Assembly: GCA_007376385.1 (NCBI GenBank)
Contig: VMGC01000005.1
Span: 96,001 to 160,000 of the forward strand
Source: Parcubacteria group bacterium Gr01-1014_8
GTDB lineage: Bacteria > Patescibacteriota > Minisyncoccia > Phycocordibacterales > UBA2100
Direction: 5' to 3'
DNA length: 64,000 nt
In this document: piece after piece, positions 1 through 64,000 of the stretch
How positions within the stretch are numbered: the stretch's first letter is position 1
How the letters are laid out: every line of letters starts with the position of its first letter
The notes under the pieces: generated by a model
Told to the model about the DNA's origin: nothing
The model's database searches: none
The model's input: the letters and a program-made list of their open reading frames with translations, nothing else
Program-made: the position numbers and the translations under genes

Positions 1-15
1 CCGGCAAATACAAAG

Positions 16-37
16 CCACCGGACCCCAGTCCGGTGG
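16..37. terminator. GC-rich hairpin (CCACCGGAC-ccca-GTCCGGTGG) at the window edge; possible bidirectional terminator
   Basis: 9-bp perfect stem read directly. The minus-strand side is U-rich (UUUGUAUUUG). It lies downstream of the small minus-strand ORF 66..254. Confidence 0.35.
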
Positions 38-65
38 TCGTTTACTAAAAAGAAAATAATCGGCG

Positions 66-254
66 CTACTTCATATTCTGTATCACACTCATCGCCGTGT
101 CGTGTCGCATTTTTGCGACAGTCGTGAGCGTCTGGTACAGCCTGTCTGCTGAAGCTCCTGAATGAGACGGCGTGTCGCATCGCGAAGAAGCACCAGCAAC
201 CGGCGCGACCGAGAGAACACTGATAAATATCATACCGGCAATTAATTTGTTCAT
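66..254 (-). CDS. small hypothetical protein with an N-terminal hydrophobic, signal-like segment (MNKLIAGMIFISVLSVAPVAGA...)
   Basis: ORF-track 66..311, trimmed to the internal Met that precedes a signal-peptide-like stretch. No family recognised. Confidence 0.3.
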   Translation of the reverse strand: MNKLIAGMIFISVLSVAPVAGASSRCDTPSHSGASADRLYQTLTTVAKMRHDTAMSVIQNMK

Positions 255-347
255 ACGGCAACTGTACACCCGCCGCTTGGGCGAATACGCGTGTGCAAGC
301 TTGTACGACACGTATATGTGCGGGCGTCAAATCGTGTTTAGAGCAGG

Positions 348-1415
348 TTGGCGGGTTATACTGCTGCCATGTCGGACCACACGATGGGTGTGTACTTCCT
401 CCTCCTTGTTCTCGCCGGGGCGCTCGTTCTTACCTTCTTTATATTCCAGCCATTCCTCGCTGCGCTCGTTCTCGCGGCGGTTTTTGCCGTTATTTTGCAG
501 CCAGCCTATCGCCGCATCCACAGCGAGATGCCGCGTTGGCCATCTTCTGCCGCATTTCTCACCGTTCTACTCACCGTCGTGTGTATTCTCGTGCCGCTTG
601 GATTTGTCGGGACGCAGATAGGGTATGAAGCCGCAAGTTTGTACACCTCGCTCGTCGAGGGCGATGGAAAGGCGCAAATCGCGCATTCCATCCGTGCCCT
701 CGAAGATATTGTGGGGGTGTACATACCTGGCGCAGACGATTTTTCAGACAGGCTCTCGGAAAATATTTCATCATACGCCAAAATGGGTCTGACCTGGCTC
801 CTTCAGCATCTAGGCTCGGCGTTCTCTGGCGTTGCGTCTATCTTTTTAAGTCTGTTCATTTTCTTCGTCACGCTCTACTATTTGCTCCGTGATGGTCTCA
901 AGCTGAAGCAGGCGCTCATCGAATATAGTCCGCTTCGCGATTCGTACGATGAGTCGGTATTTAACAAACTAGAACTTGCAGTAAATTCCGTCATCAAAGG
1001 AAACTTGATGATTGCGCTCATTCAGGGCGTGCTCTCGGCCATCGGTTTTTCCATTTTCGGCGTACCGAATCCTGTCTTGTGGGGAACCGTGACCGCACTT
1101 GCAGCCTTGATCCCTGCAGTGGGAACCGGGCTCGTCTTTCTGCCGATAGTTTTATTTCTTTTTCTCACAGGCAATATGTTTGGTGGCATCGGACTTTCGA
1201 TCTGGGGCGCGCTTGCAGTCGGGCTCATTGATAACCTCCTCGGGCCGCGTCTCATCGGGAGCGGCATGAAGCTGCATCCGCTTCTCGTTCTCTTGTCTGT
1301 CCTCGGCGGCGTCACGTTCTTCGGTGCGCTTGGCATTTTCCTAGGACCCTTGTCGCTCAGCCTTCTTTTTGCTCTCCTTAGCATTTATCGAGATATTGCG
1401 AAGCAAGCCGTGTGA
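348..1415 (+). CDS. AI-2E family transporter (PerM/UPF0118-like) membrane protein
   Basis: 355 aa with multiple TM helices. Length and hydropathy pattern are typical of AI-2E/UPF0118 permeases. The start may be an internal Met (369). Confidence 0.7.
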   Translation: MAGYTAAMSDHTMGVYFLLLVLAGALVLTFFIFQPFLAALVLAAVFAVILQPAYRRIHSEMPRWPSSAAFLTVLLTVVCILVPLGFVGTQIGYEAASLYTSLVEGDGKAQIAHSIRALEDIVGVYIPGADDFSDRLSENISSYAKMGLTWLLQHLGSAFSGVASIFLSLFIFFVTLYYLLRDGLKLKQALIEYSPLRDSYDESVFNKLELAVNSVIKGNLMIALIQGVLSAIGFSIFGVPNPVLWGTVTALAALIPAVGTGLVFLPIVLFLFLTGNMFGGIGLSIWGALAVGLIDNLLGPRLIGSGMKLHPLLVLLSVLGGVTFFGALGIFLGPLSLSLLFALLSIYRDIAKQAV

Positions 1416-1427
1416 TAGGCTGACACA

Positions 1428-2471
1428 ATGCTTGTTGATGATGTCACCATAAAACTCTCTGGGGGCAACGGCGGTCCGGGCATCGTCGGCTTCAATCGCA
1501 CTAAAGGAAACACGGGTCCGACAGGCGGTAACGGGGGCCCTGGCGGCGATGTCATTCTTGAAGGCATTTCGGATATCAGCGCGCTTCTTCAATTCAGATT
1601 TAACAAAGATTTCAAAGGCGAAGATGGCAAGCAAGGCACAACGCGTCTGCGCGACGGCACGCGCGGTGAGGATTTGATATTGAAAATTCCGACGGGAACG
1701 GTCATCACGAATCTCGACACAGGCTGGACGCATGAACTGACGAAGGAGGGCGAGCACGTTATGGTCGCAAAAGGCGGCTATCGCGGCCGTGGAAATTTCC
1801 ACTTCCGCGCATCGACGAATACGACGCCGATGGAAGCCGAGACGGGCGAACTCGGAGAGAGTTTTACATTCCGCCTTGAACTCAAGATGATCGCCGACGT
1901 GGGTCTTATCGGTATTCCGAACGCAGGCAAATCGTCGCTTCTCAACGAACTGACCGGCGCGCACTCGAAGATAGGGAATTACGCGTTCACGACACTCGAG
2001 CCGCACCTCGGCGCATACTACGGGCTCATTCTTGCAGACGTGCCGGGTCTTATCGAAGGTTCGTCGGAAGGCAGGGGCTTGGGAGACAGATTCTTGCGCC
2101 ACATCGAACGCACGCGCGTCCTCTTTCATTTAGTGTCTGCGGAATCAGACGATGTCGTACGCGATTACAAAATAGTGCGGCAGGAATTGCAGGCCTATAA
2201 TCCTGCGCTCACAAAAAAAGAGGAGTATGTGTTTTTGACGAAGGTTGACCTCGTGGATGGTAAGGACGCGGAAGCAAAATTGAGGTTATTGAAGAAGATG
2301 AACAAGAATGCGCTCGCGCTCTCGGTCATCGAAGATAAGCGGATGAGGGCGGTGAAAGACATTCTCAACACGTTCCTAAAAGAAAAGAAGGTGGCTCCCC
2401 CTGGGACCACACTTGGATTTTCTGAAGCGGGAGTACCCGCTAAGAAAATCTCGGCGGTCGATGACAAATGA
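1428..2471 (+). CDS. obg: GTPase Obg/CgtA
   Basis: N-terminal Gly-rich Obg fold (GGNGGPGIVGF...GGNGGPGGDVIL). G domain with GIPNAGKSSL (G1) and DVPGLIEGS (G3). The C-terminal ~18 codons are encoded by repeat family B (see findings). Confidence 0.92.
   Translation: MLVDDVTIKLSGGNGGPGIVGFNRTKGNTGPTGGNGGPGGDVILEGISDISALLQFRFNKDFKGEDGKQGTTRLRDGTRGEDLILKIPTGTVITNLDTGWTHELTKEGEHVMVAKGGYRGRGNFHFRASTNTTPMEAETGELGESFTFRLELKMIADVGLIGIPNAGKSSLLNELTGAHSKIGNYAFTTLEPHLGAYYGLILADVPGLIEGSSEGRGLGDRFLRHIERTRVLFHLVSAESDDVVRDYKIVRQELQAYNPALTKKEEYVFLTKVDLVDGKDAEAKLRLLKKMNKNALALSVIEDKRMRAVKDILNTFLKEKKVAPPGTTLGFSEAGVPAKKISAVDDK
2404..2457 (+). repeat. Family B hairpin repeat, copy B1, embedded in the 3-prime end of the obg coding sequence
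   Basis: GGACCACACTTGGATTTTCTGAAGCGGGAGTACCCGCTAAGAAAATCTCGGCGG. Near-identical copies sit at 20463..20518 (same orientation) and 20936..20988 (reverse complement). Internal dyad GCGGG-agta-CCCGC. Confidence 0.8.
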
Positions 2472-3159
2472 ACCGACAGTGATTTTTGAGAACGACGATT
2501 TTCTCGTCATCAATAAACCGGCCGGGCTCATCGTGCACTCGGACGGAAGGACGATAGAGCCGTCGCTCGCCGACTGGCTCATCGCGCGCTCCCCCGCGCT
2601 ACAAGAGGTCGGCGAGCCATGGGTGTCGCCGCAAGGAGAAAAAATTGCGTGCCCTGGTCTTGTGCATCGTTTGGATAGAACAACATCGGGTGTGATGGTT
2701 GTGGCGAAAACACAGGCGATGTGGAAATACCTGCGCGCAGAATTTAAAGAGCGGCGTGTCGAAAAGAAATATCACGCATTTGTCTACAGTCATGTGGAGG
2801 GGAGTTCTGGTCGGATTGTTTCTGAAATCATGAGGTCGTCTACGCCTCCTAAAAAATGGTATGCACGGCCATGCGACGAAAGCCACAAGCGAGCAGCCAT
2901 AACGGATTGGACGCTTTTGAAAAAGCTCGAAGATAACGGCGAGCTCATTTCGTATCTCGAAGTTCAGCCTCGTACCGGCCGCACGCATCAGATACGCGTG
3001 CATCTTGCATCTATCGGGTATCCTATAGTCGCGGACCATCTGTACTCCGACAAGAAGCCACTTTTAGGATTCACGCGCCCGGCGCTTCATGCACACAGTA
3101 TTTCATTCATGCTGCCGTCAGTAGAAAACCGGGAATTTATTTGCGAGCGTTGCGAGTGA
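2461..3159 (+). CDS. RluA-family 23S rRNA/tRNA pseudouridine synthase
   Basis: Catalytic motif HRLDRTTSGVMVVAKT and RTGRTHQIRVHLA. The chosen start, MTNEPTVIFENDDFLVINKPAGL, overlaps the obg stop by 11 nt. The last 6 codons (ICERCE*) are encoded by repeat C1. Confidence 0.88.
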   Translation: MTNEPTVIFENDDFLVINKPAGLIVHSDGRTIEPSLADWLIARSPALQEVGEPWVSPQGEKIACPGLVHRLDRTTSGVMVVAKTQAMWKYLRAEFKERRVEKKYHAFVYSHVEGSSGRIVSEIMRSSTPPKKWYARPCDESHKRAAITDWTLLKKLEDNGELISYLEVQPRTGRTHQIRVHLASIGYPIVADHLYSDKKPLLGFTRPALHAHSISFMLPSVENREFICERCE

Positions 3160-3220
3160 AATGCAAAAGAGCACTTTTGTATTTCCGAGTCGAGGAGCAA
3201 ACACAGGTTCAATACCTCGG
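3137..3220 (+). repeat. Family C dyad-symmetric repeat, copy C1
   Basis: TTTGCGAGCGTTGCGAGTGAAATGCAAAAG-agca-CTTTTGTATTTCCGAGTCGAGGAGC...GGTTCAATACCTCGG. Homologous to 27115..27203 and, in reverse complement, to 61726..61813. Confidence 0.75.
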
Positions 3221-3275
3221 AGCTTGCTCCGAAGAACCTTTATAGCGCCACCACCGAAGGATTTTCGCTGATGTT

Positions 3276-3785
3276 TCAGTTTCTCTTTATTGTTTGGTCG
3301 ATCATTTGTTTTGCTGTCCGCAGTGCTGTTTCTGCTTTCAGCGCAAGTCCAGGGTCATCGATAGTGCCGATTGCGGCATTTGCCGCGTCCCGCAAACTAG
3401 AAATATATGGCACTACAGCCTCCCTTTCTTTATCCGCATTTTGCTCCCTGAATGGGACAAGTCCATTCTCGATCAAGAGGGGGATGACGACCGATATTAG
3501 GTGCGCCCGAACCGTGTCAGGTGACACTTCTTTGTCCCACCGGTCGTATATTATCTTTCGCAATTCGTTTTCAGACACATCGTGCACCTCGTCAAAAAAA
3601 TCCCTATCTTTTCCCGTTAGTTCCATCTTGTTGGCCAATTCGGCGCCTATGTCTGAAATGAGCGAGCATATTCCTGTGAGCATGTCTTCGACGTCATCGC
3701 CTTCGGTTATTTCTGCGACGTCGTTCTTTATCTTGTCGTCGAACGGAAACACGCCGACGTTTCTAATTCCTCCTCTGTCCGTCAT
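3276..3785 (-). CDS. hypothetical acidic cytoplasmic protein
   Basis: 169-aa ORF with balanced composition. The overlapping + strand ORF 3271..3897 is Ser-rich low-complexity and was judged an antisense artefact. No family recognised. Confidence 0.5.
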   Translation of the reverse strand: MTDRGGIRNVGVFPFDDKIKNDVAEITEGDDVEDMLTGICSLISDIGAELANKMELTGKDRDFFDEVHDVSENELRKIIYDRWDKEVSPDTVRAHLISVVIPLLIENGLVPFREQNADKEREAVVPYISSLRDAANAAIGTIDDPGLALKAETALRTAKQMIDQTIKRN

Positions 3786-3811
3786 ATTGCAATTCTACAG
3801 TACAATGCGCC

Positions 3812-4264
3812 ATGATGGATCCGGATATCTCACCACAGGCAGAACCGGAAGCGACACCCGAAATCTCTGCAGAGGTCGCACCTGCGCCGGGTTCTGAACA
3901 AGTAATTCAAGAGACACAGTCTGCCCAGTCAGGGCCGGCGGAACCGGCTCCGCCGCCGCCGGCATCTGCATCTCCCGCACCCGAGACTCCTCTATCCGCC
4001 TCACTTCCGCTCATGCTCGGGCCTGCTCTCGCTATCAAAAACCTCGCACAGCAGGCGCTCGAAAAATTGCAATTCCGCAAAAAGGGCCGCCTCGACAAAA
4101 TCATCGAGCTTGCGAGAAGGAAGGGGAGCATCGTCAATAATGATGTGGAGATGCTCCTCAAAGTCTCGGACGCGACAGCCAGCCGCTATCTTGCAGAGCT
4201 CGTCAAACAGGGCACATTACGGCAAAAGGGTGTCCGCGCAGGCACGACCTACGAACCAGCGTGA
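3812..4264 (+). CDS. hypothetical protein with a Pro/Ala/Glu-rich N-terminus and a C-terminal winged-helix-like DNA-binding segment
   Basis: C-terminus ...VSDATASRYLAELVKQGTLRQKG resembles an HTH recognition helix. The N-terminus is low-complexity (PAPGSEQ...APPPPASASPAPETP). Confidence 0.5.
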   Translation: MMDPDISPQAEPEATPEISAEVAPAPGSEQVIQETQSAQSGPAEPAPPPPASASPAPETPLSASLPLMLGPALAIKNLAQQALEKLQFRKKGRLDKIIELARRKGSIVNNDVEMLLKVSDATASRYLAELVKQGTLRQKGVRAGTTYEPA

Positions 4265-4367
4265 GCGACCAATTTCTCTTCGCGATATTCCGCGTTAGAG
4301 AAATGTGAGTGCCCGTGCGGTGCCAAGCCTTGGCTCAAACGGCGCCATTTGAGCCAAACGCCGGAAG

Positions 4368-5012
4368 GTGTATCCTATGGCAACTATGACAAAAATTCTC
4401 ATCGCTGGCGTCGTTGTTGTTCTTGTAGCGATCGCAGGCTTATTTCTTTGGCAGACATACTTGAAAAAGCCAGAAGCCGCGCCAGTTACGCTTCCTGAAG
4501 AAGTGAAGCCAGTCCAAACAACCGATACATATGCATCCTCGACGCTCGGCATTTCAATAACCTATCCCAAGGGCTACACGGTGAACGAAGCATACGCGTA
4601 CGACCAGGTCAGCCCGACGAAGCTCATTCACGGCGTGAAGTTCGTTGTCCCGGAAACTGCGTTTGCCGGCACGAATCTCTCCGTAAGCGATACAGGTGTT
4701 TCAATCGAATGGCTTCCGCGGGCAAAAAAATGCACAGGAGATATCTATCTACCCGGCAACGTTGTCGCGCTCTCATTTGCGGATGGCGGCACAGCGTACT
4801 CGGTTGCAACATCGTCCGGCGCTGCTGCGGGGAATTTCTACGAGGAGAAGGTGTATGCAATCGCTTCAAGCTCGCCCTGCACCGCAGTGCGTTATTTCCT
4901 GCACTCGTCAAACATCGGTAACTACGCGACTGGCACCGCCCACGAATTCGACCGCGCGGCACTCCTCAGCGATTTCGACAAAATCCGCCAGTCACTCAAG
5001 ATCTCGAGGTAG
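4368..5012 (+). CDS. membrane-anchored/secreted hypothetical protein
   Basis: N-terminal TM/signal segment (KILIAGVVVVLVAIAGLFLW) followed by a Cys-containing soluble domain. No family recognised. Confidence 0.5.
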   Translation: MYPMATMTKILIAGVVVVLVAIAGLFLWQTYLKKPEAAPVTLPEEVKPVQTTDTYASSTLGISITYPKGYTVNEAYAYDQVSPTKLIHGVKFVVPETAFAGTNLSVSDTGVSIEWLPRAKKCTGDIYLPGNVVALSFADGGTAYSVATSSGAAAGNFYEEKVYAIASSSPCTAVRYFLHSSNIGNYATGTAHEFDRAALLSDFDKIRQSLKISR

Positions 5013-5053
5013 GGAAGTCAGGCCTGGATTGAACCAAAACGGTAATCGCCTAC

Positions 5054-6136
5054 CTACAGTAATCCGCTCAGCGCATCCTGATACGTCTGCACGCATTGCT
5101 TTTTCAGAGTTTCTTTGAATCTTGGTATCTGCGTCGCGAGTTCCGGGTAGTACACGAGCAGCTTGTCAGCAAATATTTCCAGTGAGTGCAGGGCACTCTC
5201 GTGGTCGAAGAGAAGTATTTCCGGTGGAATTGCGCCCGGTCCGAATTCTTGTGCGGTGTCGTGGTCCACAATACTGCAATCCAACGTGACGTTGTGGGTC
5301 GAGAGAGTCTTGTGCGCAATTCCCGCGCGATGCATTTTCCCGACACCCTGTCCCAGTTCTTCAGCGAACCATTGCGCGTACTCTCGGACATTTGTCACGG
5401 TCTCGTTCTCCATATTGATAAAATCGATCGCATCCTCGATATCTTCCCTGCCTTCAATGTCTTGCACGCGCGTCTTTATGCCATAGGCGCGTATTTCCAG
5501 GGCCGGCTCGAAGTTTTCAGGCAATATCCCATGCTTTCGGATTTGCGTATCGCCCCTTGGTATCTCGTCAACAGGCACAAGCTTCATACTTCCATCTTCC
5601 TGTCGTATTCCCACTTCTTTCAGCTGCAGGACGCCAAGACATCGGTGCGTACGTATGCCCAGCTCAGCAAACTTTTCTGCCATGTTGGCGTCGTACTCTG
5701 CCCACTTTTTATCAAGCAGGCCATCAACATCTTGAACGTCGCTTCCAGCCCGTGCTTCCCAGGGGAGTATGTCGCCGGTGCGGCGCGAAAGATGCACAAG
5801 TCCTTTGATATCGATGTCGCGATAGATGCGTCCCGTGCTGTCGGTGATGTATGCCTCGCCCACATCGCCGCTTCTCCTGTGACGTTCGCGTTTGCCGACG
5901 CGAAGACCAGGCAGCGTTTCGCCGTGCATTGTCTCTGCAAACTTTACGATGATTCCCAGCGGACTTCGCTCGCCCTTTTTGACGGGAAGGGGAGAATTCA
6001 TTTTGCTCGGGTCCGGTTCCCACGTACATTCATTGTCTGCCTGCACTGTCTGCATCTCAATTCGTCGGTCCCTCATGCCGGTGAGAATAAGCGCTCCGCC
6101 TGTGGTTTGTTGTTTATGTGGGTTCGGCTCTGTCAT
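5054..6136 (-). CDS. hypothetical protein with a degenerate protein-kinase-like (APH/Kdo-kinase-like) signature
   Basis: 360 aa. The segment HRAGIAHKTLSTHNVTLDCSIVDHDTA resembles the kinase catalytic loop H-x-D-x4-N followed by a DxD/DFG-like region, but the catalytic Asp position is Lys/Thr. Assignment is weak. Confidence 0.45.
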   Translation of the reverse strand: MTEPNPHKQQTTGGALILTGMRDRRIEMQTVQADNECTWEPDPSKMNSPLPVKKGERSPLGIIVKFAETMHGETLPGLRVGKRERHRRSGDVGEAYITDSTGRIYRDIDIKGLVHLSRRTGDILPWEARAGSDVQDVDGLLDKKWAEYDANMAEKFAELGIRTHRCLGVLQLKEVGIRQEDGSMKLVPVDEIPRGDTQIRKHGILPENFEPALEIRAYGIKTRVQDIEGREDIEDAIDFINMENETVTNVREYAQWFAEELGQGVGKMHRAGIAHKTLSTHNVTLDCSIVDHDTAQEFGPGAIPPEILLFDHESALHSLEIFADKLLVYYPELATQIPRFKETLKKQCVQTYQDALSGLL

Positions 6137-6379
6137 GTGCCTCTAGTATCGCGCTTTTTCATGAGGCATCCAAGGTGTATTCTGTGCAAATGGATCTCGC
6201 CGAAGTACTCCGAACAATACTCGCATTCCTACTTCAACTTGCAGAGTTGATCGTCACGTTCATTATCGCCGCCCTCCGTCTATTCCTCGATTTCTTCGGG
6301 ACGTTAGTCGGGTCGGTGTAGTGGAATTGACTTGCTAGCAGGTACGTCTTGCTCCGTTTTGAGACTGGGCGTAGTCTGA

Positions 6380-7237
6380 ATGGATATGAAAACAGCACTT
6401 ATTGTTAGTATTGCACTATTCACGCTATCAATTGGGGGAATCGCGCAAGCGCAATCGTCCACAGCGTTGGAAGTTAGTGCGCAGGTGTCGGCAACGACGT
6501 CGGACAATGGCAAGGGCAAGGGCGCTGAAATGAGCGCGGGGGCTTCGGCAAACGCATCCGCGACAGGGACGGCTCACAAAGCAGACCCTGAAGAAAAAAA
6601 GGGCGAGGAAGGGCGTGGCGATGAGATGCGCTCGGCGACAGCAACGGCAATGACAGCGGAAAAAGGCGGCAGGGAAGACGACGATGACAGCGGACAGGAA
6701 AAAGATAAAGATGATTCTCCCGATCCCATGAAGGGCGGCGTGCATGTCGCTGCGGGCGATGTTGATGGTCTCACCGAAGACGAGAAGGAGGCATTCCTCG
6801 CACGCGTTAAAACGCACGCACAGGTAAAATCAGGTCAGGACTTGGAGAACTTTGCGAAGGGAATCCTCATTAAAGATGACAACGTCGAAGAACTTTCCTC
6901 GGACGAAGACAGCGTCGAGGTGCGCTACCGCGTGCCGGCGAAATTCCTCGGGCTTTTCGAGACGACGCTTCCTATCGAAGTAGTGGCAGAAAAAGCGCAG
7001 GGCGAGCTTGGCGGTGGCGTAAAAGTGAAATTCCCGTGGTTCCGCTTCCTCTTTGGCATTCCAGACGATGTCTCGCAGTCGTCGCTTGAAACGTCGGTTG
7101 GTGCAGCGGTCATCGGCGATTTGGATCGCGATGGCGTTCTTGATGTCGCCCTCACTGCGCGCCTCTACAACGCGATATCCAACATCCTCAAGACCAAGCA
7201 CGATACTGCAAAGAATTCGATTGGGAACATCCGCTAG
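6380..7237 (+). CDS. secreted hypothetical protein with an acidic low-complexity region
   Basis: Signal peptide MKTALIVSIALFTLSIGGIAQAQ. Asp/Glu/Lys-rich stretch (GREDDDDSGQEKDKDDSPD). Confidence 0.5.
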   Translation: MDMKTALIVSIALFTLSIGGIAQAQSSTALEVSAQVSATTSDNGKGKGAEMSAGASANASATGTAHKADPEEKKGEEGRGDEMRSATATAMTAEKGGREDDDDSGQEKDKDDSPDPMKGGVHVAAGDVDGLTEDEKEAFLARVKTHAQVKSGQDLENFAKGILIKDDNVEELSSDEDSVEVRYRVPAKFLGLFETTLPIEVVAEKAQGELGGGVKVKFPWFRFLFGIPDDVSQSSLETSVGAAVIGDLDRDGVLDVALTARLYNAISNILKTKHDTAKNSIGNIR

Positions 7238-7291
7238 TTCCCCTGCCGAGTCGGTGTAATTGCACGGCTTTCTAGGTGCTATAATCTCGGC

Positions 7292-7804
7292 ATGAGCGGA
7301 CCAGATGACATGCAAGGAGCCGTGACGCGCCGAAATGTGCTGAAAGCGGCTGCAGCGCTTGGCGCGATGGCAGCAGCACCGCTGCTGTTTGCCACAATCG
7401 CCGACGCGCGCGATTGCGAAGGGAAGCGGTGCGGGAATTGGCATATGAAGCCTTCTCCCGAACGTCGCGAAAATCCGGAGGAGGTCAAAAAGTTCAAAGA
7501 GGACATGAATACCGTTGTGAGCGAATACAAGAATATCCAGGAACTGCTAAACGACATACTGACGCATCACAAACTTGACCCAAAGCGCTTCACAATAACG
7601 ATGTCGCCGCCTGGTCGCGCAATTGAGATAGCTATATCGGAAAACGGCAAATCCGTCGGCAGTTTCGGCTTGAGTACCATGCAGCTAAGGAGCGCATACG
7701 GCGTTGATTCCGGTATCCCACCTGAACAACTCATCAACAAGAAAGGATTTCAGACGCTATTTTTCAAGCATTTACAGGAGCTCCGTCTCATGGAGAGTAA
7801 ATAG
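7292..7804 (+). CDS. hypothetical exported protein with a twin-arginine (Tat) signal
   Basis: TRRNVLKAAAALGAMAAAPLLFATIADA matches the S/T-RRxFLK Tat consensus followed by a hydrophobic h-region. Confidence 0.55.
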   Translation: MSGPDDMQGAVTRRNVLKAAAALGAMAAAPLLFATIADARDCEGKRCGNWHMKPSPERRENPEEVKKFKEDMNTVVSEYKNIQELLNDILTHHKLDPKRFTITMSPPGRAIEIAISENGKSVGSFGLSTMQLRSAYGVDSGIPPEQLINKKGFQTLFFKHLQELRLMESK

Positions 7805-7856
7805 AGCACTCAGTCGGACAGTCATTGTGGCGTGGTATTCTAGTCATATTATCGAT

Positions 7857-8960
7857 ATGGATTCAGGCAACCAGACTCCGCCGCACAAGCACATACCCTG
7901 GCTGACGCTTGCGCTCGCCCTGCTCGCGGTCATCTCATACATCTATATGTCGGCGTATCCGCGCGTCATGATGCAGAACTACGCGGTCTCAAGTTCCGAA
8001 GCGGTCATCCCGAAAGGCATTCAAGTTGGCGGCGCTCCGGGTGTCCCCGATGCGCCTGCGATGATGGAATCAGTTGACATGATGCAATCAGGCGGCACAA
8101 GTGCCCAAAACGCCGTGATGCGTGCACCGGATTACTATCCGTATCCCAAGCCGTATTACCCCGGGACGCCGGACATTACCGACACGCGGGAATTTCTAAA
8201 GAAGGACTACGGCGCAGAAATGAAGACGCGTGACGTGTTGGAATTGACCAAGCGCGTGGAAACAACGGTCCGCGGCTATGACGGCCGGGTGGATCAGATA
8301 TCGAGCTCGCCCAAATACGGTTCGGTAAGCTTTGTCATCCCGGCGTCGAAATTTGATGCATTTCGCGACGAGATAGAAACTCTTGTCGGTCCGAAATTTC
8401 TTACCGTAAATATTCACTCTGAAAACCTTCTCTCGCAGAAGCAGGGAATCGAAGGACAGCAGAAACAAGTCGAGACTTCTCTTGCAGACCTGGAGAGCAA
8501 CCGGGCCAAGCTTGTTGCGGCTCACAAGAGTACGCTCGCATTCCTGAACTCCGAACTCGACGATGTCGAGACGGAAATCACCGCGCTCGAAAACATGCCG
8601 CCAATGGGTACCGAACAATGGATGCAAGTTAGTGCGCGTCTGCAGGTGTTACGGGCCGAGCAGAGCTCGTTGAATACTCGTATTGCGAATGAAAACAGTT
8701 CATACAAGTATCAGCTTGATACGGTAGATGCGCAGATAAAATATGCGAAGCAAAATCTGGATTCAGTGAAGGAACAGGACCAGAACTTGCTCGACAACGT
8801 TGCGACGGTCAGCGGGAACATCTCCGTAGTCTGGATAAGCGCGGCGGACATCGTGCAGCTCTTTTTCCCCGGAAACACGATCCCTGGCTTCTTGATCTTC
8901 TTGGCGGCGCTCTCATTCCTCTGGCATCATTTCCGCCCGCGAAAGGCGATACAGCACTAA
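7857..8960 (+). CDS. DUF4349-like membrane protein with a central coiled coil
   Basis: N-terminal TM (PWLTLALALLAVISYIYM), a long Q/E/L-rich coiled-coil region and a C-terminal TM (IPGFLIFLAALSFLW). The start was trimmed to the Met after the upstream ORF stop. The DUF4349 call is from recalled family architecture. Confidence 0.5.
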   Translation: MDSGNQTPPHKHIPWLTLALALLAVISYIYMSAYPRVMMQNYAVSSSEAVIPKGIQVGGAPGVPDAPAMMESVDMMQSGGTSAQNAVMRAPDYYPYPKPYYPGTPDITDTREFLKKDYGAEMKTRDVLELTKRVETTVRGYDGRVDQISSSPKYGSVSFVIPASKFDAFRDEIETLVGPKFLTVNIHSENLLSQKQGIEGQQKQVETSLADLESNRAKLVAAHKSTLAFLNSELDDVETEITALENMPPMGTEQWMQVSARLQVLRAEQSSLNTRIANENSSYKYQLDTVDAQIKYAKQNLDSVKEQDQNLLDNVATVSGNISVVWISAADIVQLFFPGNTIPGFLIFLAALSFLWHHFRPRKAIQH

Positions 8961-9049
8961 GCCGCTTTCTCGAGTTCTTCCCTTCAAAGGGGACCGGGCA
9001 AACACCGAAGCTGAAGGCTAACTCTGCCCGAATTTCCAAAAAGAAGGAT

Positions 9050-10861
9050 TTGTGGGATGATGCGCTGATGGATTTTGGTCGCAAGTCAATAGGGGACATG
9101 CTAAACGGGATGGCTCGGTACCGAGTCCCAAAATACCAGCGCTCCTTTACCTGGGGTACAAACCAAGTCTCAGATTTTTGGAGAGACCTTTGTGAAGCAG
9201 ATGAGAGAGAAGGATTCTTTCTCGGGACCATGATATTGCATAAGGATAGAGAGGGGGTAGAGGTGGAAAATCTCAAGAATATTGTTGATGGACAACAGAG
9301 AATGACCGCCGCAAGTTTATTATTGCTCGCATGCAGGAATCACTCGTCAAGAAGGAACCGAGACAGGGCTGCTGCACTTGATCAAACTCTGATGTTTCGT
9401 GATATCGCTACTGGAAGAGCGGAAACGCTCAGACTTGAGGTCGCTCCAGACATTCTAGATGCTTTTCGTCACATGGTGACTGCTAGGCAGTGGGATGAAC
9501 AAACTTTTCCAGACGAAGTAGATGGCCGAGTCGCCAGACGAATAAAGTCTATTTATAAGTATTTCAAGCAGCAGGTAGACGAACTATCAGATGCAGAGCT
9601 CTCGTCCTTACTTAATAAATTGTTGAATTCATACTTTCTTGTGATAGAAATTGAAGATATCACACAGGCTTTTGAGCTTTTTGAACGAACAAATGCGCGA
9701 GGAACTCCGCTGAATGCAGGAGAGTTGCTCAAGAACAGACTGTTTGCAGAGGCGCAGGAGAAAGAAATTGTAGAAGGCGAATGGGAGGAGATTGTTTCTA
9801 ACTCTAATGGGATGCTACTGCGAATGTTGAAGTATTTTGCAGCTCTTAAGCACGGGCAAGAAACGGGTCGGACGGTTTTGTATCGACATCTGCGTGGTCA
9901 AGTTGAATCGGACACACCGAGCCAGTTCATCCACGATTTGAGCGCTTTCTCTTCATATTTTGGAAAGTTCTTGGACAACAAACTTCAAGCCGCACCATTT
10001 ATTGATCGAAATTCTGATAAGTCATTCGAATTTCTCTTCATTGATGAGATTGCTTTTAAAAAGTTTGGTCGCAGCATGAGTGCGATATCTCTTTTTGGTG
10101 TCTACATTGTCCTTCCCGTTGTTTTCGCTGGCCTAAAAGGGCTATCGAAATTGAAAGACAAAAGCGGATTTAGACCCGCGTTGAAAGATTTTCTAAATCT
10201 TCTAGGTACGATGGAGTGTTTCCATTTTATCAATAATCAGATATGTACACGTCCCTCGAATCGTGCCGAGTCACTATATGCAAGTAAAACAAATGTGTTG
10301 GCGACAGCGGAGACATGCGCACAGTTCAGAGAGGTAATAAAGCAGATATCAAAAGGACTCAAGGAGATAAAGGTCGCTAATAAGGAAGAGTTCCTACTTA
10401 ATTTTACTGGACTTTCATATACGAGTCCTGCAAGCGATAAGCCTCTCTTTGCATACGTCTTTGATAGATTTGAATCCTCTCCATTCGCGTCAGCAGCACC
10501 TGTAACCATATTTGATCCGTCAGCTAATTACAGCCTGAACCGCGTATTCGAAGTTGAACACATTACCCCTCGAGCAATGTGGGGCAATTTATATCCGGAA
10601 GATGATTTGGTCAACAATATCGGTAATTTACTCATCCTAACGCAGGAGACTAATAGGCTTGTAGATACCAAACCATTGCCGGATAAGATTCGAATAATGA
10701 AGGAACGAGGCTACGACAATTTAAGTACCGTTCAACAATTTTCTAAAAAGTTCGAGGATAAGGAACTCAAGTGGTTACGTCCGACAGACATAACAGAGCG
10801 ATCTGTCGCAATGGCAGCTCAAGGCTACAGTGATATTTGGGATCCATGGCCGAATGATTGA
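9050..10861 (+). CDS. GmrSD-family type IV (modification-dependent) restriction endonuclease, DUF262 + DUF1524
   Basis: N-terminal DUF262/ParB-like NTPase motifs (KYQRSFTW ... VDGQQRMTA). C-terminal DUF1524 HNH-like motifs (EVEHITPRA ... GNLLILTQETN). The gene looks AT-rich relative to its flanks by eye. Confidence 0.8.
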   Translation: MWDDALMDFGRKSIGDMLNGMARYRVPKYQRSFTWGTNQVSDFWRDLCEADEREGFFLGTMILHKDREGVEVENLKNIVDGQQRMTAASLLLLACRNHSSRRNRDRAAALDQTLMFRDIATGRAETLRLEVAPDILDAFRHMVTARQWDEQTFPDEVDGRVARRIKSIYKYFKQQVDELSDAELSSLLNKLLNSYFLVIEIEDITQAFELFERTNARGTPLNAGELLKNRLFAEAQEKEIVEGEWEEIVSNSNGMLLRMLKYFAALKHGQETGRTVLYRHLRGQVESDTPSQFIHDLSAFSSYFGKFLDNKLQAAPFIDRNSDKSFEFLFIDEIAFKKFGRSMSAISLFGVYIVLPVVFAGLKGLSKLKDKSGFRPALKDFLNLLGTMECFHFINNQICTRPSNRAESLYASKTNVLATAETCAQFREVIKQISKGLKEIKVANKEEFLLNFTGLSYTSPASDKPLFAYVFDRFESSPFASAAPVTIFDPSANYSLNRVFEVEHITPRAMWGNLYPEDDLVNNIGNLLILTQETNRLVDTKPLPDKIRIMKERGYDNLSTVQQFSKKFEDKELKWLRPTDITERSVAMAAQGYSDIWDPWPND

Positions 10862-11321
10862 TGCAGCATTAATCAAACAGAAGACAAGGTACTTACGGGA
10901 CGGCCGGGCCCCGATTCCGAAAAGTGAAAAAATCTCTCGCACGATGAGTGCGATAAGAGCAAAGAACACGAAGCCCGAGTTACTTGTTCGCAAGGTTTTC
11001 CGAAAAGTAGGAATACGCGGATATCGATTGCATTGGAATAAAGTAGCCGGACGACCGGATATTGTGTTCCCTAAGAAAAAAGTCGCTGTGTTTGTTCACG
11101 GCTGTTACTGGCACGGATGTCCACATTGCAAACTTACACTCCCGAAAACGCATCGAGCATTTTGGCGTGCAAAGTTCAAGAGAAACAAGGAAAGAGACGC
11201 TCATAAGACAAAAGACCTGCGGAAATTAGGATGGCGTGTACTTACCGTGTGGGAGCACCAAATAAAGAAAGATGCGGATCAAATCGCTGCACGCGTCGTG
11301 AAGGCTCTTCGTGACGCTTGA
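10854..11321 (+). CDS. vsr: very-short-patch-repair endonuclease Vsr
   Basis: MSAIRAKNTKPELLVRK...GRPDIVFPKKKVAVFVHGCYWHGCPHC matches the Vsr hallmark (FVDGCFWHGH). The start overlaps the GmrSD stop by 8 nt in another frame. The 3-prime end overlaps the convergent MTase gene by 80 nt. Confidence 0.85.
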   Translation: MIDAALIKQKTRYLRDGRAPIPKSEKISRTMSAIRAKNTKPELLVRKVFRKVGIRGYRLHWNKVAGRPDIVFPKKKVAVFVHGCYWHGCPHCKLTLPKTHRAFWRAKFKRNKERDAHKTKDLRKLGWRVLTVWEHQIKKDADQIAARVVKALRDA

Positions 11322-12648
11322 TGCTCTGCAAAAGTGCACGGCCTATTTCTTCAATGATTCCGACGACAAGTGCGTTACCCATGAAGAACGCTCGTTTTAC
11401 GTCGGAAATGTCGTCATATGCGGTATGGCGAGCAGGGAATTGGCATAATAACTCTAACTCTGTTGGGGTAAGTCGGCGGTATTTTCCGGACTTTGTTTTT
11501 ACAACATGCTTGAATCGCGAGGGTGCGGGCCCTCCCTCTCCTGTAATTATCGTGCGGGAAGGTTTATCCAAAGCATCCGGAAAAGTCATTGGACCCTCTG
11601 CGTAGTGATAAGTGAATCCATCTGTCCCATGGCGCTCTTCCTTTTTAGCACCCTTGAGATATTTCCACTCTTTTAGTGAGCCGTTGATAAAATATTCTTC
11701 GGCGACTTTGTGTTCCGGAAGTAGAATATCACCGAGAGTAATGAAAGGGCCACCGTATTTTGGAGTTACGCGAGCGGTTGTGATCCGACCGTCACTCATG
11801 ACCCCAGCATTCGCAAAATCTATATCGTCCGGGAACAATTGTTCAAAGTCTCTCGTTATTCTGACGGGATCATCAGCGACATCGTGTCTCGCGAATCTTG
11901 AAATTTCATCTTCGACTGCGAGTCGTTGCGCGAAAACTCCTTCTTTTGTCAGCCAATTGATCGCGTCAGTCGAACGTAGCGCATTTGCAATACCGGTTCC
12001 ATTCTTGAACGCGAGAATAAAGATCCGGCGCCTGCGCTGTGGTTTTCCGTAATCAGCTGCATTGATAACGCGCCATTCGACGACATATCCGAGGTTTGCG
12101 AGCGAAGCGAGCATGATCGCAAAATCACGACCGCGGGCAGATGCTGGGGACTTTAATAATCGGTCAACGTTCTCTAGGAACACATAGGGAGCAGAGTCCT
12201 TGTGTCCTTTTTCTTGAAGAATGCGATAGATCTGCCACCAGAGAACGCCTTTCTTTCCCTGGAGTCCCGCAGCTTGGCTCAACGTTCGTGCAACCGAATA
12301 ATCCTGACAAGGAAATCCTCCGACAAGAACATGATGGTCCGGGATGTCACCTGTTGCGACGGTCGCGATATCTTGATTACTGTGTCCTTTGCTGCCAAAA
12401 CGTGCCCGGTACACCTCGGATGCGTGCTGGCGTTTCGTTGATGGCTCCCACTGATTACTCCAGATGGTCTCGAATTTCAGACCTGCTCTCGCCGCTTCCT
12501 TTTTTGATGCTTGGTCGAGTCCGAGACGAAATCCTCCCACCCCTGCGAACAATTCAATGACCTTAAGTGGCACCGCTTGTCGATCGTCTTTTTTGAGCGT
12601 ATGTTTGGCTAGTTTCCCCATAGCTAAATCGTACCAAGGAATATCCAT
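11242..12648 (-). CDS. dcm: DNA (cytosine-5)-methyltransferase (Dcm-like, type II m5C MTase)
   Basis: Motif I ELFAGVGGFRLGL, motif IV GGFPCQDYS, motif VI VFLENVDRLL, motif VIII QRRRRIFILAF. The partner of the adjacent vsr. Confidence 0.9.
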   Translation of the reverse strand: MDIPWYDLAMGKLAKHTLKKDDRQAVPLKVIELFAGVGGFRLGLDQASKKEAARAGLKFETIWSNQWEPSTKRQHASEVYRARFGSKGHSNQDIATVATGDIPDHHVLVGGFPCQDYSVARTLSQAAGLQGKKGVLWWQIYRILQEKGHKDSAPYVFLENVDRLLKSPASARGRDFAIMLASLANLGYVVEWRVINAADYGKPQRRRRIFILAFKNGTGIANALRSTDAINWLTKEGVFAQRLAVEDEISRFARHDVADDPVRITRDFEQLFPDDIDFANAGVMSDGRITTARVTPKYGGPFITLGDILLPEHKVAEEYFINGSLKEWKYLKGAKKEERHGTDGFTYHYAEGPMTFPDALDKPSRTIITGEGGPAPSRFKHVVKTKSGKYRRLTPTELELLCQFPARHTAYDDISDVKRAFFMGNALVVGIIEEIGRALLQSIKRHEEPSRRVQRFDPHLSLFGAPTR

Positions 12649-13452
12649 TTGATCAAGATCGAGTTATCCACTGTCTGCCATATGCATAAAAAGTTCATCG
12701 AACTACTGAATATACCCGATCCAAAGATCCTGGAACCCAAAAAAGTGGGACCTAAACGCCTACAGATGGTCAACTTTGCACGAACGCTTTCTAGAGGAAC
12801 CTTAGAAAGCCCGCATGAACACAAGATTTGGAAAGTCAGGGCTTATTGGATTGGATTCCAAAAACCAGGAATTGAGACTGCTGCGGACGCGGAAACCAAT
12901 TACAAAGATGGTACTGTCGCTCCTAATCCTGACGACATGAAGCCCACTATATGGAAGTCGAATAAGATCATTAAAGCACCAGCGTCATTTGAAGAGATTT
13001 TTCACGTTTTTGAAAGACTTTTACGAAATGATGAAGAAAATGTTTTGGAGCTGCTTGCCGCCATCCTTTATAGAGATGCTTATTTGTTGGATTACGAGAT
13101 CAGTGATCAGCCGAACGCTGTCCCCGAATATAGGTTATCCCAAGATATACTTCAGGAACTTGAGAAACCGCTCTTCAGTGTTACTGGATTACCAGCTGAG
13201 GTTTATTTGAAATATTTGCAAATGATCGCATGGAATGAGGACGTCAAATATAACGCCTTAGGTTATAATATTGCGAAAGAGAAGACGGGCAGGCAGGGAA
13301 ATCTATTAACCTACACCCACTTGATTGCTGTGCTGTTAGGTAGGGCGCGATTAGCAAATTTTTGCTACGCATTTGCTCGAAGTGGAGGAGTAGCACCTAT
13401 AACGGGAATTGCTACCTGGGCAGCATTTCCTTGGCTTAGAAATGAGAAGTAA
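12649..13452 (+). CDS. hypothetical protein divergent from the m5C MTase; candidate cognate restriction endonuclease (inference only)
   Basis: 267 aa with no recognisable motif. It is transcribed divergently, with start codons abutting the MTase start, and lies inside the AT-rich defence island. REase function is inferred from the classic R/M/V arrangement. Confidence 0.45.
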   Translation: MIKIELSTVCHMHKKFIELLNIPDPKILEPKKVGPKRLQMVNFARTLSRGTLESPHEHKIWKVRAYWIGFQKPGIETAADAETNYKDGTVAPNPDDMKPTIWKSNKIIKAPASFEEIFHVFERLLRNDEENVLELLAAILYRDAYLLDYEISDQPNAVPEYRLSQDILQELEKPLFSVTGLPAEVYLKYLQMIAWNEDVKYNALGYNIAKEKTGRQGNLLTYTHLIAVLLGRARLANFCYAFARSGGVAPITGIATWAAFPWLRNEK

Positions 13453-13499
13453 TAATTTCTACCTTGCGAACGGATCCGCATCATTGGTACACTTCTTGA

Positions 13500-13760
13500 A
13501 TGAAAAAACTTCCATCTTCGGCGCATCATTTGGTAATGCCGTTCGTACTCTCGCTCCTAATGACAGCGATAGTGTCCGGAATATCTAGTGTACACGTTGC
13601 AGGATTTGCCGGTGCGCGCGAGGTATGGTTCGGCGCGTGGCTGTGGTCGTGGGCAGTAGCGTTTCCGGCGCTTCTCCTTGTGATGCCGATCGTCCGGAGG
13701 ATAGTTGCCTATATCGTGGAAGCGCCAGGTCAGCAGGAGTCGGACAAGAAGATGCAATAG
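13500..13760 (+). CDS. small two-TM membrane protein (DUF2798-like)
   Basis: 86 aa with two hydrophobic helices separated by a short loop. Family assignment is from memory of the DUF2798 architecture. Confidence 0.45.
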   Translation: MKKLPSSAHHLVMPFVLSLLMTAIVSGISSVHVAGFAGAREVWFGAWLWSWAVAFPALLLVMPIVRRIVAYIVEAPGQQESDKKMQ

Positions 13761-13769
13761 AGAACTCCG

Positions 13770-14072
13770 ATGAATGCGCAGCAGCTTAAAGAAAAAATGC
13801 AAAAGGGAGATGAGATGCTCCTTTTCGATATCCGAGAGAGTGAAGAGCTGGTGGATGTGCCGCCGATCGCGGGCTCGATCCATATGCCGATGGGCAGAAT
13901 GTTAGAGGAGGCGAATAGCGGGACGCTCCCCAATGATAAAAAGATGATCGCTATCTGCAGAACAGGCCGACGGAGCGATATCGTAGCTCGAGAACTTACC
14001 GAGAAGAGCTACGATATCGAGTCGCTGGAAGGGGGTGTAGTCGCGTGGCTGGAGGAAAAGAAAGCGGTATAA
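13770..14072 (+). CDS. single-domain rhodanese-like sulfurtransferase
   Basis: Active-site loop CRTGRRS (Cys-x-x-Gly-x-Arg) in a ~100-aa rhodanese fold. Confidence 0.8.
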   Translation: MNAQQLKEKMQKGDEMLLFDIRESEELVDVPPIAGSIHMPMGRMLEEANSGTLPNDKKMIAICRTGRRSDIVARELTEKSYDIESLEGGVVAWLEEKKAV

Positions 14073-14083
14073 TCCCACAGGAT

Positions 14084-14509
14084 ATGAAAACACAGTACAA
14101 ATTTGCATTCGTAGCGGTGCCGCTCGCGATCATCGCGTTTGCGCTGAGCCGTGTCATCTGGCCGGACCCAGCGGGCATGGCGGGGCCCAGCTCTTCGCTT
14201 ATTCCGCACTTCATTTTCCTCGGAGCTCTTGAGTCTCTTTCCTTCGGTCTCGGCGTCGCGTTTCTCATTTTCGGCTGGTCACGCGTGGTCGCCGCACTTC
14301 CTGAGAACAACGCGCTTGCGACAGCGTCGTTTGTAGCTATAGCGTGGATGCTCATTTCGTGGTGGCCGCACGACAACATGCACCGTGTAAACGGCATGGA
14401 GGATTTTGCAGGCCTCTTGCGCATCGAATACATTTTTCATTTCACGCTCATGATCTCTGCCTTTATCGTCGTGCTGTACCTGTGGAAATCCCTCGGCAAC
14501 CGCTCGTAA
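14084..14509 (+). CDS. hypothetical polytopic membrane protein
   Basis: Four predicted TM helices. The start was trimmed to the Met downstream of the rhodanese stop. No family recognised. Confidence 0.5.
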   Translation: MKTQYKFAFVAVPLAIIAFALSRVIWPDPAGMAGPSSSLIPHFIFLGALESLSFGLGVAFLIFGWSRVVAALPENNALATASFVAIAWMLISWWPHDNMHRVNGMEDFAGLLRIEYIFHFTLMISAFIVVLYLWKSLGNRS

Positions 14510-14561
14510 TCATCTGAAATTTGCAGTTGTGCCTCCCGCGGGTGGGGTATAGAGTTCTCGC

Positions 14562-15449
14562 ATGAGGACCATCGTCAGCGTCCTGATCTCTATCATCGTC
14601 TTTTCTCCATTTGTTGTAAGTGCGAATTGGATAGATCCTGTGCGCGACGACCAGCTTTTGTACGAGGATTGCAAGACTTACCTGCCTACGGTTGGCAGTC
14701 TTCTTGGAGGAGCTGCGGGGGCGGCGTTTGCCGCCGGGACGGGTGGTCTTGGATCAGTTGCCGCGTTGTCGTTCGGGGTGGCAGGGACCGCTGCCGGCGT
14801 CGTGTTTTGCGACGCGTTCCATAAAAAGTCAGACTCATCGACCATCGGCGATGCAGGCATCCGCATTTTGTCGAACCCGACCTACTACATTCGCGCGCTT
14901 GATACTGATCAGTCAATAAATCCCGGTTACCTTCTTCCGTATACCGGATTCAAAATGTTGCTGGGAGCGGCCGATGTCTTTACGCGCGAGATTCCACCGA
15001 CGAAGCCGAAAGTGGAGGAAAGTCCGGTAGAGGTCGTGGTGGTGGTCGAAGAGAAAACGAGCGACGCCATCCCCGTGTCTCAACAAATCCAGGAGGAGAG
15101 TGCGCCGCCGGAGCAGGCGACGAAAAAAAACGGCGATCTGCATGGGAAATGGAGTGCGGCGTGGCGCGCATATGATGGGCAGTCGGGAACATCGGAAATG
15201 GAAATACAGCATCATGCGGACTCGGCTCAATTTTCCGGCACGGGGACGCAATTGTTCAAGGGAGTGACAACCGCATTTACCATTGAGGGCACAGTGCAGA
15301 GCAGCCATGTGACGGTGACCATGGAATTTCCGACGATACCGGACACGGTGATATACGAGGGAGCCCTCAACCGCAACTATGGAAGCGGGAAATGGACGAA
15401 CACACTTCAGAATTCTGGCACATGGTCGATGACCAGAGACAGTAGGTAG
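14562..15449 (+). CDS. secreted hypothetical protein
   Basis: Signal peptide MRTIVSVLISIIVFSPFVVSA. Gly/Ala-rich segment, then an acidic linker and a globular C-terminus. Confidence 0.5.
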   Translation: MRTIVSVLISIIVFSPFVVSANWIDPVRDDQLLYEDCKTYLPTVGSLLGGAAGAAFAAGTGGLGSVAALSFGVAGTAAGVVFCDAFHKKSDSSTIGDAGIRILSNPTYYIRALDTDQSINPGYLLPYTGFKMLLGAADVFTREIPPTKPKVEESPVEVVVVVEEKTSDAIPVSQQIQEESAPPEQATKKNGDLHGKWSAAWRAYDGQSGTSEMEIQHHADSAQFSGTGTQLFKGVTTAFTIEGTVQSSHVTVTMEFPTIPDTVIYEGALNRNYGSGKWTNTLQNSGTWSMTRDSR

Positions 15450-15483
15450 CTCTTTATTTACTATTCATGACGAACATAACAGT

Positions 15484-15816
15484 ATGATGAGCAAAGCATT
15501 GATAGGAATTACAGTGTTGGTGGTTGCAGTGTTGGCAGTTTTCTATGTAGGTAATCAGGTCGTCCAGACGACACCTCTTAGCAGTGCGGACGGTCCGTTT
15601 CAGTACGAAATAATGGATCCGCCGCTTGAGTGTTTACAACAGGCAATGGAAGCATCAAAAAGCATTACTGATCTGGGGCAGAGGTTGATAGCGGAGCAAC
15701 GTGCGCAAAGTGACTGCGTCGTTCAAAAACTGAACGAAAAAGGCGCCCTCGGCTGGGAGCTTGTTCTCGTTCGAGAAACCCAACCCATCCCGACATACAT
15801 CTTCAAGAAGAGATAA
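15484..15816 (+). CDS. small membrane-anchored hypothetical protein
   Basis: N-terminal TM segment (ALIGITVLVVAVLAVFYV) followed by a ~80-aa soluble domain. Confidence 0.45.
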   Translation: MMSKALIGITVLVVAVLAVFYVGNQVVQTTPLSSADGPFQYEIMDPPLECLQQAMEASKSITDLGQRLIAEQRAQSDCVVQKLNEKGALGWELVLVRETQPIPTYIFKKR

Positions 15817-15829
15817 TATTTGCATCAAG

Positions 15830-16033
15830 TCATCGCTTTTGACGCATAAGATAGAGTATGAGTGCAACGAGAAAACAGGCGCCTGCGAGAATAACAGCAA
15901 ATCCGATATAGATGGGAAACACAATGACCTCCACGACCCTAGGCGGGTCAGTTATTACCTGCAAAAACAAATAGCTCGCACCGCCGAGCGCAAGAATTCC
16001 AAAGATGAAGAAGGTTTTGCTCGCTGCAATCAT
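15830..16033 (-). CDS. small two-TM membrane protein
   Basis: 67 aa containing two hydrophobic helices. Confidence 0.4.
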   Translation of the reverse strand: MIAASKTFFIFGILALGGASYLFLQVITDPPRVVEVIVFPIYIGFAVILAGACFLVALILYLMRQKR

Positions 16034-16265
16034 GCCTTCAATACTACAATGTTTTGCGGAGTCGAGAACAAGCCAGCCTAGCCGCTTCGTCTTTGAGAAG
16101 AGCCGCCTCGGTTCTTGTTGACTCGATACTGTGGAATGGGCGGCCGCCTCCCTTTACCCGCCTGGTCGTTTTGACGTTTCCACTTTTCTTCTTTCATGCA
16201 CGCCAGTGTATCATGGCCTCCTTCAAACGTTGGTATACTTCACAGATAGCAGCTAACTTTTTTAT

Positions 16266-16529
16266 ATGCATACAAATGCTTCAAAAGCAGGGCAAGTGGG
16301 CGCGATATTTTTAGGAGGAGTGCACGTATTGTGGTCGGCTCTCGTCCTTCTCGGATGGGCGCAGCCGCTGGTGAACTTCTCGATGTGGGCACACATGGTA
16401 GAGAAGGGTATTACCATCAAGCCGTTTGAATTTGGCGCAGCGATCACCGTCATCATTGTTGCAAGCTGTGTTGGATATTGCGTCGGATACGCACTCTCCA
16501 CGATCTGGAACAAAGTGCACCGCGCATAG
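16266..16529 (+). CDS. small membrane protein
   Basis: 87 aa containing two hydrophobic helices. Confidence 0.4.
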   Translation: MHTNASKAGQVGAIFLGGVHVLWSALVLLGWAQPLVNFSMWAHMVEKGITIKPFEFGAAITVIIVASCVGYCVGYALSTIWNKVHRA

Positions 16530-16721
16530 ATCTTCTAGGTGCGGCCTCCCAAAATACCAAACTGACCGAGGGACCTGCATGCGCGTGTCCTTTGTTTTGT
16601 TACTTGCGCAGAATACCCCGTAGCTCTGCTGCGGGGATAAATGCGCAAGAGCGGAGGGGGTCGGGGAACCGCGTTCGGTTCCCCGTGGAGGAGAGCAGAG
16701 CCGCACCTAACATTTTTTGAT

Positions 16722-17231
16722 ATGGCGACGACAAAACAACGACGAGCAGCAAAGAGGAATATCAAGCGCGCGCAGAAGGCGTGGAAGGGAATGACGAAGC
16801 GACAGCACACGCTCGCGCAACCGCAGGGACGCATCAGAAAAAAGCCGGGTTCGACAGGAAGGGGGCGTTTCTATCGCGTCATGGTGCGGCCTAAGGGCGA
16901 GTTCGTTTCATTCCGCGTGCAGGATGTGGGAAAGAAGGGCGGGCTGGAACGTCTGGCGGGAAGGCGCTCGAGCGGGAGCTGGGACACGGTGTCGTGGCTC
17001 GTTGGCAAGAATGCGGCGCGTGTTACATCAAATGGTCAGCTGAAGATCACGGGAAAGAAAGAGAAAACCGCACTCAAACAGATACGCGGTCCCATCGTGC
17101 ATGTGAAGGGTGACATTTTCCGCGCGCATCCGGCGCGCAATGTGCCGGAGGGCGAGAAGCCCACGGCCGCGATGCGCCGTGCACAGAGAAAAAATATCAA
17201 AAAGGCGCAGAGAGCGAGGAGGCGAGGATAG
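16722..17231 (+). CDS. highly basic hypothetical protein with a repeated KRNIK(R/K)AQ(K/R)A motif at both termini
   Basis: Starts MATTKQRRAAKRNIKRAQKA and ends AAMRRAQRKNIKKAQRARRRG. Lys/Arg-rich, so a nucleic-acid-binding role is plausible. No family recognised. Confidence 0.5.
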   Translation: MATTKQRRAAKRNIKRAQKAWKGMTKRQHTLAQPQGRIRKKPGSTGRGRFYRVMVRPKGEFVSFRVQDVGKKGGLERLAGRRSSGSWDTVSWLVGKNAARVTSNGQLKITGKKEKTALKQIRGPIVHVKGDIFRAHPARNVPEGEKPTAAMRRAQRKNIKKAQRARRRG

Positions 17232-17249
17232 CCTGTTACAATACGCCCT

Positions 17250-18566
17250 GTGGAATCGGTTGTCGTACTCGTTGACGCGCTCACGGAACTCTTTCACAGG
17301 GCGATAGAGACTGCGCTGCTCGTCGTCAGTATTTCTCCTTTGATCGCGGTAGCGGGAGTGCTGCTTTTTCTACTGGTGATCGCTGCGTACTTAGCGCTGA
17401 GCGCTCGGTGGACTGCAGAGCAGCATGTTGCAGATCTTGTGCATAAGATAGATGCCGTATCTGAAAAACTGAGCGAAGCCGAAAAGATAGGAAAGTTTGG
17501 GAGTTTTACCTGGGACATTGAAGATCCCTCTGAATCGTTCTGGTCGGAGGAAATGTACGCGCTCACGGGACTTTTTCAGAGAGATAAACCTCCCGCTATT
17601 GAGGCGATGGTAGAGGTGGCGCATAAAGCAGATAAAGAAGCAGTACGAACGGCATGGAAAAGCGCAATGATGCGAGCTGGTCCATTCACATTTACTTATC
17701 GTATCGTTCTCGGATCAGAACAGATACGGCACGTGCGCGTACATGGAGTGACCAGCGTGACCAGTGTGGGCAGCGAGAAGCGCCTGCTTCGTATTACCGG
17801 CGTCATGCACGACATCACGAAAGAAATGGAGATAGATAAAGCGAAATCAGAATTCGTTTCGCTTGCGTCGCATCAATTAAAGACGCCGCTCACGTCTATT
17901 CGATGGCTTTCCGAGGCTCTCCTCGGGGGAAAAGCCGGGGAACTTGTCGAAAAGGAGAAGGAATATGTGAGCCAAATACTCGACGCGAACCGGCGGATGG
18001 TGGAAATGGTGAACGAACTTCTGAATGTATCCAAGATCGAGCTCGGAACGTTCGCAACGGATCTTGAAGAGTTTGATGTGTGTGACCTTCTTGCGCGTGT
18101 GGTTGAAGAGCAAAAGCACATGGTTGATGCGAAGAGCATCGCGCTTCGATGTATCTGTGCGTCGGATGTGCCGCATCTTCAGGGGGACAAGGCGATGGTG
18201 AGGATGATCCTCCAAAATCTTGTTTCCAACGCTATTAAATACACCCTGGCCAAGGGTTCTGTTGAATGCGAGATAACGACGGGCGGCGCAAGGCAAGACA
18301 TGCTTTTTATTCGCGTCTCCGACACCGGTATCGGCATTCCGAAAGCGGAGCAGGGCAGAGTGTTCGAGAAATTGCACCGTGCATCGAACGCGGCAGAACT
18401 CGTGCCGGATGGTACCGGTCTTGGATTGTACGTCGTCAAATCTATTGCTGAGAAGACAGGCGGAAATGCAACGTTTGATTCCATCGAAGGCAAGGGCACG
18501 ACGTTTCGTGTTTCGGTGCCGCTTGTATGGAAGGAAAATTATGAGAAGAAATCGGTCGAAATGTAG
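17250..18566 (+). CDS. sensor histidine kinase (TM + PAS-like + HisKA + HATPase_c)
   Basis: H-box FVSLASHQLKTPLTSIRWLSE. N box LQNLVSNAIKYT. G1 DTGIGIP. G2 GTGLGLYVVKSIAEKTGG. N-terminal TM helix. Confidence 0.88.
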   Translation: MESVVVLVDALTELFHRAIETALLVVSISPLIAVAGVLLFLLVIAAYLALSARWTAEQHVADLVHKIDAVSEKLSEAEKIGKFGSFTWDIEDPSESFWSEEMYALTGLFQRDKPPAIEAMVEVAHKADKEAVRTAWKSAMMRAGPFTFTYRIVLGSEQIRHVRVHGVTSVTSVGSEKRLLRITGVMHDITKEMEIDKAKSEFVSLASHQLKTPLTSIRWLSEALLGGKAGELVEKEKEYVSQILDANRRMVEMVNELLNVSKIELGTFATDLEEFDVCDLLARVVEEQKHMVDAKSIALRCICASDVPHLQGDKAMVRMILQNLVSNAIKYTLAKGSVECEITTGGARQDMLFIRVSDTGIGIPKAEQGRVFEKLHRASNAAELVPDGTGLGLYVVKSIAEKTGGNATFDSIEGKGTTFRVSVPLVWKENYEKKSVEM

Positions 18567-18587
18567 AGTGCTACACTAAAGAGAAAT

Positions 18588-18974
18588 ATGAGCGAAAAGA
18601 AACAGACCGTTCTTCTCGTCGAAGATGAGGCGCCAGCTGCACTTGTCCTTTTCGCCGCGCTCGAAAGTGAAGGATATATGGTTCTGAAGGCGACAGACGG
18701 CAAAGAGGGCCTCGCGCTAGCGCTCGCTAACCATCCGGATGTCATTCTTGCAGACCTAAAAATGCCGAAGATGGGCGGCATGGAGATGATCCACGAGATA
18801 CGGCAGGACTCCTGGGGGAAGAAAGCAGAAATAATCATTCTGACGAATGTGACGGATGAAAAGAGCCTGGAAGAAGCGATGAGCGAGGGGACGTTCCACT
18901 ACATGGTGAAGGGGGATTCGAGCGTAGCCGATATCGTCGCAAAGGTTCGCTCGCGGCTCTCTCCGACACAGTAG
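18588..18974 (+). CDS. single-domain response regulator (CheY-like receiver)
   Basis: LLVEDE ... DVILADLKMPKMGG (phospho-acceptor Asp) ... K at the expected position. 128 aa with no output domain. Confidence 0.85.
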   Translation: MSEKKQTVLLVEDEAPAALVLFAALESEGYMVLKATDGKEGLALALANHPDVILADLKMPKMGGMEMIHEIRQDSWGKKAEIIILTNVTDEKSLEEAMSEGTFHYMVKGDSSVADIVAKVRSRLSPTQ

Positions 18975-19026
18975 CGTTTTCCACTCTTGGATACCTTTCA
19001 TATCAAAGAATGTGTAGAATAGCCGC

Positions 19027-19554
19027 ATGGAATACACCATCAAGCGTTCGCGGCGCGCAAAGTATATGCGCCTTCGCGTGCATCCCGGCGGCGTTGTGAT
19101 CTTGACGGTGCCATACGCGAGCGAGGCAACTGCAATTCAGCAATTTGTATCGAGGCAGGCCGAGTGGCTGAAGTGGGCCGTGCGCAAAATGATGCAGTAT
19201 AAGGCCTTGCCGGTCTCCGGGAGGAGGGATTATTTGAAATTCAAGGAAGATGCGAGGAGTTTTCTGCACGAGCGCGTTGCGTATTGGAATGCACACTACA
19301 ACTTTTCATTCCGGCGCATCGCAATAAAGAATACTAGCCGCACATGGGGAAGTTGTTCGAAGAAGGGGAATTTGAACTTCTCTTTTTCACTTCTTTTTCT
19401 TCCGAAAGAACTTGCCGACTACGTTGTTGTGCATGAACTCAGTCACTTGGCGCATCCGAACCATTCCCGCTCGTTTTGGGCGGAGATAGCAAAGACCATC
19501 CCAGATTTTCAGGCGCGCCGACAAGAATTGAAGCGGTACATGCCGCGCAGTTAG
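19027..19554 (+). CDS. YgjP-like metal-dependent hydrolase (DUF45, M48-like HExxH)
   Basis: VVVHELSHLAHPNHSRSFW contains the HExxH motif in the characteristic DUF45 context. Length 175 aa. Confidence 0.78.
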   Translation: MEYTIKRSRRAKYMRLRVHPGGVVILTVPYASEATAIQQFVSRQAEWLKWAVRKMMQYKALPVSGRRDYLKFKEDARSFLHERVAYWNAHYNFSFRRIAIKNTSRTWGSCSKKGNLNFSFSLLFLPKELADYVVVHELSHLAHPNHSRSFWAEIAKTIPDFQARRQELKRYMPRS

Positions 19555-19569
19555 AACACAGAAAGCAAA

Positions 19570-19599
19570 AAGCGCCCCGCCTAAAGAGGCGGGGCGCTT
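19570..19599. terminator. bidirectional rho-independent terminator hairpin (AAGCGCCCCGCC-taaaga-GGCGGGGCGCTT)
   Basis: 12-bp perfect GC-rich stem. The minus-strand side has a U-tract (UUUUGCUUUCU). It sits between the convergent genes 19027..19554 (+) and 19612..20283 (-). Confidence 0.8.
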
Positions 19600-19611
19600 C
19601 GTTTGAGATGA

Positions 19612-20283
19612 TTAAAGACCGATCTCTACTTCTGTCGAACCTTCCATCTTCGTTTTACTTCCTGCTTCTGCACTCGAACCTCCTTCTGCATGCGCCGATG
19701 TCTCGCTTTTGACGGTGGCCGGACCGACGTGAATGTCAGCTGTTCCGTCGCCGTTCACGTCGCCCGCTGTGACATTGATGTCAGCGGTACCATCGCCGCT
19801 GACGTCCCCTGCGGCGACACCTGCGCGAGCCCGGATGTTCTGGATGATGTTCTTGAGGCTTGTGTGGGCTTCTGCTGAAGCACTGCCTTTCACGTTCGTT
19901 TCGACATTGCTGAATGCGTTGATAGCAGTGTTGATGCGCGTAAGGACCGATACCGCAGCTTCCGTCTTGCCGGACGTGCTAAGTTCGTTGGCTGCTTGAA
20001 GCGCGGCTTCTGCATGCGACGAAAATTCTGCTCCCAATTCTGCAGCAACGTCAGCATCCAATTCGCCGCGGGCGCTAAGTTCTGCGGCTTCTTGCAAGCG
20101 GCGTTCGGTAACGCGTGCTTGCCAGTTCGCTTCTGCTTCGCTCGAAACCGTAAGTGCAGCACGGACGTTTTCGTTCACCGACGTTTTCATGCCGTAGAGG
20201 ACGTCTCCCGGGACAGCATTTTCGGCGGCAAAAGAGGCTCCGCCTCCAAGTGCCAAGATCACTACTAGAATGATTGCAATCAT
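19612..20283 (-). CDS. secreted/membrane-anchored Ala/Glu-rich protein (DUF5667-like)
   Basis: N-terminal TM helix followed by AVPGDVLYGMK, typical of DUF5667 N-termini as I recall them. The rest is Ala/Glu/Ser-rich repetitive sequence (GDVSGDGTADINVTAGDVNGDGTADIHV). Confidence 0.5.
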   Translation of the reverse strand: MIAIILVVILALGGGASFAAENAVPGDVLYGMKTSVNENVRAALTVSSEAEANWQARVTERRLQEAAELSARGELDADVAAELGAEFSSHAEAALQAANELSTSGKTEAAVSVLTRINTAINAFSNVETNVKGSASAEAHTSLKNIIQNIRARAGVAAGDVSGDGTADINVTAGDVNGDGTADIHVGPATVKSETSAHAEGGSSAEAGSKTKMEGSTEVEIGL

Positions 20284-20401
20284 ATTGACTAATTAACTTG
20301 TGTTACGTGTAATGACCGCCACGCGGGCGGACGAATATTGAGACGATATACGTCATTAAGTCTTACACGGTCTGTCAAGCCTATTCGGAGGGGCAAAAAG
20401 A

Positions 20402-20431
20402 AAGCGCCCCGCCTCTTTAGGCGGGGCGCTT
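20402..20431. terminator. rho-independent terminator hairpin; inverted copy of the 19570 hairpin
   Basis: AAGCGCCCCGCC-tcttta-GGCGGGGCGCTT followed by CUUUCUU on + and UUUCUUUUUG on -. Downstream of the minus-strand csp. Confidence 0.8.
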
Positions 20432-20462
20432 CTTTCTTGACCGGCACGTGGCTCGCTTACGC

Positions 20463-20518
20463 GGCCACACTTGGATTTTCTAAAGCCGGCATACGCCCGC
20501 TTTAGAAGATCTCGGCGT
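20463..20518 (+). repeat. Family B hairpin repeat, copy B2 (abuts the csp stop codon)
   Basis: GGCCACACTTGGATTTTCTAAAGCCGGCATACGCCCGCTTTAGAAGATCTCGGCG. Inner dyad TCTAAAGC...GCTTTAGA. Confidence 0.8.
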
Positions 20519-20736
20519 TATGCCATCGGCTGAGCAACTGCTCGGCTGACCTGAGTCGCGTTCGGACCTTTCGGAGAGTCCACGACTTCAAACGTCAATT
20601 TGTCACCTTCTCGAAGCTCGTCGAATGTAACGCCGACAAGCTCTTTGGAGTGGAAGAAGACATCCTTCTCCTGCCCCTCGATCTTGATGAACCCAAATCC
20701 TTTATCAGTGATTCGGGCGATTGTTCCTGTTTGCAT
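20518..20736 (-). CDS. cspA: cold-shock protein (CspA family)
   Basis: MQTGTIARITDKGFGFIKIEGQEKDVFFHSKEL carries the RNP1 (KGFGFI) and RNP2 (VFFHS) motifs. The ORF-track N-terminal extension (MRACFYQFYFHFI) was rejected as non-coding. Confidence 0.9.
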   Translation of the reverse strand: MQTGTIARITDKGFGFIKIEGQEKDVFFHSKELVGVTFDELREGDKLTFEVVDSPKGPNATQVSRAVAQPMA

Positions 20737-20935
20737 AATGAAATGAAAATAGAATTGGTAAAAACATGCTCGCAACGCGCTATAGAGTTTAATCCAAGTG
20801 GTCGCAGGTAAGTATCAAAAGCAGTGTGCTGGGAGTTGTAGGTCGATCCCTCTTCTCTGGATCAGCCCTGAAATTGATGCCCGAAGGGTATCACACGCTT
20901 TCTCGCTTGTCCAGTCCTAAAAGAGGGGTATACTG

Positions 20936-20988
20936 CGCCGAGATTTTCTTAGCGGGTACGCCCGCTTTAGAAAATCCAAGTGTGGTCG
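20936..20988 (-). repeat. Family B hairpin repeat, copy B3 (reverse complement), ~200 nt upstream of the csp start
   Basis: The reverse complement reads CGCGACCACACTTGGATTTTCTAAAGCGGGCGTACCCGCTAAGAAAATCTCGGCG, near-identical to B1. Confidence 0.8.
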
Positions 20989-21010
20989 CGAAGCGAGCCA
21001 CCGCCCTGTT

Positions 21011-21484
21011 ATGAAGATAAAGATGAACAAGACAGTACTCATTGCGGGCTCCCTCGCCATTCTGGCTATTGTTGCGCTCTCCGCCTACTTTTTACTATCC
21101 GGCGGGCGCACAGGAGAAGGAGTCCTAGGCGGTTTTGTTTCGGGGCCAGGCCCCGATGAGAGACCGAGATCTATGTTGCTGACCATATGGAGGAGCACGG
21201 GCAGCATCAAGTACACCCGAGAATTCAAGGCAAACGGCAGTCTTATTGATTCATACGACAGCGCTCCGGCTGCTCCGCTCGGAGGCAGATGGATGATAGT
21301 CAATCCACTCCTCGAAACAGCGCTTCCCGTACCAGCAGAGAGCCTCGACTCGACCGTAATAAAGATAATGTTTGATACAGGTGACGTGTTTTATTTTGGT
21401 GTTGATGCTCTATCTGAAACAGAACTGAGGCTAAAGAACTTAAGCGGCAATGGGAACACATTGCGCTACAGCAAGATGAAGTAA
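21011..21484 (+). CDS. membrane-anchored hypothetical protein
   Basis: N-terminal TM helix (VLIAGSLAILAIVALSAYFLL) followed by a soluble domain. No family recognised. Confidence 0.45.
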   Translation: MKIKMNKTVLIAGSLAILAIVALSAYFLLSGGRTGEGVLGGFVSGPGPDERPRSMLLTIWRSTGSIKYTREFKANGSLIDSYDSAPAAPLGGRWMIVNPLLETALPVPAESLDSTVIKIMFDTGDVFYFGVDALSETELRLKNLSGNGNTLRYSKMK

Positions 21485-21508
21485 GAGATTCTGTGCAAGA
21501 TCACAAGA

Positions 21509-21787
21509 TCAGATGCCGAGCAGTTTGCCGAACGTAACGATAGCAGTTCCGACGAAACGTATAGGGTCAACTTTTGCGCGAGACGTGCGAGAGCTCGTGT
21601 TCGCGTACGTACCCGGATAGAGGTACATCTCTACATATGAATCTCTTGCAGCCATTCTGTTCGTTATCTGTGTCGTATCGGGGCTGGCGACGGGACCGAA
21701 TGCCAGATAGTACCCGCCGGCGATAATGACAACGACGCTGACCACAATTGTCGCAAGAGGGGAGACAGGACTCATATTTTGTTGCAT
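21509..21787 (-). CDS. small membrane-anchored hypothetical protein
   Basis: 92 aa with an N-terminal TM helix (LATIVVSVVVIIAGGYYLAF). Confidence 0.4.
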   Translation of the reverse strand: MQQNMSPVSPLATIVVSVVVIIAGGYYLAFGPVASPDTTQITNRMAARDSYVEMYLYPGTYANTSSRTSRAKVDPIRFVGTAIVTFGKLLGI

Positions 21788-21925
21788 AAAATGTTCAGCA
21801 CTTACGTTAGATACTGTAATTATACGAGTTATTTGGATACTTTAGGTACCTCCTGTGAATAGCATCACAACACCAGATTTTCTCCATGTGTGCAAGTGTG
21901 AGGGCATGATATAACGCGAGCCCAT

Positions 21926-22450
21926 ATGAATAGGGCTTCTATACAGCTTTCCTGCCTCGCATCCATGATGGCAGCCGTGTTTATGATCGTACCCGTAACT
22001 GCGGATGCGCAATATTATGACGACTATGGCTCCCAAATAGCGTATGAGGAAGTGTACGACTTTGGTTATGGATACGATTACAGTGATTTCTACGATACCT
22101 ACGATTATTACGATTACGGATATGACGACTACTCGCAGTACCAGTGGGTGAGTTACGGGGGAAACTATGGAGGCGGATACAATTCTCCCTACCAGTCTGC
22201 GTATCCATATCAAGCAGCGTTTCCGGTCTCATACGGCCAGCAGCAATATGGCCAACCGTACGCGCAGTACACTTTTTCCGCATACCAATTCAATTCTCCG
22301 TATCAATACACGTACAATGCATCGCCTACCGGCGATTACATTCCATACGTGAACGAGCCGCTGTGCGACTACCCGGGCTATGGCCGCTATTCGTGCAGTT
22401 ATCATCCAAGCCAGCCGATATACGACTACTGGACAGGTACCTGGTACTAG
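21926..22450 (+). CDS. secreted Tyr/Asp/Gly-rich low-complexity protein
   Basis: Signal peptide, then repetitive Tyr-rich sequence (YDYSDFYDTYDYYDYGYDDYSQYQW...GGNYGGGYNSPYQSAYPYQ). Roughly one residue in five is Tyr. Confidence 0.55.
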   Translation: MNRASIQLSCLASMMAAVFMIVPVTADAQYYDDYGSQIAYEEVYDFGYGYDYSDFYDTYDYYDYGYDDYSQYQWVSYGGNYGGGYNSPYQSAYPYQAAFPVSYGQQQYGQPYAQYTFSAYQFNSPYQYTYNASPTGDYIPYVNEPLCDYPGYGRYSCSYHPSQPIYDYWTGTWY

Positions 22451-22597
22451 AGAGGTGTTTGCTCGGCATGTGTTTGCAGCCGCTGGTGTCCGGCGCTGCA
22501 CATTCGGTCTGTTGCTCTTAGTACTTCCTACATTCAGCCTACTGGCTTCAGTATTTCCTCGTTCTTCACTTGGTCATCGCTCTGCGCTCGGCAGGCT

Positions 22598-22637
22598 GCA
22601 TACCTTAGTGGTGCCGACCGGCACCACTAAGGTATGC
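22598..22637. repeat. Family A palindromic element, copy A1
   Basis: GCATACCTTAGTGGTGCCGACCGGCACCACTAAGGTATGC is a perfect 40-nt palindrome. It lies just upstream of the Rpf-like gene. Confidence 0.8.
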
Positions 22638-22696
22638 GTTCTTTGCGGGGATATCTTTCTTGTTTGGGGCATCGTACGCCTGCTACTGTTACTGGG

Positions 22697-23677
22697 ATGA
22701 TGTTAAGAATTAAGAGTGCAGCAGGCTTCGTTCTACTCTTGCTGCTTTTGCCGCCTCTCGTAGGCGCACAAGGGCTGCCTGAGTCGCCAGCGTCCCCCAA
22801 TAAAGACGTTGAGGCGCTCGTTCGCGCGGAATTTGCAGACATACCGCTCATGATATCCATCGCACAGTGCGAATCAGAAATGAGGCAGTATGGCCCGCCC
22901 GGCAAGGGCGCAAACGGGGCCCTGCACGGAGGCGCAGGCGGCGCGATGGTAGGAGTCTTTCAGATCCATGAAGGAGTTCACCGCGCGGCAGCCAAAGCAA
23001 AGGGCATGGATATTGATACGCTCGAAGGAAATATCGCCTACGCGCGCTACCTATTTCAAACAGAAGGTACGAATCCGTGGCTCTCATCAGCGTCGTGTTG
23101 GCAGAGTACAGCGATGACGATTTCCTCCGTTGTTGATCCTGGTTCGATTGTTGTACCCGGCGATGTTGCGGAGCATAAGATATACACGTTTAATTCGCGC
23201 ACGCTCACCGCCGCATTGAAAATCGGCGACACGAAGCCAGAGGTCATCACGCTGCAAAAGATGCTGAACGGATCAGGTTTTGTGCTTGCTGAGTCCGGCC
23301 CAGGCTCGCCGGGCAATGAGACATCTACCTTCGGCCCCTTAACACGCGCGGCAGTGCGAACCCTGCAGTGTCATTCAAAGATAATTTGCTCCGGCGACGA
23401 AAAAACGACTGGCTTTGGATTCGTCGGTCCGCGCACGCGTGCAGCCCTCATGCAATTTGCAAAGGATAACGTGTACGTTCAGCCAGAGCCGATAATTGTG
23501 ACTGTGCCCCTGGACGGGCAGGCCGGCAGCTCTTCAACGTCTACAGCGTCGACTACACCACCAGGTTCTTCCGGCTCACCGACTTCCATGACGCCAGAAA
23601 AAGCTGCTCAAATAGATCTCTTGCAAGCACAGATACATGAGTTGCAACATCGAATTGCCGAACTAATGGATACGTGA
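22697..23677 (+). CDS. secreted lysozyme-like/Rpf-like transglycosylase domain protein with two peptidoglycan-binding (PG_binding_1) repeats and a C-terminal coiled coil
   Basis: Signal peptide (MMLRIKSAAGFVLLLLLLPPLVGA). IAQCES...GVFQIHEG...NIAYARYL...W resembles the transglycosylase-like/SLT lysozyme fold. TLQKMLNGSGF...FGPLTRAAVRTLQ and GFVGPRTRAALMQF are PG_binding_1-like. Confidence 0.65.
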   Translation: MMLRIKSAAGFVLLLLLLPPLVGAQGLPESPASPNKDVEALVRAEFADIPLMISIAQCESEMRQYGPPGKGANGALHGGAGGAMVGVFQIHEGVHRAAAKAKGMDIDTLEGNIAYARYLFQTEGTNPWLSSASCWQSTAMTISSVVDPGSIVVPGDVAEHKIYTFNSRTLTAALKIGDTKPEVITLQKMLNGSGFVLAESGPGSPGNETSTFGPLTRAAVRTLQCHSKIICSGDEKTTGFGFVGPRTRAALMQFAKDNVYVQPEPIIVTVPLDGQAGSSSTSTASTTPPGSSGSPTSMTPEKAAQIDLLQAQIHELQHRIAELMDT

Positions 23678-23895
23678 GCACAAGAACCTGATATCGACCG
23701 GATATGGTGCCGTAGACCCCCGAACTCGCGCGGCGATAGCGGCTGTGTGCAGCTTTTGAATAGAATGTTAGTCAGCAGAATTGCCGAAGCTGTAGATACG
23801 TGAGCTAATATTTTGGGGTCAGTTTTCCACTGGCACATTGCCGGACGGCCTGCTATTCTGCAGCCAATGACTCACCCCGGAACGGCCGTCATGAT

Positions 23896-26421
23896 GTGTA
23901 TATGAAAAAACACATCCGACCGAGCGGCGTGCGACAACCGAGTGGCGAACGAGGACGTGGTGAGGACAGCAGTCCGAATCCAGGAAGTGCTGAGGCCAGC
24001 AGAGCGAACGTGGTCTGGATGGAGGAGGTCGGGATGAACGATGTCGCGAGCGTGGGGGGAAAGAACGCCTCGCTGGGCGAGCTTCTCGGTTCTGTCGGAA
24101 AAAAAGGAGTTCGAGTGCCGAGCGGTTTCATCGTCACTGCAGCAGCGTACGAGTACATATTGAAGAAAAATAATCTGAATGCATTTATTAAAGAGACTCT
24201 TAGTGGCATCCAGGTCCGCAACATCAAGGAACTTGCACGCCGCGCAAAGAAGATACGCGACAAGATAATCGCCTCAAAACTCCCGCCAGACCTGGCGGGA
24301 GAAATCGTTAAAGGGTATCGGGAGATGGAAAGGCAATACGGTAAAAATGTGGATGTTGCGGTCCGCTCCAGCGCGACTGCAGAAGACTTGCCGGATGCGA
24401 GTTTTGCAGGGCAACAGGAGACATACCTCGGCATCCGCGGAGAAGCAGCAGTCCTGAAAGCGGTGATGTGGACCATAGCGTCGCTCTTCAACGATAGAGC
24501 AATCGTATATCGCGCCGAAAAAGGATATTCCCATACACACATCGCACTTTCCGTCGGTGTTCAGAAAATGGTGCGGGCAGGGGAGGGCTCATCGGGCGTC
24601 ATGTTTACGCTCGACACCGAATCCGGATTCAAAGATGTGGTGCTGATCACCGCCTCGCTGGGGCTAGGCGAGCTTATCGTCCAAGGCCGCGTTTCTCCCG
24701 ATGAGTACATCGTATTCAAGCCGACGCTCGGCAAGTTTCCGAAACCAATCATCTCAAAGGCAATGGGCCAGAAGGAAGGCAAGATGGTGTACTCCAAGCA
24801 AAACGAATCAGTGGATATTTCGCGCGTAAAAGAAATTAAGACAAGTGAAAAAGAACGAAGCACGTTCTGTCTCTCGGACAAAGATATTCTTACGCTCGCA
24901 AAATGGGCGACGATGATAGAGGACCACTATACGAGGCGCCGCGGTTCATGGTCGCCGATGGACATCGAGTGGGCGAAAGATGGCGACGGGAAACTGTATA
25001 TCTTGCAGGCGCGGCCGGAGACCGTGCAAGTGAAGCGTGACGTCACGGTCTTTCGAGAATATTTGCTTCGCGGCAAACCGCGCAAACTTCTTGCGAAGGG
25101 TATATCAGTGGGGCACAGCATCGTCTCTGGACGTGCACGCGTTATCCATCACCCCAAGGAAGCAGAACAATTCAAGAAAGGCGAAATTCTCATCACGAAA
25201 ATGACAGACCCTGACTGGGGCCCGATCATGAAAATGGCAACCGCCATCGTAACGGATAGTGGCGGCAGGACCTCGCACGCGGCAATCGTCTCTCGCGAAC
25301 TTGGCATTCCGGCCATCGTCGGCGCTCATGACGCGACAAAAAAGATAAGGACGGGAGACATCATCACCATAGATGTCGCAGGCTCGGAAGGCAGGATTTA
25401 TCCGGGCAAGGTCTCCTTCACGATGACCGAACAGAACATCAAGGCGCTCCCGAAAACAAAAACGAAGCTCATGCTGAACCTCGCGTCGCCCGACATGGCA
25501 TTCGGCTATTCGCACTTGCCGGTGCAGGGCGTGGGCCTCGCGCGCGAAGAATTCATCATCGCGTCCTACATCGGCATCCATCCATCGGCGGTTCTCAATT
25601 TCAAAACGTTGCCCCCGGACATAAAGAAAAAAGTCGCGAACCGTACGCGCGGTTGGAGCGACCCGAGACAATTCTACATAGACAAGCTTGCCTTCGGTAT
25701 CGCCAAGATCGCGGCCGCATTCTATCCGAAGCAGGTCATCGTCCGTTTTTCTGATTTCAAGTCGAACGAGTATGCAGGCCTCATAGGCGGTGACTTGTAC
25801 GAGCCTAAAGAAGAAAACCCGATGATAGGGTGGCGTGGTGCGTCCCGCTACTACGCGCCGGCATTCCGCAAAGCGTTCGAGCTGGAAATAAAGGCGTTCT
25901 TGAAAGTGCGCAACGATATGGGGCTTAAGAACGTGATACCCATGGTGCCGTTCTGCCGCACTATTGAAGAGGCGAAAAAGGTTCTTGCGTTGATGGCGGA
26001 GGACGGACTTGTCCCGCGCTCGCTCGCGAAGAAGAAGAGCGAAGGAGTCGAAACCATCATGATGTGCGAGATACCGTCAAACGTCGTCCTTGCTGATGAA
26101 TTTCTCAACTACTTCGACGGTTTTTCCATCGGCTCGAACGACTTAACCCAGCTTGCGCTCGGACTCGACAGAGATTCTGGCACTATCGCCAAGGTGGGCA
26201 ACGAGAACGACCCGGCTATCCGAAAACTCATCAGTGGCGCAATAGATGCCTGCAAGAGGCGAAAGAAATATTCAGGCATCTGCGGCCAGGGTCCGTCGGA
26301 TCTTCCTGATTTTGGCGACTTTCTGGTGCGGAAGGGAATTGGGAGCATGTCGCTGAACCCCGACACGGTCGTCAAAACGCTGGTGCGGATCGCGAAGCTG
26401 GAGAAAAAGTTGAAGTTCTAA
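23896..26421 (+). CDS. ppsA: phosphoenolpyruvate synthase (pyruvate, water dikinase)
   Basis: N-terminus VVWMEEVGMNDVASVGGKNASLGELL aligns with E. coli PpsA (LWYNQLGMNDVDRVGGKNASLGEM). The central phosphohistidine domain (GGRTSHAAIVSRELGIPAIVG) and C-terminal PEP-utilising TIM barrel are present. 841 aa. Confidence 0.92.
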   Translation: MYMKKHIRPSGVRQPSGERGRGEDSSPNPGSAEASRANVVWMEEVGMNDVASVGGKNASLGELLGSVGKKGVRVPSGFIVTAAAYEYILKKNNLNAFIKETLSGIQVRNIKELARRAKKIRDKIIASKLPPDLAGEIVKGYREMERQYGKNVDVAVRSSATAEDLPDASFAGQQETYLGIRGEAAVLKAVMWTIASLFNDRAIVYRAEKGYSHTHIALSVGVQKMVRAGEGSSGVMFTLDTESGFKDVVLITASLGLGELIVQGRVSPDEYIVFKPTLGKFPKPIISKAMGQKEGKMVYSKQNESVDISRVKEIKTSEKERSTFCLSDKDILTLAKWATMIEDHYTRRRGSWSPMDIEWAKDGDGKLYILQARPETVQVKRDVTVFREYLLRGKPRKLLAKGISVGHSIVSGRARVIHHPKEAEQFKKGEILITKMTDPDWGPIMKMATAIVTDSGGRTSHAAIVSRELGIPAIVGAHDATKKIRTGDIITIDVAGSEGRIYPGKVSFTMTEQNIKALPKTKTKLMLNLASPDMAFGYSHLPVQGVGLAREEFIIASYIGIHPSAVLNFKTLPPDIKKKVANRTRGWSDPRQFYIDKLAFGIAKIAAAFYPKQVIVRFSDFKSNEYAGLIGGDLYEPKEENPMIGWRGASRYYAPAFRKAFELEIKAFLKVRNDMGLKNVIPMVPFCRTIEEAKKVLALMAEDGLVPRSLAKKKSEGVETIMMCEIPSNVVLADEFLNYFDGFSIGSNDLTQLALGLDRDSGTIAKVGNENDPAIRKLISGAIDACKRRKKYSGICGQGPSDLPDFGDFLVRKGIGSMSLNPDTVVKTLVRIAKLEKKLKF

Positions 26422-26451
26422 TCAAGAGTCTCTGCATAGAGCTCAAATCCA

Positions 26452-26491
26452 AAATACCATAATGGTGCCGGTCGGCACCATTATGGTATTT
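26452..26491. repeat. Family A palindromic element, copy A2; likely bidirectional terminator after ppsA
   Basis: AAATACCATAATGGTGCCGGTCGGCACCATTATGGTATTT is a perfect 40-nt palindrome, followed by CGTTTTTC. Confidence 0.8.
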
Positions 26492-26512
26492 CGTTTTTCA
26501 TGGTGAGAAGCG

Positions 26513-27043
26513 TCAACCTGCGCTCTCTCGCTCGATAACGTCCTGTATCTCGCGAATATCTTTTACGTTCTCCATCCATCTGAGTTCTCTGTCTGTTTTC
26601 GAAATACCGAGGTGATGGTGCAAGGCATCATGCATACGCAATATTTTCGTTATTTCTGCTTCCGCACGCACGTCTATTTCGAAATCCATCTGTTGGCGTA
26701 GGTCCGCAATTTTGCTCTGTCTGTTCTGGCTGATGAGGACGACGATGGCGAGACCGATTGCTTCAAGCGAGACTACCATCGTAAGGAGCCCGAATGGGAA
26801 CGGGTCAAATATAGGGAGTCCTAGCCATCCCAGATTCCACTCTATCCAGCCGATGAAGAACCCCGCATGCCAGATCAGGAACCAGACAGTGCCGAACTGT
26901 ACGGTCATGAAATCGGCGACTTTATCGGTCCAGTGCCGCTCAAACTTGAGCTGGGACTTGAACATTTCAGCCTTATGCTTCGCCTTCTTTTTGTGCTCCT
27001 CTTTTACTTCAAGGGTATGTTTTATTGGCTCCATCTCCGGCAT
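26513..27043 (-). CDS. DUF1003-like membrane protein
   Basis: Architecture of Lys-rich N-terminus, two TM helices (FGTVWFLIWHAGFFIGW..., LLTMVVSLEAIGLAIVVLISQ) and a C-terminal coiled coil matches the DUF1003 layout as I recall it. Confidence 0.55.
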   Translation of the reverse strand: MPEMEPIKHTLEVKEEHKKKAKHKAEMFKSQLKFERHWTDKVADFMTVQFGTVWFLIWHAGFFIGWIEWNLGWLGLPIFDPFPFGLLTMVVSLEAIGLAIVVLISQNRQSKIADLRQQMDFEIDVRAEAEITKILRMHDALHHHLGISKTDRELRWMENVKDIREIQDVIERESAG

Positions 27044-27114
27044 CCTACCCCCGGCTCGACTTCTCCTCAACTGGCGTCTCGCGTTGGGCTCTCAAGCATG
27101 CCGATTGCGGAGGC

Positions 27115-27203
27115 CTTTATTGGCGAGCGTTGCGAGCGAAGCGAAAATGTATTCATTTTCATTTTCGAGCCGAGGAGCCAACATAGGGTCGAATACCCCG
27201 CGG
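27115..27203 (+). repeat. Family C dyad-symmetric repeat, copy C2
   Basis: CTTTATTGGCGAGCGTTGCGAGCGAAGCGAAAATG-tattc-ATTTTCATTTTCGAGCCGAGGAGCCAACATAGGGTCGAATACCCCGCGG. Intergenic, between two minus-strand genes. Confidence 0.8.
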
Positions 27204-27215
27204 TATGAATACCCT

Positions 27216-27581
27216 TTATTTTAAGAGCCTGTCGATAGCATCAATGATGCCTTGTGCTGATTCATCTGATTTCACTACGTAGCCGCGGATACCGAGCGCC
27301 ATTCCTTCCGCGATGTTATCCATTGAAGACACGTTGGAGGTAATGAGTACAGGCGTTTTACCCTCGCCGTATTTTTTGTTCAGTTCCTTCAGGAATTGGA
27401 GGCCGTCCATTCCAGGCATCTTGATATCAAGAAGGATGCCGTCGGGCTGTGATTCGCTCATTTTTTGCAGCCCCTCGCTTCCGTCACTCGCACATACCAC
27501 TTCGTACTCTGCGCTGTCCAGCTCTCCTTTCATGAGACTCTTGAAAGTCTCGTCATCATCGATAATAAGTATTTTCTTCAT
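27216..27581 (-). CDS. single-domain response regulator (CheY-like receiver)
   Basis: ILIIDDDE ... GILLDIKMPGMDG ... receiver fold. 121 aa. No cognate kinase is adjacent. Confidence 0.82.
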   Translation of the reverse strand: MKKILIIDDDETFKSLMKGELDSAEYEVVCASDGSEGLQKMSESQPDGILLDIKMPGMDGLQFLKELNKKYGEGKTPVLITSNVSSMDNIAEGMALGIRGYVVKSDESAQGIIDAIDRLLK

Positions 27582-27801
27582 GGACTAGTTGTTTCTTTTT
27601 GCGCCACCGGGAGGGTGAAATAAAATGTACTTCCGACCCCAACTTTGGTCACAACGCCGGTAATACCTCCGTGCCCCTATTATACCCTTGGCGATGGCGA
27701 GCCCAAGGCCTGATCCTCGCATTCTCGGGATTGCCTTGTTATCGAAAACCAAAACGCCCAGCGATAGCGCGGGGCGTTCTCCACTCCTTTGTTAGAAGAA
27801 G

Positions 27802-29136
27802 TTACGGTTGGACGAATGACTGGGTCGAACTCGTTGCCGTGTTGTTCGCTGCGTCCGTCGTCTCTATAGCGTAGTAGTACGTTGTACTTGCCGTAAGCCC
27901 AGAGAGTCCGAGCAGGTGGTTTGTTACGAGCGTGCTATTAAACGCGTTCAAGGTCGGACTCGCCAGCGTGACAGGCGTTGTTGTGCCGTACCATACTTTA
28001 CTCGAGGCGTTTTCGTTCGTCGCCCATATCACGTTTGCTGCCGTTGCAGAGGTAGACGATGCGTTTAGACCCGAGATAATTGGTGCGGTTGTGTCAGGCG
28101 TTCCTGTCGTGAACGTCGAATCTCCCGAAGTTGCACTGTTGCCCGCAGCATCTTTCGAGATAACGCGGAAGTGGTACAGCGTTCCGTTGGTGAGACCCGT
28201 AATCGCGACGCTGTGACTTGTCACAAGCGTTGCATTAAGCGTTGTCGTTGCCCCGTAGGAAGTTGTTGTTCCGTATTCGACTTGGGATGTTGCGCCTTCG
28301 TTGGTGTTCCACTGGATCGTTGCTCCTGCAGTTGTGATGCTTGTCGCAGCAATGTTGCTGAACGTCGGAGCAGTTGTGTCGGTTGGTGTCCCGCCCCCTG
28401 CACATACGCCGACAGAGTCGCCGTGAGCGAGGTGGGCTCCGAGAGCCGGAATTGCGATGACGAGTGTTTGCGGAGACGCACCGGCTGGCTTGTGGCACAG
28501 AGTCACAAATCCTTGTCCCGGCGTCGTCGAGCTGATCTCAAGTCCAAGTCTCTTGATGATGCCGAACGGAAGTTCTCGGCCGATGAAGAGCGAAAGGATT
28601 TTAGCCTGCGTCTTTGGGCCAAAGATACCGATGGAATCAATGCCGTGCTTTTTCTGGAACAGGCGCAGCGCTGCTTCGGTTCTCGGGCCAAAGAATCCAG
28701 TTATGAATTCCGGCGAGAAGAGCGAAGGATCCTGTGCAAGAAGTTCCTGCAAGTCGCGCACGTCATCGCCTGACATGCCGCGTGAGAGCGAGCGAAGGAA
28801 TTTCAGGTCCTTTCTCACATCCTTTATATCGGATTTTGTTTCTTTTATCTCGACTTTGAGCGCTGCTCGCGCTGCGTCGTTCGAATCGTCGTTGCTCAAG
28901 GCCTTCTTGTCCGCCTTCAGCTTTGCGAGCTCTTCTTGCAGAATCTTAATCTGCTGCATGAGCGCATCGGTGGTTGTGCCAAGTGCTCCGAAGTTGAACA
29001 CCCACGACTTGTTGCCGTTGTTACTCTTTCCCGACTTTCCATGTTCGCCGTCATTATCGTTGTCTGCATATGCGAGCGGTGCCATAGCGAGGCCCATGAA
29101 CATTGCAGAGATTATTCCTACTCGTAATAGATACAT
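27802..29136 (-). CDS. secreted protein with a coiled coil, a PG_binding_1 domain and two fibronectin type III-like domains
   Basis: Signal peptide MYLLRVGIISAMFMGLAMAPLAYA. SGDDVRDLQELLAQD...FGPRTEAALRLFQKKHG is PG_binding_1-like. The two Thr/Ser-rich ~90-aa repeats (...VEYGTT...LTNGTLYHFRV...; ...VWYGTT...LTASTTYYYAI...) are Fn3-like. Confidence 0.7.
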   Translation of the reverse strand: MYLLRVGIISAMFMGLAMAPLAYADNDNDGEHGKSGKSNNGNKSWVFNFGALGTTTDALMQQIKILQEELAKLKADKKALSNDDSNDAARAALKVEIKETKSDIKDVRKDLKFLRSLSRGMSGDDVRDLQELLAQDPSLFSPEFITGFFGPRTEAALRLFQKKHGIDSIGIFGPKTQAKILSLFIGRELPFGIIKRLGLEISSTTPGQGFVTLCHKPAGASPQTLVIAIPALGAHLAHGDSVGVCAGGGTPTDTTAPTFSNIAATSITTAGATIQWNTNEGATSQVEYGTTTSYGATTTLNATLVTSHSVAITGLTNGTLYHFRVISKDAAGNSATSGDSTFTTGTPDTTAPIISGLNASSTSATAANVIWATNENASSKVWYGTTTPVTLASPTLNAFNSTLVTNHLLGLSGLTASTTYYYAIETTDAANNTATSSTQSFVQP

Positions 29137-29433
29137 ATTTGCTATTGCTTTATTACTAAGTTTATAAGCCGCACGAATGTGGATTATACACCCGTACTTG
29201 TAGGTAGGACGGTGGGGGAGTGCGCTTCTTGCGGTTGCCCAGATTAGCACACGTTTACAGCGTACTTGTCAATTTTCGGCAGTCCCAACCAATCATCAAG
29301 CACTGACGATAGTCTTGAATCCACCGTACGCCATCTTTTTCGTTCTTCCCGGCCAGCAAATAGGGCAGGGACCGCTTCCGCGAAACTTGTGACCGCGGTT
29401 GCAAGTTCTCCATGGAGATTTCTTTTTCATTGT

Positions 29434-29700
29434 TCAATCTTCGTTGTCGTGAATGTTATCGATTGGGACCCACCATTTTGTTGGCACCCCGTTAACAGCA
29501 ATCATAACCTCTCCTTCAGGCTGACCCTGAAAGTTTTCTCTGACGCGTGTTAATTTATATTCTCCATGAGGACCGGGTTCCTTTACTCCCGTCCAATCAA
29601 CACTTACACGAAGTCCTATTTTGCCGCGAAGTTTTGGGTACTTCCAAAGCAGTCTCGCGTCGTTTTCTTCTTGAGGTGGAGTAATATTTTCCGGACTCAT
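29434..29700 (-). CDS. small hypothetical protein
   Basis: 88 aa with balanced composition. A 4-nt overlap with a further 60-aa ORF (29255..29437) suggests a small operon. No family recognised. Confidence 0.35.
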   Translation of the reverse strand: MSPENITPPQEENDARLLWKYPKLRGKIGLRVSVDWTGVKEPGPHGEYKLTRVRENFQGQPEGEVMIAVNGVPTKWWVPIDNIHDNED

Positions 29701-30101
29701 ACCACTGGAATTGCAGGTTGTGTATTACGCATGCGCAATTTTCCGCCGAGCCACACGAGAGGGAATGCAGTGACCGCAAGCAGGGTGGGGTACCAATGTT
29801 GAGAGAGATTCCATCCTGCAACCACGCCGGCTATCCCGCCGATGACTCCCAAAACCGCGAGAATTTTTACATGTCGCATTTGTTCGTCCGGTGCGAGCAT
29901 AGCGGTCACATATCCGCCTACGATTGCGTACAGACTGCGGTACAGAAAGGCCACAACGAGCATCCATGTGACAAATAATCCTTGGTCAGACACGGGAGGG
30001 AAAATGCCCACTTGTTCGAGCACCCAATCAGTGCCCATTGATAAAACAACAACGGTGATAAGACCTGCAAGAACTGCACCAATGCTTTTAAGGATTGTCA
30101 T
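29697..30101 (-). CDS. hypothetical four-TM membrane protein
   Basis: Hydropathy only. The start was trimmed to MTILKSIGAVLAGL. Confidence 0.45.
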   Translation of the reverse strand: MTILKSIGAVLAGLITVVVLSMGTDWVLEQVGIFPPVSDQGLFVTWMLVVAFLYRSLYAIVGGYVTAMLAPDEQMRHVKILAVLGVIGGIAGVVAGWNLSQHWYPTLLAVTAFPLVWLGGKLRMRNTQPAIPVV

Positions 30102-30223
30102 GCGGTAATTATTTACCCTCAAATGCTTTCTGCAAAGTCGCGATGTACGATGAATGAGATGGCCTCGCTGACTTTTGTGAGGGCACGGGGGAGATCATAT
30201 CAAATCGAGGCTGGATTGAGTGT

Positions 30224-30796
30224 CTACTGCACAAGACAGTATGAGGGGTAGTATCCGCACATGAAGCCCCGAAGTTGTATCCTGTTGGCTTCTGTCTGCC
30301 TTTCGGTAAATTCATTGAACTGTCGCCACGCCTCTTGTTCGTCGATACTTCCGCTACGCAGTCTTCTTTCAATAGCGCCAAGCCCTTCAGCGATGAGGAG
30401 ACCGGGATATGAGCGAGTCCCGTTTGCTTCGTATGCGCGTAATGCCATGCCGTATTCACGGGAGAACCGGGTAAGATTTTCCACCAACTTTCCTAACGCT
30501 GGCTGTCCCGTTTTGTTATACACGGCGGAGTCGTAATTCATGCGCGCGATTTGCATACGCTCTTGGGCGTCATCGACTGCTTCATCGAACGGTCCGAACG
30601 GAGGATCTCCCGGGCGCCATCTCGGTACAGGCCGCAATTCGGCAGGAAGTTCATCAGGATTTTCCTGTGCGAATGCCGGTCCGAACATCATCACTCCGGC
30701 CGCTACTCCTGCCGCTTCTCCTGTCATTCGCAGAAAGTCTCTTCTGCTTGGAAGATTATTTGGAAGCGGTAGTTTTTCCTTGCCGTCCATTGTCAC
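30224..30796 (-). CDS. hypothetical Tat-exported protein
   Basis: SRRDFLRMTGEAAGVAAGVMMFGPAFA is a twin-arginine signal with an AxA cleavage site. No family recognised. Confidence 0.55.
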   Translation of the reverse strand: MTMDGKEKLPLPNNLPSRRDFLRMTGEAAGVAAGVMMFGPAFAQENPDELPAELRPVPRWRPGDPPFGPFDEAVDDAQERMQIARMNYDSAVYNKTGQPALGKLVENLTRFSREYGMALRAYEANGTRSYPGLLIAEGLGAIERRLRSGSIDEQEAWRQFNEFTERQTEANRIQLRGFMCGYYPSYCLVQ

Positions 30797-30867
30797 ACGT
30801 TAACTATACTCTCCTCGACAACCTTTCAAAATGGCGGGGATGCCACCGTCCTGCGAAAAACCGTGTT

Positions 30868-31269
30868 TTACATTTCTTTTGGCTGTATCACGCCAACACG
30901 GTTGCCTTCGGTGTCGAGAATGCTCACGTAGAGTCCAATGCCCGGAATGTCGTCGGGAACGCCGGGCTTTTGTCCGCCCAAGACCGTGCCTCCCGCGTCG
31001 GCCACTTTCTTCATCGCCTCTCGAATATCTTTGACCGCTATGACGACATTCGGGTATTGGTCGGATTTTGTTCTCTTAAATATTCCGCCGTTTATTCTGC
31101 CTGGCTTTGTCGGCATTCTGTCTTTATCCATTTCCGTTGTGTGAATGACAGTATAATTTGCCATTTCCGGTCCGAGGTGCTGTGCGTGCCAGCCGAACGC
31201 CTTTCCATAAAAATCTGCGGCGCGCTTCTGGTCGTCCGCAGGCATCTCAAAGTGAACTACAGGGTCCAT
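30868..31269 (-). CDS. VOC (glyoxalase/bleomycin-resistance) family protein
   Basis: 133 aa. VVHFEMPADD...FYGKAFGW...GG...LDTEGNRVGV is the typical paired beta-alpha-beta-beta-beta VOC fold signature. Confidence 0.7.
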   Translation of the reverse strand: MDPVVHFEMPADDQKRAADFYGKAFGWHAQHLGPEMANYTVIHTTEMDKDRMPTKPGRINGGIFKRTKSDQYPNVVIAVKDIREAMKKVADAGGTVLGGQKPGVPDDIPGIGLYVSILDTEGNRVGVIQPKEM

Positions 31270-31442
31270 AGTGTGTGCTCATTATGATGATAATTATTAG
31301 GAACCCAGTATAGCAAAATCACCTTTTCAGAAGACTTGAAACAAATTGCCTGTCCGCAGCGTACTAGGGGCAATGCGGGGTAGGTTTATCCGTGCATTAA
31401 GCGCTGTAAGACGCCAGCAATCGTTTGCGTCTGTATACACAT

Positions 31443-32174
31443 ATGAATCAGATCTTATTTGGGGTTATTGCATTATTTATGTTCACAATTACCGGTATAG
31501 GTATTGCGGAAGTAAAGACGCAAATGTTTACCAACGCAAACGGCGAGACTAACTCGGAGGTCATCTCTGACGACTCAGGGGCTGCGCGCGTCACATCTCA
31601 ATCGCAAGTTTCAGCAGCGGCCGCTGCCTCTCCTAAGAATAGCGGCGGGGTTTCGGCGAGTGTAGGCGTAAACGCGAAGGCCGCCACCACTGTTCCGGAA
31701 GTTTTGGCGGCGGTTGCCCGCGAGGTTGAGGGCGCACTATTTAGCGGCTGGAGCGATGACGGTGAGGACGAAAATGAGCACGAATATGGGGACGACGATG
31801 AGGACGATGAGGATAATCGCTCGTCGAATCGCACGTCTCAAACGAACACGGCTCCCGCGCCAACGCCAGCTCCTGCTCCAGCACCGACAGCATCATCGAA
31901 CACAAGTACAAACACAAGCACTTCCGTGAGCACCGTTGCGACATTTACAATGTCCGATGTTGCAGCGCACAATTCATCAGCAAGTTGCTATTCGGCAATT
32001 GGCGGGTCAGTCTACGATCTCTCCTCGTTCGTGACAAAACATCCGGGCGGACAGGCGGCGATAAAATCCCTGTGCGGGGTAGACGGAACTGCGGCATATA
32101 ACGGCCAGCATGGCGGGCAAGGCACTCCCGCATCGGTACTCGCACAATACAAAATCGGCGTCGTTGCCAACTAG
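31443..32174 (+). CDS. membrane-anchored protein with a C-terminal cytochrome b5-like heme-binding domain
   Basis: N-terminal TM helix, then an acidic/Ala/Pro/Thr low-complexity linker. C-terminal ~75 aa with FVTKHPGG (the HPGG motif of cyt-b5 domains) plus a second His. Confidence 0.6.
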   Translation: MNQILFGVIALFMFTITGIGIAEVKTQMFTNANGETNSEVISDDSGAARVTSQSQVSAAAAASPKNSGGVSASVGVNAKAATTVPEVLAAVAREVEGALFSGWSDDGEDENEHEYGDDDEDDEDNRSSNRTSQTNTAPAPTPAPAPAPTASSNTSTNTSTSVSTVATFTMSDVAAHNSSASCYSAIGGSVYDLSSFVTKHPGGQAAIKSLCGVDGTAAYNGQHGGQGTPASVLAQYKIGVVAN

Positions 32175-32180
32175 ACGCAT

Positions 32181-32591
32181 ATGTTAGTGCTTCACATCCT
32201 TTCATTTGGGTTTGTTCTCGGTATAACCGCGATAGCCGATAAAGATGCGTTTCTGTGGCTCCGCGGAAAAAAGAGGGTGCTTGAGCGAAAAACGCTGCGG
32301 AACTACCATCTGATGATCTGGCTCGGTCTTATCTCGCTGACAATATCTGGATTCTATCTCTTCTATCCGATGCGGTTATTCTTGCTCTCGAATCTTCTCT
32401 TCGACGTGAAGTTGTTATTCGTCGCAATACTATTCGCGAACGCGATTCTCATCGGGCGTCTCATGAACCTTGCGCTTACGAGACCTTTTGCCGCCTTGAC
32501 GCGAAACGAGAAACTCTCGCTCGTATTGAGCGGTGCAATTTCCGCATTCAGCTGGTTCTGCGCCTCAGCGATTGCTCTTTGGATTTTTTAG
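32181..32591 (+). CDS. hypothetical four-TM membrane protein
   Basis: Hydropathy only. Immediately downstream of the cyt-b5-like gene (7-nt gap). Confidence 0.45.
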   Translation: MLVLHILSFGFVLGITAIADKDAFLWLRGKKRVLERKTLRNYHLMIWLGLISLTISGFYLFYPMRLFLLSNLLFDVKLLFVAILFANAILIGRLMNLALTRPFAALTRNEKLSLVLSGAISAFSWFCASAIALWIF

Positions 32592-34457
32592 AGATTCTGT
32601 TGTTAGGCCGAAGCCGCGCGGGAAAAGAGGCCGCGCACTAGCACTCGAATCTGTCCAGTCGAATGGAAGTTGCTTGATTGAGCGCGGCCAGTACATGGGA
32701 AGTTTTCCGCCAAAAGGGACGTTGCCGAAGAGCGCGTCAGCGACACCTTCTCCTTCGCTGCCGGGAAGCCATGAAGCAACGAGAGCGTCCCAGTTGGAAA
32801 TATCGTCGGTGATGATGAGCGGTCGCCCGGAGATAAGTATAACTATAAGATGCCGCGTCGAAGCGCGGAGCCGTTTGATTGCGGCCATGTCATCCGCACT
32901 CAGCGTCGGATTCGCCGCATCTCCCCATCCTTCAGCATATGGCTTTTCGCCGACGATCGCGATGCCGATGTCCGCGATATCTTTTTCAGCAAATGTGCCG
33001 TCTTTGTCATATTGCACGATCGCGTCTGGACCAGTTGCCTGGCGGATGCCGGCAAGGATCGATGTCGCGCCGGGAAGCCAATTGCCGTCAACGCCTTGCC
33101 ATTCCACGGTCCACGCACCTGATTGCATACCGATATTGTCCGCTGCGCTGCCCGCAATGCGTATCTTTTTTGAATGTATGGAAAGAGGGAGGATACTATC
33201 GTCATTTTTTAGAAGAACGAGAGATTTCCCAACGGCTTCGCGCGCGAGCGCTCGATGCAGCTCCGAGCCGATGACAGAAAGGTCCACAGCAGCATCATCT
33301 GCATCAAAGAGCCCGAGAGCAAATTTCGCTCGGAGGATCCGTCTCGCCGCATCATCGATGCGACTCTCGGAGATTGCGCCTCGCCCTACTGCTTTTTTAA
33401 CGTCGGAAATGAATTGCACATAGTCATAGGGGAGCATCACCATATCAACACCGGCGTTGATGGCAGTAACGGTCGAATCATACGTACCAGGAGCTATCTC
33501 ATATATCCCGTACCAATCGGAAACGACGAACCCATTGAAATGAAGTTCATTTTTCAAGACGTCGGTCAGTAAGTAGCGGCTTGCCGACACTTTCGTATCG
33601 CCCCATGCATTGAGGCCCGTCATGATGCTGAGCGCATTTGCTTCGATTGCGCGCTGGAATGGAGGAAGATATGCGTCTCTCAGCGTTTTTTCGTCAGGCG
33701 GAGTGATTCCTTGATCGATAAAAAAATCTTTGTTGCTGGAAGTCTGCCATGCCATGCTCCCCGCGCCGATATAATGTTTCGCAGCTGCCGCAACCGCAGG
33801 CGTAAATTCTTGAAGACCGCGGATATACGCGGCGCCAAGCTCTCCAGCAAGTTCTGGGTCATCTGAAAAGGCTTCGTAGATGCGACCCCATCGTATATCT
33901 GTTGGCAGATCAAGAGAAGGTGAGAAATTCCACTGTGCGCCTGTTGCAAGCGATTCTTCCGCAGTTGCGCGCGCTATATGTTCAACAAGTTCAGGATCTC
34001 GCGTTGCGCCGAGTCCCAGTGCGTGCGGAAAAATAGTTGCGTCCGGTACGTTTCCGTTTCCGTGGTTTGCATCGACTCCGTAGAGAATCGGAATGCCGAT
34101 GCGTGACGAGCGGGATGCGTTCGTGAATTGTCCTATCATCGCGCGCCAGCCTTCGGGGGTATTGTTCTCCGGCTTGCCGCCAGCGCCGCTGAGAATCGCA
34201 CCGAGGCCGTATGTTGCAACGTCATCAAGTTCGTGCACGCTGTTTTTTTCGACGAGCGCCATCTGACCTATTTTCTCTTCGAGCGTCATATGAACGAGCA
34301 GGTCGTTGACGCGCGCATCGATGGGGAGCGTTTCATCCCCATATATCGCACCATTCAGTGAGGGTGGCATGTTCCGCGGCGATGCCACCAATACGAGGGC
34401 GACGATGCCTGCGGCAATGAAGAGTAGATGTATTACATGAGAAGGAGAAATCTGCAT
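32565..34457 (-). CDS. glycoside hydrolase family 3 (beta-glucosidase/beta-hexosaminidase-like, BglX-type)
   Basis: GH3 N-terminal domain with the catalytic nucleophile context GFVVSDW and KHYIGAG. C-terminal alpha/beta sandwich. N-terminal signal/TM segment. 630 aa. Confidence 0.85.
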   Translation of the reverse strand: MQISPSHVIHLLFIAAGIVALVLVASPRNMPPSLNGAIYGDETLPIDARVNDLLVHMTLEEKIGQMALVEKNSVHELDDVATYGLGAILSGAGGKPENNTPEGWRAMIGQFTNASRSSRIGIPILYGVDANHGNGNVPDATIFPHALGLGATRDPELVEHIARATAEESLATGAQWNFSPSLDLPTDIRWGRIYEAFSDDPELAGELGAAYIRGLQEFTPAVAAAAKHYIGAGSMAWQTSSNKDFFIDQGITPPDEKTLRDAYLPPFQRAIEANALSIMTGLNAWGDTKVSASRYLLTDVLKNELHFNGFVVSDWYGIYEIAPGTYDSTVTAINAGVDMVMLPYDYVQFISDVKKAVGRGAISESRIDDAARRILRAKFALGLFDADDAAVDLSVIGSELHRALAREAVGKSLVLLKNDDSILPLSIHSKKIRIAGSAADNIGMQSGAWTVEWQGVDGNWLPGATSILAGIRQATGPDAIVQYDKDGTFAEKDIADIGIAIVGEKPYAEGWGDAANPTLSADDMAAIKRLRASTRHLIVILISGRPLIITDDISNWDALVASWLPGSEGEGVADALFGNVPFGGKLPMYWPRSIKQLPFDWTDSSASARPLFPRGFGLTTESLKNPKSNR

Positions 34458-34526
34458 TGCGTAAGTATACCGTTTCCAGAAACAGCTGCTCAGAATACAG
34501 AGTGGTCGCGCTATTCTTCTTGAATT

Positions 34527-35249
34527 CTATATTCCTGCGACTCCGAACAATTTTCCTATCCCGAATGTTACGGCCATCGCAAGCGCGCCGCCGAGGACGA
34601 CTCGCATTGTGGCTTGCGTCTTGTTTGCCTCGCCTGCATACGCGCTCAACGTTCCCGTTATAGCGAGCGCGAAAACGACAGAAATAAACGTCACGGGTAT
34701 GCGCATGGATGGTGTGGGAAGAGTAATGGCAAGCATCGGAATAACAGCACCCGCAAAGAATGATGCAGCGGATGCATATGCCGCATGCCACGGATTCGTG
34801 AGTGCATTAGGGTCAATGTGAAGCTCTGCGTCCAGGTGAGCGGCAAATGCGTCGCGCGCGGTCAATTCATTCGCAACAGTGCGCGCGGTGTCGCGAGAGA
34901 GTCCCTTTGCCTCGTACAGCGTTACGAGTTCTTCTAATTCGTGTTCGGGTTCTTCTTCAAGTTCACGTTTCTCTTTTCCGATGAGAGCTCGTTCAGTATC
35001 GCGTTGGGCGCTGACCGATACATATTCTCCGACTGCCATGGAGAGCGCTCCGGAAAGAACGCCGGCGATACCGGCGGTAAGAATAAAACTTGCGGAATCT
35101 GTCGCTCCCGCAACGCCGACGACAAGTGCGGCAACGGATACGATGCCGTCGTTAGCTCCAAGAACGGAAGCCCGCAGCCAATTCAACATGGAGCCCGACC
35201 CGCCTGAATGCGGTTCTCTGTGTACTGCTGCGCTCGGAAGCGCGTTCAT
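34527..35249 (-). CDS. VIT1/CCC1-family iron/manganese transporter
   Basis: WLRASVLGANDGIVSVAALVVGVAGA matches the VIT-family signature (LRAAVLGANDGLVS). Five TM helices. Confidence 0.8.
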   Translation of the reverse strand: MNALPSAAVHREPHSGGSGSMLNWLRASVLGANDGIVSVAALVVGVAGATDSASFILTAGIAGVLSGALSMAVGEYVSVSAQRDTERALIGKEKRELEEEPEHELEELVTLYEAKGLSRDTARTVANELTARDAFAAHLDAELHIDPNALTNPWHAAYASAASFFAGAVIPMLAITLPTPSMRIPVTFISVVFALAITGTLSAYAGEANKTQATMRVVLGGALAMAVTFGIGKLFGVAGI

Positions 35250-35371
35250 GTGCGGAGTATACCAAACGGTCCTCATGTTCCGGATTGAAACAAACCGCAT
35301 TTGTGCTGTGTAGTACGGGAAGGAGCAGGAGGACGCTCATGTTCCGAATTAAAAAGTTAGAAGAATATAGT

Positions 35372-35782
35372 ATGACAAAATTGCAGAAAGTAACCTCGAT
35401 ACCCTTGCTTGCGGCGTTGCTGTTCGCAGGAGGCGGAATTGCAGGATATGCGGGAATGGCCGCAGCGCAGGGGGCCGACACGGGCTCTGACGTAGAGCAG
35501 AGCGAATCTGCGGGGAGCTTCGACCGCACGAAGGGCGGGCATGTCGGCAAGAACGGTTCGAAAGAAGAACTGCTTACCGGCGAGACGGCAGCGAAAGTAA
35601 CTGCAGCCGCAGAGGCAGCTGTTCCTGGCGCTACTATCGACCGCGTCGAGACCGACGCCGAAGGCGCGGCCTACGAAGCACACATCACGAAAGCGGACGG
35701 CTCGCACGCTACGGTGAAGTTTGATACCGACTTCAACGTGACAATGACCGAAGATGGTCCACGCGGCCGCATGGGTCGCTAA
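35372..35782 (+). CDS. secreted PepSY-like domain protein
   Basis: Signal peptide, then IDRVETDAEGAAYEAHITKADGSHATVKFDTDFNV resembles a PepSY beta-hairpin module. Confidence 0.55.
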   Translation: MTKLQKVTSIPLLAALLFAGGGIAGYAGMAAAQGADTGSDVEQSESAGSFDRTKGGHVGKNGSKEELLTGETAAKVTAAAEAAVPGATIDRVETDAEGAAYEAHITKADGSHATVKFDTDFNVTMTEDGPRGRMGR

Positions 35783-35850
35783 GTCTTTCCGCTCGCGCAC
35801 GCAAGCCCGCATAAAGCGGGCTTGCGTCGTGAAAGAAAAATACGAAAACT

Positions 35851-36417
35851 GTGTACTATATGCATGTGGAGCAGACTGAATCAGATGAAGAGATCGCATG
35901 TCGCGTGCAGGGCGGCGACATTGACGCTTTCGGAATACTGGTTGATAGGTACGAGCAGAAACTTGCTCGCTACGGACGCCGATTCGTTGCCCGCGACGAA
36001 GATATTCAGGACATTGTTCAAGACGTATTCGTCAGTGCATACCAGAATATCCAAGGTTTTGACGCGACGCTTCGTTTTAGCCCGTGGATATATCGCATCG
36101 CGCATAATGCATGTGTCAACGCTCTTCGAAAGAGCGGACGAACTGCTTTTAGTTACGATTTTGATGCACTTGTGTCTCACCATGTATATGAGGACCCTGC
36201 AGAAAGCGAGCGTGATGTAAAAGACATGCGCCTGTTACTAGACAGGGGGCTCGACAAGATGCAGGCAAAATACCGCGAAATCCTCATTCTCCATTACTAT
36301 GAGGACATGCAATACAGGGATATTGCCGACATCCTTCAAATTCCTATCGGCACGGTGAGCATACGAATGAAGCGGGCAAAGGAAGCGCTTCGCGAGAACA
36401 TCAAAAACGAACTATGA
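35851..36417 (+). CDS. ECF (sigma-70 family, group 4) RNA polymerase sigma factor
   Basis: Region 2 (DIVQDVFVSAYQNIQGFD ... FSPWIYRIAHNACVNALRK) and region 4 HTH (YREILILHYYEDMQYRDIADILQIPIGTVSIRMKRAKEALRE). Confidence 0.88.
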   Translation: MYYMHVEQTESDEEIACRVQGGDIDAFGILVDRYEQKLARYGRRFVARDEDIQDIVQDVFVSAYQNIQGFDATLRFSPWIYRIAHNACVNALRKSGRTAFSYDFDALVSHHVYEDPAESERDVKDMRLLLDRGLDKMQAKYREILILHYYEDMQYRDIADILQIPIGTVSIRMKRAKEALRENIKNEL

Positions 36418-37157
36418 ATAATTTAAGGGACAAATTGCTTGGGGATATCCGCTCGGGAAAAGTGGCAATGACGCCGCGCGCCTATTTTGTTGCAAAGATA
36501 GTGGCGCTTCTTGCTGTGTCGCTCGGCATCGTGTTCGTAACGATATTCATATTCAACTTCATATTCTTCAGCTTGCGTATCAATGGACACGAAACGCTGC
36601 TCGGCTTCGGACCTCGCGGCATGCAAGCATTCGTGTATTTCTTTCCATGGTATCTCTTGGTTCTGGATGTCGCACTTGTCGGGCTCCTCCAGTGGCTGCT
36701 TAGAAACTTCCGGCTTGGGTATCAGATACCGGTTCTCTATCTAGTCGCGGGTCTCCTCCTCGGGGCATTTGCCTTTGGTTTTGCCTTGGACCGCGGCACT
36801 CCTTTGAACGATGTTTTGCATGAGGGAAGGGAACATCTGCCCCGGCCGATTGGCGGGTTTTACGAAGGAGCCCAAAGATCGCCGACTGCGGGAAGCGGCA
36901 TGTGTCATTGCGTTATCCTTGCGATTGATGGCAGCACGCTCACTGTTCGGGACACACGGGACTCCGGAGGGGAAGGGGGGGATGTTTCTACATTGCGTAT
37001 CACGCTCCCGCCAAATGACCGTCACGCAACGACGAGCGGTCTGAAGGTTGGAGACGTCATATTCATCGCCGGCGATGAGAGCGAGGGCGTGATTGAAGCC
37101 TTCGGGATCCGCAGGGAAGATGATTCGCATTCTTTTTTCAAGCCTGCGCGGCAGTAA
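36414..37157 (+). CDS. membrane protein co-transcribed with the ECF sigma factor; putative anti-sigma factor
   Basis: ATGA start/stop overlap with the sigma gene. Short cytoplasmic N-terminus, several TM helices, extracytoplasmic C-terminus. The anti-sigma role is inferred from position only. Confidence 0.5.
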   Translation: MNNLRDKLLGDIRSGKVAMTPRAYFVAKIVALLAVSLGIVFVTIFIFNFIFFSLRINGHETLLGFGPRGMQAFVYFFPWYLLVLDVALVGLLQWLLRNFRLGYQIPVLYLVAGLLLGAFAFGFALDRGTPLNDVLHEGREHLPRPIGGFYEGAQRSPTAGSGMCHCVILAIDGSTLTVRDTRDSGGEGGDVSTLRITLPPNDRHATTSGLKVGDVIFIAGDESEGVIEAFGIRREDDSHSFFKPARQ

Positions 37158-37235
37158 CAGACGTGCTCTATATTGTCTTGAAGCGATGTCCAGCATAGCT
37201 TGTCGAAAAAACACAAACGGGTATAGTAGCGAGAT

Positions 37236-37517
37236 ATGAAAATCAAAAGAATCACGCCTAAGTCGCTCGCAAAAATGTCAGGGCTTCTGTACGCCATATT
37301 TGGTTTTATTGCAGGATTGTTTTTTCTCGCCGCGTCGCTTATTGCCGGTGTGCAGTCGCAAACAGCTGGTGTCGGTGCAATTATGTTTGGCATCGGTGCG
37401 CCGATACTTTTGCCGCTTTTTTATGGCGCCATGGGCGTCGTGTTCGGTGCTGTTACGGCCTGGCTATATAATTTTGTTGCAAAACGAGTAGGGGGAATTG
37501 AGTTCGAGACGGAATAG
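37236..37517 (+). CDS. small Gly/Ala-rich two-TM membrane protein
   Basis: 93 aa with two long hydrophobic helices. Confidence 0.45.
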   Translation: MKIKRITPKSLAKMSGLLYAIFGFIAGLFFLAASLIAGVQSQTAGVGAIMFGIGAPILLPLFYGAMGVVFGAVTAWLYNFVAKRVGGIEFETE

Positions 37518-37518
37518 T

Positions 37519-37529
37519 GGGGGGGGGGG
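37519..37529. repeat. homopolymeric G(11) tract
   Basis: agtGGGGGGGGGGGacaatg read directly. It sits 1 nt after the stop of 37236..37517. Confidence 0.9.
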
Positions 37530-37741
37530 ACAATGCTGGCTATTTGTCTTTCTTTTCTGTCCCATGTTTTCCGTCAGTGCAATTGCATTCGGTGAGAGGA
37601 TGCTTGTGTTTTGGACAGCCTTCCGCTTGGCATACACCCGGTCTATCCGACACGCCCTTGCATCCTCCTGTACAAATATAGTGTGTCATATCGTTTGATA
37701 GTAGCACTCGAGAACGGTGTTAACGAGCGAATGTCGATTGC

Positions 37742-38383
37742 CTATGAAGAGAAGTGGGGAAGTATCTCCCGCACATTCGTAAGTATCGTATCCGCCGCTG
37801 AAAAATCATTTGTGTGGGAGAATTCTGTGGGGCATGCAAAGCAGGTGAGGCCAGCCGCTTTTGCCGCAGTGAGTCCATGCTCAGTATCTTCAATAGCAAG
37901 ACAGTCCTCTTTTTCAAACCCGCTTTGCTCCCATGCTCGTAGATACGCTTCAGGGTTTGGCTTGATGTTCGTTACGTCGTCGGCGCAAATTGAGAAATCA
38001 AAATATTTTCCTAGTCCGGTGGTTTTCATTATCTGCTCAAAATGCATACGTAAGGCGGCTGTCACGATTCCCATAGGTACTTTTTTATGCAACCTGTCGA
38101 GAGTTTGAATGACGCCATCATTAACAGGTACGTATTTTTTCAGCAGCTCTAAATAGTCGCCATTACGAATAGTCCGCAAGCGTTGAACTTCTGCTTCTGG
38201 AATACCCTGTGATAGTGCGTATGCCATCGAACTTGCGCCTTTTTTGAGCATTTCGTTCACATACCACTCCCTGGTGATGTGTACTCCCGCAGACGCAAGA
38301 ACCGACTTCGTGCTCTCGAAGTATAGATATTCGGTATTAACGAGCGTCCCGTCGCAGTCCCAAAATATGGTCTTAAACTGCAT
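37742..38383 (-). CDS. HAD-superfamily hydrolase, subfamily IA (beta-phosphoglucomutase-like)
   Basis: Motif I FWDCDGTLVNTE (DxDGT). Later conserved K and DD motifs. 213 aa. Confidence 0.8.
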   Translation of the reverse strand: MQFKTIFWDCDGTLVNTEYLYFESTKSVLASAGVHITREWYVNEMLKKGASSMAYALSQGIPEAEVQRLRTIRNGDYLELLKKYVPVNDGVIQTLDRLHKKVPMGIVTAALRMHFEQIMKTTGLGKYFDFSICADDVTNIKPNPEAYLRAWEQSGFEKEDCLAIEDTEHGLTAAKAAGLTCFACPTEFSHTNDFSAADTILTNVREILPHFSS

Positions 38384-39210
38384 TATTGTTGCGGGTACCA
38401 ATTTGCGAGGATGACTTCAATGCTTGGGTCGCCAGCATTCACCAGTTCCTTAAAACGGCCTACGTCGCTTAAGCCTCCCTGGCCTCGGTAGTGGTACGGG
38501 TACACTTGTTTTGGTTTGAACTCGAGCACAGCATTAGCCGCCTCGTCCACATCCATCGTGTAGGGAAGATTCATCGGTACGAGAGCAATATCAATGTCAG
38601 TGAGCGCACGCATTTCTGGAATGCCCGCGGTGTCACCTGCAATGTAAACGCGGAACCCATCTATTTCAATTAAATAGCCATTGCCTCGGCCTTTCGTATG
38701 ATATTTCTCGTTTGATGAACCGGGAAGGTTGTACATTGGTATCGCAGTGATGGAGAGGCCGGGAGAGTCCAATGATTCTCCGTTCTTGAGTACTGTTGCA
38801 TGTGCTGCAAGCTTCGGAGGAAGTTGATCTTTGACCGCTTGAGGAACGATAAGCCCGGTAACAGGCATTACGACCACTGATTCGAGTGTCGAGGGACTGA
38901 AATGGTCGTCGTGGATGTCGGTTACCAAAACTTCATCGGCTGCGGGCAAACCCGCAAACGCCGACGGATCACCGACAGGGTCAAGGTAAAAGGTCGTATT
39001 GTGTGTTTGTGCCTGCCAATGTATGACAGCTGTCGCATGCTCGATCGGAAATATTTCAACGGGTGAGTCTGATGAATTTTGCATAGGTGTATTTTGAGCT
39101 TCTCCTCCTGACCGGACAGGTTGCTTCTCATTATATATGTAGCTATTAAGGGCATAAAACCCACCCGCCAAGATGATGACGATTCCGACAAGCCAGTGGA
39201 GTGTTTTCAT
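38383..39210 (-). CDS. MBL-fold metallo-hydrolase with an N-terminal membrane anchor/signal
   Basis: TDIHDDH is a metallo-beta-lactamase-type His motif. YIAGDTAG and later His/Asp ligands are present. The start was trimmed to MKTLHWLVGIVIILAGG. Confidence 0.6.
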   Translation of the reverse strand: MKTLHWLVGIVIILAGGFYALNSYIYNEKQPVRSGGEAQNTPMQNSSDSPVEIFPIEHATAVIHWQAQTHNTTFYLDPVGDPSAFAGLPAADEVLVTDIHDDHFSPSTLESVVVMPVTGLIVPQAVKDQLPPKLAAHATVLKNGESLDSPGLSITAIPMYNLPGSSNEKYHTKGRGNGYLIEIDGFRVYIAGDTAGIPEMRALTDIDIALVPMNLPYTMDVDEAANAVLEFKPKQVYPYHYRGQGGLSDVGRFKELVNAGDPSIEVILANWYPQQ

Positions 39211-39251
39211 ATGTCTGTATTTTACCGCATGTTTTGTTATACACTTAGACA

Positions 39252-41273
39252 ATGGATCATTCTGCCCACCACGGACACTATCAACACGAAGACAAGGCAC
39301 ATGTTTCAGGCGGCGTTGCAGCGGACAGGCATGAAGGTCATCACGCTGAAGATTTTCTAAAGAAATTCTGGGTAACACTTGCCCTAACAATACCCATCGT
39401 TCTTTATTCCGATCTGCCGGACACGTTCTTTTCCTTGACAGCGCCGGTATTCCCCGGCTCGGCATATCTTCCGCTTTTCTTAGGTTCGATTATTTTTTTT
39501 TACGGCGGATGGGTTTTCATCAAGGGTGCACTGCGCGAACTTCAGGCTCGACTGCCTGGCATGATGACGCTCATCGCGCTTGCTATCACCGCTGCGTATC
39601 TTTACAGCGCAGGAGCAGTTCTCTTTGGGAACGGCATGACCTTGTTTTGGGAACTCTCAACGCTTATCGCTGTCATGCTCATTGGGCACTGGATAGAAAT
39701 GAAGGCTGTGCAAAGTGCAAAGGGAGCCTTGCGCGAATTGGCAAAACTTCTGCCAGATACGGCAGAGGTCATGCGGGATGGCAAACTGGCGACTGTTGCT
39801 CTCTCTGAATTGCGTGAAGGTGATAACGTACTCGTCCGCCCCGGCGGCAAAGTGCCTGCAGACGGAATTGTCATTGAAGGGGAGTCCGAAGTGGATGAGT
39901 CACTCATAACCGGCGAATCAAGACCTGTTCTCAAAAAAAAGGGTGCAGAAGTCATCGCGGGAGCAACAAACGGAGATGGAAGTTTGCAGATACGTCTTCT
40001 GAAGCTCGGTGAACACACATTCTTGGCGGGTGTTATGCGGCTTGTTGCTGAAGCCGAACGCTCGAAATCCCGTCTTCAGTTGCTCTCTGACAAAGCTGCC
40101 TTTTATCTTACTGTTCTCGCGGTGGTTGCTGGCGCCATCACGTTCGTCGCATGGCTTGCAGTCGGGGAAAGCTTCGGATTTTCCGTTGAGCGGCTTGTCG
40201 CAGTGCTTGTTATCGCATGTCCGCATGCGCTTGGGCTTGCGATCCCGCTTGTCGCATCCATTTCGACGACGATGGCGTCAAAAAATGGTTTTTTTGTAAA
40301 ACGGCGTCTCGCGCTTGAGGCAGCTCGGAACATTACAACCGTATTGTTCGACAAGACAGGGACACTCACCAAAGGTTCTTTCGGAGTAGTGTCTGTTGTT
40401 GGTGCGGAAGAGACTCTCCAACTTGCCGCAGCAGCTGATCTAAAGTCGGAGCATCCGCTCGCGCGGGCAATTGTAGCGCATGCACAGGAACACAACATCA
40501 AAATTCCGGCAGTTTCTTCGTTCAAGAATACACGTGGAATGGGTGTTGCCGTTGAAGTGAACGGGAGGCGAGTTTTTGTCGGGTCTTCACGATTGTTGGA
40601 GGAGCAAGGGGCAACAATATCTGCTGAGATCGAAAAACTCATTCGCGCGCACGAACGTGATGGGAAGACGGTCATTCATGTTGTGCGCGAAAAAGAGTGG
40701 GTCGGTGCGGTGGCTCTTGCGGATGTTATCCGTGAAGAATCGCGTGAAGCTGTTCGCGCGCTCCGCGCTATGGGTATCAAGGTGGCGATGATAACAGGGG
40801 ACGCTGAAGATGTTGCTGCGTGGGTTTCGAAAGAACTATCAATAGACGAGTATTTTGCGCACGTCCTGCCGGGGCAAAAAGCTGACGCTGTTAAAGATCT
40901 TCAAGCACGTGGCGAACGAGTCGCGATGGTGGGCGACGGCGTAAATGATGCCCCGGCGCTTACGCAGGCGGACCTTGGTATCGCGATCGGGGCGGGTACA
41001 AATGTCGCGATAGAATCTGCGGGTATCATCCTCGTAAAAAATGACCCCGGCGACATTCCTAAAATAATCAAACTCTCTCGGCTCACGTACTCGAAAATGA
41101 TCCAAAATCTTTTCTGGGCGAGCGGGTACAACATCATCGCGCTCCCGATCGCAGCAGGAGCTCTTGCGGTCTACGGCATTATGCTTCAGCCCGCAGTTGC
41201 CGCCGTATTTATGTCGCTCTCTACGGTTATCGTAGCGGTGAATGCGTCGCTTCTTCGAAGCACGAACATATAG
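39252..41273 (+). CDS. copB: heavy-metal (copper) translocating P1B-type ATPase, CPH-motif, His-rich N-terminus (CopB-like)
   Basis: N-terminus MDHSAHHGHYQHEDKAHVSGG...HEGHHAED. TM6 motif ACPHALGLAIP (CPH). DKTGTLT phosphorylation site. GDGVNDAPAL hinge. The metal specificity itself cannot be read from the sequence. Confidence 0.88.
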   Translation: MDHSAHHGHYQHEDKAHVSGGVAADRHEGHHAEDFLKKFWVTLALTIPIVLYSDLPDTFFSLTAPVFPGSAYLPLFLGSIIFFYGGWVFIKGALRELQARLPGMMTLIALAITAAYLYSAGAVLFGNGMTLFWELSTLIAVMLIGHWIEMKAVQSAKGALRELAKLLPDTAEVMRDGKLATVALSELREGDNVLVRPGGKVPADGIVIEGESEVDESLITGESRPVLKKKGAEVIAGATNGDGSLQIRLLKLGEHTFLAGVMRLVAEAERSKSRLQLLSDKAAFYLTVLAVVAGAITFVAWLAVGESFGFSVERLVAVLVIACPHALGLAIPLVASISTTMASKNGFFVKRRLALEAARNITTVLFDKTGTLTKGSFGVVSVVGAEETLQLAAAADLKSEHPLARAIVAHAQEHNIKIPAVSSFKNTRGMGVAVEVNGRRVFVGSSRLLEEQGATISAEIEKLIRAHERDGKTVIHVVREKEWVGAVALADVIREESREAVRALRAMGIKVAMITGDAEDVAAWVSKELSIDEYFAHVLPGQKADAVKDLQARGERVAMVGDGVNDAPALTQADLGIAIGAGTNVAIESAGIILVKNDPGDIPKIIKLSRLTYSKMIQNLFWASGYNIIALPIAAGALAVYGIMLQPAVAAVFMSLSTVIVAVNASLLRSTNI

Positions 41274-41312
41274 AACCAGCTCTCAACCTGGTTGGGCATC
41301 GCCGGTACGATC

Positions 41313-41615
41313 TTATGCGTAGAGAAAATGCCAGACAAAAAACGCAAAGATAACGATGCCTGCCGCAATCGCACTCAGCGAGAGAAGTATCGCGCTCGAG
41401 AGCACGGACGTTGATTTTCCTATGCGACTGAACAGCGTATAGAAGATAACAAATGCGGCAAAAGAAAGAATGCTTTTTGCTGTCCAGTGCTGGCCTGCGA
41501 GCGACGTGAGGAACGATTTGAGAGGGGCGGAAAGTTCCGTGCCGATGGCGAGTGCTGCGATGAGCCAGATCGTCAGCGCTCCTGCTCTTAACGTTGCAAC
41601 GGTGTTGAGGTTCAT
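41313..41615 (-). CDS. hypothetical three-TM membrane protein
   Basis: Hydropathy only. 4-nt overlap with the upstream membrane-protein gene. Confidence 0.45.
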   Translation of the reverse strand: MNLNTVATLRAGALTIWLIAALAIGTELSAPLKSFLTSLAGQHWTAKSILSFAAFVIFYTLFSRIGKSTSVLSSAILLSLSAIAAGIVIFAFFVWHFLYA

Positions 41616-42082
41616 AGTGCTTTCGACTCAAGTGCGCTTCTGAATCCGCTGGAGATCATGAATCCCATACCCGCTATGGAGAACGCCATAAGGACGATGA
41701 GGGCCGATACGATGATAGCGGCAGCCGCAGTCCTGCGATTTTGCATCATTTCGCTGCCGTGCCGTTTGAGGATGCTCCATGCTCCGAGGGCGAGAAATGG
41801 CAGGAAAAGGAATACATGCTCCTTTGTTTCAGTGATGACCGAATGTGTCCAAGGAAGCGGTCCTGCTTTTATCACCGGCTTTACGATGCTTTGGTATTCT
41901 GTGAGGTAATAATACCCCCCGACGATCCAAGCGAGAAAAAGAAAAAGGACGCCGATGCCAGCGATGCGAGTCGCCCGACGCACGCGCGATTCTGATGGAG
42001 ACAAAAGTTCAACGAGCACCCACAAAAAAGCGAGTGCGCCGGCTTCTCCGAGAAAGGCGTGAATGCCGATAAGGGCGTGCAT
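41612..42082 (-). CDS. hypothetical four-TM membrane protein
   Basis: Hydropathy only. Confidence 0.45.
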   Translation of the reverse strand: MHALIGIHAFLGEAGALAFLWVLVELLSPSESRVRRATRIAGIGVLFLFLAWIVGGYYYLTEYQSIVKPVIKAGPLPWTHSVITETKEHVFLFLPFLALGAWSILKRHGSEMMQNRRTAAAAIIVSALIVLMAFSIAGMGFMISSGFRSALESKAL

Positions 42083-42419
42083 ACCTGGTTAACTTTACCA
42101 CAAATTTTCTCACGCAATCAAATATCCGCGCGTACATATGAGCGGCCAAAAACATGCATACACGTACACCTTACGCACCGATCAACGTTGCGAACGACAA
42201 ACCGGTGCTACGATTAACGTGATTGAAGCACGGTACCATTAAAGCGAGTCGAATCGAAGTTAACATTATGAATACCAAACTGAAGCACTATGAAAAGACG
42301 GCTCTCATTCCTGCATCCGCTGAGGAGTTCTTCGCGTATGTAGACGATCACACGCGTTTTTCTTCTCATATGAGCAGTTCATGGATGATAGGAGGTGCTC
42401 AGAATCAATCCAAATAACC

Positions 42420-43049
42420 ATGTGTTTTTCCGCTGCAGCAAGTTTTGTCGCGGGAGGAGCCTTGAGTGCAGTCGGAGTCATTACCGTTTCGCAAGCAAAG
42501 ACAAAGAGGGAATTGCCGTTCGCAATGGTGCCGATTCTGTTCGGCGTTCAGCAACTGACAGAGGGATTTGTATGGTTTTCGCTCAGCTCCCACGCGGCGA
42601 CCCTCAATCTGGTCGCAACATATATCTTTTCATTGTTTGCCTTTGTGGTGTGGCCGATCTATGTGCCATTCGTTGTAGGATTGTTGGAGACAGTGCAGTG
42701 GCGGAAGAAAGCACTCTATATTTTTCAGGCTGCGGGTCTCGCTGTTGGAGTGTACCTGCTCTACTCGCATACGCTAAGTTATGTCACTTCGGAAATTGTA
42801 ACTAGGCATGTTGTCTACAATAATTCGCATTTTTACGGGCTTACGGTAATGCTGCTGTATTTTGGAGCGACGATCGTTAGCTGCCTTTTTTCAAGCAAGA
42901 GAGTGATCAATACGTTCGGGATCCTGACTTTTCTGTTCGCGATGATCGCATATTTGTTTTACACAAATGCCTTTGTGTCGGTCTGGTGCTTCTTCGCGGC
43001 GATATTAAGTGTGCTTGTATACGTGCATTTCGCGCACCGGGCGGCATAG
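42420..43049 (+). CDS. hypothetical six-TM membrane protein
   Basis: Start trimmed to MCFSAAASFVAGGAL. Hydropathy only. Confidence 0.5.
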   Translation: MCFSAAASFVAGGALSAVGVITVSQAKTKRELPFAMVPILFGVQQLTEGFVWFSLSSHAATLNLVATYIFSLFAFVVWPIYVPFVVGLLETVQWRKKALYIFQAAGLAVGVYLLYSHTLSYVTSEIVTRHVVYNNSHFYGLTVMLLYFGATIVSCLFSSKRVINTFGILTFLFAMIAYLFYTNAFVSVWCFFAAILSVLVYVHFAHRAA

Positions 43050-43123
43050 GGTGTCGGAATGGAGTGCTACGATTGAGGAGGTCGATGCATATTAACAGCC
43101 TCATTCATGGCAAAACTAAAACT

Positions 43124-43324
43124 ATGACTCAAAATCTCGGACGTCTTGATAGGATACTGCGTTTCGCGCTCGCATTCTGGTGGCTTGGTCCATGGGCGCC
43201 ATCGTACGGCATCCCCTTCGTTGACTGGGCAATTTTCCTTGTGGCGTGGATAGCGCTTATCGAGAGTTTCTCGGCGTGGTGTCTGTTGCATACGTGGTTT
43301 GGCATTGATAACAAGGATCAGTGA
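43124..43324 (+). CDS. small inner-membrane protein, DUF2892 (YgaP C-terminal-like)
   Basis: LGRLDRILRFALAFWWLG matches the DUF2892 G-x-x-DR-x-x-R core followed by two short TM helices. Confidence 0.5.
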   Translation: MTQNLGRLDRILRFALAFWWLGPWAPSYGIPFVDWAIFLVAWIALIESFSAWCLLHTWFGIDNKDQ

Positions 43325-43351
43325 GTTTTAACAGGTTAGAAAAAAGTTCCT

Positions 43352-43618
43352 GTGGAAAACACATCTCGTATTTCGGGAGTTGCTGCCGGGGCAGGGGTTG
43401 CAGCGGCACTTGTTGTTGCTTTCGTACTGTGTGCGATAGTGCAGGCCGTTGCACCGAGTATTCAGGCAACACATATGTGGGTAAGCCTTTTCACTTCGTC
43501 GCCGATCGGGTCCGCAGGTGCGTGGATAAGCGGTATCGCGAGCAGCGCTGTCGCGGGGTTTGTTTCTGGATGGATATTTGCGAGGGTTTATAATCTCATA
43601 TCTTCACGCAAGGCGTGA
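43352..43618 (+). CDS. small Ala/Gly-rich membrane protein
   Basis: 88 aa with two to three hydrophobic segments. 4-nt overlap with the downstream ATPase gene. Confidence 0.4.
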   Translation: MENTSRISGVAAGAGVAAALVVAFVLCAIVQAVAPSIQATHMWVSLFTSSPIGSAGAWISGIASSAVAGFVSGWIFARVYNLISSRKA

Positions 43619-44157
43619 ACGGGGCAATGCGGGCGAATACACAGTGGTACGTTGTCACCGGAGGTCCCAGCTCCGGCAAAACGACGACGGTAAATATATT
43701 GAAAGAGCGCGGATACAAGACGACCATTGAGCACGCGCGCCATTACATAGACACGAAGCGCGTCACAGGGAAGACCACGGATGAGATACGCGCGAATCAG
43801 GTAGCATTTCAACAAGGCGTTCTCGATATGCAAATACGAGAGGAGAAGGCCCTCTCAAGGGACGAGGTAGTTTTTCTTGACCGGGCAGTTCCCGATGCGC
43901 TCGCATATTACCGTTTTCAATCTCTGCCAGAAGATGAGAAGCTGCAAAACGCTCTCCGGAGTGCGTCGTATAAAAAGGTATTCATTCTGGATCCACTCCC
44001 GCTTGCTCCTGATTATGCCCGCACTGAAGATGAGACAGCGCAGAAACGATTACACGAGTTGCTCACCGAAGTATATGAGTCTCTCGGTTTTCCGGTTGTT
44101 CATGTTTCTGTTCTTCCACCGAAAGAGCGTGTGGATTTTATTTTGAAGAATCTATAG
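43615..44157 (+). CDS. P-loop NTPase (AAA_28/NadR-C-like small ATPase)
   Basis: Walker A VVTGGPSSGKTT and Walker B VVFLDR in a 180-aa protein. Confidence 0.65.
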   Translation: MNGAMRANTQWYVVTGGPSSGKTTTVNILKERGYKTTIEHARHYIDTKRVTGKTTDEIRANQVAFQQGVLDMQIREEKALSRDEVVFLDRAVPDALAYYRFQSLPEDEKLQNALRSASYKKVFILDPLPLAPDYARTEDETAQKRLHELLTEVYESLGFPVVHVSVLPPKERVDFILKNL

Positions 44158-44211
44158 CAAAAGTCCGTCCGCCAAATTGGCGAGCGGGCTTTGCAGTGAA
44201 GAGCTAAAATT

Positions 44212-44334
44212 CTATTTTTTCGATATCTGTTGCCACAACCAGATGCCAACGAGAACCAGGTCCACAAGCACTATGATCACAAAGAGAGAGCCAAAAATGC
44301 CTGCTCCGCCCATCATTCCGTATCCACCCATCAT
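44212..44334 (-). CDS. 40-aa Gly/Met-rich single-TM peptide (MMGGYGMMGGAGIFGSLFVIIVLVDLVLVGIWLWQQISKK)
   Basis: Translated by hand from the minus strand; it is below the ORF-track size cut-off. Similar MGG-repeat micro-proteins often precede metal-resistance genes, but that link is inference. Confidence 0.3.
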   Translation of the reverse strand: MMGGYGMMGGAGIFGSLFVIIVLVDLVLVGIWLWQQISKK

Positions 44335-44527
44335 ATGAGAAATAGTTTTACTGCTAGTAAGGCGACCTCCGGCTAGTATACCCCATGAGATGAATCATTC
44401 ATCGTAAATTGGAGACATAATTTTAGGGTAAAAAGTCCCATTTGATGTCTGAAACTGTACGTTTTTCTATCTCACGGGGTATACCCTGGTATCTTGCGTT
44501 CATTTTGTCTAGGTATAGAGTGGGGAT

Positions 44528-44905
44528 GTGGACATGCGAGCATATACACCTTTGTTTCTCGCTATCGTCGTTATGGCGGCGGTTTTCGGGATGCCATTAT
44601 TGCTCTCCGGCCCGATGCACCATGAAATGGGCTGTCCGTTTGATCAAGGAGAGGCAGCAATGTGCGCGATGAGCGTACTTGAACACATGAAGTATTGGCA
44701 GCTCGCGTTTGCAAGCATCGTTCTTGAATTGCTTGCAGTTGCTGCGCTGACGTTTATTGCATATGGAAAGTGGAAAGGCATTGCACCTCGAACGCCGGGC
44801 TTCGGGAGAATACTCGCACACAGTCATGTACCAGCGAGACCGACCTTGTTCCAGGAACTTTTTTCGCGAGGAATACTTAATCGTAAAGAATCCTACATTT
44901 TCTAG
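44528..44905 (+). CDS. hypothetical membrane protein with a Met/His/Cys-rich loop
   Basis: Two TM helices flanking GPMHHEMGCPFDQGEAAMCAMSVLEHM, a possible metal-binding loop. Confidence 0.45.
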   Translation: MDMRAYTPLFLAIVVMAAVFGMPLLLSGPMHHEMGCPFDQGEAAMCAMSVLEHMKYWQLAFASIVLELLAVAALTFIAYGKWKGIAPRTPGFGRILAHSHVPARPTLFQELFSRGILNRKESYIF

Positions 44906-45192
44906 TTTTTGCTTTAGCAGTTAACTAGAAAATGTATGGAACATACAAGCGCAATTTTTGTAACAGTACTTACGATCGGTCTCTTTGGGCTTATCATAGG
45001 TTTAGCTTCTGGCTACAACTTGGGTCTGCACAGGCTTGGCGCGCCGTCTATCGGCAACCACATCATGTCTAATGGTTACATCATGAAAGATGGTTCTATG
45101 GGCATGTAAAAGTGCGAGCCGCTTGCTTGGCATCCGCCAAGCAAGCGGCCTCCCGCACCTCTCAAACAATTAAACGGATAAATAGTACACTC

Positions 45193-45606
45193 ATGAAAAC
45201 AATACTTATCGGCGGCATCGTCATATTGCTTCTCATCGGCGGGGCATGGTGGACGAAGAGCCTTCAAAAGAGCGATCCGGATGTCGTATCAAGAAACGGC
45301 CTACACTGGCATCCGACGCTTGCCATATATGTGAAGGGTGAAAAACAGGACATACCGAAGGGTATAGGACTTGGGGCAACGCATCTTCCGATGCACACGC
45401 ACGATGACCTTCCTATTATTCACCTCGAATTCGGCAGCGTTGTCAGAAAGGAAGACTTGATGCTCGGACAATTCTTCAAGAATTGGGGAAAAGACATGCA
45501 CTCGTTCGGAACAAATGTACACATGACGGTCAACGGGGAAACGAATACTGAGTTCGAGAACTACAGCATGCACGATAAAGACGTAATAGAATTGCACTAT
45601 GACTAA
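45193..45606 (+). CDS. membrane-anchored periplasmic protein with His/Met-rich motifs
   Basis: N-terminal TM, then LHWHP...HLPMHTHDD...MHSFGTNVHMT. Overlaps the MCO start by 8 nt, so an operon is likely. Confidence 0.5.
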   Translation: MKTILIGGIVILLLIGGAWWTKSLQKSDPDVVSRNGLHWHPTLAIYVKGEKQDIPKGIGLGATHLPMHTHDDLPIIHLEFGSVVRKEDLMLGQFFKNWGKDMHSFGTNVHMTVNGETNTEFENYSMHDKDVIELHYD

Positions 45607-47140
45607 GGCACAACTATTCAGTATTTTTCTCGCCATAGCGGTTCTAGGGATCGCTATGTATACGACTCAAGGGTATCTCTGGCCCGCGTCTCCTGTTGTG
45701 GCGAGTCAGGTGGTAGAGCTTGCGGACGGCGCCACATACGAGCTCACTGCGAGCGCAGTTGAAAAGGAAATAGGCGGTAGGACGTATCGCATGCTCGCGT
45801 ACAACGGTTCCATACCCGGTCCGCTCATTAAAGTTGCACAAGGTTCAGAAGTGACCATTAACTTTACGAACGATACCGGCATGAAGACGCTGCTCCATTC
45901 GCACGGAGTCCGCATGGACAACGCGTTCGACGGCTCGCAGACATCGCAAAAAGAAATGGAGCCTGGCGAGACATTCTCGTATACGCTTACGTTTCCCGAT
46001 GCGGGCATGTACTGGTACCACCCGCATGTACGGGAGGATTATCAGCAGGAGCTTGGGCTCTATGGTAACTTCCTTGTCGTTTCAGTAGACGCGAACTATT
46101 GGTCGCCGGTAAACCGCGAAATACCGCTCTTCCTCGATGACCTTCTCATCGAAGGCGGGAATATCGAGTTAAGCACGCGCGGCGCAGATAGAACGCTCAT
46201 GGGCCGATTCGGCAACGTCATGTTGATAAACGGCGACGACAATTACACGCTTTTAGCTAAGAAAGGGGAAGTCATCCGATTCTACGTAACGAATTCAGCC
46301 AATGTACGACCGTTCAACTTTGCGATCGACGGCGCGCGGCTCAAGCTGGTTGGCGCGGACAACGGCGCGTACGAACACGATGCGTGGAAGGATTCGGTTC
46401 TTATCGGACCGTCGGAACGAGCGATAGTAGAAGTCTTGTTCGACAAAAGCGGTTCTTTCTCCCCGCAGAACCGAACGCCTAATAGAACGTACACATTGGG
46501 GCGCATAGATGTGTCAGCCGAAACCATTGGGGTCTCGTACGCTAATGAATTTGCAGAGTTGCGGACACACGAGGCGACGGTGCGAAGCATTGATGCGCTC
46601 CGTCCGTTATTCGCAAAGGTCCCGGACAAGCGCATTTCGCTTTCTATCGACATGATGGGGGGAATGATGGGTGGAGGCGGTCAGCACAGGATGTCGGACG
46701 GCTCGATGATGGACAACGGCATGACGATGGGAATTCCTGAAGGTGGCATAGAGTGGGAGGACGATATGCAGATGATGAATGCGATGTCGGATGCAGATTC
46801 AGCAAAATGGAAAATAGTCGACGAGGATACTCGAAAAGAGAATATGGATATTGATTGGTCGTTCAAGCACGGCGAGCCTGTGAAGATCCGCATATTCAAC
46901 GACCCGAGATCCATGCATCCCATGCAGCATCCGATACACTTTCACGGTCAGCGATTTCTCGTCGTGGCGCGTGACGGCGTCCCACAGACAAATCTCGTAT
47001 GGAAAGATACGGTACTCGTAAAAGCCGGTGAGACGGTTGATATTGTGCTCGACACATCAAATCCAGGGAAATGGATGGCCCACTGCCATATCGCGGAACA
47101 CCTTGAAGCGGGGATGATGTTCACCTTCAAGGTCGAATAG
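45599..47140 (+). CDS. multicopper oxidase (three-cupredoxin-domain, CueO/laccase-like)
   Basis: Copper ligand motifs HSHG, WYHPHV, HPIHFHG and C-terminal HCHIAEHLEAGMM (type-1 Cu Cys plus type-3 His). Met-rich insert (MMGGMMGGGG...MMDNGMTMG) as in CueO. Confidence 0.9.
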   Translation: MTKAQLFSIFLAIAVLGIAMYTTQGYLWPASPVVASQVVELADGATYELTASAVEKEIGGRTYRMLAYNGSIPGPLIKVAQGSEVTINFTNDTGMKTLLHSHGVRMDNAFDGSQTSQKEMEPGETFSYTLTFPDAGMYWYHPHVREDYQQELGLYGNFLVVSVDANYWSPVNREIPLFLDDLLIEGGNIELSTRGADRTLMGRFGNVMLINGDDNYTLLAKKGEVIRFYVTNSANVRPFNFAIDGARLKLVGADNGAYEHDAWKDSVLIGPSERAIVEVLFDKSGSFSPQNRTPNRTYTLGRIDVSAETIGVSYANEFAELRTHEATVRSIDALRPLFAKVPDKRISLSIDMMGGMMGGGGQHRMSDGSMMDNGMTMGIPEGGIEWEDDMQMMNAMSDADSAKWKIVDEDTRKENMDIDWSFKHGEPVKIRIFNDPRSMHPMQHPIHFHGQRFLVVARDGVPQTNLVWKDTVLVKAGETVDIVLDTSNPGKWMAHCHIAEHLEAGMMFTFKVE

Positions 47141-47190
47141 CCGGAGTGATGGTGTACTATTCAGAGACTAGCAGTAATGTATCAAGACAT

Positions 47191-47364
47191 ATGTCATGTA
47201 AAACATGCGGCGGCGCAACAGAAGGTTATAAGTGCGATGTCTGTGGCACCGAGGCGAAAGAGCACGATGACAAGCATTCGTGCGGAGGGCAGCACTGCAT
47301 GCAGAAGTGCGCGATGTGCAATGAGGCGGAAACGAAATGCAGCTGCAGTTCAGTCGAGAGGTAA
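47191..47364 (+). CDS. 57-aa Cys-rich metal-binding protein (metallothionein-like)
   Basis: MSCKTCGGATEGYKCDVCGTEAKEHDDKHSCGGQHCMQKCAMCNEAETKCSCSSVER has 10 Cys arranged as CxxC/CxC pairs. It lies immediately downstream of the MCO. Confidence 0.5.
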   Translation: MSCKTCGGATEGYKCDVCGTEAKEHDDKHSCGGQHCMQKCAMCNEAETKCSCSSVER

Positions 47365-47471
47365 CATGCTGCCTAGGCGCGAGACTGGCGCGGACAATGG
47401 GCGGGAGGGCAGATAGAGAAAAAAGGACGGCTCTGCCGTCCTTTTCTTGCGGCTTTCGAGCTGCTCAAAGC

Positions 47472-47711
47472 TCAAATTTTAATGAGACTCAATTTCTTTT
47501 TTCGGGACCATTGTTTTATCTCAAACTCGCGCTTAAGTGCTGAACTTCTATTCCTCTTTTTTTCCGAATACAATACTCTTACAACGCCTCTGCTTCGTGT
47601 GTAATTACCACCGAGTCCTTTCTGGTGTTCCTTGAAACGACGTCGTATATCCATCGTGATGCCCGTATATATAGAGCTATCTTTGCACTCTATGATGTAT
47701 ACCCAGTACAT
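47472..47711 (-). CDS. small GIY-YIG nuclease-domain protein
   Basis: MYWVYIIECKDSSIYTGITMDIRRRFKEH matches the GIY-x10-YIG motif plus the conserved Arg and Glu. Confidence 0.8.
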   Translation of the reverse strand: MYWVYIIECKDSSIYTGITMDIRRRFKEHQKGLGGNYTRSRGVVRVLYSEKKRNRSSALKREFEIKQWSRKKKLSLIKI

Positions 47712-47881
47712 TATGTCCGTCGCTTCTTGCGTGTCTCAATTTTACTTTCTATAAGTTTCGTCCAACCTAAGATCTCTATCGCGCTTAATACAGCCTCCTT
47801 TTCTTCTTCATTCAAGATATTTTTGTGCAGCAACACAGTCAAAATATCTATTGCTTTCTTGTCTTCCATAGGTTTCTTCAT
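47711..47881 (-). CDS. 56-aa small protein translationally coupled to the GIY-YIG gene
   Basis: Hand-translated: MKKPMEDKKAIDILTVLLHKNILNEEEKEAVLSAIEILGWTKLIESKIETRKKRRT. Its stop overlaps the GIY-YIG start (TAATG). Confidence 0.3.
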   Translation of the reverse strand: MKKPMEDKKAIDILTVLLHKNILNEEEKEAVLSAIEILGWTKLIESKIETRKKRRT

Positions 47882-47954
47882 AGTATCGCATTACAGCGTG
47901 GAAGATCTGTCTCTCTGCCGGGCAGATCCAGAGCGATCGATGAGAGGAAAATCG

Positions 47955-48332
47955 CTAAAGAGCTGGAGGCGGCAAAGTCTGTTTTCGCAGTTTCCACCAC
48001 CCGACGACAATCGGGAGGAAAAACGTGAGGGCGTAGTATAAATACACATCTAATTTGTAGTAGCCGTCCGCCGGTTGGAAGGCTTTGTACAGGAAGAAGT
48101 AATCGCAGACGATGGCGATCAGCACCCAGGCAGCGCCGACGAGTGCGTAGTATTGCACCGTACTCCCGTTAATTTTCTTCAAGAGCACCCACGTCGTGAT
48201 GACAATCCCGATTGGTGTGATGATCCATCCAATTGCCGCAGAGGACACAAGCGTAAACAGGATGATGCCAAGCGCATACCCGATAAGCCAGAGCAGGAGT
48301 CCCCACCCGATTGTGTCTTTCAGAAGCTGCAT
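47955..48332 (-). CDS. four-TM membrane protein, paralog of 55064..55444
   Basis: Shares ...IGWI(I/L)TPIGV(V/L)IT(T/L)WVL(L/F)KKI...FKPADGYYKLDVYLYYALT...VGWW/YK... with the second copy. Confidence 0.55.
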   Translation of the reverse strand: MQLLKDTIGWGLLLWLIGYALGIILFTLVSSAAIGWIITPIGIVITTWVLLKKINGSTVQYYALVGAAWVLIAIVCDYFFLYKAFQPADGYYKLDVYLYYALTFFLPIVVGWWKLRKQTLPPPAL

Positions 48333-48358
48333 GTTCACGCGTTGATTATATCTCATTT

Positions 48359-48904
48359 TTAAAACAGCCTTATTTTCGCGTACGAAGATCCGTCTCCTAT
48401 TCGTCCCTTGCCAATGTTTGTAAGACGTACCTGGCCTTGCGGATTAAATGCGCAAAATGTTGTCTTTCTCCCTTCCGGTCCGACAAGCATCCGGACGCGG
48501 CGTTCGTACAGCGGCAGCTTGTGAAGTTCCGCACGAAGGATGTCCATAGTATTCGTATCTCGTACTATCCATCCTACGTGCCAAGTATCGATATCGGGCT
48601 CCACTTCGAGTACCACATAATTTCTCCATCCGCCAATAAGCGGAATATGAAATAGGGGACCTGCACCGCTCTTTATTGATGATGCATCATCACCCTCGAT
48701 CACCACGCATTTTTTTAAGTCTATAGATGCTATTTCATCGTCATTGAATTTCTGAGCGTGCCATGCATGCGACTCTTGCGGCCGCTCGAATAGAGCCATC
48801 GACATAAGCCGCATGAATGGAGACATCGCGTAATCAATCAACTGCCACGACATGTGCAGGGACCTCGGCTTCATGGTTCTAGTGTAGCAAGTACCCAACT
48901 TCAA
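48359..48904 (-). CDS. hypothetical cytoplasmic protein
   Basis: 181-aa ORF with balanced composition. No family recognised. Confidence 0.45.
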   Translation of the reverse strand: MKLGTCYTRTMKPRSLHMSWQLIDYAMSPFMRLMSMALFERPQESHAWHAQKFNDDEIASIDLKKCVVIEGDDASSIKSGAGPLFHIPLIGGWRNYVVLEVEPDIDTWHVGWIVRDTNTMDILRAELHKLPLYERRVRMLVGPEGRKTTFCAFNPQGQVRLTNIGKGRIGDGSSYAKIRLF

Positions 48905-48917
48905 ATCATTCCCCCTG

Positions 48918-49616
48918 CTATGAAATCGCTGGTGGTGGCCACGTATGCGAGATCATCACAAGCGCCACATAAAACGTTAGGTGGATCATGTAGTTGTATA
49001 CGAAACCGCTCGGAACACGCAGGATCAAGTAGGGAAATATGAATGCGGAAGCAACGGCGCCGAGTGTCATGACCATCGTATATGGCGTGGGCGCGCCGCC
49101 GATTGCAAAGAGCAGAATGTGCACGCCGCCGAAACATACTGCGTATACAATGGATGTTTTTTTAACCGAACGAAATGTTGTAGCGAGTGCCAAGATGAGT
49201 GCAGCTATCAATACTTGCTGGATCAAAATATCAAGCGCTTTCGGGAGAAAGTACCACGGTGTTGCGAATATAATATCGGTATATTGCGCGATGCGAGGTA
49301 CCTGCGGAATCGGAAGCTGTGAAAGGACGAAGAGCATAAAGAAAATGAATGCGCCATACGCTCCACAGAGTAGTCCATATACCCAGACACGATTTTCGGT
49401 CGGGAGCCATTTGGAGAAAATATCCCAAAAAACATACACGCTGATCAAAAGCCACACCACATAGTAGAGCGTGATCGCAACCGGGGTATTGTTGTAACTG
49501 AGATCAACTCCGAGAATGGGGAGGAACGTGTAGAAGCCGATGTTTACGGCGGCCCATAACGCCGCTATCTTACCAAGCGTTTTGTAGAGGGGGACGCGTA
49601 AATGTTCGATGGCCAT
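48918..49616 (-). CDS. hypothetical seven-TM membrane protein
   Basis: Hydropathy. Its C-terminal ~75 aa are duplicated, inverted, at 49774..50004. Confidence 0.55.
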   Translation of the reverse strand: MAIEHLRVPLYKTLGKIAALWAAVNIGFYTFLPILGVDLSYNNTPVAITLYYVVWLLISVYVFWDIFSKWLPTENRVWVYGLLCGAYGAFIFFMLFVLSQLPIPQVPRIAQYTDIIFATPWYFLPKALDILIQQVLIAALILALATTFRSVKKTSIVYAVCFGGVHILLFAIGGAPTPYTMVMTLGAVASAFIFPYLILRVPSGFVYNYMIHLTFYVALVMISHTWPPPAIS

Positions 49617-49773
49617 GATTGTGCGAGTGCGCGTAATTGTACACGAATATGGCTACGAAGGTCGTAGCCACGCTGAATTGTATGTCGTTATTTTTTGATG
49701 AGCCCTAAGCACATCACCGAATATATGCGGTCGGATTTTCAAATGACCAGTTTCCTCCCTGGCATATGCCATC

Positions 49774-50004
49774 TTGGTGCTCTACCTTGAGTTCGGTGCC
49801 GCACATGTGCTTTTACTGCTGGCGGTGTCTCCGACTCAATATGCCGCAATCATGACAATCGGCGCGCTGGTCTCAACACTCATATTTCCGTACTTGATGT
49901 TGCGTATACGCGGAGGTTTTGTTATTTCGTATACCATCCATCTTGTCTTTTACATCATTTTGGCGACACTGTTGCACACGTGGCCGCCGGATCACACGGG
50001 ATAA
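49774..50004 (+). pseudogene. inverted partial duplicate (C-terminal fragment) of the 48918..49616 membrane protein
   Basis: MVLYLEFGAAHVLLLLAVSPTQYAAIMTIGALVSTLIFPYLMLRIRGGFVISYTIHLVFYIILATLLHTWPP aligns with VCFGGVHILLFAIGGAPTPYTMVMTLGAVASAFIFPYLILRVPSGFVYNYMIHLTFYVALVMISHTWPP. Confidence 0.45.
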
Positions 50005-50058
50005 AAACTTTCAGACGAACAGTCCCGAAATCTGCGCAGGACGTGGTGATGACCCCGC

Positions 50059-50475
50059 TTACTTTGTCTCTAGTCGGATGCTTGTTCCTGCTTTATTGGT
50101 GCGGTAAATATATGTTTCTCCTTTCGCGAGCATTTCGACGGTAAATCCTGGTACTAATGCCTGAAGGCAGCTCTCCGCTGGTCCACCAAGTCCGAGACAG
50201 CCGTCGGTCCACGTGGTCTCCGTTATCTGCATAATTACTATGCTTTTCTCCTCAACAGAAAGCTTTGAGGCAAGGTCTTTGCGAGCTACGGCTGCCGCGG
50301 GCTCTACGGGGAGGTCGTGAACTATGCTGCCTTGTTGAGGATTCTCGCCAGAGGTAACAGTCATCTGGTTCGTGACAGATGATTCTGTCGTTGGTTGATC
50401 CGCAAAAATCAAATACGCACCTGCTCCAAGAATTAGGACGCCAATAATTGCGAACAATGTTGTGTTGGTGTTCAT
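50059..50475 (-). CDS. secreted hypothetical protein
   Basis: Signal/TM segment (LFAIIGVLILGAGAYLIFA) then a soluble domain containing two Cys. Confidence 0.5.
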   Translation of the reverse strand: MNTNTTLFAIIGVLILGAGAYLIFADQPTTESSVTNQMTVTSGENPQQGSIVHDLPVEPAAAVARKDLASKLSVEEKSIVIMQITETTWTDGCLGLGGPAESCLQALVPGFTVEMLAKGETYIYRTNKAGTSIRLETK

Positions 50476-50617
50476 ATGAATAGTATAGACGATGATTCCA
50501 AAATAATCTTACGCACTAGCGTGATGCGATAATCGTACTCCGAACATCACAAAAAGACTGACTGTGTGGGTTGGCGTTGTCGCGCTCATACTGCTGGATC
50601 GTCACTTTATCTTGCGA

Positions 50618-50692
50618 GGATAGCGAGAGAAATGCGAGTGCTTGCACTCGCATTTCCGAGCGACGCAGCAAGCAAAGGTTTGAAACCTTTCA
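50618..50692 (-). repeat. Family C-prime dyad-symmetric repeat, copy 1 (overlaps the stop codon of 50690..51226)
   Basis: CTTGCGAGGATAGCGAGAGAAATGCGAGTGC-ttg-CACTCGCATTTCCGAGCGACGCAGCAAGCAAAGGTTTGAAACCTTTCA. Perfect 13-bp inner hairpin. Confidence 0.8.
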
Positions 50693-51226
50693 TAGTTCCA
50701 CCAAAACGCTCGTTTTTATGCTGCCGTCTTTTGAAGACTCGTCATAGCGCTCGATGCGGAATCCACCTTTCTGGATAAATGCGGCGAATCTGGTTCCAGT
50801 GAGTGCATCGTTGCAGTCCACTTTGCCGAGCATTATCTTGTGATCCTCGATCTCATTCATTTCTTTGCCGGTGCAGCCCATCGCGGTACCAAGATCGTAG
50901 CGCTTCGTTGTGCCGTCCAAAGTGGACACGTCGGCCGCAATCGTCTGTTCGTTGATGCGGTAATCGTCCTCACTCTTGATCTGGGGATTCGCCTTCTCGA
51001 TGCTCCAGGTTACTTTCATGACTGTCGTTGCGTCAAGATTCCACAGTGGGAGGAGTGAACCGCCGGTGAGGAAGAAGCCGAGGTCTCCGACTATGCGGAT
51101 TGGAGGCGGTGCATCCTCCGCCGGTTGGACAGCGTTGTAATGGATGACCGAGCCAATGTAGCGGACGCCAAGAAAGAGCCCGACGATAATAATAACGATT
51201 GAAAACATTGTTAGATATCGATTCAT
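50690..51226 (-). CDS. membrane-anchored hypothetical protein
   Basis: Start trimmed to MNRYLTMFSIVIIIVGLFLGV, because the ORF-track N-terminal extension is just the translated C-prime repeat. The soluble domain contains two Cys. Confidence 0.5.
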   Translation of the reverse strand: MNRYLTMFSIVIIIVGLFLGVRYIGSVIHYNAVQPAEDAPPPIRIVGDLGFFLTGGSLLPLWNLDATTVMKVTWSIEKANPQIKSEDDYRINEQTIAADVSTLDGTTKRYDLGTAMGCTGKEMNEIEDHKIMLGKVDCNDALTGTRFAAFIQKGGFRIERYDESSKDGSIKTSVLVEL

Positions 51227-51237
51227 ATACTTATTTT

Positions 51238-51316
51238 TTGTCTTGCGAGGATAGCGAGTGAAGCGAAAGCACGCTTTCGCTTTCGAGCGTCGCAGCAAGT
51301 AAAGGTTTACCTTTCA
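51238..51316 (-). repeat. Family C-prime dyad-symmetric repeat, copy 2 (overlaps the stop codon of the XRE HTH gene)
   Basis: CTTGCGAGGATAGCGAGTGAAGCGAAAGC-acg-CTTTCGCTTTCGAGCGTCGCAGCAAGTAAAGGTTTACCTTTCA. Confidence 0.8.
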
Positions 51317-51507
51317 TATTCTAATAATTCTCCCGGCTGACAATCCAGCGCTTTGCAGATCGCCTCGAGGGTTGAAAACCGGATTGCCCGTGCTTTTCCG
51401 TTTTTTAATATAGAAATATTGGCCATCGTGATGCCTACCTTTTCCGTAAGCTCGGTAACGCTCATCTTCCGCTTGGCGAGCATGACATCTAAATTGACGA
51501 TTATCAT
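51307..51507 (-). CDS. XRE-family (Cro/C1-type, YozG-like) HTH transcriptional regulator
   Basis: 66 aa. MSVTELTEKVGITMANISILKNGKARAIRFSTLEAICKALDCQPGELLEY is a canonical HTH_XRE. Confidence 0.8.
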   Translation of the reverse strand: MIIVNLDVMLAKRKMSVTELTEKVGITMANISILKNGKARAIRFSTLEAICKALDCQPGELLEYER

Positions 51508-51965
51508 ACCGTTAGGTCGTTCTCTGATTTAATGTCGATAGCATTCTGCAGGAGCTTCTCCAGGACCGCCGCAAAAACGCCGGTGATGAGCGGAGCCATG
51601 ATAAAGACGAGTCCGATGGGTACGGCACCCGGCGCGTCGTCTTTGTCTGCGATATAGATGATGACTGGCATGCCGGCTGCATACAATGTGCTGATAGCAA
51701 ACGCACAATATTTAATAGTCTTGATGGCCTTCACTGATTCCTCCGAGAAAGCGGTGTTCTTGTCTATGTAGCGAAGCAAGAGCAAGCCCTGATAGAGCGC
51801 ATAGAAGAAGGGAATAGCCGCTGCACCCATAATGAGCAACAGGGGGAGATACATTCCCGCATTTCCCGAGAGACTCACCCCGGCGATGATGATGCATAGT
51901 CCGAGCACCGCGAGTCCTAGACAGTAGATAACTACTTTCAGAAATAGAGTCGAGCCCTTTTTCAT
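51504..51965 (-). CDS. DUF2975-family membrane protein (common partner of YozG-like HTH regulators)
   Basis: Four TM helices. 4-nt overlap with the downstream HTH gene, reproducing the DUF2975 + HTH_XRE pair that is widely conserved in Firmicutes and others. Confidence 0.65.
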   Translation of the reverse strand: MKKGSTLFLKVVIYCLGLAVLGLCIIIAGVSLSGNAGMYLPLLLIMGAAAIPFFYALYQGLLLLRYIDKNTAFSEESVKAIKTIKYCAFAISTLYAAGMPVIIYIADKDDAPGAVPIGLVFIMAPLITGVFAAVLEKLLQNAIDIKSENDLTV

Positions 51966-52092
51966 ACAATCAAGTCTATCCTGTCATTTATCGTTTGTCA
52001 ATATATTGTTATCGTTTATATGCTGTTGCCAGGATCTTTAGCAGACGTATAGTTTCGAAGGTGGAAGTAGTCTTGTTTTTGAAAAAGTCGAA

Positions 52093-52704
52093 TTGGTAGC
52101 TCTGTTGCCCATAATTGACGCTCTTAAGTTAAATTTGATGCTTGAATTTCTTAGTAATTACTCCGGCGCTCTAACTGGAGTCGCTGCGCTGATAGGTGCC
52201 TGCGTTGCTATCTACGGTATCAGTGAGTGGAAGCGCCAATTTAAATGGCGGATTGAATATGAAACCGCTCGGCGATATATCAGGGCTCTTTATGACGTGC
52301 GTGAAGCGATAAATCGGGACGTCAGAAACCCAACTATTTCTCATGCAGAAATGAAAGCTGCCGAGGAGGCAGCACAGTTTAAAGGCCTAGATGTTACTAG
52401 AGCAGATACACAATGGATTATTTACAATCGCCGATGGGAAAAAGTCTCAGTTGCAAGAACGAATTTGAGGGAAGCGCTGCTCGAAACGGAGGTACTCTGG
52501 GGAAACGAAATAAAAAATGCGCAATCTGCTTTAGACGCACTGATTGGGATTTTATATGGAAAAATATGGGCAATTTTTCACAATGTTCCGACGCCGGATG
52601 CTGACATATATTTGTATCATACGGACGGCAAAGATAGTTTTACTGCAGAAATAGACAATGTTATTGAGGGCGTCGCAAAACCACTCCGCTCCCACTTACG
52701 CTAG
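52093..52704 (+). CDS. hypothetical single-TM protein; AT-rich, and flanked by gene remnants
   Basis: 203 aa with an N-terminal TM helix (GALTGVAALIGACVAIYGI) and a Glu/Arg-rich cytoplasmic domain. No family recognised. Confidence 0.45.
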   Translation: MVALLPIIDALKLNLMLEFLSNYSGALTGVAALIGACVAIYGISEWKRQFKWRIEYETARRYIRALYDVREAINRDVRNPTISHAEMKAAEEAAQFKGLDVTRADTQWIIYNRRWEKVSVARTNLREALLETEVLWGNEIKNAQSALDALIGILYGKIWAIFHNVPTPDADIYLYHTDGKDSFTAEIDNVIEGVAKPLRSHLR

Positions 52705-52740
52705 CTTCACGATTGTTTAAGACTTTTGAAAATGCTAGGT

Positions 52741-52870
52741 TCTTGCGGTGATGTTGACCATCCATTCGATACCAAATTTTTCGGTGAGCATGCCGAACGT
52801 GTCACCCCGCGGTAGTTGAGGATGGGAGCCTGACTTCACCAATCCCGTCACCGACGCACAATCGGCTCAA
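52741..52870 (-). pseudogene. 3-prime remnant of a VOC/PhnB-like gene (paralog of 55595..56023)
   Basis: Minus-strand translation gives ...GDTFGMLTEKFGIEWMVNITAR*, aligning with the C-terminus ...GSYFGMFRDKYGIEWMVEFPAAK* of the intact gene. Upstream similarity decays quickly. Confidence 0.5.
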
Positions 52871-52933
52871 GCGCTAAAAGTACCTTTTCAAAAAGGCAAA
52901 TCGGTATCCAAAATATAGATTTGTAATTTAGAC

Positions 52934-53719
52934 TTATTTTCGAGTCGCATACAGAACCGCTACTGTACCGAATACTAAAAATGGCCATAACAGCCACGTT
53001 GCAAGAGGAATCCCAAGAAAAAGCGAATCTAAGATTGTGCTAGTCTGCCATGTATAGGCCCACTGCTTTGCCGCGATGTTTGGAAGTTCTTGGATAAGCA
53101 TGAAAACGTATGTCGCAGAGAGCGCCGCCACAAGTGTCGCGCGCCAATTCTGTAAAAAGTCTCGGACAAACGAACTGTGGGAACGTCGTTCTGAGATGAT
53201 AGAAAGCATTGCGCAGACAACAAGCAGAAACGAATATGAACCGAGCACAATAGAAAATCTTGAATGAAGGTTAGCAAAGAAATACAGCGTAAGAATTGTT
53301 GAGGCGATGCAAATGACTTTTGCGATGCGTACAGGATTTTGGCGCACTTCGGTCGCAGGAGTTTCCTTTGCGCCGAAAACTTTTCTCCCATACAAATATG
53401 ACAGCACTATTATGAATCCGCCTGCAGGGTATGCCCATGCAAACAAAAGAATATATTCAACAAGCGAATCGTAATTATAGTGCCATGCGTGCGCGAGACG
53501 CAGACCACTAAATTCAACCGCGAGCCCGCCCATAAGAAATACAACGTACAGAAGAATAATTTTCCCACGCGAGCGCAATTCTGCGGAGATCGTTGGAATG
53601 AGTAAAAGGAGAAGCCCCAACAGAAGAAATTCAAAGAAATGATTGTAATGAAAGGAATACGCAAGGCTGAGAGAGAGGAGTGTAATGAACCCCCCTGCCG
53701 CGACAAGAACCTTGGTCAT
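52934..53719 (-). CDS. hypothetical polytopic membrane protein (~8 TM)
   Basis: Start trimmed to MTKVLVAAGGFITLLSL. The ORF-track N-terminal extension runs through the second VOC remnant. Confidence 0.5.
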   Translation of the reverse strand: MTKVLVAAGGFITLLSLSLAYSFHYNHFFEFLLLGLLLLLIPTISAELRSRGKIILLYVVFLMGGLAVEFSGLRLAHAWHYNYDSLVEYILLFAWAYPAGGFIIVLSYLYGRKVFGAKETPATEVRQNPVRIAKVICIASTILTLYFFANLHSRFSIVLGSYSFLLVVCAMLSIISERRSHSSFVRDFLQNWRATLVAALSATYVFMLIQELPNIAAKQWAYTWQTSTILDSLFLGIPLATWLLWPFLVFGTVAVLYATRK

Positions 53720-53789
53720 GAAGAAAAGTATATCACCCCTACCGCCACACGAACGGCTGGCGTTTTCCTGCGCGACGAGCTCTAAATTA

Positions 53790-53860
53790 CGACTTTTTTG
53801 CGGTGATGTTGACCATCCGTTTCGTTCCGAATTTGTCGGTGAGCATGCCGAACGTGTCAC
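53790..53860 (-). pseudogene. second 3-prime remnant of a VOC/PhnB-like gene
   Basis: Minus-strand translation gives GDTFGMLTDKFGTKRMVNITAK, about 80% nucleotide identity to the 52741 remnant. Confidence 0.45.
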
Positions 53861-53932
53861 CCGCCGCGACTTATCCAAAGGGACGACAGGTGCGATGCCT
53901 GACGAGAGCTTGTGCTATAGTGTGGCCATCAT

Positions 53933-54148
53933 ATGTTGACAACGATATACAAGAAAGTTCGCTCCGGGTACGTTGCATGGGTTGAGGAAATCCCGGGTGT
54001 TAATACACAGGGGGCCACTAAAGCGGAGGCCAAGGCTAATCTTGCAGATGCGCTACGGGAGTTTGTGGCCGCTCGCCGAATGCTCACGAAGCGGGAATCT
54101 GCTCGTGGCGAGTCGCTTGTGCGCGAAAGCATCCCTGCCTTCCGCTAA
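53933..54148 (+). CDS. hicB: HicB-family antitoxin (UPF0150)
   Basis: 71 aa. YVAWVEEIPGVNTQGATKAEAKANLADALREF matches the HicB N-terminal RNase-H-like fold signature. The stop overlaps the hicA start (TAATG). Confidence 0.65.
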   Translation: MLTTIYKKVRSGYVAWVEEIPGVNTQGATKAEAKANLADALREFVAARRMLTKRESARGESLVRESIPAFR

Positions 54149-54342
54149 TGAAGCGAACAGAACTTGAACGGTATTTGCGTGCGCATTCGTGTTACCTGCT
54201 CCGAGAGGGCAGCAAACATTCGGTATTTCACAATACGAAGAATGGCTAGACCTCAACAGTTCCAAGGCATACTGAAATCTTTCCAACACTTGCGCGGAAA
54301 ATCTGCAACGACCTTGGAATTCCACCCATCAGGAAGAAATAG
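54148..54342 (+). pseudogene. hicA: HicA-family toxin gene interrupted by an in-frame TAG (amber) codon
   Basis: MKRTELERYLRAHSCYLLREGSKHSVFHNTKNG-*(TAG, 54247..54249)-TSTVPRHTEIFPTLARKICNDLGIPPIRKK*. Both halves are HicA-like (dsRBD-like fold, conserved GSH and K..L...I). Confidence 0.6.
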
Positions 54343-54355
54343 AAAAGTGTTCTTT

Positions 54356-54601
54356 TTACCGATGAATACAGCCGGCCCAGCAGCAGGGGCGGCGCATGCC
54401 GCTTTTCATCTTTGAAAGCGCCTTCTCGATACGGATATTTCTCGTTTCCGCTTTCTTACCGGAGATTACCCAGCAAATCCATTCATTGCGCGCGAGCGGC
54501 GTAATATCCTCCCACAATGCCCGTACCTTAGGCGTCTGGCTTATGGCATTTCGTAAATCCTCAGGTAGTTTATGTACCGTACCGTTGGCGAGCTTGGTCA
54601 T
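54356..54601 (-). CDS. YdeI/OmpD-associated (DUF1905-like) family protein
   Basis: 81 aa. ...LPEDLRNAISQTPKVRALWEDITPLARNEWICWV... resembles the YdeI C-terminal bacteriocin-protection domain as I recall it. Confidence 0.5.
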   Translation of the reverse strand: MTKLANGTVHKLPEDLRNAISQTPKVRALWEDITPLARNEWICWVISGKKAETRNIRIEKALSKMKSGMRRPCCWAGCIHR

Positions 54602-54646
54602 GGGATCATTCTATCAAATCTCTTACGCTGGGCTCGCAAAGTATAG

Positions 54647-54976
54647 TTATCTTTTGTCGTGCATGGTCACGGCTCTTGGCAAATGTGGTTTTATTTTTTC
54701 GTATTCTCTGTGGCGAGAAATAAGGTCGAAGAACGATTTGCCTGCGTTAGCCAAAATTACGTCATTGTTATAGGGCAACCCGGAGCCCGACAATTGATGC
54801 GTAATTCTTCCCCATACGCCCTGTACCCAGAGTTTTATTTCTTCGGGATTATTGAAATGCTTGACCGCGAGATTGCTATTCTCAATGTAATACTTATCGA
54901 TCCAGTCTATCACGACACTCTCGATCACGTCTCGTGTCGTTGCGTTGAGCTGACGAAATCCTTTGTCTTCTTTCAT
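54647..54976 (-). CDS. hypothetical protein
   Basis: 109-aa ORF, AT-rich. No family recognised. Confidence 0.4.
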   Translation of the reverse strand: MKEDKGFRQLNATTRDVIESVVIDWIDKYYIENSNLAVKHFNNPEEIKLWVQGVWGRITHQLSGSGLPYNNDVILANAGKSFFDLISRHREYEKIKPHLPRAVTMHDKR

Positions 54977-55063
54977 ATAGAAATAGGAAAAAGGCGAGGA
55001 AAAAGAAAAAGATGTCCGACACTTTTTTCTCTTTTTCCAACGACCGCATTCATAGTGTTTTAT

Positions 55064-55444
55064 TTATGTGCCCGAATCGATCATATTTTGAGTTCTGTTC
55101 TTATACCAACCGACTGCGAGGGGGAGAATGAGCGTCAAAGCGTAGTAGAGATATACATCTAACTTGTAGTATCCATCTGCCGGCTTGAATATCATCACGA
55201 GAAATATGTAGTCGAGAACTATCGCAATAAGTGTCCATGCGACCGCGAGGAGAGCATAGTGTTCAAATGATGCGCTTATTTTCTTGAACAGCACCCAAAG
55301 CGTGATCAGTACACCGATCGGCGTAAGGATCCACCCGATCATGGAGGGCGATACTACAAAGAAGAGTACGATGCCAAGCACATAGCCGATGAACCAAAGC
55401 GCAAAACCCCACAAAATCGCATTTTTGTAGAACGCCTTATTCAC
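55064..55444 (-). CDS. four-TM membrane protein, paralog of 47955..48332
   Basis: MNKAFYKNAILWGFALWFIGYVLGIVLF...FKPADGYYKLDVYLYYALTLILPLAVGWYKNR. Confidence 0.55.
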   Translation of the reverse strand: MNKAFYKNAILWGFALWFIGYVLGIVLFFVVSPSMIGWILTPIGVLITLWVLFKKISASFEHYALLAVAWTLIAIVLDYIFLVMIFKPADGYYKLDVYLYYALTLILPLAVGWYKNRTQNMIDSGT

Positions 55445-55594
55445 GCTCTGATTGTATCAGAAGTTCGAACGTCAACTGCCATCCAAAAAAGAATGGTTTT
55501 GTTAAGAGACAAAATCACGTGCTCCTCTGTGTCTCCAATCTTCGAACCTTCTTTACTGCCAATAGAGTGTTTGTACCTCTATAAGCCTATTAAG

Positions 55595-56023
55595 TTATTT
55601 AGCGGCTGGAAACTCAACCATCCACTCGATACCATATTTGTCTCGAAACATGCCGAAATAGGAACCCCAAGGGCTATTAGCCATAGGCATCTCTACAGTG
55701 CCACCTGCCGAAAGCCCGTTGAATATTAGTTCTGCTTCTTCCTTACTCTCTGTACTGACCAAAATTTTACTTCGATTTTCGTTTTCATTCACTTTACCCA
55801 TAAACGCAGGTACGTCATTGGCCATCAACACGTTACTTTTACCGATGGGTAAAGTGATGAGCATAATTTTCTCTGCCTCGGTGTCTGACACTGGAAATTC
55901 TGGACTCGCTAGATCTTTGAAACGAGTAATCTTTGTAAAATCACCCCCAAATATTGATTTATAAAATGTAAACGCTTCTTCAGCATTGCCGTTGAAGTTA
56001 ATCCAAGGATTTATCGTTGTCAC
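55595..56023 (-). CDS. VOC-family PhnB-like protein
   Basis: INPWINFNGNAEEAFTFYKSIFGG...ITLPIGKS...GTVEMPMANSPWGSYFGMFRDKYGIEWMV is the canonical PhnB/3-demethylubiquinone-methyltransferase-like VOC fold. Confidence 0.75.
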   Translation of the reverse strand: MTTINPWINFNGNAEEAFTFYKSIFGGDFTKITRFKDLASPEFPVSDTEAEKIMLITLPIGKSNVLMANDVPAFMGKVNENENRSKILVSTESKEEAELIFNGLSAGGTVEMPMANSPWGSYFGMFRDKYGIEWMVEFPAAK

Positions 56024-56046
56024 ATGATGAGTATATCAGAAGGGTC

Positions 56047-56118
56047 GAACTAATTTGCTCCCCGGGTAGGACTCGAACCTACAACCAACTCCTTAACAGG
56101 GAGCTGCGCTACCATTGC
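56047..56118 (-). tRNA. tRNA-Asn (anticodon GTT)
   Basis: Folded by hand. Acceptor TCCCCGG/CCGGGGA, D-arm GCGC-AATGGTA-GCGC, anticodon arm GCTCC-CTGTTAA-GGAGT (anticodon GTT), T-arm GTAGG-TTCGAGT-CCTAC, discriminator G. CCA is not encoded. Confidence 0.85.
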
Positions 56119-56191
56119 GCTACCGGGGAATGTCCGGCCCAGTATAGACGAATGTGTTAGAATTTCCAGCATAGTCAGTAACCGCATTTTT

Positions 56192-56518
56192 ATGATTGGA
56201 AAAGGCAGCGGATTTGGGATGAGGAATATACGACCACAATCGCAGGTTGAACGCGAACCGAGAGCATTGGTGGCCGATGAGTTAACGGCAGAGGGCGGCC
56301 TCTATCATACGAACGGTAAGATAAAGGAACTAGTTAATCGATGGGTAGAGATGCGGGATATGCGAGGTCAAGGAGCGGAACATGAAGACTCAAAGCAACG
56401 TGATCTTGTTTTCGCACAGATCAGTCAAGAGCTGGACGGCTTGTCCGCCAAGACTTCAATCTTTCGGCTGTTGAAGTTGTCGATAAGTCGAGAAGAATTG
56501 AACAAAGTACAGATATAA
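56192..56518 (+). CDS. hypothetical protein
   Basis: 108-aa ORF followed by a strong terminator. No family recognised. Confidence 0.4.
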   Translation: MIGKGSGFGMRNIRPQSQVEREPRALVADELTAEGGLYHTNGKIKELVNRWVEMRDMRGQGAEHEDSKQRDLVFAQISQELDGLSAKTSIFRLLKLSISREELNKVQI

Positions 56519-56521
56519 CAC

Positions 56522-56548
56522 AAAACCACCTCGCGAGAGGTGGTTTTG
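56522..56548. terminator. rho-independent terminator hairpin (AAAACCACCTC-gcga-GAGGTGGTTTT)
   Basis: 11-bp perfect stem whose A/U-rich arms give U-tracts on both strands. Confidence 0.8.
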
Positions 56549-56563
56549 ATTCAGTCTGCAGCG

Positions 56564-56695
56564 TTAGGCAAGAATTCCGATGGGGAAATGGGCGCCGGCC
56601 ATCACGAGAATCGTGATGAAGCTCCAGAGCGACACTTTTTTCTTGCCGGTACTCCGGCTTAGAAAAATGGAAGTACTCTTGTGGTGCTTCGACAT
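56564..56695 (-). CDS. 43-aa small membrane peptide
   Basis: Hand-translated: MSKHHKSTSIFLSRSTGKKKVSLWSFITILVMAGAHFPIGILA. One TM helix. Below the ORF-track cut-off. Confidence 0.25.
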   Translation of the reverse strand: MSKHHKSTSIFLSRSTGKKKVSLWSFITILVMAGAHFPIGILA

Positions 56696-56829
56696 CATAA
56701 ATGTTTTTGTTTGCGATCGTTAAATTAAGGTAGCAGACCAAGGTCTAACTTTCACAGAGGGTGAAAAACTCCTGGAGTACAGCCCTAACGCAGGCATGGT
56801 ACCACATAAGCAGTAACTAGTCAAGGTAC

Positions 56830-56856
56830 CAAAAAGCCGCCTTCAAGGCGGCTTTT
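56830..56856. terminator. rho-independent terminator hairpin (AAAAAGCCGCC-ttcaa-GGCGGCTTTTT), bidirectional
   Basis: 11-bp perfect stem with A/U arms. 20 nt downstream of the stop of the large minus-strand surface-protein gene. Confidence 0.85.
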
Positions 56857-56875
56857 TGACCCGTACGAAGGCGAA

Positions 56876-58978
56876 TTAAGGAAGCTCTGGCATCGGGATT
56901 TCTGTTCCCGGACACATAAGCATATTTATCATACGCTGTGTTGTCTTATAGACGTAGCCGGTCGGCATGTTTTGCTTGAGGCCGAACGGTATCCATGGAG
57001 CAAGAATTTCATCCGCATACTTTAATTGGAATGCTTTGACAGCACCCCTGGTAGCCGCGTCAAATTCTCCGTTCACTTCAAGAGCAAGCCCCATTTCCTT
57101 GTTTAGGAATTCCTGAAGAATCTTAACGTCATCAGCTGTTTCTTTTCCTTTACCAATGTAAGACGTGAGGAGAATGGCCGAGCACGATGCGCTCGCGACT
57201 TCGCCTGCCACCTCTTCAACAACCGCTTCGCCGATGTCAGACGTAGCAGGTTCTGCCGGCGTTTCAGGTGCGGACGGAGGACACGGAACGCCCCAGCAGA
57301 ATATGACCCCCTCATAAGGAGACGGATCTGTCGTGCCACCGTTGTCCGGTGTAGAAGTGCCCTGCGGCGTTTCTACAGTTTCTGCGCACGGAAGTTCCGT
57401 CTGTATTCCGTCTTCTGGGCAGAGATCGGTCTCTTCTTCCGATACTTCACTGCAATCCTCTTCGCTCAACTGAATGCCATCAGTATCAGGGCAGACATCA
57501 TCGCTTGAGCAGGGACCGATCAACTGGAAGTCAGGATCTTCAGGGCATGCATCCGGAAGGGGAATTTCTATGCACACCGGAGGAATGCCGATATATCCGG
57601 GCGGGCACGACTCGGGAGTTACTTCGTCGCAATCGTTGGTTTCAGAATTGTATACCTGACCTTCCGAGCATGTCGGAATTTCCTCGCAGGTGCTTCCGTT
57701 CCAGGATCCGGCGGGATCGAGTGCGAGGCACTCTTCTTCTGTATCAACAGGGTTTGGCGGGAACGGAGTGTCATCACATACATCACCAATACCGTCGCCA
57801 TCGCTGTCGAGTTGGTCTGCATTTGCGTCAACAGGACAATTGTCTTCCTCGTTTACGACTTCGTCGCCGTCTACATCATCGTCGCAGACATCTCCTATGC
57901 CGTCGCCGTCGCTATCAGCCTGATCGGCGTTCGCGGTAACAGGACAGTTATCCTCTTCATCAGTAATGCCGTCGCCATCCGCGTCAGTATCCGGTGCGGG
58001 AATTTCCACTTCAAATGAGAATACTGCGTCGCCGGACGATTCAGCGCCCGGAGGATTCTGGTGGTACAGCTTCACCGTCACCGTGTATGTGTCCGGTGTC
58101 GAGTAGGCGTGAGAGTTGGTCCAAGGGCCGGAGAATGTTTTGTTGCCGCTCGTCGAACCGTCCGGATCGACAAAATTGAGCGTCGAGAAATCGTCAACAT
58201 TTCCGTCGCCCCAATTTACCTGCACATCGTGCTGGCTGAACTGGCCTACGTAGGGGTCGGCCGAACCGGTACCCGTAAGAGTCAACATGAGGAGCTCAAT
58301 GTCTACAGGCTGGTCGACGGTGACTTGGTAGCCTCCTGTGTCCCCGACAACGTCACCCGTTATGGCAACGCCGTCGATGCGGAAATTCTCTGCGCTATGG
58401 TTTGCACTGTTTCGGAAGCGGATAAGGAAATCGCTATCAGATGATGCGGGCACAGCGACACTTTGCTGTGAGCTCCAGCTCGCAGAGTTTGCGTCCGTAT
58501 CATCGAGCTCGTGGGTCGCGAGCGTGTTCCAATCGGTGTCGCCGTCGCCACACTCATTTTCGTTGCCACTTTCGCTGTATTCTACAACGCCTTTTTCGCC
58601 GTCTTCGGCATCGATATCGCCTCTCCAGTAATAGTTGATGTTGAAGTTTGTGAAGCCGTTAACTCCAGCGTCGCCATCTATTTCGCGGCAAATCCACTCG
58701 CCGTTTGCTATCTTTGCAAAACGTGCGCCGTTTGGGCTCGCCACGTCTTCACCTGAAACCTGCGCGGCGCGTGCGAGCGTTGTGGAATCGTTATCGTTTC
58801 CTTCCTCATCCCAGTTGGAAATGTTGCTAGAATCTGTCACCCCAGTACCGAATGACTCCACGGAAAGAACCGTAGCGGCCATGACGCCCGTGGGGTAGAA
58901 GACCCCTGTGGTGACGAGAATAGTAATAAAGCTCAATACCTTGACCGAAATTGACCCTCTGATGTCGTGCTTAAACAT
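56876..58978 (-). CDS. large secreted surface protein with thrombospondin-type-3-like Ca-binding repeats, a PKD-like domain and a C-terminal PG_binding_1 domain
   Basis: Signal/TM SVKVLSFITILVTTGVFYPTGVMA. Tandem DTDADGDGITDEEDNCPVTANADQADSDGDGIGDVCDDDVDGDEVVNEEDNCPVDANADQLDSDGDGIGDVCDD (DxDxDG TSP3-type repeats). QVNWGDGNVDDF is PKD-like. C-terminus DDVKILQEFLNKEMGLALEVNGEFDAATRGAVKAFQLKY is PG_binding_1-like. Confidence 0.75.
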   Translation of the reverse strand: MFKHDIRGSISVKVLSFITILVTTGVFYPTGVMAATVLSVESFGTGVTDSSNISNWDEEGNDNDSTTLARAAQVSGEDVASPNGARFAKIANGEWICREIDGDAGVNGFTNFNINYYWRGDIDAEDGEKGVVEYSESGNENECGDGDTDWNTLATHELDDTDANSASWSSQQSVAVPASSDSDFLIRFRNSANHSAENFRIDGVAITGDVVGDTGGYQVTVDQPVDIELLMLTLTGTGSADPYVGQFSQHDVQVNWGDGNVDDFSTLNFVDPDGSTSGNKTFSGPWTNSHAYSTPDTYTVTVKLYHQNPPGAESSGDAVFSFEVEIPAPDTDADGDGITDEEDNCPVTANADQADSDGDGIGDVCDDDVDGDEVVNEEDNCPVDANADQLDSDGDGIGDVCDDTPFPPNPVDTEEECLALDPAGSWNGSTCEEIPTCSEGQVYNSETNDCDEVTPESCPPGYIGIPPVCIEIPLPDACPEDPDFQLIGPCSSDDVCPDTDGIQLSEEDCSEVSEEETDLCPEDGIQTELPCAETVETPQGTSTPDNGGTTDPSPYEGVIFCWGVPCPPSAPETPAEPATSDIGEAVVEEVAGEVASASCSAILLTSYIGKGKETADDVKILQEFLNKEMGLALEVNGEFDAATRGAVKAFQLKYADEILAPWIPFGLKQNMPTGYVYKTTQRMINMLMCPGTEIPMPELP

Positions 58979-59160
58979 ATAAAGGTGGCTAATTACTTGA
59001 TTAATTTAGGTCTTCAAATCAAAAACGCTTCTTGCTATGGAGCAAGAAACGCTTAACCTAGCGAACTTCGGACGGCGCATCTGTACCACAGGGACAAGGA
59101 CTGCGCAAGGGTCGGCCGTTTTTCCGCACATGTGGGGCAATTGGCGGTTATACTGGTCGT

Positions 59161-59391
59161 ATGCGCGTAAAAGTGCGTGTTACCGCAAAAGCACGAAGAG
59201 AACTCTTCGAGCAGACCGGCGAATTCGCTTTTTCAGTGTCAGTGAAGGAACCGCGAGAGAGAAATGAAGCAAACACGCGAGTACAACAGCTAATTGCAGA
59301 ACATTTCAATCTTCCAGTGACGTCCATTCGATTTATCACCGGCATGCGTTCTAAAAATAAGGTTTTTGAGGTGGTCCGCCCCGTGAGATAG
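59161..59391 (+). CDS. DUF167 (YggU/UPF0235) family protein
   Basis: MRVKVRVTAKARRE...SVKEPRERNEANTRVQQLIAEHFNLPVTSIRFITGMRSKNKVFEV matches the YggU fold signature. Confidence 0.65.
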   Translation: MRVKVRVTAKARRELFEQTGEFAFSVSVKEPRERNEANTRVQQLIAEHFNLPVTSIRFITGMRSKNKVFEVVRPVR

Positions 59392-59516
59392 CACGACGGC
59401 ACTTCCTGCAAAAATAGGATAGTGTTTGAAGTCTGAATTTCGCAATTATTTCGAATGCATTATCTCATGGGGTACAATAGCTCCATATGGATACACGAAT
59501 AAAGTCGGACTTTACG

Positions 59517-59852
59517 ATGACGAGTGAGATAGCGAACTATCTCGACAGCAGGCTTAGTTCGCTGGAGAAGCAGATGGGCTCAGATACGAGTGGCGCGCGG
59601 TGTGAAGTAGAAATATCTCGCGCTGCAGGGAAGAAGCACAGCAGCGATTATATGTGGACTGCCGAAGTGAGAATAATCATTCTTGGTAAAAAAGCAGCGT
59701 ACGCGAAGAATTCCGCAGCAAGCGTGAATGCGGCCATCGATGATGTTAAGGAAGAGATAGAGCGGCAGCTGCGAAAAAGCAAAGGAAAGAGCACGAAAGA
59801 GTCGAGGCGAAAAGGAAAAAGATTCAAGGACGCAATTCGGGGTGGCAAATAA
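59517..59852 (+). CDS. hpf: ribosome hibernation-promoting factor (HPF/RaiA family, short form)
   Basis: ...YLDSRLSSLEKQMGSDTSGARCEVEISRAAG...MWTAEVRIIILGKKAAYAKNSAASVNAAIDDVKEEIERQLRKSKGK follows the HPF beta-alpha-beta-beta-beta-alpha pattern (cf. E. coli ...[37 protein letters not shown]). Start trimmed. Confidence 0.6.
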   Translation: MTSEIANYLDSRLSSLEKQMGSDTSGARCEVEISRAAGKKHSSDYMWTAEVRIIILGKKAAYAKNSAASVNAAIDDVKEEIERQLRKSKGKSTKESRRKGKRFKDAIRGGK

Positions 59853-59862
59853 TCCGTATACC

Positions 59863-59900
59863 GTATACCTTAATGGTGCCGGTCGGCACCCTTAAGGTAC
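59863..59900. repeat. Family A palindromic element, copy A3 (imperfect), after hpf
   Basis: GTATACCTTAATGGTGCCGGTCGGCACCCTTAAGGTAC. Confidence 0.75.
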
Positions 59901-60037
59901 GCGCGTTCCATTGATGCTTTGATGCTATCGATAGGGAAAGAGTTTCTCATTTTAATTGGCAGCAATGCCTGAGAAGCTCCCCTTACCGGAAATCGGCTCC
60001 GGTATGCGATTGACTATACATCCGTGTTAGAAAAGAA

Positions 60038-60940
60038 TTAGGCAGGTGTGTTGATATCAGGCCCTGAAGGAGCGATGATTGATGTACCTGGCACAGCAAA
60101 ATCGGCATATTTCATCTCCCTTTTGCCCTCGGGTTTAACCGTATCAATGACGATCTTCTTGTTTTCCATATGTGCATCCAATATTTTTACGCGCATCTTT
60201 TCCCCGTCCTTTTCAAAAAAAGTATACGTACCAGGCCAGCCGTCAAAGGCGCGGATTTTTAGCAGATTCGTATAGGGGTCGCCATTCACGAGGTCAAGTA
60301 AGCCGTCTTCTTTTTTGAACAGCGTTGAAATCGTTGCAACGTCGTGGTTCTGCTCGTGAGATTCAACATCTCCGGAAACCCAGTGAGGCAGGATTTCGGC
60401 AAGTAATTTCCCGCCCTGATGAGAGAGAAGGGCGTCAAGGTCGCGCCCGCGCGACGGCCAATCGGGAATAGAAACGGGCCGGCTCGCGATGATGGGCCCA
60501 TGGTCCATCTTAGAATCGACACGCATGATAGAGACGCCAGTTTTCTTTTCGTCGGTCAATATCGCGGAGCGTATCGGCGATGGGCCGCGAAGGCGCGGTA
60601 GCAGCGAGGGGTGCATGTTGATGACACCGCGCGCCGGTATGTCGAGCAGCGCTTTGGGAAGGAATTTTCCGTAGTCGACTACGACGTATACATCTGCTTT
60701 TGTCTTCGCTAGTTCATAAAAAAAATCTTGGTCTAATTTCTCTGGCTGTACTGTTTTGATCCCGTGCGCAACAGCCCAAACTTTTGCCGGCGGGGGAGTC
60801 ATAGTTCGACCCCGACCTGCAGGCCTATCAGGCACTGTTACCAAAAGGGATGGCATGAGGAGTGCTTTCTCGAGTTCTTCAAGCGCGCCCACTGCAATTT
60901 CGCCGGTTCCGAAGAAAACATACGGAATCATAGGCATCAT
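60038..60940 (-). CDS. fmt: methionyl-tRNA formyltransferase
   Basis: INMHPSLLPRLRGPSPI (the Fmt SLLP motif), an N-terminal Rossmann fold and a C-terminal Fmt domain. The start overlaps the def stop by 4 nt. Confidence 0.9.
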   Translation of the reverse strand: MMPMIPYVFFGTGEIAVGALEELEKALLMPSLLVTVPDRPAGRGRTMTPPPAKVWAVAHGIKTVQPEKLDQDFFYELAKTKADVYVVVDYGKFLPKALLDIPARGVINMHPSLLPRLRGPSPIRSAILTDEKKTGVSIMRVDSKMDHGPIIASRPVSIPDWPSRGRDLDALLSHQGGKLLAEILPHWVSGDVESHEQNHDVATISTLFKKEDGLLDLVNGDPYTNLLKIRAFDGWPGTYTFFEKDGEKMRVKILDAHMENKKIVIDTVKPEGKREMKYADFAVPGTSIIAPSGPDINTPA

Positions 60941-61512
60941 GCAGGCGCTCCGTTCACGTCTTTTTCCTCATCGTAGAGCTCTGTCGCCTTATCTATATAG
61001 AGGACGCCTTCTAGATGGTCGAGTTCATGCTGAAAGATGTGTGCTAGAAATCCGGATGCACCTCGTGTGAACCTTTCTCCCTTCTCGTTGTATGCGCGTA
61101 CGCTTGCCTTTTCCGCGCGCGGCACGATGCCCCATTTCCCGCGTACGGAGAGACAGCCTTCGTGCTTGCCGGTCTTTCCGCGCGACATCTTAACGAGTTC
61201 CGGGTTTATGTAGACAGCATCCTCAGGGGACAATCCGGAGAAGTCAGTATCGTCGGGCTCGCCTTCAGGTTTGTGAGCCTTTCGCTTTTTTTCAATAAGC
61301 GCTTTGCCGGCGACGACAAACAGACGAAGTGATTCGCCGACCTGCGGCGCTGCTATGGCGACTCCGTATTCTTCTTTAGAAAGGAGTGCTTTCATGTCAG
61401 CGATGAGAGATTGGATTTTTGTGCTTCGTATCTCATCAATAGGAATTATCTGCGCAGTCTCGCGCAGGATGGGGTCTCCTTTTTGCACAATAGTTCGCAT
61501 CGTAGCCATCAT
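60937..61512 (-). CDS. def: peptide deformylase
   Basis: Motif 1 GVAIAAPQVG, motif 2 HEGCLSVRG (EGCLS), motif 3 HIFQHELDHLEG (HExxH). Confidence 0.92.
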   Translation of the reverse strand: MMATMRTIVQKGDPILRETAQIIPIDEIRSTKIQSLIADMKALLSKEEYGVAIAAPQVGESLRLFVVAGKALIEKKRKAHKPEGEPDDTDFSGLSPEDAVYINPELVKMSRGKTGKHEGCLSVRGKWGIVPRAEKASVRAYNEKGERFTRGASGFLAHIFQHELDHLEGVLYIDKATELYDEEKDVNGAPA

Positions 61513-61725
61513 ACCGTGAGGCTATATTTATTCGAAGGCCGGTCTGGAGCGCGCGAAGCAATGCTGTGCGCTTGCACTCCGACCGGCCTTGCGCTCGCAA
61601 ACACCCTCCCAGGGTTTGCGCGCGATCCACTATGAGAAAGTATATAGCCAATAAAGGGTATACATACCGGCGGGGCAAACCCCGCCATGAGGAACGCGCT
61701 TCGCGCATCCTCCCTAGCCGGCAAG

Positions 61726-61813
61726 CCGCGGGGTATTCGACCCTATGTTGGTTCCTCGGCTCGGAAATGAACATGAGTACACGTTCATTTCACTCGCAAC
61801 GCTCGCCAATAAA
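61726..61813 (-). repeat. Family C dyad-symmetric repeat, copy C3 (reverse complement)
   Basis: The reverse complement reads TTTATTGGCGAGCGTTGCGAGTGAAATGAAC-gtgtactcat-GTTCATTTCCGAGCCGAGGAACCAACATAGGGTCGAATACCCCGCGG. It lies in the large intergenic region upstream of def. Confidence 0.8.
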
Positions 61814-61977
61814 CAGAGAACCATCGCAGAGCAGCAAGCGATGGTCCTCCCAGAGTCGCCCGTGGGGGCGCCACTGATCCGCTTGTCCCGGCGCGGGGGG
61901 CCGGGTGCGGAGTTCAATGTTCAAGACAGCCGGCATTCTACAATACATATGATTTTTGCGCACGTTATACTGCGGGT

Positions 61978-62253
61978 ATGAAGCACATTGGGGCACATTT
62001 AAAGACGCGCAAGCATATTCTTCGCGAGACGGAGCGGGGGGAATTGATGAAATTCTTTTGCGAGCGCCTGAATTCGACGCGCCGGTTTGACGGTCTGCCT
62101 CGTATAACGATGGCCCGCATGGGGAAAATACTTGAAGGCATTCCGACAAAGGACCTCTATTATCTAAAGCGGGTTTGTAATGATGCTGGCAATTTCTCCA
62201 AAAAATTCTGGTGGGAGGTAAATCCAAAAAAGCATCCTGACGCTAAGATCTGA
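61978..62253 (+). CDS. hypothetical basic protein
   Basis: 91-aa ORF followed by palindrome A4. No family recognised. Confidence 0.4.
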   Translation: MKHIGAHLKTRKHILRETERGELMKFFCERLNSTRRFDGLPRITMARMGKILEGIPTKDLYYLKRVCNDAGNFSKKFWWEVNPKKHPDAKI

Positions 62254-62262
62254 CCTCGATGC

Positions 62263-62306
62263 CTAAATACCTTAGTAGTGCCGGTCGGCACTACTAAGGT
62301 ATTTAG
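62263..62306. repeat. Family A palindromic element, copy A4
   Basis: CTAAATACCTTAGTAGTGCCGGTCGGCACTACTAAGGTATTTAG is a perfect 44-nt palindrome. Confidence 0.8.
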
Positions 62307-62537
62307 TGATGCGGGGAGGGGGATGCACGAAAGTAGCCGGGAGCAAAGAGCAGGGAGGAAAAGCGCTCTTCACGTCACCGGCTACCAGCCTGCGCAGCCT
62401 TCTTAGGGCGCGCAGTAACGTTGCTCGAACCTGGAGCTCAAGCAACGCGTTATCCATAGGCACAATACGTTTGTGTCCAAAGCGAGTCAACCATTTGCGG
62501 GAATGCCTTTCAAAGATACAATGCCACTCCAACCTCT

Positions 62538-63554
62538 ATGGCCTTTTCTTTCAGTCCAAAGCTCGGCATTGACCTCGGCACGACGACCGTTCTCGTCTTT
62601 GTGCCGGGTAAGGGCATCGTATTGAACGAGCCGTCGGTCGTGGCTGTCTCCCAAGAAGAAAACCGCATTCTCGCGGTAGGAAACGACGCGAAGGAAATGA
62701 TAGGCCGAACCCCCGAATCTATCGTCGCGTATCGTCCTATGAAGGACGGCGTGATCGCCAACTACCGCGTAACCGAAGCAATGCTTCGCTATTTCATACG
62801 GAAGGCCCTCGGACGGTGGAATTTGTTCCGTCCCGAAGTAATGGTCAGCGTGCCAGCCGGGGTTTCTTCAACAGAGAGGCGCGCCGTCGTCGAGGCGGCG
62901 ACAAAGGCGGGAGCGCGCCACGCATATGTGGTCAAAGAACCTATTCTTGCCGCGATAGGCGCTGGTATTCCTATCCACGAAGCGCGCGGACACATGATAG
63001 TGGACATCGGCGGAGGCACGACCGACGTTGCGGTTATCTCGCTCGGCGGTATCGTTGCGTCCACATCGGTAAAATGTGCGGGCAATCGTATTGACCATGC
63101 GATAGCGGACTACGTGAAAAAAACATTCAATCTTTCAATTGGCGACAAAATGGCGGAGGAAATAAAAATTCACATCGGCTCTGCCGTTCCCGTTGATGAG
63201 GAATTGACGATGACGGTTAAAGGGCGGGACCATCTTACGGGACTTCCGCGTTCGATAGAACTCGGAACGAACGAAGTCGTACGTGCGGTGAGCCGTGAGC
63301 TTCGCATGATGGTTGGAGCAATTCGCGATGTGTTGCAGGAGACACCGCCAGAGCTCGCATCTGACATCATAGATAACGGCATTACGATGACGGGAGGCTC
63401 TTCACAGCTTCGTAATCTGACGGAACTTGTATTTCGGCGCACAGGAGTGAAAGCGCGCGTAGCAAAAGATGCCCCATACTGCGTTGCAAAAGGCACTGGC
63501 GAAGCACTCAAACACTTGGACGTCTACAAAAAAGCGATTATCAGTAAACGATAA
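62538..63554 (+). CDS. mreB: rod-shape-determining protein MreB (actin homolog)
   Basis: Phosphate-1 LGIDLGTTTVLVF, phosphate-2 DIGGGTTDVAVISLGGIV and adenosine motif MTGGSSQL. 338 aa. Confidence 0.92.
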   Translation: MAFSFSPKLGIDLGTTTVLVFVPGKGIVLNEPSVVAVSQEENRILAVGNDAKEMIGRTPESIVAYRPMKDGVIANYRVTEAMLRYFIRKALGRWNLFRPEVMVSVPAGVSSTERRAVVEAATKAGARHAYVVKEPILAAIGAGIPIHEARGHMIVDIGGGTTDVAVISLGGIVASTSVKCAGNRIDHAIADYVKKTFNLSIGDKMAEEIKIHIGSAVPVDEELTMTVKGRDHLTGLPRSIELGTNEVVRAVSRELRMMVGAIRDVLQETPPELASDIIDNGITMTGGSSQLRNLTELVFRRTGVKARVAKDAPYCVAKGTGEALKHLDVYKKAIISKR

Positions 63555-63694
63555 CGTTGTTGGAGTTTGATGTGGCTCGCCCAGTTAGAGGCGAAGCTCT
63601 CTGATGGGGACAAGAAAGCCATCATTAGCAAACGATAGGGTATCCTACAGGTAGCATCGTGCCCTTTTAGCGAGGGCTATTTGCGGTGTTGCCG

Positions 63695-64000
63695 ATGGTC
63701 ATAGATACAAAACCTTTGGAGGGAAGCCAGGAAGCGCAACTTCAGGCCGCGAAGGCCGTCTTCGACGTACTCGTCGCCAAATTCGAGCAGCCCGATCCGG
63801 AGGATCCGAATGCGGATCATTCGTTGCGCGACTTAGCCGTGCTGAATCCTTCCGACGAGAAGGAAAAATCTCCCGTCGAGAAGCGCCTATCGACAGAGTA
63901 TGGTTACATGCCAGCAGAGATACAGTATGTCATTCGTAAGTTGTCCGAGATACGTGCGTTCGTCGATAATAATAAGAACTTCAGAACAAAACAAAATCCT
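63695..64000 (+). CDS. hypothetical protein, 3-prime partial (runs off the window)
   Basis: ORF opens at ATG 63695 (MVIDTKPLEGSQEAQLQAAKAV...) and has no stop before the window end. Not MreC-like. Confidence 0.3.
   Translation, partial: MVIDTKPLEGSQEAQLQAAKAVFDVLVAKFEQPDPEDPNADHSLRDLAVLNPSDEKEKSPVEKRLSTEYGYMPAEIQYVIRKLSEIRAFVDNNKNFRTKQNP

Follow-up and report, generated by a model that had tools for sequence, protein, structure and literature searches.

A decayed accessory mosaic directly 3' of tRNA-Asn(GTT) in a Kaiserbacteria-like Parcubacteria genome

Introduction

The closest described systems to the region presented here are the genomic islands associated with tRNA genes and the degraded remnants of such islands, or tRNA-linked plasticity zones. 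The resemblance lies in its position directly 3' of a tRNA gene, in cargo of the stress- and metal-resistance type, a toxin-antitoxin relic and pseudogene stubs, in a somewhat lower GC, in a content that differs in each relative, and in the intact recombinase-bearing elements that occupy the equivalent site in relatives. Unlike these islands, the region has no integrase, and the tRNA 3' end is not directly repeated at its flank; moreover, the elements of the relatives use a large serine recombinase instead of the usual tyrosine integrase, and most genes of the region encode tiny membrane proteins without assigned function. Long att repeats are not expected of serine integrases.

We analysed a window of 64,000 nt from Parcubacteria group bacterium Gr01-1014_8 (contig VMGC01000005.1, 96,001-160,000, forward strand) and compared it with 80 related loci, whose genomes are labelled here by L-numbers (L004, L009 and so on). 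The host belongs to groundwater Parcubacteria and is Kaiserbacteria-like. The original prediction had described a decaying accessory region between a copper-resistance operon and tRNA-Asn(GTT), and all the features that it listed were found, at or near their predicted positions.

Results

Anchor and conserved flank

The variable region is faced by the 3' end of a tRNA gene, the only one that ARAGORN and Rfam detected in the window, and its predicted place at the border was confirmed by both:

56057..56129 (-), tRNA-Asn(GTT), the conserved anchor (ARAGORN; Rfam, 71.4 bits)

The flank is conserved among the related loci (MreB in 69/80, o91 in 62/80, def in 79/80, fmt in 80/80 and S30AE in 67/80), and in roughly half of the 80 tRNA-Asn comes after fmt with the same orientation. 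The genes from TSP700 through MCO are patchy, each being present in 0-3 of the 80 loci against 62-80 for the flank, in agreement with the accessory and decaying character proposed for the block. Synteny of the whole block was not conserved among the 80 related loci, so the idea of insertion and erosion is not refuted. On the far side of MreB the genes are equally unconserved (0/80 related loci), so some of the variability merely reflects the rapid turnover of genes in this clade. The relatives are distant, with an fmt identity of 73% at most; since it is just 63-71% in the closest relatives having usable contigs, there is no close-relative empty site for comparison.

Gene content and relics

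Next to the tRNA lie an intact VOC gene and, further along the same strand, two fragments that bracket a membrane-protein gene:

55595..56023 (-), intact VOC/PhnB-like (YjdN-like) gene, 142 aa (PF06983, E 4e-10; PF00903, E 3e-8)
53784..53975 (-), VOC 3' relic B, last 22 codons clear, about 62 codons weak
52934..53719 (-), mem261, a multi-TM near-orphan of 261 aa between the two VOC stubs (gene call)
52729..52812 (-), VOC 3' relic A, last 22-23 codons and stop, with a 79-nt direct repeat

The intact gene starts 33 nt past tRNA-Asn, has a GC3 of 0.40 and matches NCBIfam YjdN below the cut-off. Two 3' remnants had been predicted beside it, and the stubs at 52729-52812 and 53784-53867 indeed match it with 62% identity and share 84% identity with one another across 79 nt; their peptides are GDTFGMLTEKFGIEWMVNITART and GDTFGMLTDKFGTKRMVNITAKKS, respectively, each ending at a stop codon. 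Relic B is interrupted by an internal stop and also has a compensated indel, and its upstream end overlaps the start of hicB. The GC3 of mem261 is 0.45, and only one homologue (70%) was found among 5.8 billion proteins. A longer ORF at 52934-53878 was rejected in favour of 52934-53719, its N-terminal extension being a VOC stub in another frame.

Adjoining relic B is a toxin-antitoxin locus:

53933..54148 (+), intact hicB-like antitoxin ORF, 71 aa (PF21748, UPF0150-like, E 1.4e-5, below the gathering score)
54149..54342 (+), hicA pseudogene, disrupted by an in-frame TAG plus a frameshift, as read from the sequence

As in HicAB type II systems, the HicB-like ORF is directly followed by a HicA-family frame, whose repaired peptide matches PF07927 (HicA_toxin, E 3e-8). 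In contrast to these systems, the toxin gene is inactivated by the stop codon and the frameshift, the antitoxin match is below the Pfam threshold, and the order is hicB-hicA where hicA-hicB is more usual. The broken hicAB locus of the original prediction is thus real, with hicB intact and hicA disrupted.

A regulatory pair and two repeat elements follow towards the left:

51504..51965 (-), DUF2975 membrane protein (PF11188, E 3e-37)
51307..51507 (-), XRE/HTH_26 regulator (PF13443, E 2e-25)
51237..51322 (+), C' structured repeat, beginning at the XRE stop codon
50690..51208 (-), o172, with an N-terminal TM segment and a C' repeat on each side (gene call)
50607..50700 (+), C' structured repeat, beginning at the o172 stop codon

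The expected XRE/DUF2975 pair is present, with strong scores for both domains and a 4-nt overlap of the genes (51504-51507). There is nothing out of the ordinary in it, and L078 carries the same pair (XRE 85%, DUF2975 42%) 3.5 kb after tRNA-Asn. The C' elements, also anticipated, belong to a structured family with three further copies within the window. C/C' elements are similar to REP/MITE-like repeats in their size (about 85-95 nt), their intergenic position, their conserved outer stem and their long inner hairpin, which is variable with compensatory changes; they differ in having no Rfam match and no identified transposase, and in that two C' copies begin exactly at the XRE and o172 stop codons and so bracket a single gene. 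No family match was found for o172 in Pfam, NCBIfam, PHROGs or PADLOC; a larger extent for it, 50690-51298, was rejected.

Two 4-TM genes and a membrane-protein gene with its fragment had been presented as local paralogues and as an inverted partial duplicate:

55064..55444 (-), TM4b, 4-TM protein of 126 aa from a large uncharacterised family
47955..48356 (-), TM4a, 133-aa 4-TM protein, second member of the 4-TM family
48918..49616 (-), mem232, multi-TM protein of 232 aa from a modest uncharacterised family
49753..50004 (+), mem232-like 3' relic, about 83 terminal codons of another, divergent family gene, head-to-head with mem232

The homology of the 4-TM pair holds (62% identical amino acids along the whole length, E 6e-47), and the shared motif cited for it is exact in TM4b and has one change (K to Q) in TM4a. 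They are not local paralogues, however, since TM4b has a best foreign match of 75% and TM4a one of up to 71%. The homologues of TM4b number over 2146 and all lack a Pfam domain, and a 59% homologue of TM4a lies 2.7 kb after tRNA-Asn in L058. Similarly, the inverted partial copy exists, 49753-49989 (+) matching mem232 residues 154-228 with 47.5% identity (E 3e-18), but it is no local duplicate, being 54-70% identical to other representatives of the family. In-situ duplication was thus rejected in both cases, as each is closer to homologues of other organisms. Upstream of this relic there are stops in all frames. The mem232 family counts 208 cluster representatives at E<=1e-3, and mem232 itself has no Pfam match.

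The remaining genes are small:

54647..54976 (-), low-GC ORF, 109 aa (GC 43.6%)
54356..54601 (-), OmdA/YdeI-type small protein, 81 aa (PF13376, E 1e-17)
52138..52704 (+), low-GC ORF, 188 aa, or 203 aa from TTG at 52093 (GC 44.8%, GC3 0.40)
50059..50475 (-), o138, with an N-terminal TM segment (gene call)
48359..48874 (-), o171, 2 nt upstream of TM4a (gene call)
47711..47881 (-), o56, low GC
47472..47711 (-), small GIY-YIG protein, low GC (PF01541, E 5e-19)

The two low-GC ORFs fit their earlier description as AT-rich orphans, the window having a GC of 50.6%: neither has a significant match in Pfam, NCBIfam, PHROGs or PADLOC (a sub-threshold Pfam hit, E 0.008, for 54647-54976; a weak PHROG, E 0.009, for 52138-52704) or a homologue in any of the 80 related loci. 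No family match was found for o171 in the same four collections. GC falls to 37-39% in o56 and the GIY-YIG gene; small GIY-YIG genes recur at the tRNA-Asn locus of relatives, and in L090 one adjoins a TM4 gene. A 41% homologue of o138 lies near tRNA-Asn in L048.

The GC of the region (46.7% versus 50.6% for the window) represents a modest shift of about 1.2 SD of 1-kb windows. GC3 swings between 0.40 and 0.67 in neighbouring genes, and the 52-56 kb block has the greatest tetranucleotide distance in the window. Each intergenic gap above 200 nt contains a gene stub or a repeat element, and the relics amount to four in 8.6 kb.

The tRNA-Asn site in relatives

In L029 and L069, serine recombinases of 567-570 aa abut tRNA-Asn and are adjoined by a D5-type primase or an AAA_25 protein. 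Short repeats of the tRNA-Asn 3' end are found in five or six relatives, with exact 15-20 nt repeats 115-465 nt downstream in L013, L033, L056, L078 and L080. Contig ends lie less than 500 nt from tRNA-Asn in 8 of 17 cases, far above chance (binomial p = 2e-6). These recombinase elements, 3'-end repeats and assembly breaks show that the tRNA-Asn 3' end is a genuine insertion site in the clade. Accessory genes of our region also occur there: VOC (75%, 1.7 kb after tRNA-Asn) and OmdA (75%) in L066, OmdA (73%), MCO (57%) and o137 (65%) in L014, MCO (61%) in L073 and the Cu-ATPase (80%) in L047, with identities often above the fmt identity of those genomes (50-59%).

Within the window, no called gene has a recombinase domain, consistent with the predicted loss of any integrase, and no recombinase relic was found. 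The proposed search for an att-like copy of the tRNA-Asn 3' end further left returned none in the window, where the best similarity was below that of shuffled sequence; at 37-56 kb no similarity exceeded chance. The region has no significant PHROG match, no PADLOC match and no structural, replication, recombinase or phage genes. Today it is non-mobile, without recombinase, att repeat or phage genes.

Extent of the variable segment

Beyond the copper genes, which had been taken as the boundary, lies a hydrolase gene:

39252..47364 (+), probable continuation of the flexible segment (gene calls and Pfam): Cu P-type ATPase, small membrane proteins, dNK-like, o123, o137, multicopper oxidase and a Cys-rich 72-aa ORF
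38383..39210 (-), MBL-fold (metallo-beta-lactamase fold) hydrolase gene, likely distal anchor of the segment

In L004 and L009, a 64% MBL orthologue directly follows tRNA-Asn, whereas the two are 17 kb apart here, and homologues of the copper genes are patchy downstream of fmt (L014, L073, L047). The copper operon is thus probably not the boundary; the flexible segment probably spans 39.2-56.05 kb, about 17 kb with the copper genes included, and its far boundary would lie at the MBL gene. That gene sits close to fmt in L026, L038 and L046 as well. In L026 it is on the opposite side of the tRNA, so its role as ancestral neighbour is not secure.

Discussion

In our view, with a probability of roughly 60%, the region makes up the tRNA-proximal half of a flexible segment of about 17 kb that is specific to the lineage, a mosaic built by several arrivals and then decayed. 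This segment would begin immediately 3' of tRNA-Asn(GTT), itself anchored by MreB-def-fmt-S30AE in Kaiserbacteria-like Parcubacteria. Several separate events may have brought in the VOC/PhnB-like and OmdA/YdeI genes, the two 4-TM members, XRE+DUF2975, the near-orphan membrane proteins and, further out, copper resistance. Entry would probably have occurred by site-specific integration of mobile elements beside the tRNA, comparable to the intact ones that encode a large serine recombinase in L029 and L069, or by recombination between the conserved flanks. Later trimming by deletion and point decay would have left short stubs: the broken hicA, both VOC 3' ends and the last third of a mem232-like gene. 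Repeated insertion and erosion at the tRNA is supported in so far as the site is active in relatives, but not by any att repeat or recombinase relic in the window; we therefore infer tRNA integration as the source of the present content from the relatives. We likewise infer the order of events.

It is possible, although rather doubtful, that this is an ordinary lineage-specific stretch of chromosome that adjoins the tRNA by coincidence. Small CPR (candidate phyla radiation) genomes would keep only short housekeeping blocks syntenic, and the turnover of the remainder, through general deletion, illegitimate recombination and genes gained here and there, would leave occasional pseudogenes. The unconserved genes past MreB, the lack of att repeat and recombinase in the window, the small composition shift and the distance of the relatives all agree with this, and rapid turnover in general could account for much of the pattern. 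Against it stand the contig ends clustering just after the tRNA, the intact recombinase elements and tRNA-end repeats that seven or eight relatives have at precisely this position, the same accessory families recurring downstream of tRNA-Asn with identities above those of housekeeping genes, and the four relics.

Two readings invoke more specific elements. The 79-nt VOC 3' ends could be att-type repeats: a small element with mem261 would have integrated into the VOC 3' end and supplied a new one in the manner of tRNA-targeting islands, with serial events building the array. The repeats are direct and bracket exactly one near-orphan gene, the three VOC 3' ends lie on one strand, spaced 1055 and 1805 nt apart, and relic B extends weakly as VOC (62 codons) where relic A keeps only the terminal 23, an asymmetry that the model predicts. 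The same asymmetry would nevertheless follow from VOC-mem261 tandem duplication and later deletion or from the decay of two VOC paralogues in tandem, and tandem VOC genes occur in L089; there is no recombinase, nor a second example, because the sole mem261 homologue is on a 932-bp contig. We thus consider this very unlikely. One prophage or integrative element, taken up in a single event and since decayed, might fit the adjoining tRNA 3' end, the toxin-antitoxin relic, the XRE regulator and the lower GC, yet it is highly improbable given the absence of significant PHROG matches, of PADLOC matches and of structural, replication and recombinase genes, the strongly heterogeneous GC3 among neighbours, and the occurrence of the component genes in relatives singly or in differing combinations.

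To conclude, the region is a decayed mosaic whose site varies throughout the clade, and as such an ordinary remnant of a known kind of feature.

Gene content of the region beside tRNA-Asn

Our own list of ORFs was combined with the deposited gene calls and with Pfam to draw a gene map of the stretch from 47.4 to 56.1 kb. ORFs labelled o are named by their number of amino acids, TM4a and TM4b are two proteins with four transmembrane segments (4-TM), and mem232 and mem261 are multi-TM proteins.

Features of the region from 47.4 to 56.1 kb (window coordinates, strand, feature)
56057-56129, -, tRNA-Asn(GTT)
55595-56023, -, VOC/PhnB-like gene
55064-55444, -, TM4b
54647-54976, -, o109
54356-54601, -, OmdA
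54149-54342, +, hicA pseudogene
53933-54148, +, hicB
53784-53975, -, VOC stub B
52934-53719, -, mem261
52729-52812, -, VOC stub A
52138-52704, +, o188
51504-51965, -, DUF2975
51307-51507, -, XRE
51237-51322, +, C' repeat
50690-51208, -, o172
50607-50700, +, C' repeat
50059-50475, -, o138
49753-50004, +, mem232-like 3' relic
48918-49616, -, mem232
48359-48874, -, o171
47955-48356, -, TM4a
47711-47881, -, o56
47472-47711, -, GIY-YIG

Every feature listed in the original prediction is present in the sequence. The XRE/DUF2975 pair was confirmed with strong domain scores, and the ORFs described as AT-rich orphans (o109, o188) indeed have a GC content of 44-45% vs 50.6% for the window. The hicAB locus is broken as predicted: an in-frame TAG and a frameshift, read from the sequence, interrupt hicA and leave no intact HicA toxin ORF; only the repaired peptide matches PF07927 HicA_toxin (E 3e-8). 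The adjoining 71-aa hicB-like ORF scores 25.4 bits as UPF0150-like, short of the 27.3-bit cut-off. The uncharacterised proteins of the region had no significant match in NCBIfam, PHROGs or PADLOC, and promoter and terminator scans stayed at chance level. A hairpin at about 47421-47446 lies between this gene set and the convergent multicopper-oxidase operon. Each intergenic gap of more than 200 nt is occupied by a relic or a repeat, and there is no space for a hidden integrase pseudogene.

Several ORFs lie around the region. Small Cys-rich ORFs were found beside the copper genes (47146-47364, +) and beside genes of the MBL-fold and HAD families (37543-37719, -); homologues of the latter occur 1.5-5.6 kb downstream of fmt in four related loci (L031, L048, L057, L059). 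A 700-aa surface protein with TSP_3 repeats and a PG_binding domain (56876-58978, -) is encoded between S30AE and tRNA-Asn. An ORF of about 700 aa also follows S30AE in the closest relatives (71-72% fmt identity; e.g. L092:2205-4214) and is absent in more distant ones.

Related proteins and gene remnants

TM4a and TM4b are related as predicted (62% aa identity, E 6e-47), but each is closer to foreign homologues: the best one is 75% identical for TM4b, and for TM4a identity reaches 71%. Similarly, the inverted fragment described as a partial duplicate of the membrane gene does align with residues 154-228 of mem232 (47.5%, E 3e-18), but its identity to other family representatives is higher, at 54-70%. 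This higher identity to outside homologues than to the resident partner led us to reject duplication in situ, for the 4-TM pair and the fragment alike; judged from these identities, they are separate arrivals or old paralogues, and not recent copies.

More than 2146 proteins, 60-75% identical, make up the TM4 family, which is found across Patescibacteria, with one match labelled Methanoperedens; the family has no Pfam, NCBIfam, PHROG or PADLOC match. VOC/PhnB, DoxX, arsenic-resistance, NUDIX and small GIY-YIG genes recur as its neighbours. In two unrelated Patescibacteria (L089:8001-8384, L090:8001-8384) the TM4 gene stands within a row of small stress and detoxification genes, Hemerythrin-VOC-PhnB-DUF1428-DoxX-TM4 in one and ArsR-thioredoxin-ArsP-GIY-YIG-NUDIX-TM4 in the other, and these rows resemble the VOC-TM4b and TM4a-o56-GIY-YIG neighbourhoods of the window.

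The intact VOC gene has a full-length domain match (PF06983, PF00903; 40.6 bits vs a cut-off of 24), and the two 3' remnants predicted besides it were recovered as a 79-nt direct repeat, with 84% identity between the copies and 62% to the intact gene. Both stubs align to residues 118-140 of VOC with 48-57% identity. Stub A consists of the last 22-23 codons alone; in stub B the same 22 codons continue weakly to about 62 codons, interrupted by a stop, and this extension overlaps the start of hicB. Together they enclose exactly one gene, mem261, which has 1 homologue among 5.8 billion proteins. This arrangement fits att-type integration into the 3' end of VOC, and it equally fits a tandem duplication followed by deletion or two decayed tandem VOC paralogues.

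Structured repeats

The C' repeats noted in the region belong to a five-member structured family, C/C', with copies at the following positions.

Copies of the C/C' repeat family in the window
3136-3232, +
27116-27213, +
50607-50700, +
51237-51322, +
61716-61813, -

In this intergenic family the 5-bp outer stem is conserved, the long inner hairpin varies by compensatory changes, and a small hairpin resembles a T-arm; the five copies contain nine covarying pairs. Each of the two C' copies starts precisely at a stop codon, one at that of XRE and the other at that of o172. No Rfam family matched the C/C' repeats, tRNA being the sole match at the gathering threshold over the whole window. The marks of an integron cassette array were not found: the called genes include no integrase, and the attC cores RYYYAAC/GTTRRRY are absent from the C/C' alignment as inspected by eye.

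Two further kinds of repeat were observed. Near-perfect 36-nt palindromes (ATACCTTAGTGGTGCCGACCGGCACCACTAAGGTAT) occupy intergenic positions at 22600-22635, 26454-26489, 59865-59899 and 62267-62302. Short inverted repeats with the common cores ACCCCATGAGAT and CCCCGTGAGATAG pair 44372-44400 with 59453-59481 and 44460-44479 with 59379-59398; in each pair one arm is found upstream of the S30AE gene, its partner upstream of o123 (copper block). They are possibly a shared operator. The idea that they mark the ends of an invertible 15-kb segment was rejected: motifs of 20-29 nt are too short for this, and no S30AE relic was found near 44.3 kb.

Conservation in related genomes

The fmt protein of the window is closest to those of Candidatus Kaiserbacteria genomes. 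A scan with an fmt alignment yielded 80 loci from Kaiserbacteria-like genomes (a scan with the single fmt protein yielded none); the contigs of the closest fmt relatives (71-73%) are too short to reach the tRNA, and the relatives compared are distant ones. The core block is well conserved in this set (MreB in 69 loci, o91 in 62, def in 79, fmt in all 80, S30AE in 67). Between the 700-aa surface protein and the multicopper oxidase (MCO), both included, each gene was found in 0-3 of the 80. The two genes beyond MreB were found in none, which indicates that general gene turnover in the clade is high.

In more than 30 loci, fmt is followed by tRNA-Asn(GTT) on the same strand. In eight more (L014, L016, L021, L022, L034, L052, L071, L073) it is split by an insert of 215-580 nt, identified by Rfam as a group I intron in L014:4331-4625 and L073:12145-12428 (RF00028, 67-83 bits); these intron-split genes were missed by ARAGORN. 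In L014, an HNH-like ORF (3920-4456) lies within the insert. The content after tRNA-Asn differs in every genome, yet the same families reappear.

Homologues of window genes downstream of fmt/tRNA-Asn in related loci (amino acid identity)
L066: VOC (75%), OmdA (75%)
L058: TM4 (59%)
L078: XRE (85%), DUF2975 (42%)
L014: OmdA (73%), MCO (57%), o137 (65%)
L073: MCO (61%)
L047: Cu-ATPase (80%)
L048: o138 (41%)

For several of these homologues the identity is above that of fmt in the same genomes (50-59%), which suggests that accessory genes are exchanged within the clade.

Elements at tRNA-Asn in the relatives

Among 147 ORFs downstream of tRNA-Asn in 23 relatives, searched with Pfam, two large serine recombinases were found.

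Serine recombinases downstream of tRNA-Asn (both Resolvase+Recombinase+Zn_ribbon_recom, 567-570 aa)
L029:12689-14401, -, next to an AAA_25 protein
L069:11769-13472, -, next to a D5_N/DUF5906 (D5-type) primase

They are 70% identical, and the 3' ends of their genes share about 15 nt with the 3' end of tRNA-Asn. In both of these Kaiserbacteria-like genomes the arrangement resembles an intact element integrated at the same tRNA. Exact 15-20 nt copies of the tRNA 3' end lie 115-465 nt downstream in five loci (L013, L033, L056, L078, L080), and in L043 there is an imperfect copy, with one small gene between the tRNA and the element. The elements are about 115-170 nt long, start with an inverted copy of the T-arm, end with the copy of the tRNA 3' end and fold strongly (L078:14108-14240, -59 kcal/mol, z -4.4, no Rfam family); L080 has two copies. 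Within the sampled flank, 17 contigs end downstream of the tRNA; for 8 of them the end is no more than 500 nt from the tRNA, vs about 1 expected by chance (binomial p = 2e-6). Strain-level heterogeneity is the likely cause of these breaks. A literature search turned up no work on tRNA-linked islands or on elements with serine recombinases that is specific to this clade or site.

Discussion

The region is best read as a mosaic in decay, no longer mobile, at a site beside tRNA-Asn that varies across the clade. Several acquisitions would have built the mosaic and deletion would then have trimmed it. The original prediction of repeated insertion and erosion at the tRNA thus stands as regards the decayed mosaic; integration beside tRNA-Asn is a step that we infer only from the relatives, the window itself having neither a repeat of the tRNA 3' end nor a recombinase. 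Indeed, no called gene of the region has a recombinase or integrase domain and the L029 and L069 recombinases left no relic by tblastn against the window (E>0.2 at best), in agreement with the remark that no integrase remains. The VOC start codon lies 33 nt from the tRNA 3' end. A direct repeat of that end, proposed as a means to delimit an island, did not emerge above chance: none was found in the window with a 22-mer or an 18-mer at up to 3 mismatches, and local alignment of the last 32 nt of the tRNA to 37-56 kb scored 10 at best vs a shuffled mean of 12. Serine recombinases require an identical core of very short length only, and the lack of an att repeat therefore counts little against integration.

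The composition of the region is mildly deviant. Its GC content is 46.7% vs a window mean of 50.6% (SD 3.2% for 1-kb windows), GC3 of neighbouring genes ranges from 0.40 to 0.67, and in tetranucleotide distance the 52-56 kb block ranks first in the window, with two other parts close behind. A single prophage was rejected, the search for phage structural, replication or lysis genes having given no PHROG match at E<0.001 for ten proteins of the region; an anti-phage defence island was likewise rejected, since PADLOC found no defence system among the same number of region proteins.

The main rival is an ordinary fast-turnover chromosome in which adjacency to the tRNA is incidental. The 0/80 result beyond MreB speaks for it, because turnover is high there too, and the lack of any close relative keeps it alive. 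A more elaborate idea is that single genes between direct repeats are footprints of a recombinase-driven, cassette-like capture system beside tRNA-Asn in Kaiserbacteria, served in trans by serine recombinases of the L029/L069 type. It draws on mem261 between VOC 3' ends, on o172 between C' repeats that start at stop codons, and on the one-gene or empty units of the relatives closed by an element ending in a tRNA-Asn 3' end copy; we hold it to be very improbable.

In L004 and L009 the tRNA is directly followed by an MBL-fold hydrolase gene 64% identical to that at 38383-39210, in L026, L038 and L046 an MBL homologue is found a few kb or less from fmt (in L026 on the other side of the tRNA), and copper genes are patchily present at the same locus in other relatives. 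Thus, as far as these distant relatives indicate, the flexible segment probably spans 39.2-56.05 kb, and the copper-resistance operon, taken previously as the edge of the region, would be cargo and not a boundary.

Remnants of tRNA-associated islands and plasticity zones are known, and the region is a further instance of this kind in a little-studied lineage. In itself it is routine, a patch of accessory genes in decay beside a tRNA gene, and does not overturn current understanding. It also points to a very large, well-conserved 4-TM family that Pfam, NCBIfam, PHROGs and PADLOC do not cover. For the biology of CPR/Patescibacteria the result is of modest use: these tiny genomes appear to keep a fixed flexible site, tRNA-Asn beside def-fmt, where stress and metal-resistance genes may be exchanged within the clade and which elements with serine recombinases appear to use.

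Follow-up and report, generated by a model that had tools for sequence, protein, structure and literature searches.

Here we report a family of short, protein-less DNA elements, called C and C', which probably represents a new non-autonomous element of the IS200/IS605 type, about 75–160 nt long and resembling the palindrome-associated transposable elements (PATEs). The family is real and previously undescribed, and it is common to several phylum-level lineages of the candidate phyla radiation (CPR). CPR/Patescibacteria genomes are small and usually thought to be poor in mobile DNA; the elements described here amount to an undescribed, structurally constrained family of mini-transposons in these organisms. 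The elements were studied in a stretch of 64,000 nt from Parcubacteria group bacterium Gr01-1014_8 (GCA_007376385.1, VMGC01000005.1:96001-160000), which is referred to as the window. A search of the literature on MITEs or IS200 elements of the CPR returned nothing specific.

Two copies flanking the 178-aa gene

The initial annotation, made from the sequence alone, had described two C' elements around a single gene, the first overlapping the TGA of that gene and the second overlapping the TAA of the neighbouring XRE gene. Both elements are present, on the plus strand and with the gene between them, and their true borders were set by empty-site comparison. The features of the region are as follows:

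50606..50610, plus strand: target motif TTTAT (TAM-like), 5'-adjacent to C'1; its minus strand holds the original, now displaced, TAA of the 178-aa gene
50611..50693, plus strand: copy C'1, 83 nt; covariance-model score 90.8 bits
50690..51226, minus strand: resident gene for a 178-aa protein between C'1 and C'2, membrane-anchored, no Pfam family, outside the element
51237..51241, plus strand: target motif TTTGT, 5'-adjacent to C'2
51242..51317, plus strand: copy C'2, 76 nt; covariance-model score 74.5 bits
51307..51507, minus strand: gene for an XRE/HTH_26 regulator, its last two codons replaced by C'2 (KK-stop changed to ER-stop)

The right end of C'1 is ..CCTTTCAT at 50693, and the TCA at 50690-50692 in these last bases is the TGA of the minus-strand gene at 50690..51226. 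C'2 ends in the same ..CCTTTCAT at 51317 and encloses the TAA at which the XRE gene now terminates (51307-51309), so that both overlaps are as first described. The second copy is also close to the ATG at 51226, but its left end (CTTGC, 51242) lies 15 nt away instead of the 12 nt originally given, the borders differing slightly.

C'1 has the layout CTTGCGAGGATAGCGAG..CGAGCGACGCAGCAAG-CA-AAAGGTTTGAAACCTTT-CAT. It consists of an outer stem (50611-50615 paired with 50668-50672), an invariant internal loop (50616-50628 and 50657-50667), a variable hairpin (50629-50656), a second hairpin, AAAGGTTT-G-AAACCTTT, at 50674-50690, and a terminal TTCAT (50689-50693). C'2 is laid out alike (outer stem 51242-51246 with 51295-51299, left loop 51247-51259, right loop 51285-51294, hairpin 51260-51284, second hairpin 51301-51314, terminal TTCAT 51313-51317), but its central hairpin is different and its second one, AAAGG-TTTA-CCTTT, is shorter; the micro-hairpins that had been taken to be the same in each copy are thus not identical. 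The 17-mer CTTGCGAGGATAGCGAG occurs exactly twice in the window, against an expectation of 0.18. The two copies resemble each other (81% identity) no more than they do the copies from Saccharibacteria and Kaiserbacteria (76–86%).

Members and structure of the family

Repeat finding ties the C' copies to three longer C copies in the window:

3141..3243, plus strand: copy C1, 103 nt, long C form, after TTTAT (3136-3140), within the 3' end of an RluA-family pseudouridine synthase gene
27121..27219, plus strand: copy C2, 99 nt, between two minus-strand genes, those of the response regulator and DUF1003
61651..61808, minus strand: copy C3, 158 nt, upstream of def-fmt, with about 75 nt extra in the loop of the second hairpin

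In C2, TTTAT is found at both junctions, and the TAA of the response-regulator gene lies in TTTAT. A degenerate core pattern, GCGAG-N4-GCGAG-N-GAA..TTT(N)CGAG-N4-G-N-A-R-C, is matched at five sites of the window, and no match arose in 100 shuffles. A scan of public collections with the pattern recovered the same core in nine further distinct loci of other Patescibacteria or metagenomes, after duplicates had been removed and three loci (L007, L011, L015) had been discarded on inspection as false matches:

Kaiserbacteria: L005, L006
Paceibacterota: L003
Saccharibacteria: L002, L004
unclassified Patescibacteria genome: L001
three distinct metagenome contigs, taxon unnamed: L008, L012, L014

Viral contigs scanned with the core pattern gave no match, and a covariance model (R1) detected no further or autonomous copies in DNA that included 20 kb of sequence extending the window and about 70 kb around transposase homologues. 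With Rfam 15 at the gathering thresholds, only a tRNA-Asn was found in the window, and at E <= 10 the region gave only noise (mir-1473, 19 bits; tfoR, 12.7 bits).

Three of the copies (L001, L008, L014) form a third subtype, which is always located in a tRNA T-loop, that of a duplicated 3' end next to the intact tRNA; it is co-oriented with the tRNA genes and ends in ..CCA ahead of a terminator.

The structure common to the family was derived from an alignment of 14 distinct copies. The 5' module (SL1) comprises a 5-bp outer helix, an internal loop of 13 x 11 nt and an upper hairpin. The 13-nt strand of the loop, GAG-NNNN-GCGAG-N, stands opposite the 11-nt strand CGAG-NNNN-G-N-A; four positions per strand are variable and all others are invariant or near-invariant, the two NNNN tetramers varying by subtype. 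The upper hairpin always starts with GAA../..TTC and is otherwise free. SL1 is followed by a second hairpin (SL2), AGG(G/T)T..A(C/A)CCT, which is minimal in C' and has 10–90 nt of extra sequence in its loop in the C copies; the terminus of the element is TTTCAT in C' and TTTAT in C. Across the 14 copies, the helices are paired in 93.7% of cells, as against 31–46% when the partners are slid by 1–3 columns, changes on both sides occur in 12 of 18 pairs, and the covariation score was reached by none of 500 shuffles. Both strands fold well as single-stranded DNA (folding z for C'1 and C'2: plus strand, -3.5 to -4; minus strand, -2.2 to -3.8), and the wobble pairs (10 G.T against 5 A.C) give no clear strand signal. 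The element has hairpins at both ends, of which SL1 covaries; the two are mutually unlike, and a role in binding a transposase is predicted for them.

Two other candidate functions were considered and rejected. The element encodes no conserved peptide, because the variation in length between copies shifts the frame. A self-cleaving ribozyme or intron was also dismissed: Rfam gave no ribozyme match, and the orientation relative to the host genes is mixed, which rules out an intron.

Evidence of insertion

Relatives were found by tracing homologues of the 178-aa gene to contigs, and three of them (L018, L019, L020) carry orthologues that are 78–87% identical, in the same gene order and without the copies. 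In L018 (78% protein identity), DUF2975, XRE and the 178-aa gene are in the same order, the XRE gene overlaps the next gene, and the gene after the 178-aa gene begins 2 nt past the stop, so that neither element is present. No element follows the stop of the 178-aa gene in L019 and L020, and the downstream TAAAGTGaCGAT at C'1 matches the post-stop TAAAGTGGCGAT and TAAAGGGCGAT of these two relatives.

Computed excision gave corresponding results (a slash marks the junction). Without C'1 (50611-50693), the sequence reads GTG GAA CT/A TAA AGTGACGAT, and the gene regains its original TAA. Without C'2 (51242-51317), it reads GAA T/AC AAA AAA TAA, and the XRE protein ends in ..EYKK-stop, 4 nt before the next ATG; its C-terminus in L019 is ..ELKK-stop. 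An example of a computed empty junction is ..CACTTTAT/AGTTCCAC.. Excision of C1 yields a protein ending in ..EFIAPPPKDFR-stop and a TGATG overlap with the next gene, whereas the deposited protein ends in ..EFICERCE-stop; all 30 of 30 RluA homologues carry ..APLPxDF.. at the position disrupted by C1. The Kaiserbacteria copy L005, read from sequence only, lies inside an ATGA start/stop overlap (..TTCTAT/G AAA AAA..), where its 75 nt appear to add 25 codons to the ORF upstream and its final AT appears to restore the ATG downstream.

The copies are absent from relatives, and their exact excision restores ancestral gene ends, which bears out one of the two options first proposed, a mobile element. 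The comparison of orthologous loci that had been recommended revealed insertion polymorphism. The polymorphism is between related species and not within the sampled population, since three assemblies of the window strain (Parcubacteria group bacterium Gr01-1014_8) are identical at the C'1/C'2 region. C'1 and C'2 are best read as two separate insertions at adjacent gene junctions of one operon.

The position of the 178-aa gene after DUF2975-XRE is conserved in the element-free L018 and L019, and the bracketed gene is ancestral at its locus, not cargo. It is highly improbable, then, that the bracketed gene forms an integron-like cassette together with an attC-like recombination site. Such a reading might be suggested by one gene lying between two imperfect-palindrome elements that overlap gene ends, and integron attC sites are likewise imperfect palindromes with a variable terminal stem-loop after single genes. 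It is contradicted by the synteny, the gene and its neighbours being in the same order in the element-free relatives, and by the missing core sites: neither RYYYAAC nor GTTRRRY was seen in the sequence, and C/C', unlike attC, have no R/L core boxes. The other copies are scattered singly in the window, in no array, and no integrase was found.

Ends, target motif and orientation

The elements have no terminal inverted repeats, their ends CTTGCGAGG.. and ..CCTTTCAT not being complementary. The left flanks of 11 C and C' copies are TTTAT in six cases, TCTAT in three, TTTGT in one and CCTAC in one. The right end is TTCAT in the five C' copies with an identified end (all but L004) and TTTAT in four of the five C copies, the right end of the fifth (L006) not having been identified. 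At the C' junctions, with TTTAT or TTTGT on the left and TTCAT on the right, no bases are duplicated. Target bases are neither gained nor lost, as exact excision of C'1, C'2, C1 and also L005 restores ancestral-type gene ends. In the C copies the same pentamer, TTTAT, is shared by both junctions, so that target duplication is ambiguous.

The DDE transposases that move classical MITEs leave target duplications, and the elements themselves carry terminal inverted repeats. C/C' are like such elements (Correia, RUP, Stowaway-like) in being small non-coding repeats at gene borders that can add codons and start or stop signals, but have neither the inverted repeats nor the target duplications.

Stop codons had initially been suspected to be the target. 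Insertion actually takes place 3' of a T-rich pentamer (TTTAT, TCTAT, TTTGT), the reverse complement of which (ATAAA, ATAGA or ACAAA) often contains or adjoins TAA or TAG, or an ATGA start/stop overlap. The copies gather on stop codons and start/stop overlaps because the reverse complement of the target is ATAAA or ATAGA and because selection would remove insertions elsewhere in genes, so that only those at gene borders survive. The element end ATGAAAGG provides the TGA in C'1 and the ATG in L005, and in C1 and C3 the frame that enters on the same strand is terminated by the loop sequence GCGAG-TGA.

Relative to the operon, C'1, C'2, C2 and L002 are antisense and C1, L005 and L012 are sense, while L003 and L006 lie between convergent genes and L004 and C3 between divergent genes. 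In IS200/IS605 elements the active strand lies on the lagging-strand template, and orientation relative to replication gave a mixed picture here. The G-rich strand holds four of the five window copies, and L012 fits the dnaA/yidC geometry; the GC skew is mixed in the other, short loci. The loop sequence GATAG of C' is complementary to CTAT/C, whereas the C copies have no equivalent pairing, and no consistent rule for guide-to-cleavage-site pairing was found with the subtype-specific loop tetramers.

A scan for terminators and promoters gave nothing at the copies, and the hairpins lack a trailing T/U tract on both strands, the sequence after SL1 on the minus strand being ACAAAAAAUAAG or AUAAAGUGA. 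Together with the occurrence of copies in either orientation relative to the flanking genes, this argues against the terminator/insulator cassette that had been envisaged as the other option. It is quite improbable that the family consists of cis-acting RNAs (a terminator/insulator or an independent small RNA) repeated by happenstance. Such RNAs would account for the covarying helices, which fold well on both strands, for the loop that is near-invariant outside four positions per strand, and for the co-orientation of the third subtype with tRNA genes and its ..CCA end before a terminator. They are at odds with the lack of an Rfam family even at E <= 10, the lack of a U tract, the mixture of antisense and sense copies, and a length too short for a promoter of their own, and the insertion polymorphism and coding damage fit a parasite. 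The copies may affect the stability of mRNA.

The Y1 transposase on the contig

When the contig was extended leftward, it was found to encode an intact 151-aa IS200/IS605 Y1 transposase (L023, 8092-8547), the gene of which stops 26 nt short of window position 1, at a distance of about 3.7 kb from C1. The protein scores 118.6 bits with PF01797 and 127 bits with NF033573 (cut-off 55), as compared with 35.4 bits with the REP-associated model NF047646 (cut-off 80); HVH and the catalytic Tyr are present. The window begins with the end of the corresponding IS:

1..45, plus strand: right end (..CCACCGGACCCCAGTCCGGTGGTCGTTTAC/) of a separate autonomous IS of the IS200/IS605 family

The borders of this IS, taken from four independent insertions of close homologues, are ..CTAT/ or ..GTAC/ at the left flank and ..CGTTTAC/ at the right end; the left end is AAACC followed by a hairpin of the CCGGCGTTAGCCGG type. 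The target motifs of the IS and of C/C' are of the same class but their hairpins differ, SL1 and SL2 being unlike the CCGGCGTAGCCGG-type hairpins of the co-resident IS. Since the hairpins differ and the IS ends in CGTTTAC, the elements are not simple deletion derivatives of it.

More than 1000 homologues of the transposase, 77–92% identical, are present in public data, mostly on very short contigs; three have a named source (Patescibacteria, Doudnabacteria, a mine-drainage metagenome). Both contig sets that were examined have the transposase at a single conserved locus. No SL1 copies were found in about 70 kb around four homologues, no gene was found between the ends of an SL1 copy and no copy adjoining a transposase gene, and a Pfam scan detected no recombinase or transposase among the approximately 60 ORFs of the window itself. 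Searches of the window and the loci by tblastn with IS200, IS608 and RAYT proteins gave no match. The link between the on-contig transposase and the C/C' elements is circumstantial. Together with this highly conserved transposase, the elements are a possible test system for mobilisation in trans by Y1 enzymes in organisms not culturable on their own.

REP units consist of a palindrome of 20–40 nt with a GTAG-type head and often form inverted pairs (BIMEs). REP/BIME sequences with their RAYT are similar to C/C' in that they are dispersed extragenic palindromes at gene ends, for which movement in trans by a Y1 HUH enzyme present in single copy is assumed; C/C' differ in lacking the GTAG head and inverted pairs and in being single two-hairpin units of 75–160 nt. 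The idea that C/C' are REP-like domesticated repeats, dispersed by a RAYT-type Y1 enzyme present in single copy and retained for stabilising or punctuating the mRNAs of operons, would agree with the dispersed intergenic copies, with their hairpins at gene ends, and with the single conserved locus and numerous similar homologues of the transposase. We regard it as improbable. The enzyme scores as an IS200 transposase (127 bits, cut-off 55) and not as a REP-associated one (35 bits, cut-off 80), it is flanked by its own IS ends and not by SL1 copies, and neither the typical head nor BIME-like pairs are present. C1 moreover destroys a conserved protein motif, which points to selfish insertion.

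A further alternative, which we consider unlikely, is that the elements are mobile DNA moved by another enzyme that reads the SL1 loop, either an unrecognised recombinase or a different HUH enzyme, and that their IS200/IS605-like features are convergent. The hairpins that differ from those of the co-resident IS, the failure to find an autonomous copy, and the unusual 13 x 11 nt loop of SL1 with only four variable positions per strand are consistent with this, and the position of the third subtype in the T-loop of a duplicated tRNA 3' end recalls the att sites of integrases. However, no recombinase or other transposase was found among the approximately 60 ORFs of the window scanned with Pfam, a Y1 transposase is present on the contig, and the insertions bear the signature of Y1 enzymes: one pentamer flanks the left end, a similar one forms the right end, and no bases are duplicated.

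Proposed mechanism and comparison with known elements

In the peel-and-paste transposition of IS200/IS605 elements, the left cut is made 3' of a short motif that lies beyond the left end, and the right end terminates in a related motif; a subterminal hairpin is present at each end, and the excised single-strand circle inserts without gain or loss of target bases (PMC3201880). We infer a single-strand mechanism for C/C' also, in which the element would be moved by a Y1 enzyme, either the on-contig one or another. By analogy with IS608, one strand would be cut 3' of the T-rich pentamer outside the element (TTTAT, TCTAT, TTTGT), and the second cut would follow the terminal pentamer of the element itself, TTCAT in C' and TTTAT in C. 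The freed single strand, probably a circle, would then be joined to single-stranded DNA 3' of a further pentamer of this kind, with target bases neither gained nor lost. A Y1 HUH transposase supplied in trans would hold both the large hairpin at the 5' side (SL1) and the small one at the 3' side (SL2). The insertions that survive would be those at gene borders, where the ATGAAA end of the element could give a replacement TGA or ATG.

PATEs have been described beside ISGst1-5 in Geobacillus stearothermophilus and also in Haloquadratum (PMC10055086, PMC3119063). In the same Geobacillus species, the IS605-family elements ISGst2 and ISGst5 have the transposon-adjacent motifs TTTAT and TTCAT, identical to pentamers at the ends of C/C', and PATE derivatives exist (PMC10055086). 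C/C' share with PATEs the short, protein-less form, the lack of inverted repeats and target duplication, the subterminal hairpins, the T-rich pentamer 5' of the insertion with a similar pentamer as last bases, and the presence of a Y1 transposase in the genome. Unlike in PATEs, the two end hairpins of C/C' are dissimilar and neither resembles the ends of the co-resident IS, a parent IS was not identified, the right-end motif abuts the hairpin, and the large loop of SL1 is invariant except for four positions per strand across phylum-level CPR lineages.

The similarities to IS608 of Helicobacter pylori (PMC3201880) include cleavage outside the left end, a distance from the cut to the hairpin foot of 18 nt (upper hairpin of SL1) against 19 nt in IS608, a right cleavage site inside the element, and the precise rejoining of donor and target. 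IS608 differs in its tetranucleotides TTAC and TCAA, its two near-identical hairpins, its possession of tnpA and tnpB and the demonstrated pairing of its guide and cleavage sites.

Several observations stand against assignment to IS200/IS605. The two hairpins resemble neither one another nor the hairpins of the co-resident IS, no copy was found beside a transposase gene, and a consistent rule of guide-to-cleavage pairing is lacking. The terminal pentamer of C' overlaps the foot of SL2, whereas that of IS608 is located about 10 nt past it, and a large loop, invariant but for four positions per strand, between freely varying helices is more typical of protein-bound RNA than of the IS200/IS605 ends known so far. 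A rather unlikely reading of these features is that SL1-SL2 is a distinct, ancient, CPR-wide mobile module, with the loop as a protein-binding or guide-bearing scaffold (like an omega-RNA for TnpB/IscB acting in trans, or the site of an undescribed single-strand recombinase), one lineage of which would home into tRNA T-loops and be confined to duplicated tRNA 3' ends.

Consequences for genes and assemblies

The IS200/IS605-type element that we favour is an editor of gene ends, at which C-termini are replaced or extended, stop codons displaced and start codons rebuilt. The copies also corrupt annotation, as in the RluA protein truncated to ..ICERCE, and break short-read assemblies. Those of the window strain break at C1 and C3, as they do at repeats, and the Logan assembly breaks inside C3.

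A third subtype of the SL1 element, a small mobile element that encodes no protein, was found at three loci outside the window, one in an unclassified member of the Patescibacteria (L001) and two in metagenome contigs (L008, L014), on the same strand as the neighbouring tRNA gene:

L001, 1581-1672, third-subtype SL1 element
L008, ~3856-3957, third-subtype SL1 element
L014, ~200-293, third-subtype SL1 element

In every case, an intact tRNA gene (Tyr-GTA, Ser-GCT or Ser-GGA) is located 70-90 nt upstream. The 3' end of this tRNA recurs as a partial duplicate, whose T-loop holds the element, with the junctions reading xGGTTCR, element, ATCC..CCA. The T-arm piece beside the element is short and matches the sequence of the local tRNA from locus to locus. 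The duplicate is followed on its 3' side by a second copy of the hairpin found downstream of the tRNA; in L001 this is a perfect direct repeat 105 nt long, and at L008 and L014 the copies have diverged. The third subtype is either a lineage that homes into T-loops and persists solely in duplicates of tRNA 3' ends, or a mini integrative element that carries a tRNA end.

Within the window, insertion of copy C1 (3141-3243, plus strand) has altered the annotation of the RluA-family gene at 2413..3159. The deposited protein (P0100, annotated as ribosomal large subunit pseudouridine synthase D) lacks the conserved C-terminal motif APxPxDF and ends in ..ICERCE, residues that stem from C1 (window 3136-3159). 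SL1-element copies also break up short-read assemblies of Gr01-1014_8; in Logan assemblies built independently for this strain, L022 starts inside copy C3 (61651-61808, minus strand) at ~61783, and L024 ends at C1 (~3136).

The left edge of the window is occupied by an autonomous insertion sequence:

Window 1-45 plus 7990-8618 of L023 (the sequence covering the contig directly left of the window), IS200/IS605-family IS with an intact Y1 transposase (151 aa)

It has end hairpins of the CCGGCGTTAGCCGG type, with CTAT as left flank and CGTTTAC as right end. More than 1000 homologues were found in metagenomes (77-92% identity), mostly on contigs of <3 kb. In two genomes with a homologue of the transposase (L028, L029), the IS is identical and so is the sequence to its right (79-aa gene, DUF1003, Mur ligase, rpoB/C), whereas the left flanks, upstream of the transposase gene, are unrelated (a pilin operon versus a DUF5128 gene), which suggests rearrangement at the IS.

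Two further families of small repeats are present in the window:

2405-2456 (+), 20462-20516 (+), 20938-20992 (-), small hairpin repeat
22598-22637, 26445-26498, 59850-59905, 62252-62307, near-perfect intergenic palindrome of ~40 nt

The hairpin repeat has the consensus CCACACTTGGATTTTCTrAAGCsGG..CCCGCTwAGAAAATCTCGGCG. Its first copy lies where the 3' end of obg and the 5' end of the RluA gene overlap, and the two inverted copies bracket a cold-shock-protein-like ORF (~20536-20737, minus strand), the second instance of a single gene between repeats in the window. The palindromes (ATACCTTAGTGGTGCCGryCGGCACCACTAAGGTAT) look like REP elements or bidirectional terminators.

The window also contains a defence-type gene cluster, with a lower G + C content (0.45):

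9050-12648, defence-type cluster
9050..10861, GmrSD-family restriction endonuclease gene
within the cluster, Vsr-like gene (gene call from L023)
11242..12648, opposite strand, C-5 cytosine DNA methylase gene

Follow-up and report, generated by a model that had tools for sequence, protein, structure and literature searches.

An in-frame amber codon interrupts the hicA toxin gene beside an intact hicB antitoxin gene in Parcubacteria group bacterium Gr01-1014_8

Results

Organization of the hicBA locus

The DNA analysed in this study, referred to below as the window, is a 64-kb stretch of the MAG Gr01-1014_8. It carries a short hicB-like gene and, directly downstream, a hicA gene whose reading frame is broken by a premature stop codon. 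The following features were distinguished:

53933..54148, plus strand: intact hicB-like antitoxin gene of 71 aa, a short form with a UPF0150/HicB N-terminal-like domain only
54146..54150, plus strand: TAATG junction, in which the hicB stop TAA (54146-54148) overlaps the hicA ATG (54148-54150) by one base
54148..54246, plus strand: 5' segment of hicA, codons 1-33, with coding capacity for alpha1, beta1 and beta2; His24, invariant in the family, lies within it
54247..54249, plus strand: premature amber TAG, hicA codon 34, its simplest origin being a C>T transition at 54247 in CAG (Gln)
54250..54342, plus strand: 3' segment of hicA, codons 35-64 and the original TAG stop, in frame and conserved, which would encode beta3 and alpha2; its translation is lost
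54356-54601, minus strand: convergent OmdA/YdeI-like gene, 3' of hicA (63.9 bits)

The hicA frame opens with the ATG at 54148 and runs through 33 sense codons (MKRTELERYLRAHSCYLLREGSKHSVFHNTKNG) to the TAG at 54247-54249, i.e. codon 34, beyond which 30 further in-frame sense codons (TSTVPRHTEIFPTLARKICNDLGIPPIRKK) lead to the terminal TAG at 54340-54342. A preliminary description of this DNA had reported an in-frame amber codon in hicA with hicB left intact, and the frame, the position of the TAG and the intact state of hicB are all as claimed there. It had also spoken of an overlap with the hicB start, which has to be corrected: the overlap joins the stop of hicB to the start of hicA (TAATG), and therefore hicB is the upstream gene and the order is hicB then hicA. 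In this respect the locus is unlike E. coli hicAB, in which hicA precedes hicB (PMC7167474).

The TAATG arrangement suggests translational coupling of hicB and hicA. A scan for sigma-70 promoters and terminators revealed nothing 5' of hicB, its single match corresponding to chance expectation. At NCBI the HicB protein is deposited as a 'hypothetical protein' (TSC85654.1, Parcubacteria group bacterium Gr01-1014_8), and no protein product is deposited for hicA. Most of the hicA pseudogene is overlain on the opposite strand by a GTG-initiated ORF of 90 aa (54053-54325, minus strand) without family evidence, which is most likely a spurious shadow ORF.

The HicB partner

Six orthologous DNA loci (L003 to L008) were compared with the window. 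The operon partnership of HicB and HicA is kept in all of them, a HicB homologue of 69-75 aa being encoded directly 5' of hicA in each case. The same TAATG overlap is found in L006, which also has flanking genes in common with the window (HTH_26, DUF2975 and OmdA), and a spacer of 5-6 nt separates the two genes in the other orthologues. Compared with five distinct orthologues, the window HicB aligns over its full length with 71-86% identity and carries no lesions.

Its assignment to a family was less straightforward. The protein scores 25.4 bits against the Pfam UPF0150-like profile, just below the cutoff of 27.3, and the precomputed PF21748 matches of its orthologues are weak (L003, L004 and L008) or unmarked (L005 and L007). 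The best PDB profile matches are to E. coli HicB (6hpb_B and 6u0i_A), at an E value of only 0.28-0.29; they cover only residues 14-43, with the shared N-terminal motif GY...IP...TQG.T..EA...DAL. A single-sequence AlphaFold model of HicB was of unusable quality (pLDDT 65.9). No HTH or RHH Pfam match was found in the window HicB, and the C-terminal RHH/HTH DNA-binding domain is absent from its 71 aa, unlike E. coli HicB, whose chains comprise 138-148 aa. HicB and its orthologues, all only 69-75 aa long, are without a DNA-binding domain for operon autoregulation.

No second hicA or hicB copy was found in the 64-kb window, and the possibility that an orphan HicB serves another such gene there was rejected for this reason.

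HicA homology on both sides of the amber codon

The conceptual read-through product of hicA matches the Pfam HicA_toxin profile (PF07927; cutoff 27 bits) at 32.2 bits, with an E value of 1.2e-7 and with profile positions 3-58 of 58 covered; on its own, the 33-aa stub reaches 13.5 bits. When the closest intact homologue (P0001) was used in a tblastn search, its residues 1-64 aligned across the stop with 86% identity (E 4e-36). Because of the Pfam score and this alignment, the homology across the TAG is far beyond chance. A search of 5.8 billion protein clusters yielded eight HicA homologues of 61-64 aa, with 68-86% identity to the read-through product and PF07927 present in 8/8; one of them is an NCBI-named HicA family toxin of Candidatus Kaiserbacteria bacterium. 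The earlier statement that homology holds on both sides of the stop is borne out by this set of relatives and by the coverage of the whole Pfam profile. HicA gave no match in an NCBIfam search, in PADLOC or, at E<=0.01, in a PDB sequence search. By sequence and fold (see below), the locus is a member of the HicA/HicB type II family.

A whole HicA domain takes an ORF of about 55-70 codons without interruption, which in the window is broken by the TAG at codon 34. There is no in-frame ATG, GTG or TTG in the 30 codons 3' of this TAG; therefore, the C-terminal half of HicA cannot arise as a separate piece, and a split, two-piece HicA is ruled out. In an exact look-up the 33-aa stub was on record nowhere as a called gene. 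Given the TAG at codon 34 and the uninterrupted frames of its relatives, hicA is classified here as a pseudogene and not as a functional family member.

Codon 34 in related hicA genes

All six orthologous loci contain a hicA of 64 codons. At codon 34, where the window has TAG, they have CAG (L003, L004 and L007), CAA (L006), CTG (L005) and CGG (L008), and the corresponding protein column in the eight homologues holds Q (five sequences), R, L and K. Since the first position of codon 34 is C in all of these orthologous loci and CAG is the most frequent codon, the simplest history is one C>T change at 54247. TAG is one step from CAG (Gln), and the single nonsense mutation proposed in the preliminary description is thus supported.

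Among species-representative genomes, at least 569 related hicA loci were detected across many phyla, and the best 80 of them were analysed. They have inferred lengths of 61-78 aa, and the residue most often found in column 34 is K (32 loci), R (21) or Q (9). It had been recognized earlier that a clade of HicA proteins naturally ending at about 33 aa would refute the reading of a split toxin gene; such a clade was rejected, since no homologue ends near 33 aa, either among the eight close ones (61-64 aa) or among the best 80.

In 78/80 of these best loci hicA is uninterrupted. The other two carry in-frame stops of their own at codons other than 34: codon 4 in L052 (CP197409.1, Pirellulaceae bacterium SH449, match 3001-3177) and codon 42 in L062 (JBHIAH010000131.1, a Methylomirabilales MAG, match 416-604). 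At 2/80 best loci, the background frequency of hicA copies interrupted by a nonsense codon is roughly 2-3%, and such independent stops indicate that decay of this kind is commonplace.

Fold and position of the stop

The AlphaFold model of P0001, the closest intact orthologue (86% identical), has a pLDDT of 92.2. Its elements (alpha1, residues 3-12; beta1, 15-20; beta2, 24-29; beta3, 35-39; alpha2, 46-56) form the dsRBD-like alpha-beta-beta-beta-alpha fold. The top seven Foldseek matches of this model in the PDB are all HicA proteins (TM up to 0.76/0.82); they include E. coli 6hpb_A (TM 0.74/0.82, rmsd 1.3 A) and 6hpb_C, Burkholderia pseudomallei 6g26 and 4c26, Thermus thermophilus 1whz and Yersinia pestis 4p78.

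Codon 34 falls in the turn between beta2 and beta3, and the stub is therefore deprived of beta3 and alpha2, two out of the five elements that make up its one small domain. Judging from the model, such a stub would be expected neither to fold nor to act as an mRNA interferase, and both folding and toxicity have probably been lost. His24, invariant in the nine-sequence alignment, lies 5' of the stop and is kept in the stub. A conserved histidine at the start of beta2 is the residue reported as catalytic in characterised HicA proteins, and His24 is its presumed equivalent.

TAG as a terminator in the window

The preliminary description had raised the possibility that the amber codon is suppressed or read through. 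A crude set of non-overlapping genes (n=90), covering about 86% of the window, terminates with TAA in 37 cases, TAG in 32 and TGA in 21, and ORFs gain no more length when TAG is taken as a sense codon than when TAA is. In the eight TAG-terminated genes tested, the domain ends coincide with the TAG. Four of them illustrate this, with domains ending 0-13 residues from it:

Cu-oxidase_2 gene, TAG-terminated: domain reaches residue 513/513
YgjP-like gene, TAG-terminated: profile position 206/207 at residue 170/175
DUF167 gene, TAG-terminated: profile position 75/76 at residue 71/76
HATPase_c gene, TAG-terminated: profile position 109/111 at residue 324/337

Every same-frame pair of long ORFs parted by a single stop in the 64-kb window was also screened, and no other gene running across a TAG was found among them. 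The TAG-parted pairs are either distinct genes with their own starts and N-termini or ORFs antisense to better-supported genes. A second in-frame TAG (17229-17231), 5' of a histidine kinase gene, was considered and rejected as a further case: it parts a basic 196-aa protein from the kinase, whose start lies six codons past this TAG and which has a transmembrane segment at its N-terminus.

The only tRNA in the 64-kb window, according to both ARAGORN and Rfam, is Asn-GTT. The earlier suggestion to look for amber-suppressor tRNAs accordingly brought to light no tRNA with a CUA anticodon in this stretch, and the Rfam scan of the window found the tRNA alone. TAG is a normal terminator in the Gr01-1014_8 genome. 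As an efficient amber suppressor would extend about one third of the proteome, suppression or recoding is very unlikely. An alternative genetic code or amber suppression was rejected on the TAG usage, the domain ends and the lack of other interrupted genes in the 64-kb window; the candidacy of this codon for suppression thus found no support.

The genes on either side of the TAG at 17229-17231 have features of their own. The extremely basic 196-aa ORF (16641-17231, plus strand) carries two similar K/R-rich motifs, one close to each end (KQRRAAKRNIKRAQKAW ... AMRRAQRKNIKKAQRARRRG). The PAS/HisKA/HATPase histidine kinase (stop-to-stop frame 17232-18566) lies directly 3' of this ORF and in frame with it, and is followed by a response regulator (18588-18974).

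Base-call support

An exact look-up of the HicB protein led to three contigs, two of which were compared with the window and proved 100% identical to it. The ENA contig ERZ27284378 k139_616945 (189,832 bp) is identical over 10,216 bases and the Logan contig SRR8863434_146801 (27,304 bp) over 5,563 bases, in both cases including the TAG; these assemblies constitute L001 and L002 of our comparison. The same HicB is also listed under the NCBI MAG record Gr01-1014_8. The identity of the ENA and Logan sequences, TAG included, means that different assemblers agree; the NCBI, ENA and Logan records, all three with the TAG, represent the same strain and possibly come from the same reads or sequencing run. 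A sequencing error, which had been named at the outset as an alternative to mutation, is therefore weakened as an explanation by the two assemblies, and it keeps some standing to the extent that the records may share reads.

The context of the codon (GGCTAGACC) contains no homopolymer or repeat to provoke a systematic error. No intact hicA allele more than 90% identical was found in the 5.8 billion protein clusters, the closest being at 86%, and JGI metagenome contigs, scanned with a DNA pattern that left codon 34 free, yielded no near-identical strain.

Selection on hicA and age of the stop

Synonymous sites are saturated between the window and every available relative (pS 0.65-1.0). For the pairs that include the window, pN is 0.05-0.15 upstream of the stop and 0.07-0.17 downstream, in the same range as among intact orthologues. 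The low and similar values in both halves of hicA indicate strong purifying selection on both for most of their history. The 3' half contains no frameshift and no second stop. Residues unique to the window number zero upstream of the stop and two downstream (T47 and N54, the latter being K in five orthologues and in 7/8 protein homologues), which hints at relaxed constraint 3' of the stop, the difference between the two halves not being significant.

With no further lesion, and with a 3' pN like that among intact orthologues, the lesion appears to be young. We infer from these sequence comparisons that the stop probably arose recently in relation to the nearest sampled relative.

Neighbourhood of the locus

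The 3' end of a VOC/glyoxalase gene (PF06983/PF00903), about 79 nt long, occurs in three direct copies on the minus strand:

52729-52807, minus strand: orphan 79-nt copy 1, 84% identical to orphan copy 2
53784-53862, minus strand: orphan 79-nt copy 2, 84% identical to orphan copy 1
55589-55667, minus strand: end of the real VOC/glyoxalase gene, 62% identical to the reference copy
55595-56023, minus strand: VOC/glyoxalase gene, with tRNA-Asn just upstream
56057-56129, minus strand: tRNA-Asn, adjoining the VOC/glyoxalase gene

The orphan copies are limited to the last ~25 VOC codons (...GDTFGMLT[D/E]KFG...MVNITA...) and are absent from the orthologous hicBA loci. A 261-aa membrane ORF and the block comprising hicB, the hicA pseudogene, OmdA and two unknown genes lie between these direct copies. 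They may have resulted from serial insertion at the 3' end of the gene, or may be remnants of deleted paralogues. A variable, decaying neighbourhood of this kind fits the reading of hicA as a pseudogene.

Two further features of the window deserve mention in their own right. A P-type (E1-E2) ATPase gene (39252-41273, plus strand) and a gene for a three-domain multicopper oxidase (45599-47140, plus strand) lie within 6 kb; they are likely to form a copper-handling cluster, which is somewhat unexpected in a reduced Parcubacteria genome. A 700-aa secreted protein (56876-58978, minus strand) combines TSP_3 (thrombospondin type-3) calcium-binding repeats with a C-terminal PG_binding_1 domain (precomputed Pfam matches) and is probably a cell-surface or adhesion protein.

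Discussion

The locus described here is very probably the product of a recent nonsense mutation (CAG>TAG), which turned hicA into a pseudogene with hicB still intact. The following course of events would account for it: (i) the MAG Gr01-1014_8, representing an uncultured, groundwater-type bacterium, would have carried a chromosomal type II hicB-hicA pair, (ii) one C>T transition would have converted codon 34 from CAG (Gln) to TAG, inactivating the toxin gene, and (iii) translation would since stop in the beta2-beta3 turn, 33 residues into the protein, leaving out beta3 and the C-terminal helix. The loss of a toxin may be neutral or favourable to the host, and prior loss of the antitoxin would be lethal; this presumed selective rationale would explain why hicB is still intact. 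The toxin-decay state proposed in the preliminary description, i.e. a hicA split by a nonsense mutation beside a full-length hicB, is the reading that we also favour.

It seems unlikely that the TAG is not fixed, whether as an artefact of sequencing or of the consensus or as the majority allele in a polymorphic population that also holds an intact CAG. Strain variation can be lost in the consensus of a MAG, one set of reads may underlie the NCBI, ENA and Logan records alike, and the 3' half of hicA is without further decay. Against this, at least two assemblies are base-for-base identical over 5.6-10.2 kb including the TAG, the context of the codon offers neither homopolymer nor repeat, and an intact allele above 90% identity is missing from the 5.8 billion clusters, as is any variant from the JGI contigs.

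A fixed TAG could also be read through by a near-cognate tRNA-Gln or a suppressor tRNA, so that a little full-length HicA is made and the pair functions in attenuated form; this we regard as very improbable. The ancestral residue was most likely Gln, which is the amino acid usually inserted at near-cognate UAG read-through, and the 30 downstream codons are in frame and conserved, as would equally be expected if the stop were still translated through. With dS saturated against the closest relatives sampled, however, a young mutation explains the same conservation equally well. Moreover, TAG ends about one third of the genes, at their domain ends, and an efficient suppressor would extend them all; no other gene needs a TAG to be read through, the 64-kb window contains no suppressor tRNA, and the stops located elsewhere in 2/80 of the best hicA loci fit random decay. 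There is only a very slim chance of a leaky amber codon at which tRNA-Gln reinserts the ancestral Gln to give a trace of wild-type HicA; if this were true, the locus would not be a dead gene but would live on in a reduced CPR genome as a toxin-antitoxin module of attenuated dose.

That the 33-aa N-terminal peptide (alpha1-beta1-beta2 with His24) is itself functional, e.g. as a HicB-binding decoy or co-regulator, is scarcely credible: it does keep the start codon, the invariant His24 and the coupling to hicB, but of the five elements that make up the single-domain fold of 64 residues two are missing, no homologue is so short among the eight close and the best 80 more distant relatives, and a product of this length is on record as a called gene nowhere.

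Compared with known systems, the hicA considered here, as recovered across its stop, shares the full Pfam profile and, judging from the model of its closest intact orthologue, the fold with the HicA proteins of known structure (E. coli 6hpb, B. pseudomallei 6g26, Y. pestis HicA3B3 4p78 and T. thermophilus TTHA1913 1whz), and, as in other HicA/HicB systems, a HicB/UPF0150-like gene is its conserved neighbour. It is unlike the known HicA genes in its interruption at codon 34, and the pair is unlike that of E. coli in the order of its genes and in the short HicB. With amber-recoded phages and pyrrolysine users it has in common an in-frame TAG within a conserved coding sequence; it is unlike them in that a single TAG in a single gene is concerned, TAG otherwise terminates, and the window has no suppressor tRNA.

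A further parallel is provided by the decay of toxin-antitoxin (TA) systems. In PMC7167474, chromosomal TA systems are described as decaying by nonsense mutations and as including inactive toxin mutants, and the ccdO157 locus of E. coli is given as a decaying chromosomal example (Mine et al. 2009, as cited in PMC7167474). As it is summarized there, ccdO157 resembles the present locus in that a point or nonsense mutation has inactivated the toxin, with the antitoxin and the locus itself still in place. The two differ in the toxin family, in the host (here a CPR/Parcubacteria MAG) and in the single lesion found here. Since there is only this one lesion, the decay of hicA would be at its earliest visible stage.

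The toxin-first decay of TA pairs is ordinary and well described, and nothing at this locus departs from known biology; in particular, it gives no evidence of stop-codon reassignment in the lineage. The locus is appropriately annotated as a hicB antitoxin gene with a hicA pseudogene downstream of it, and the finding has little import beyond this annotation. It adds one more case of toxin-first decay among chromosomal TA pairs, this one from a Parcubacteria (CPR) genome.
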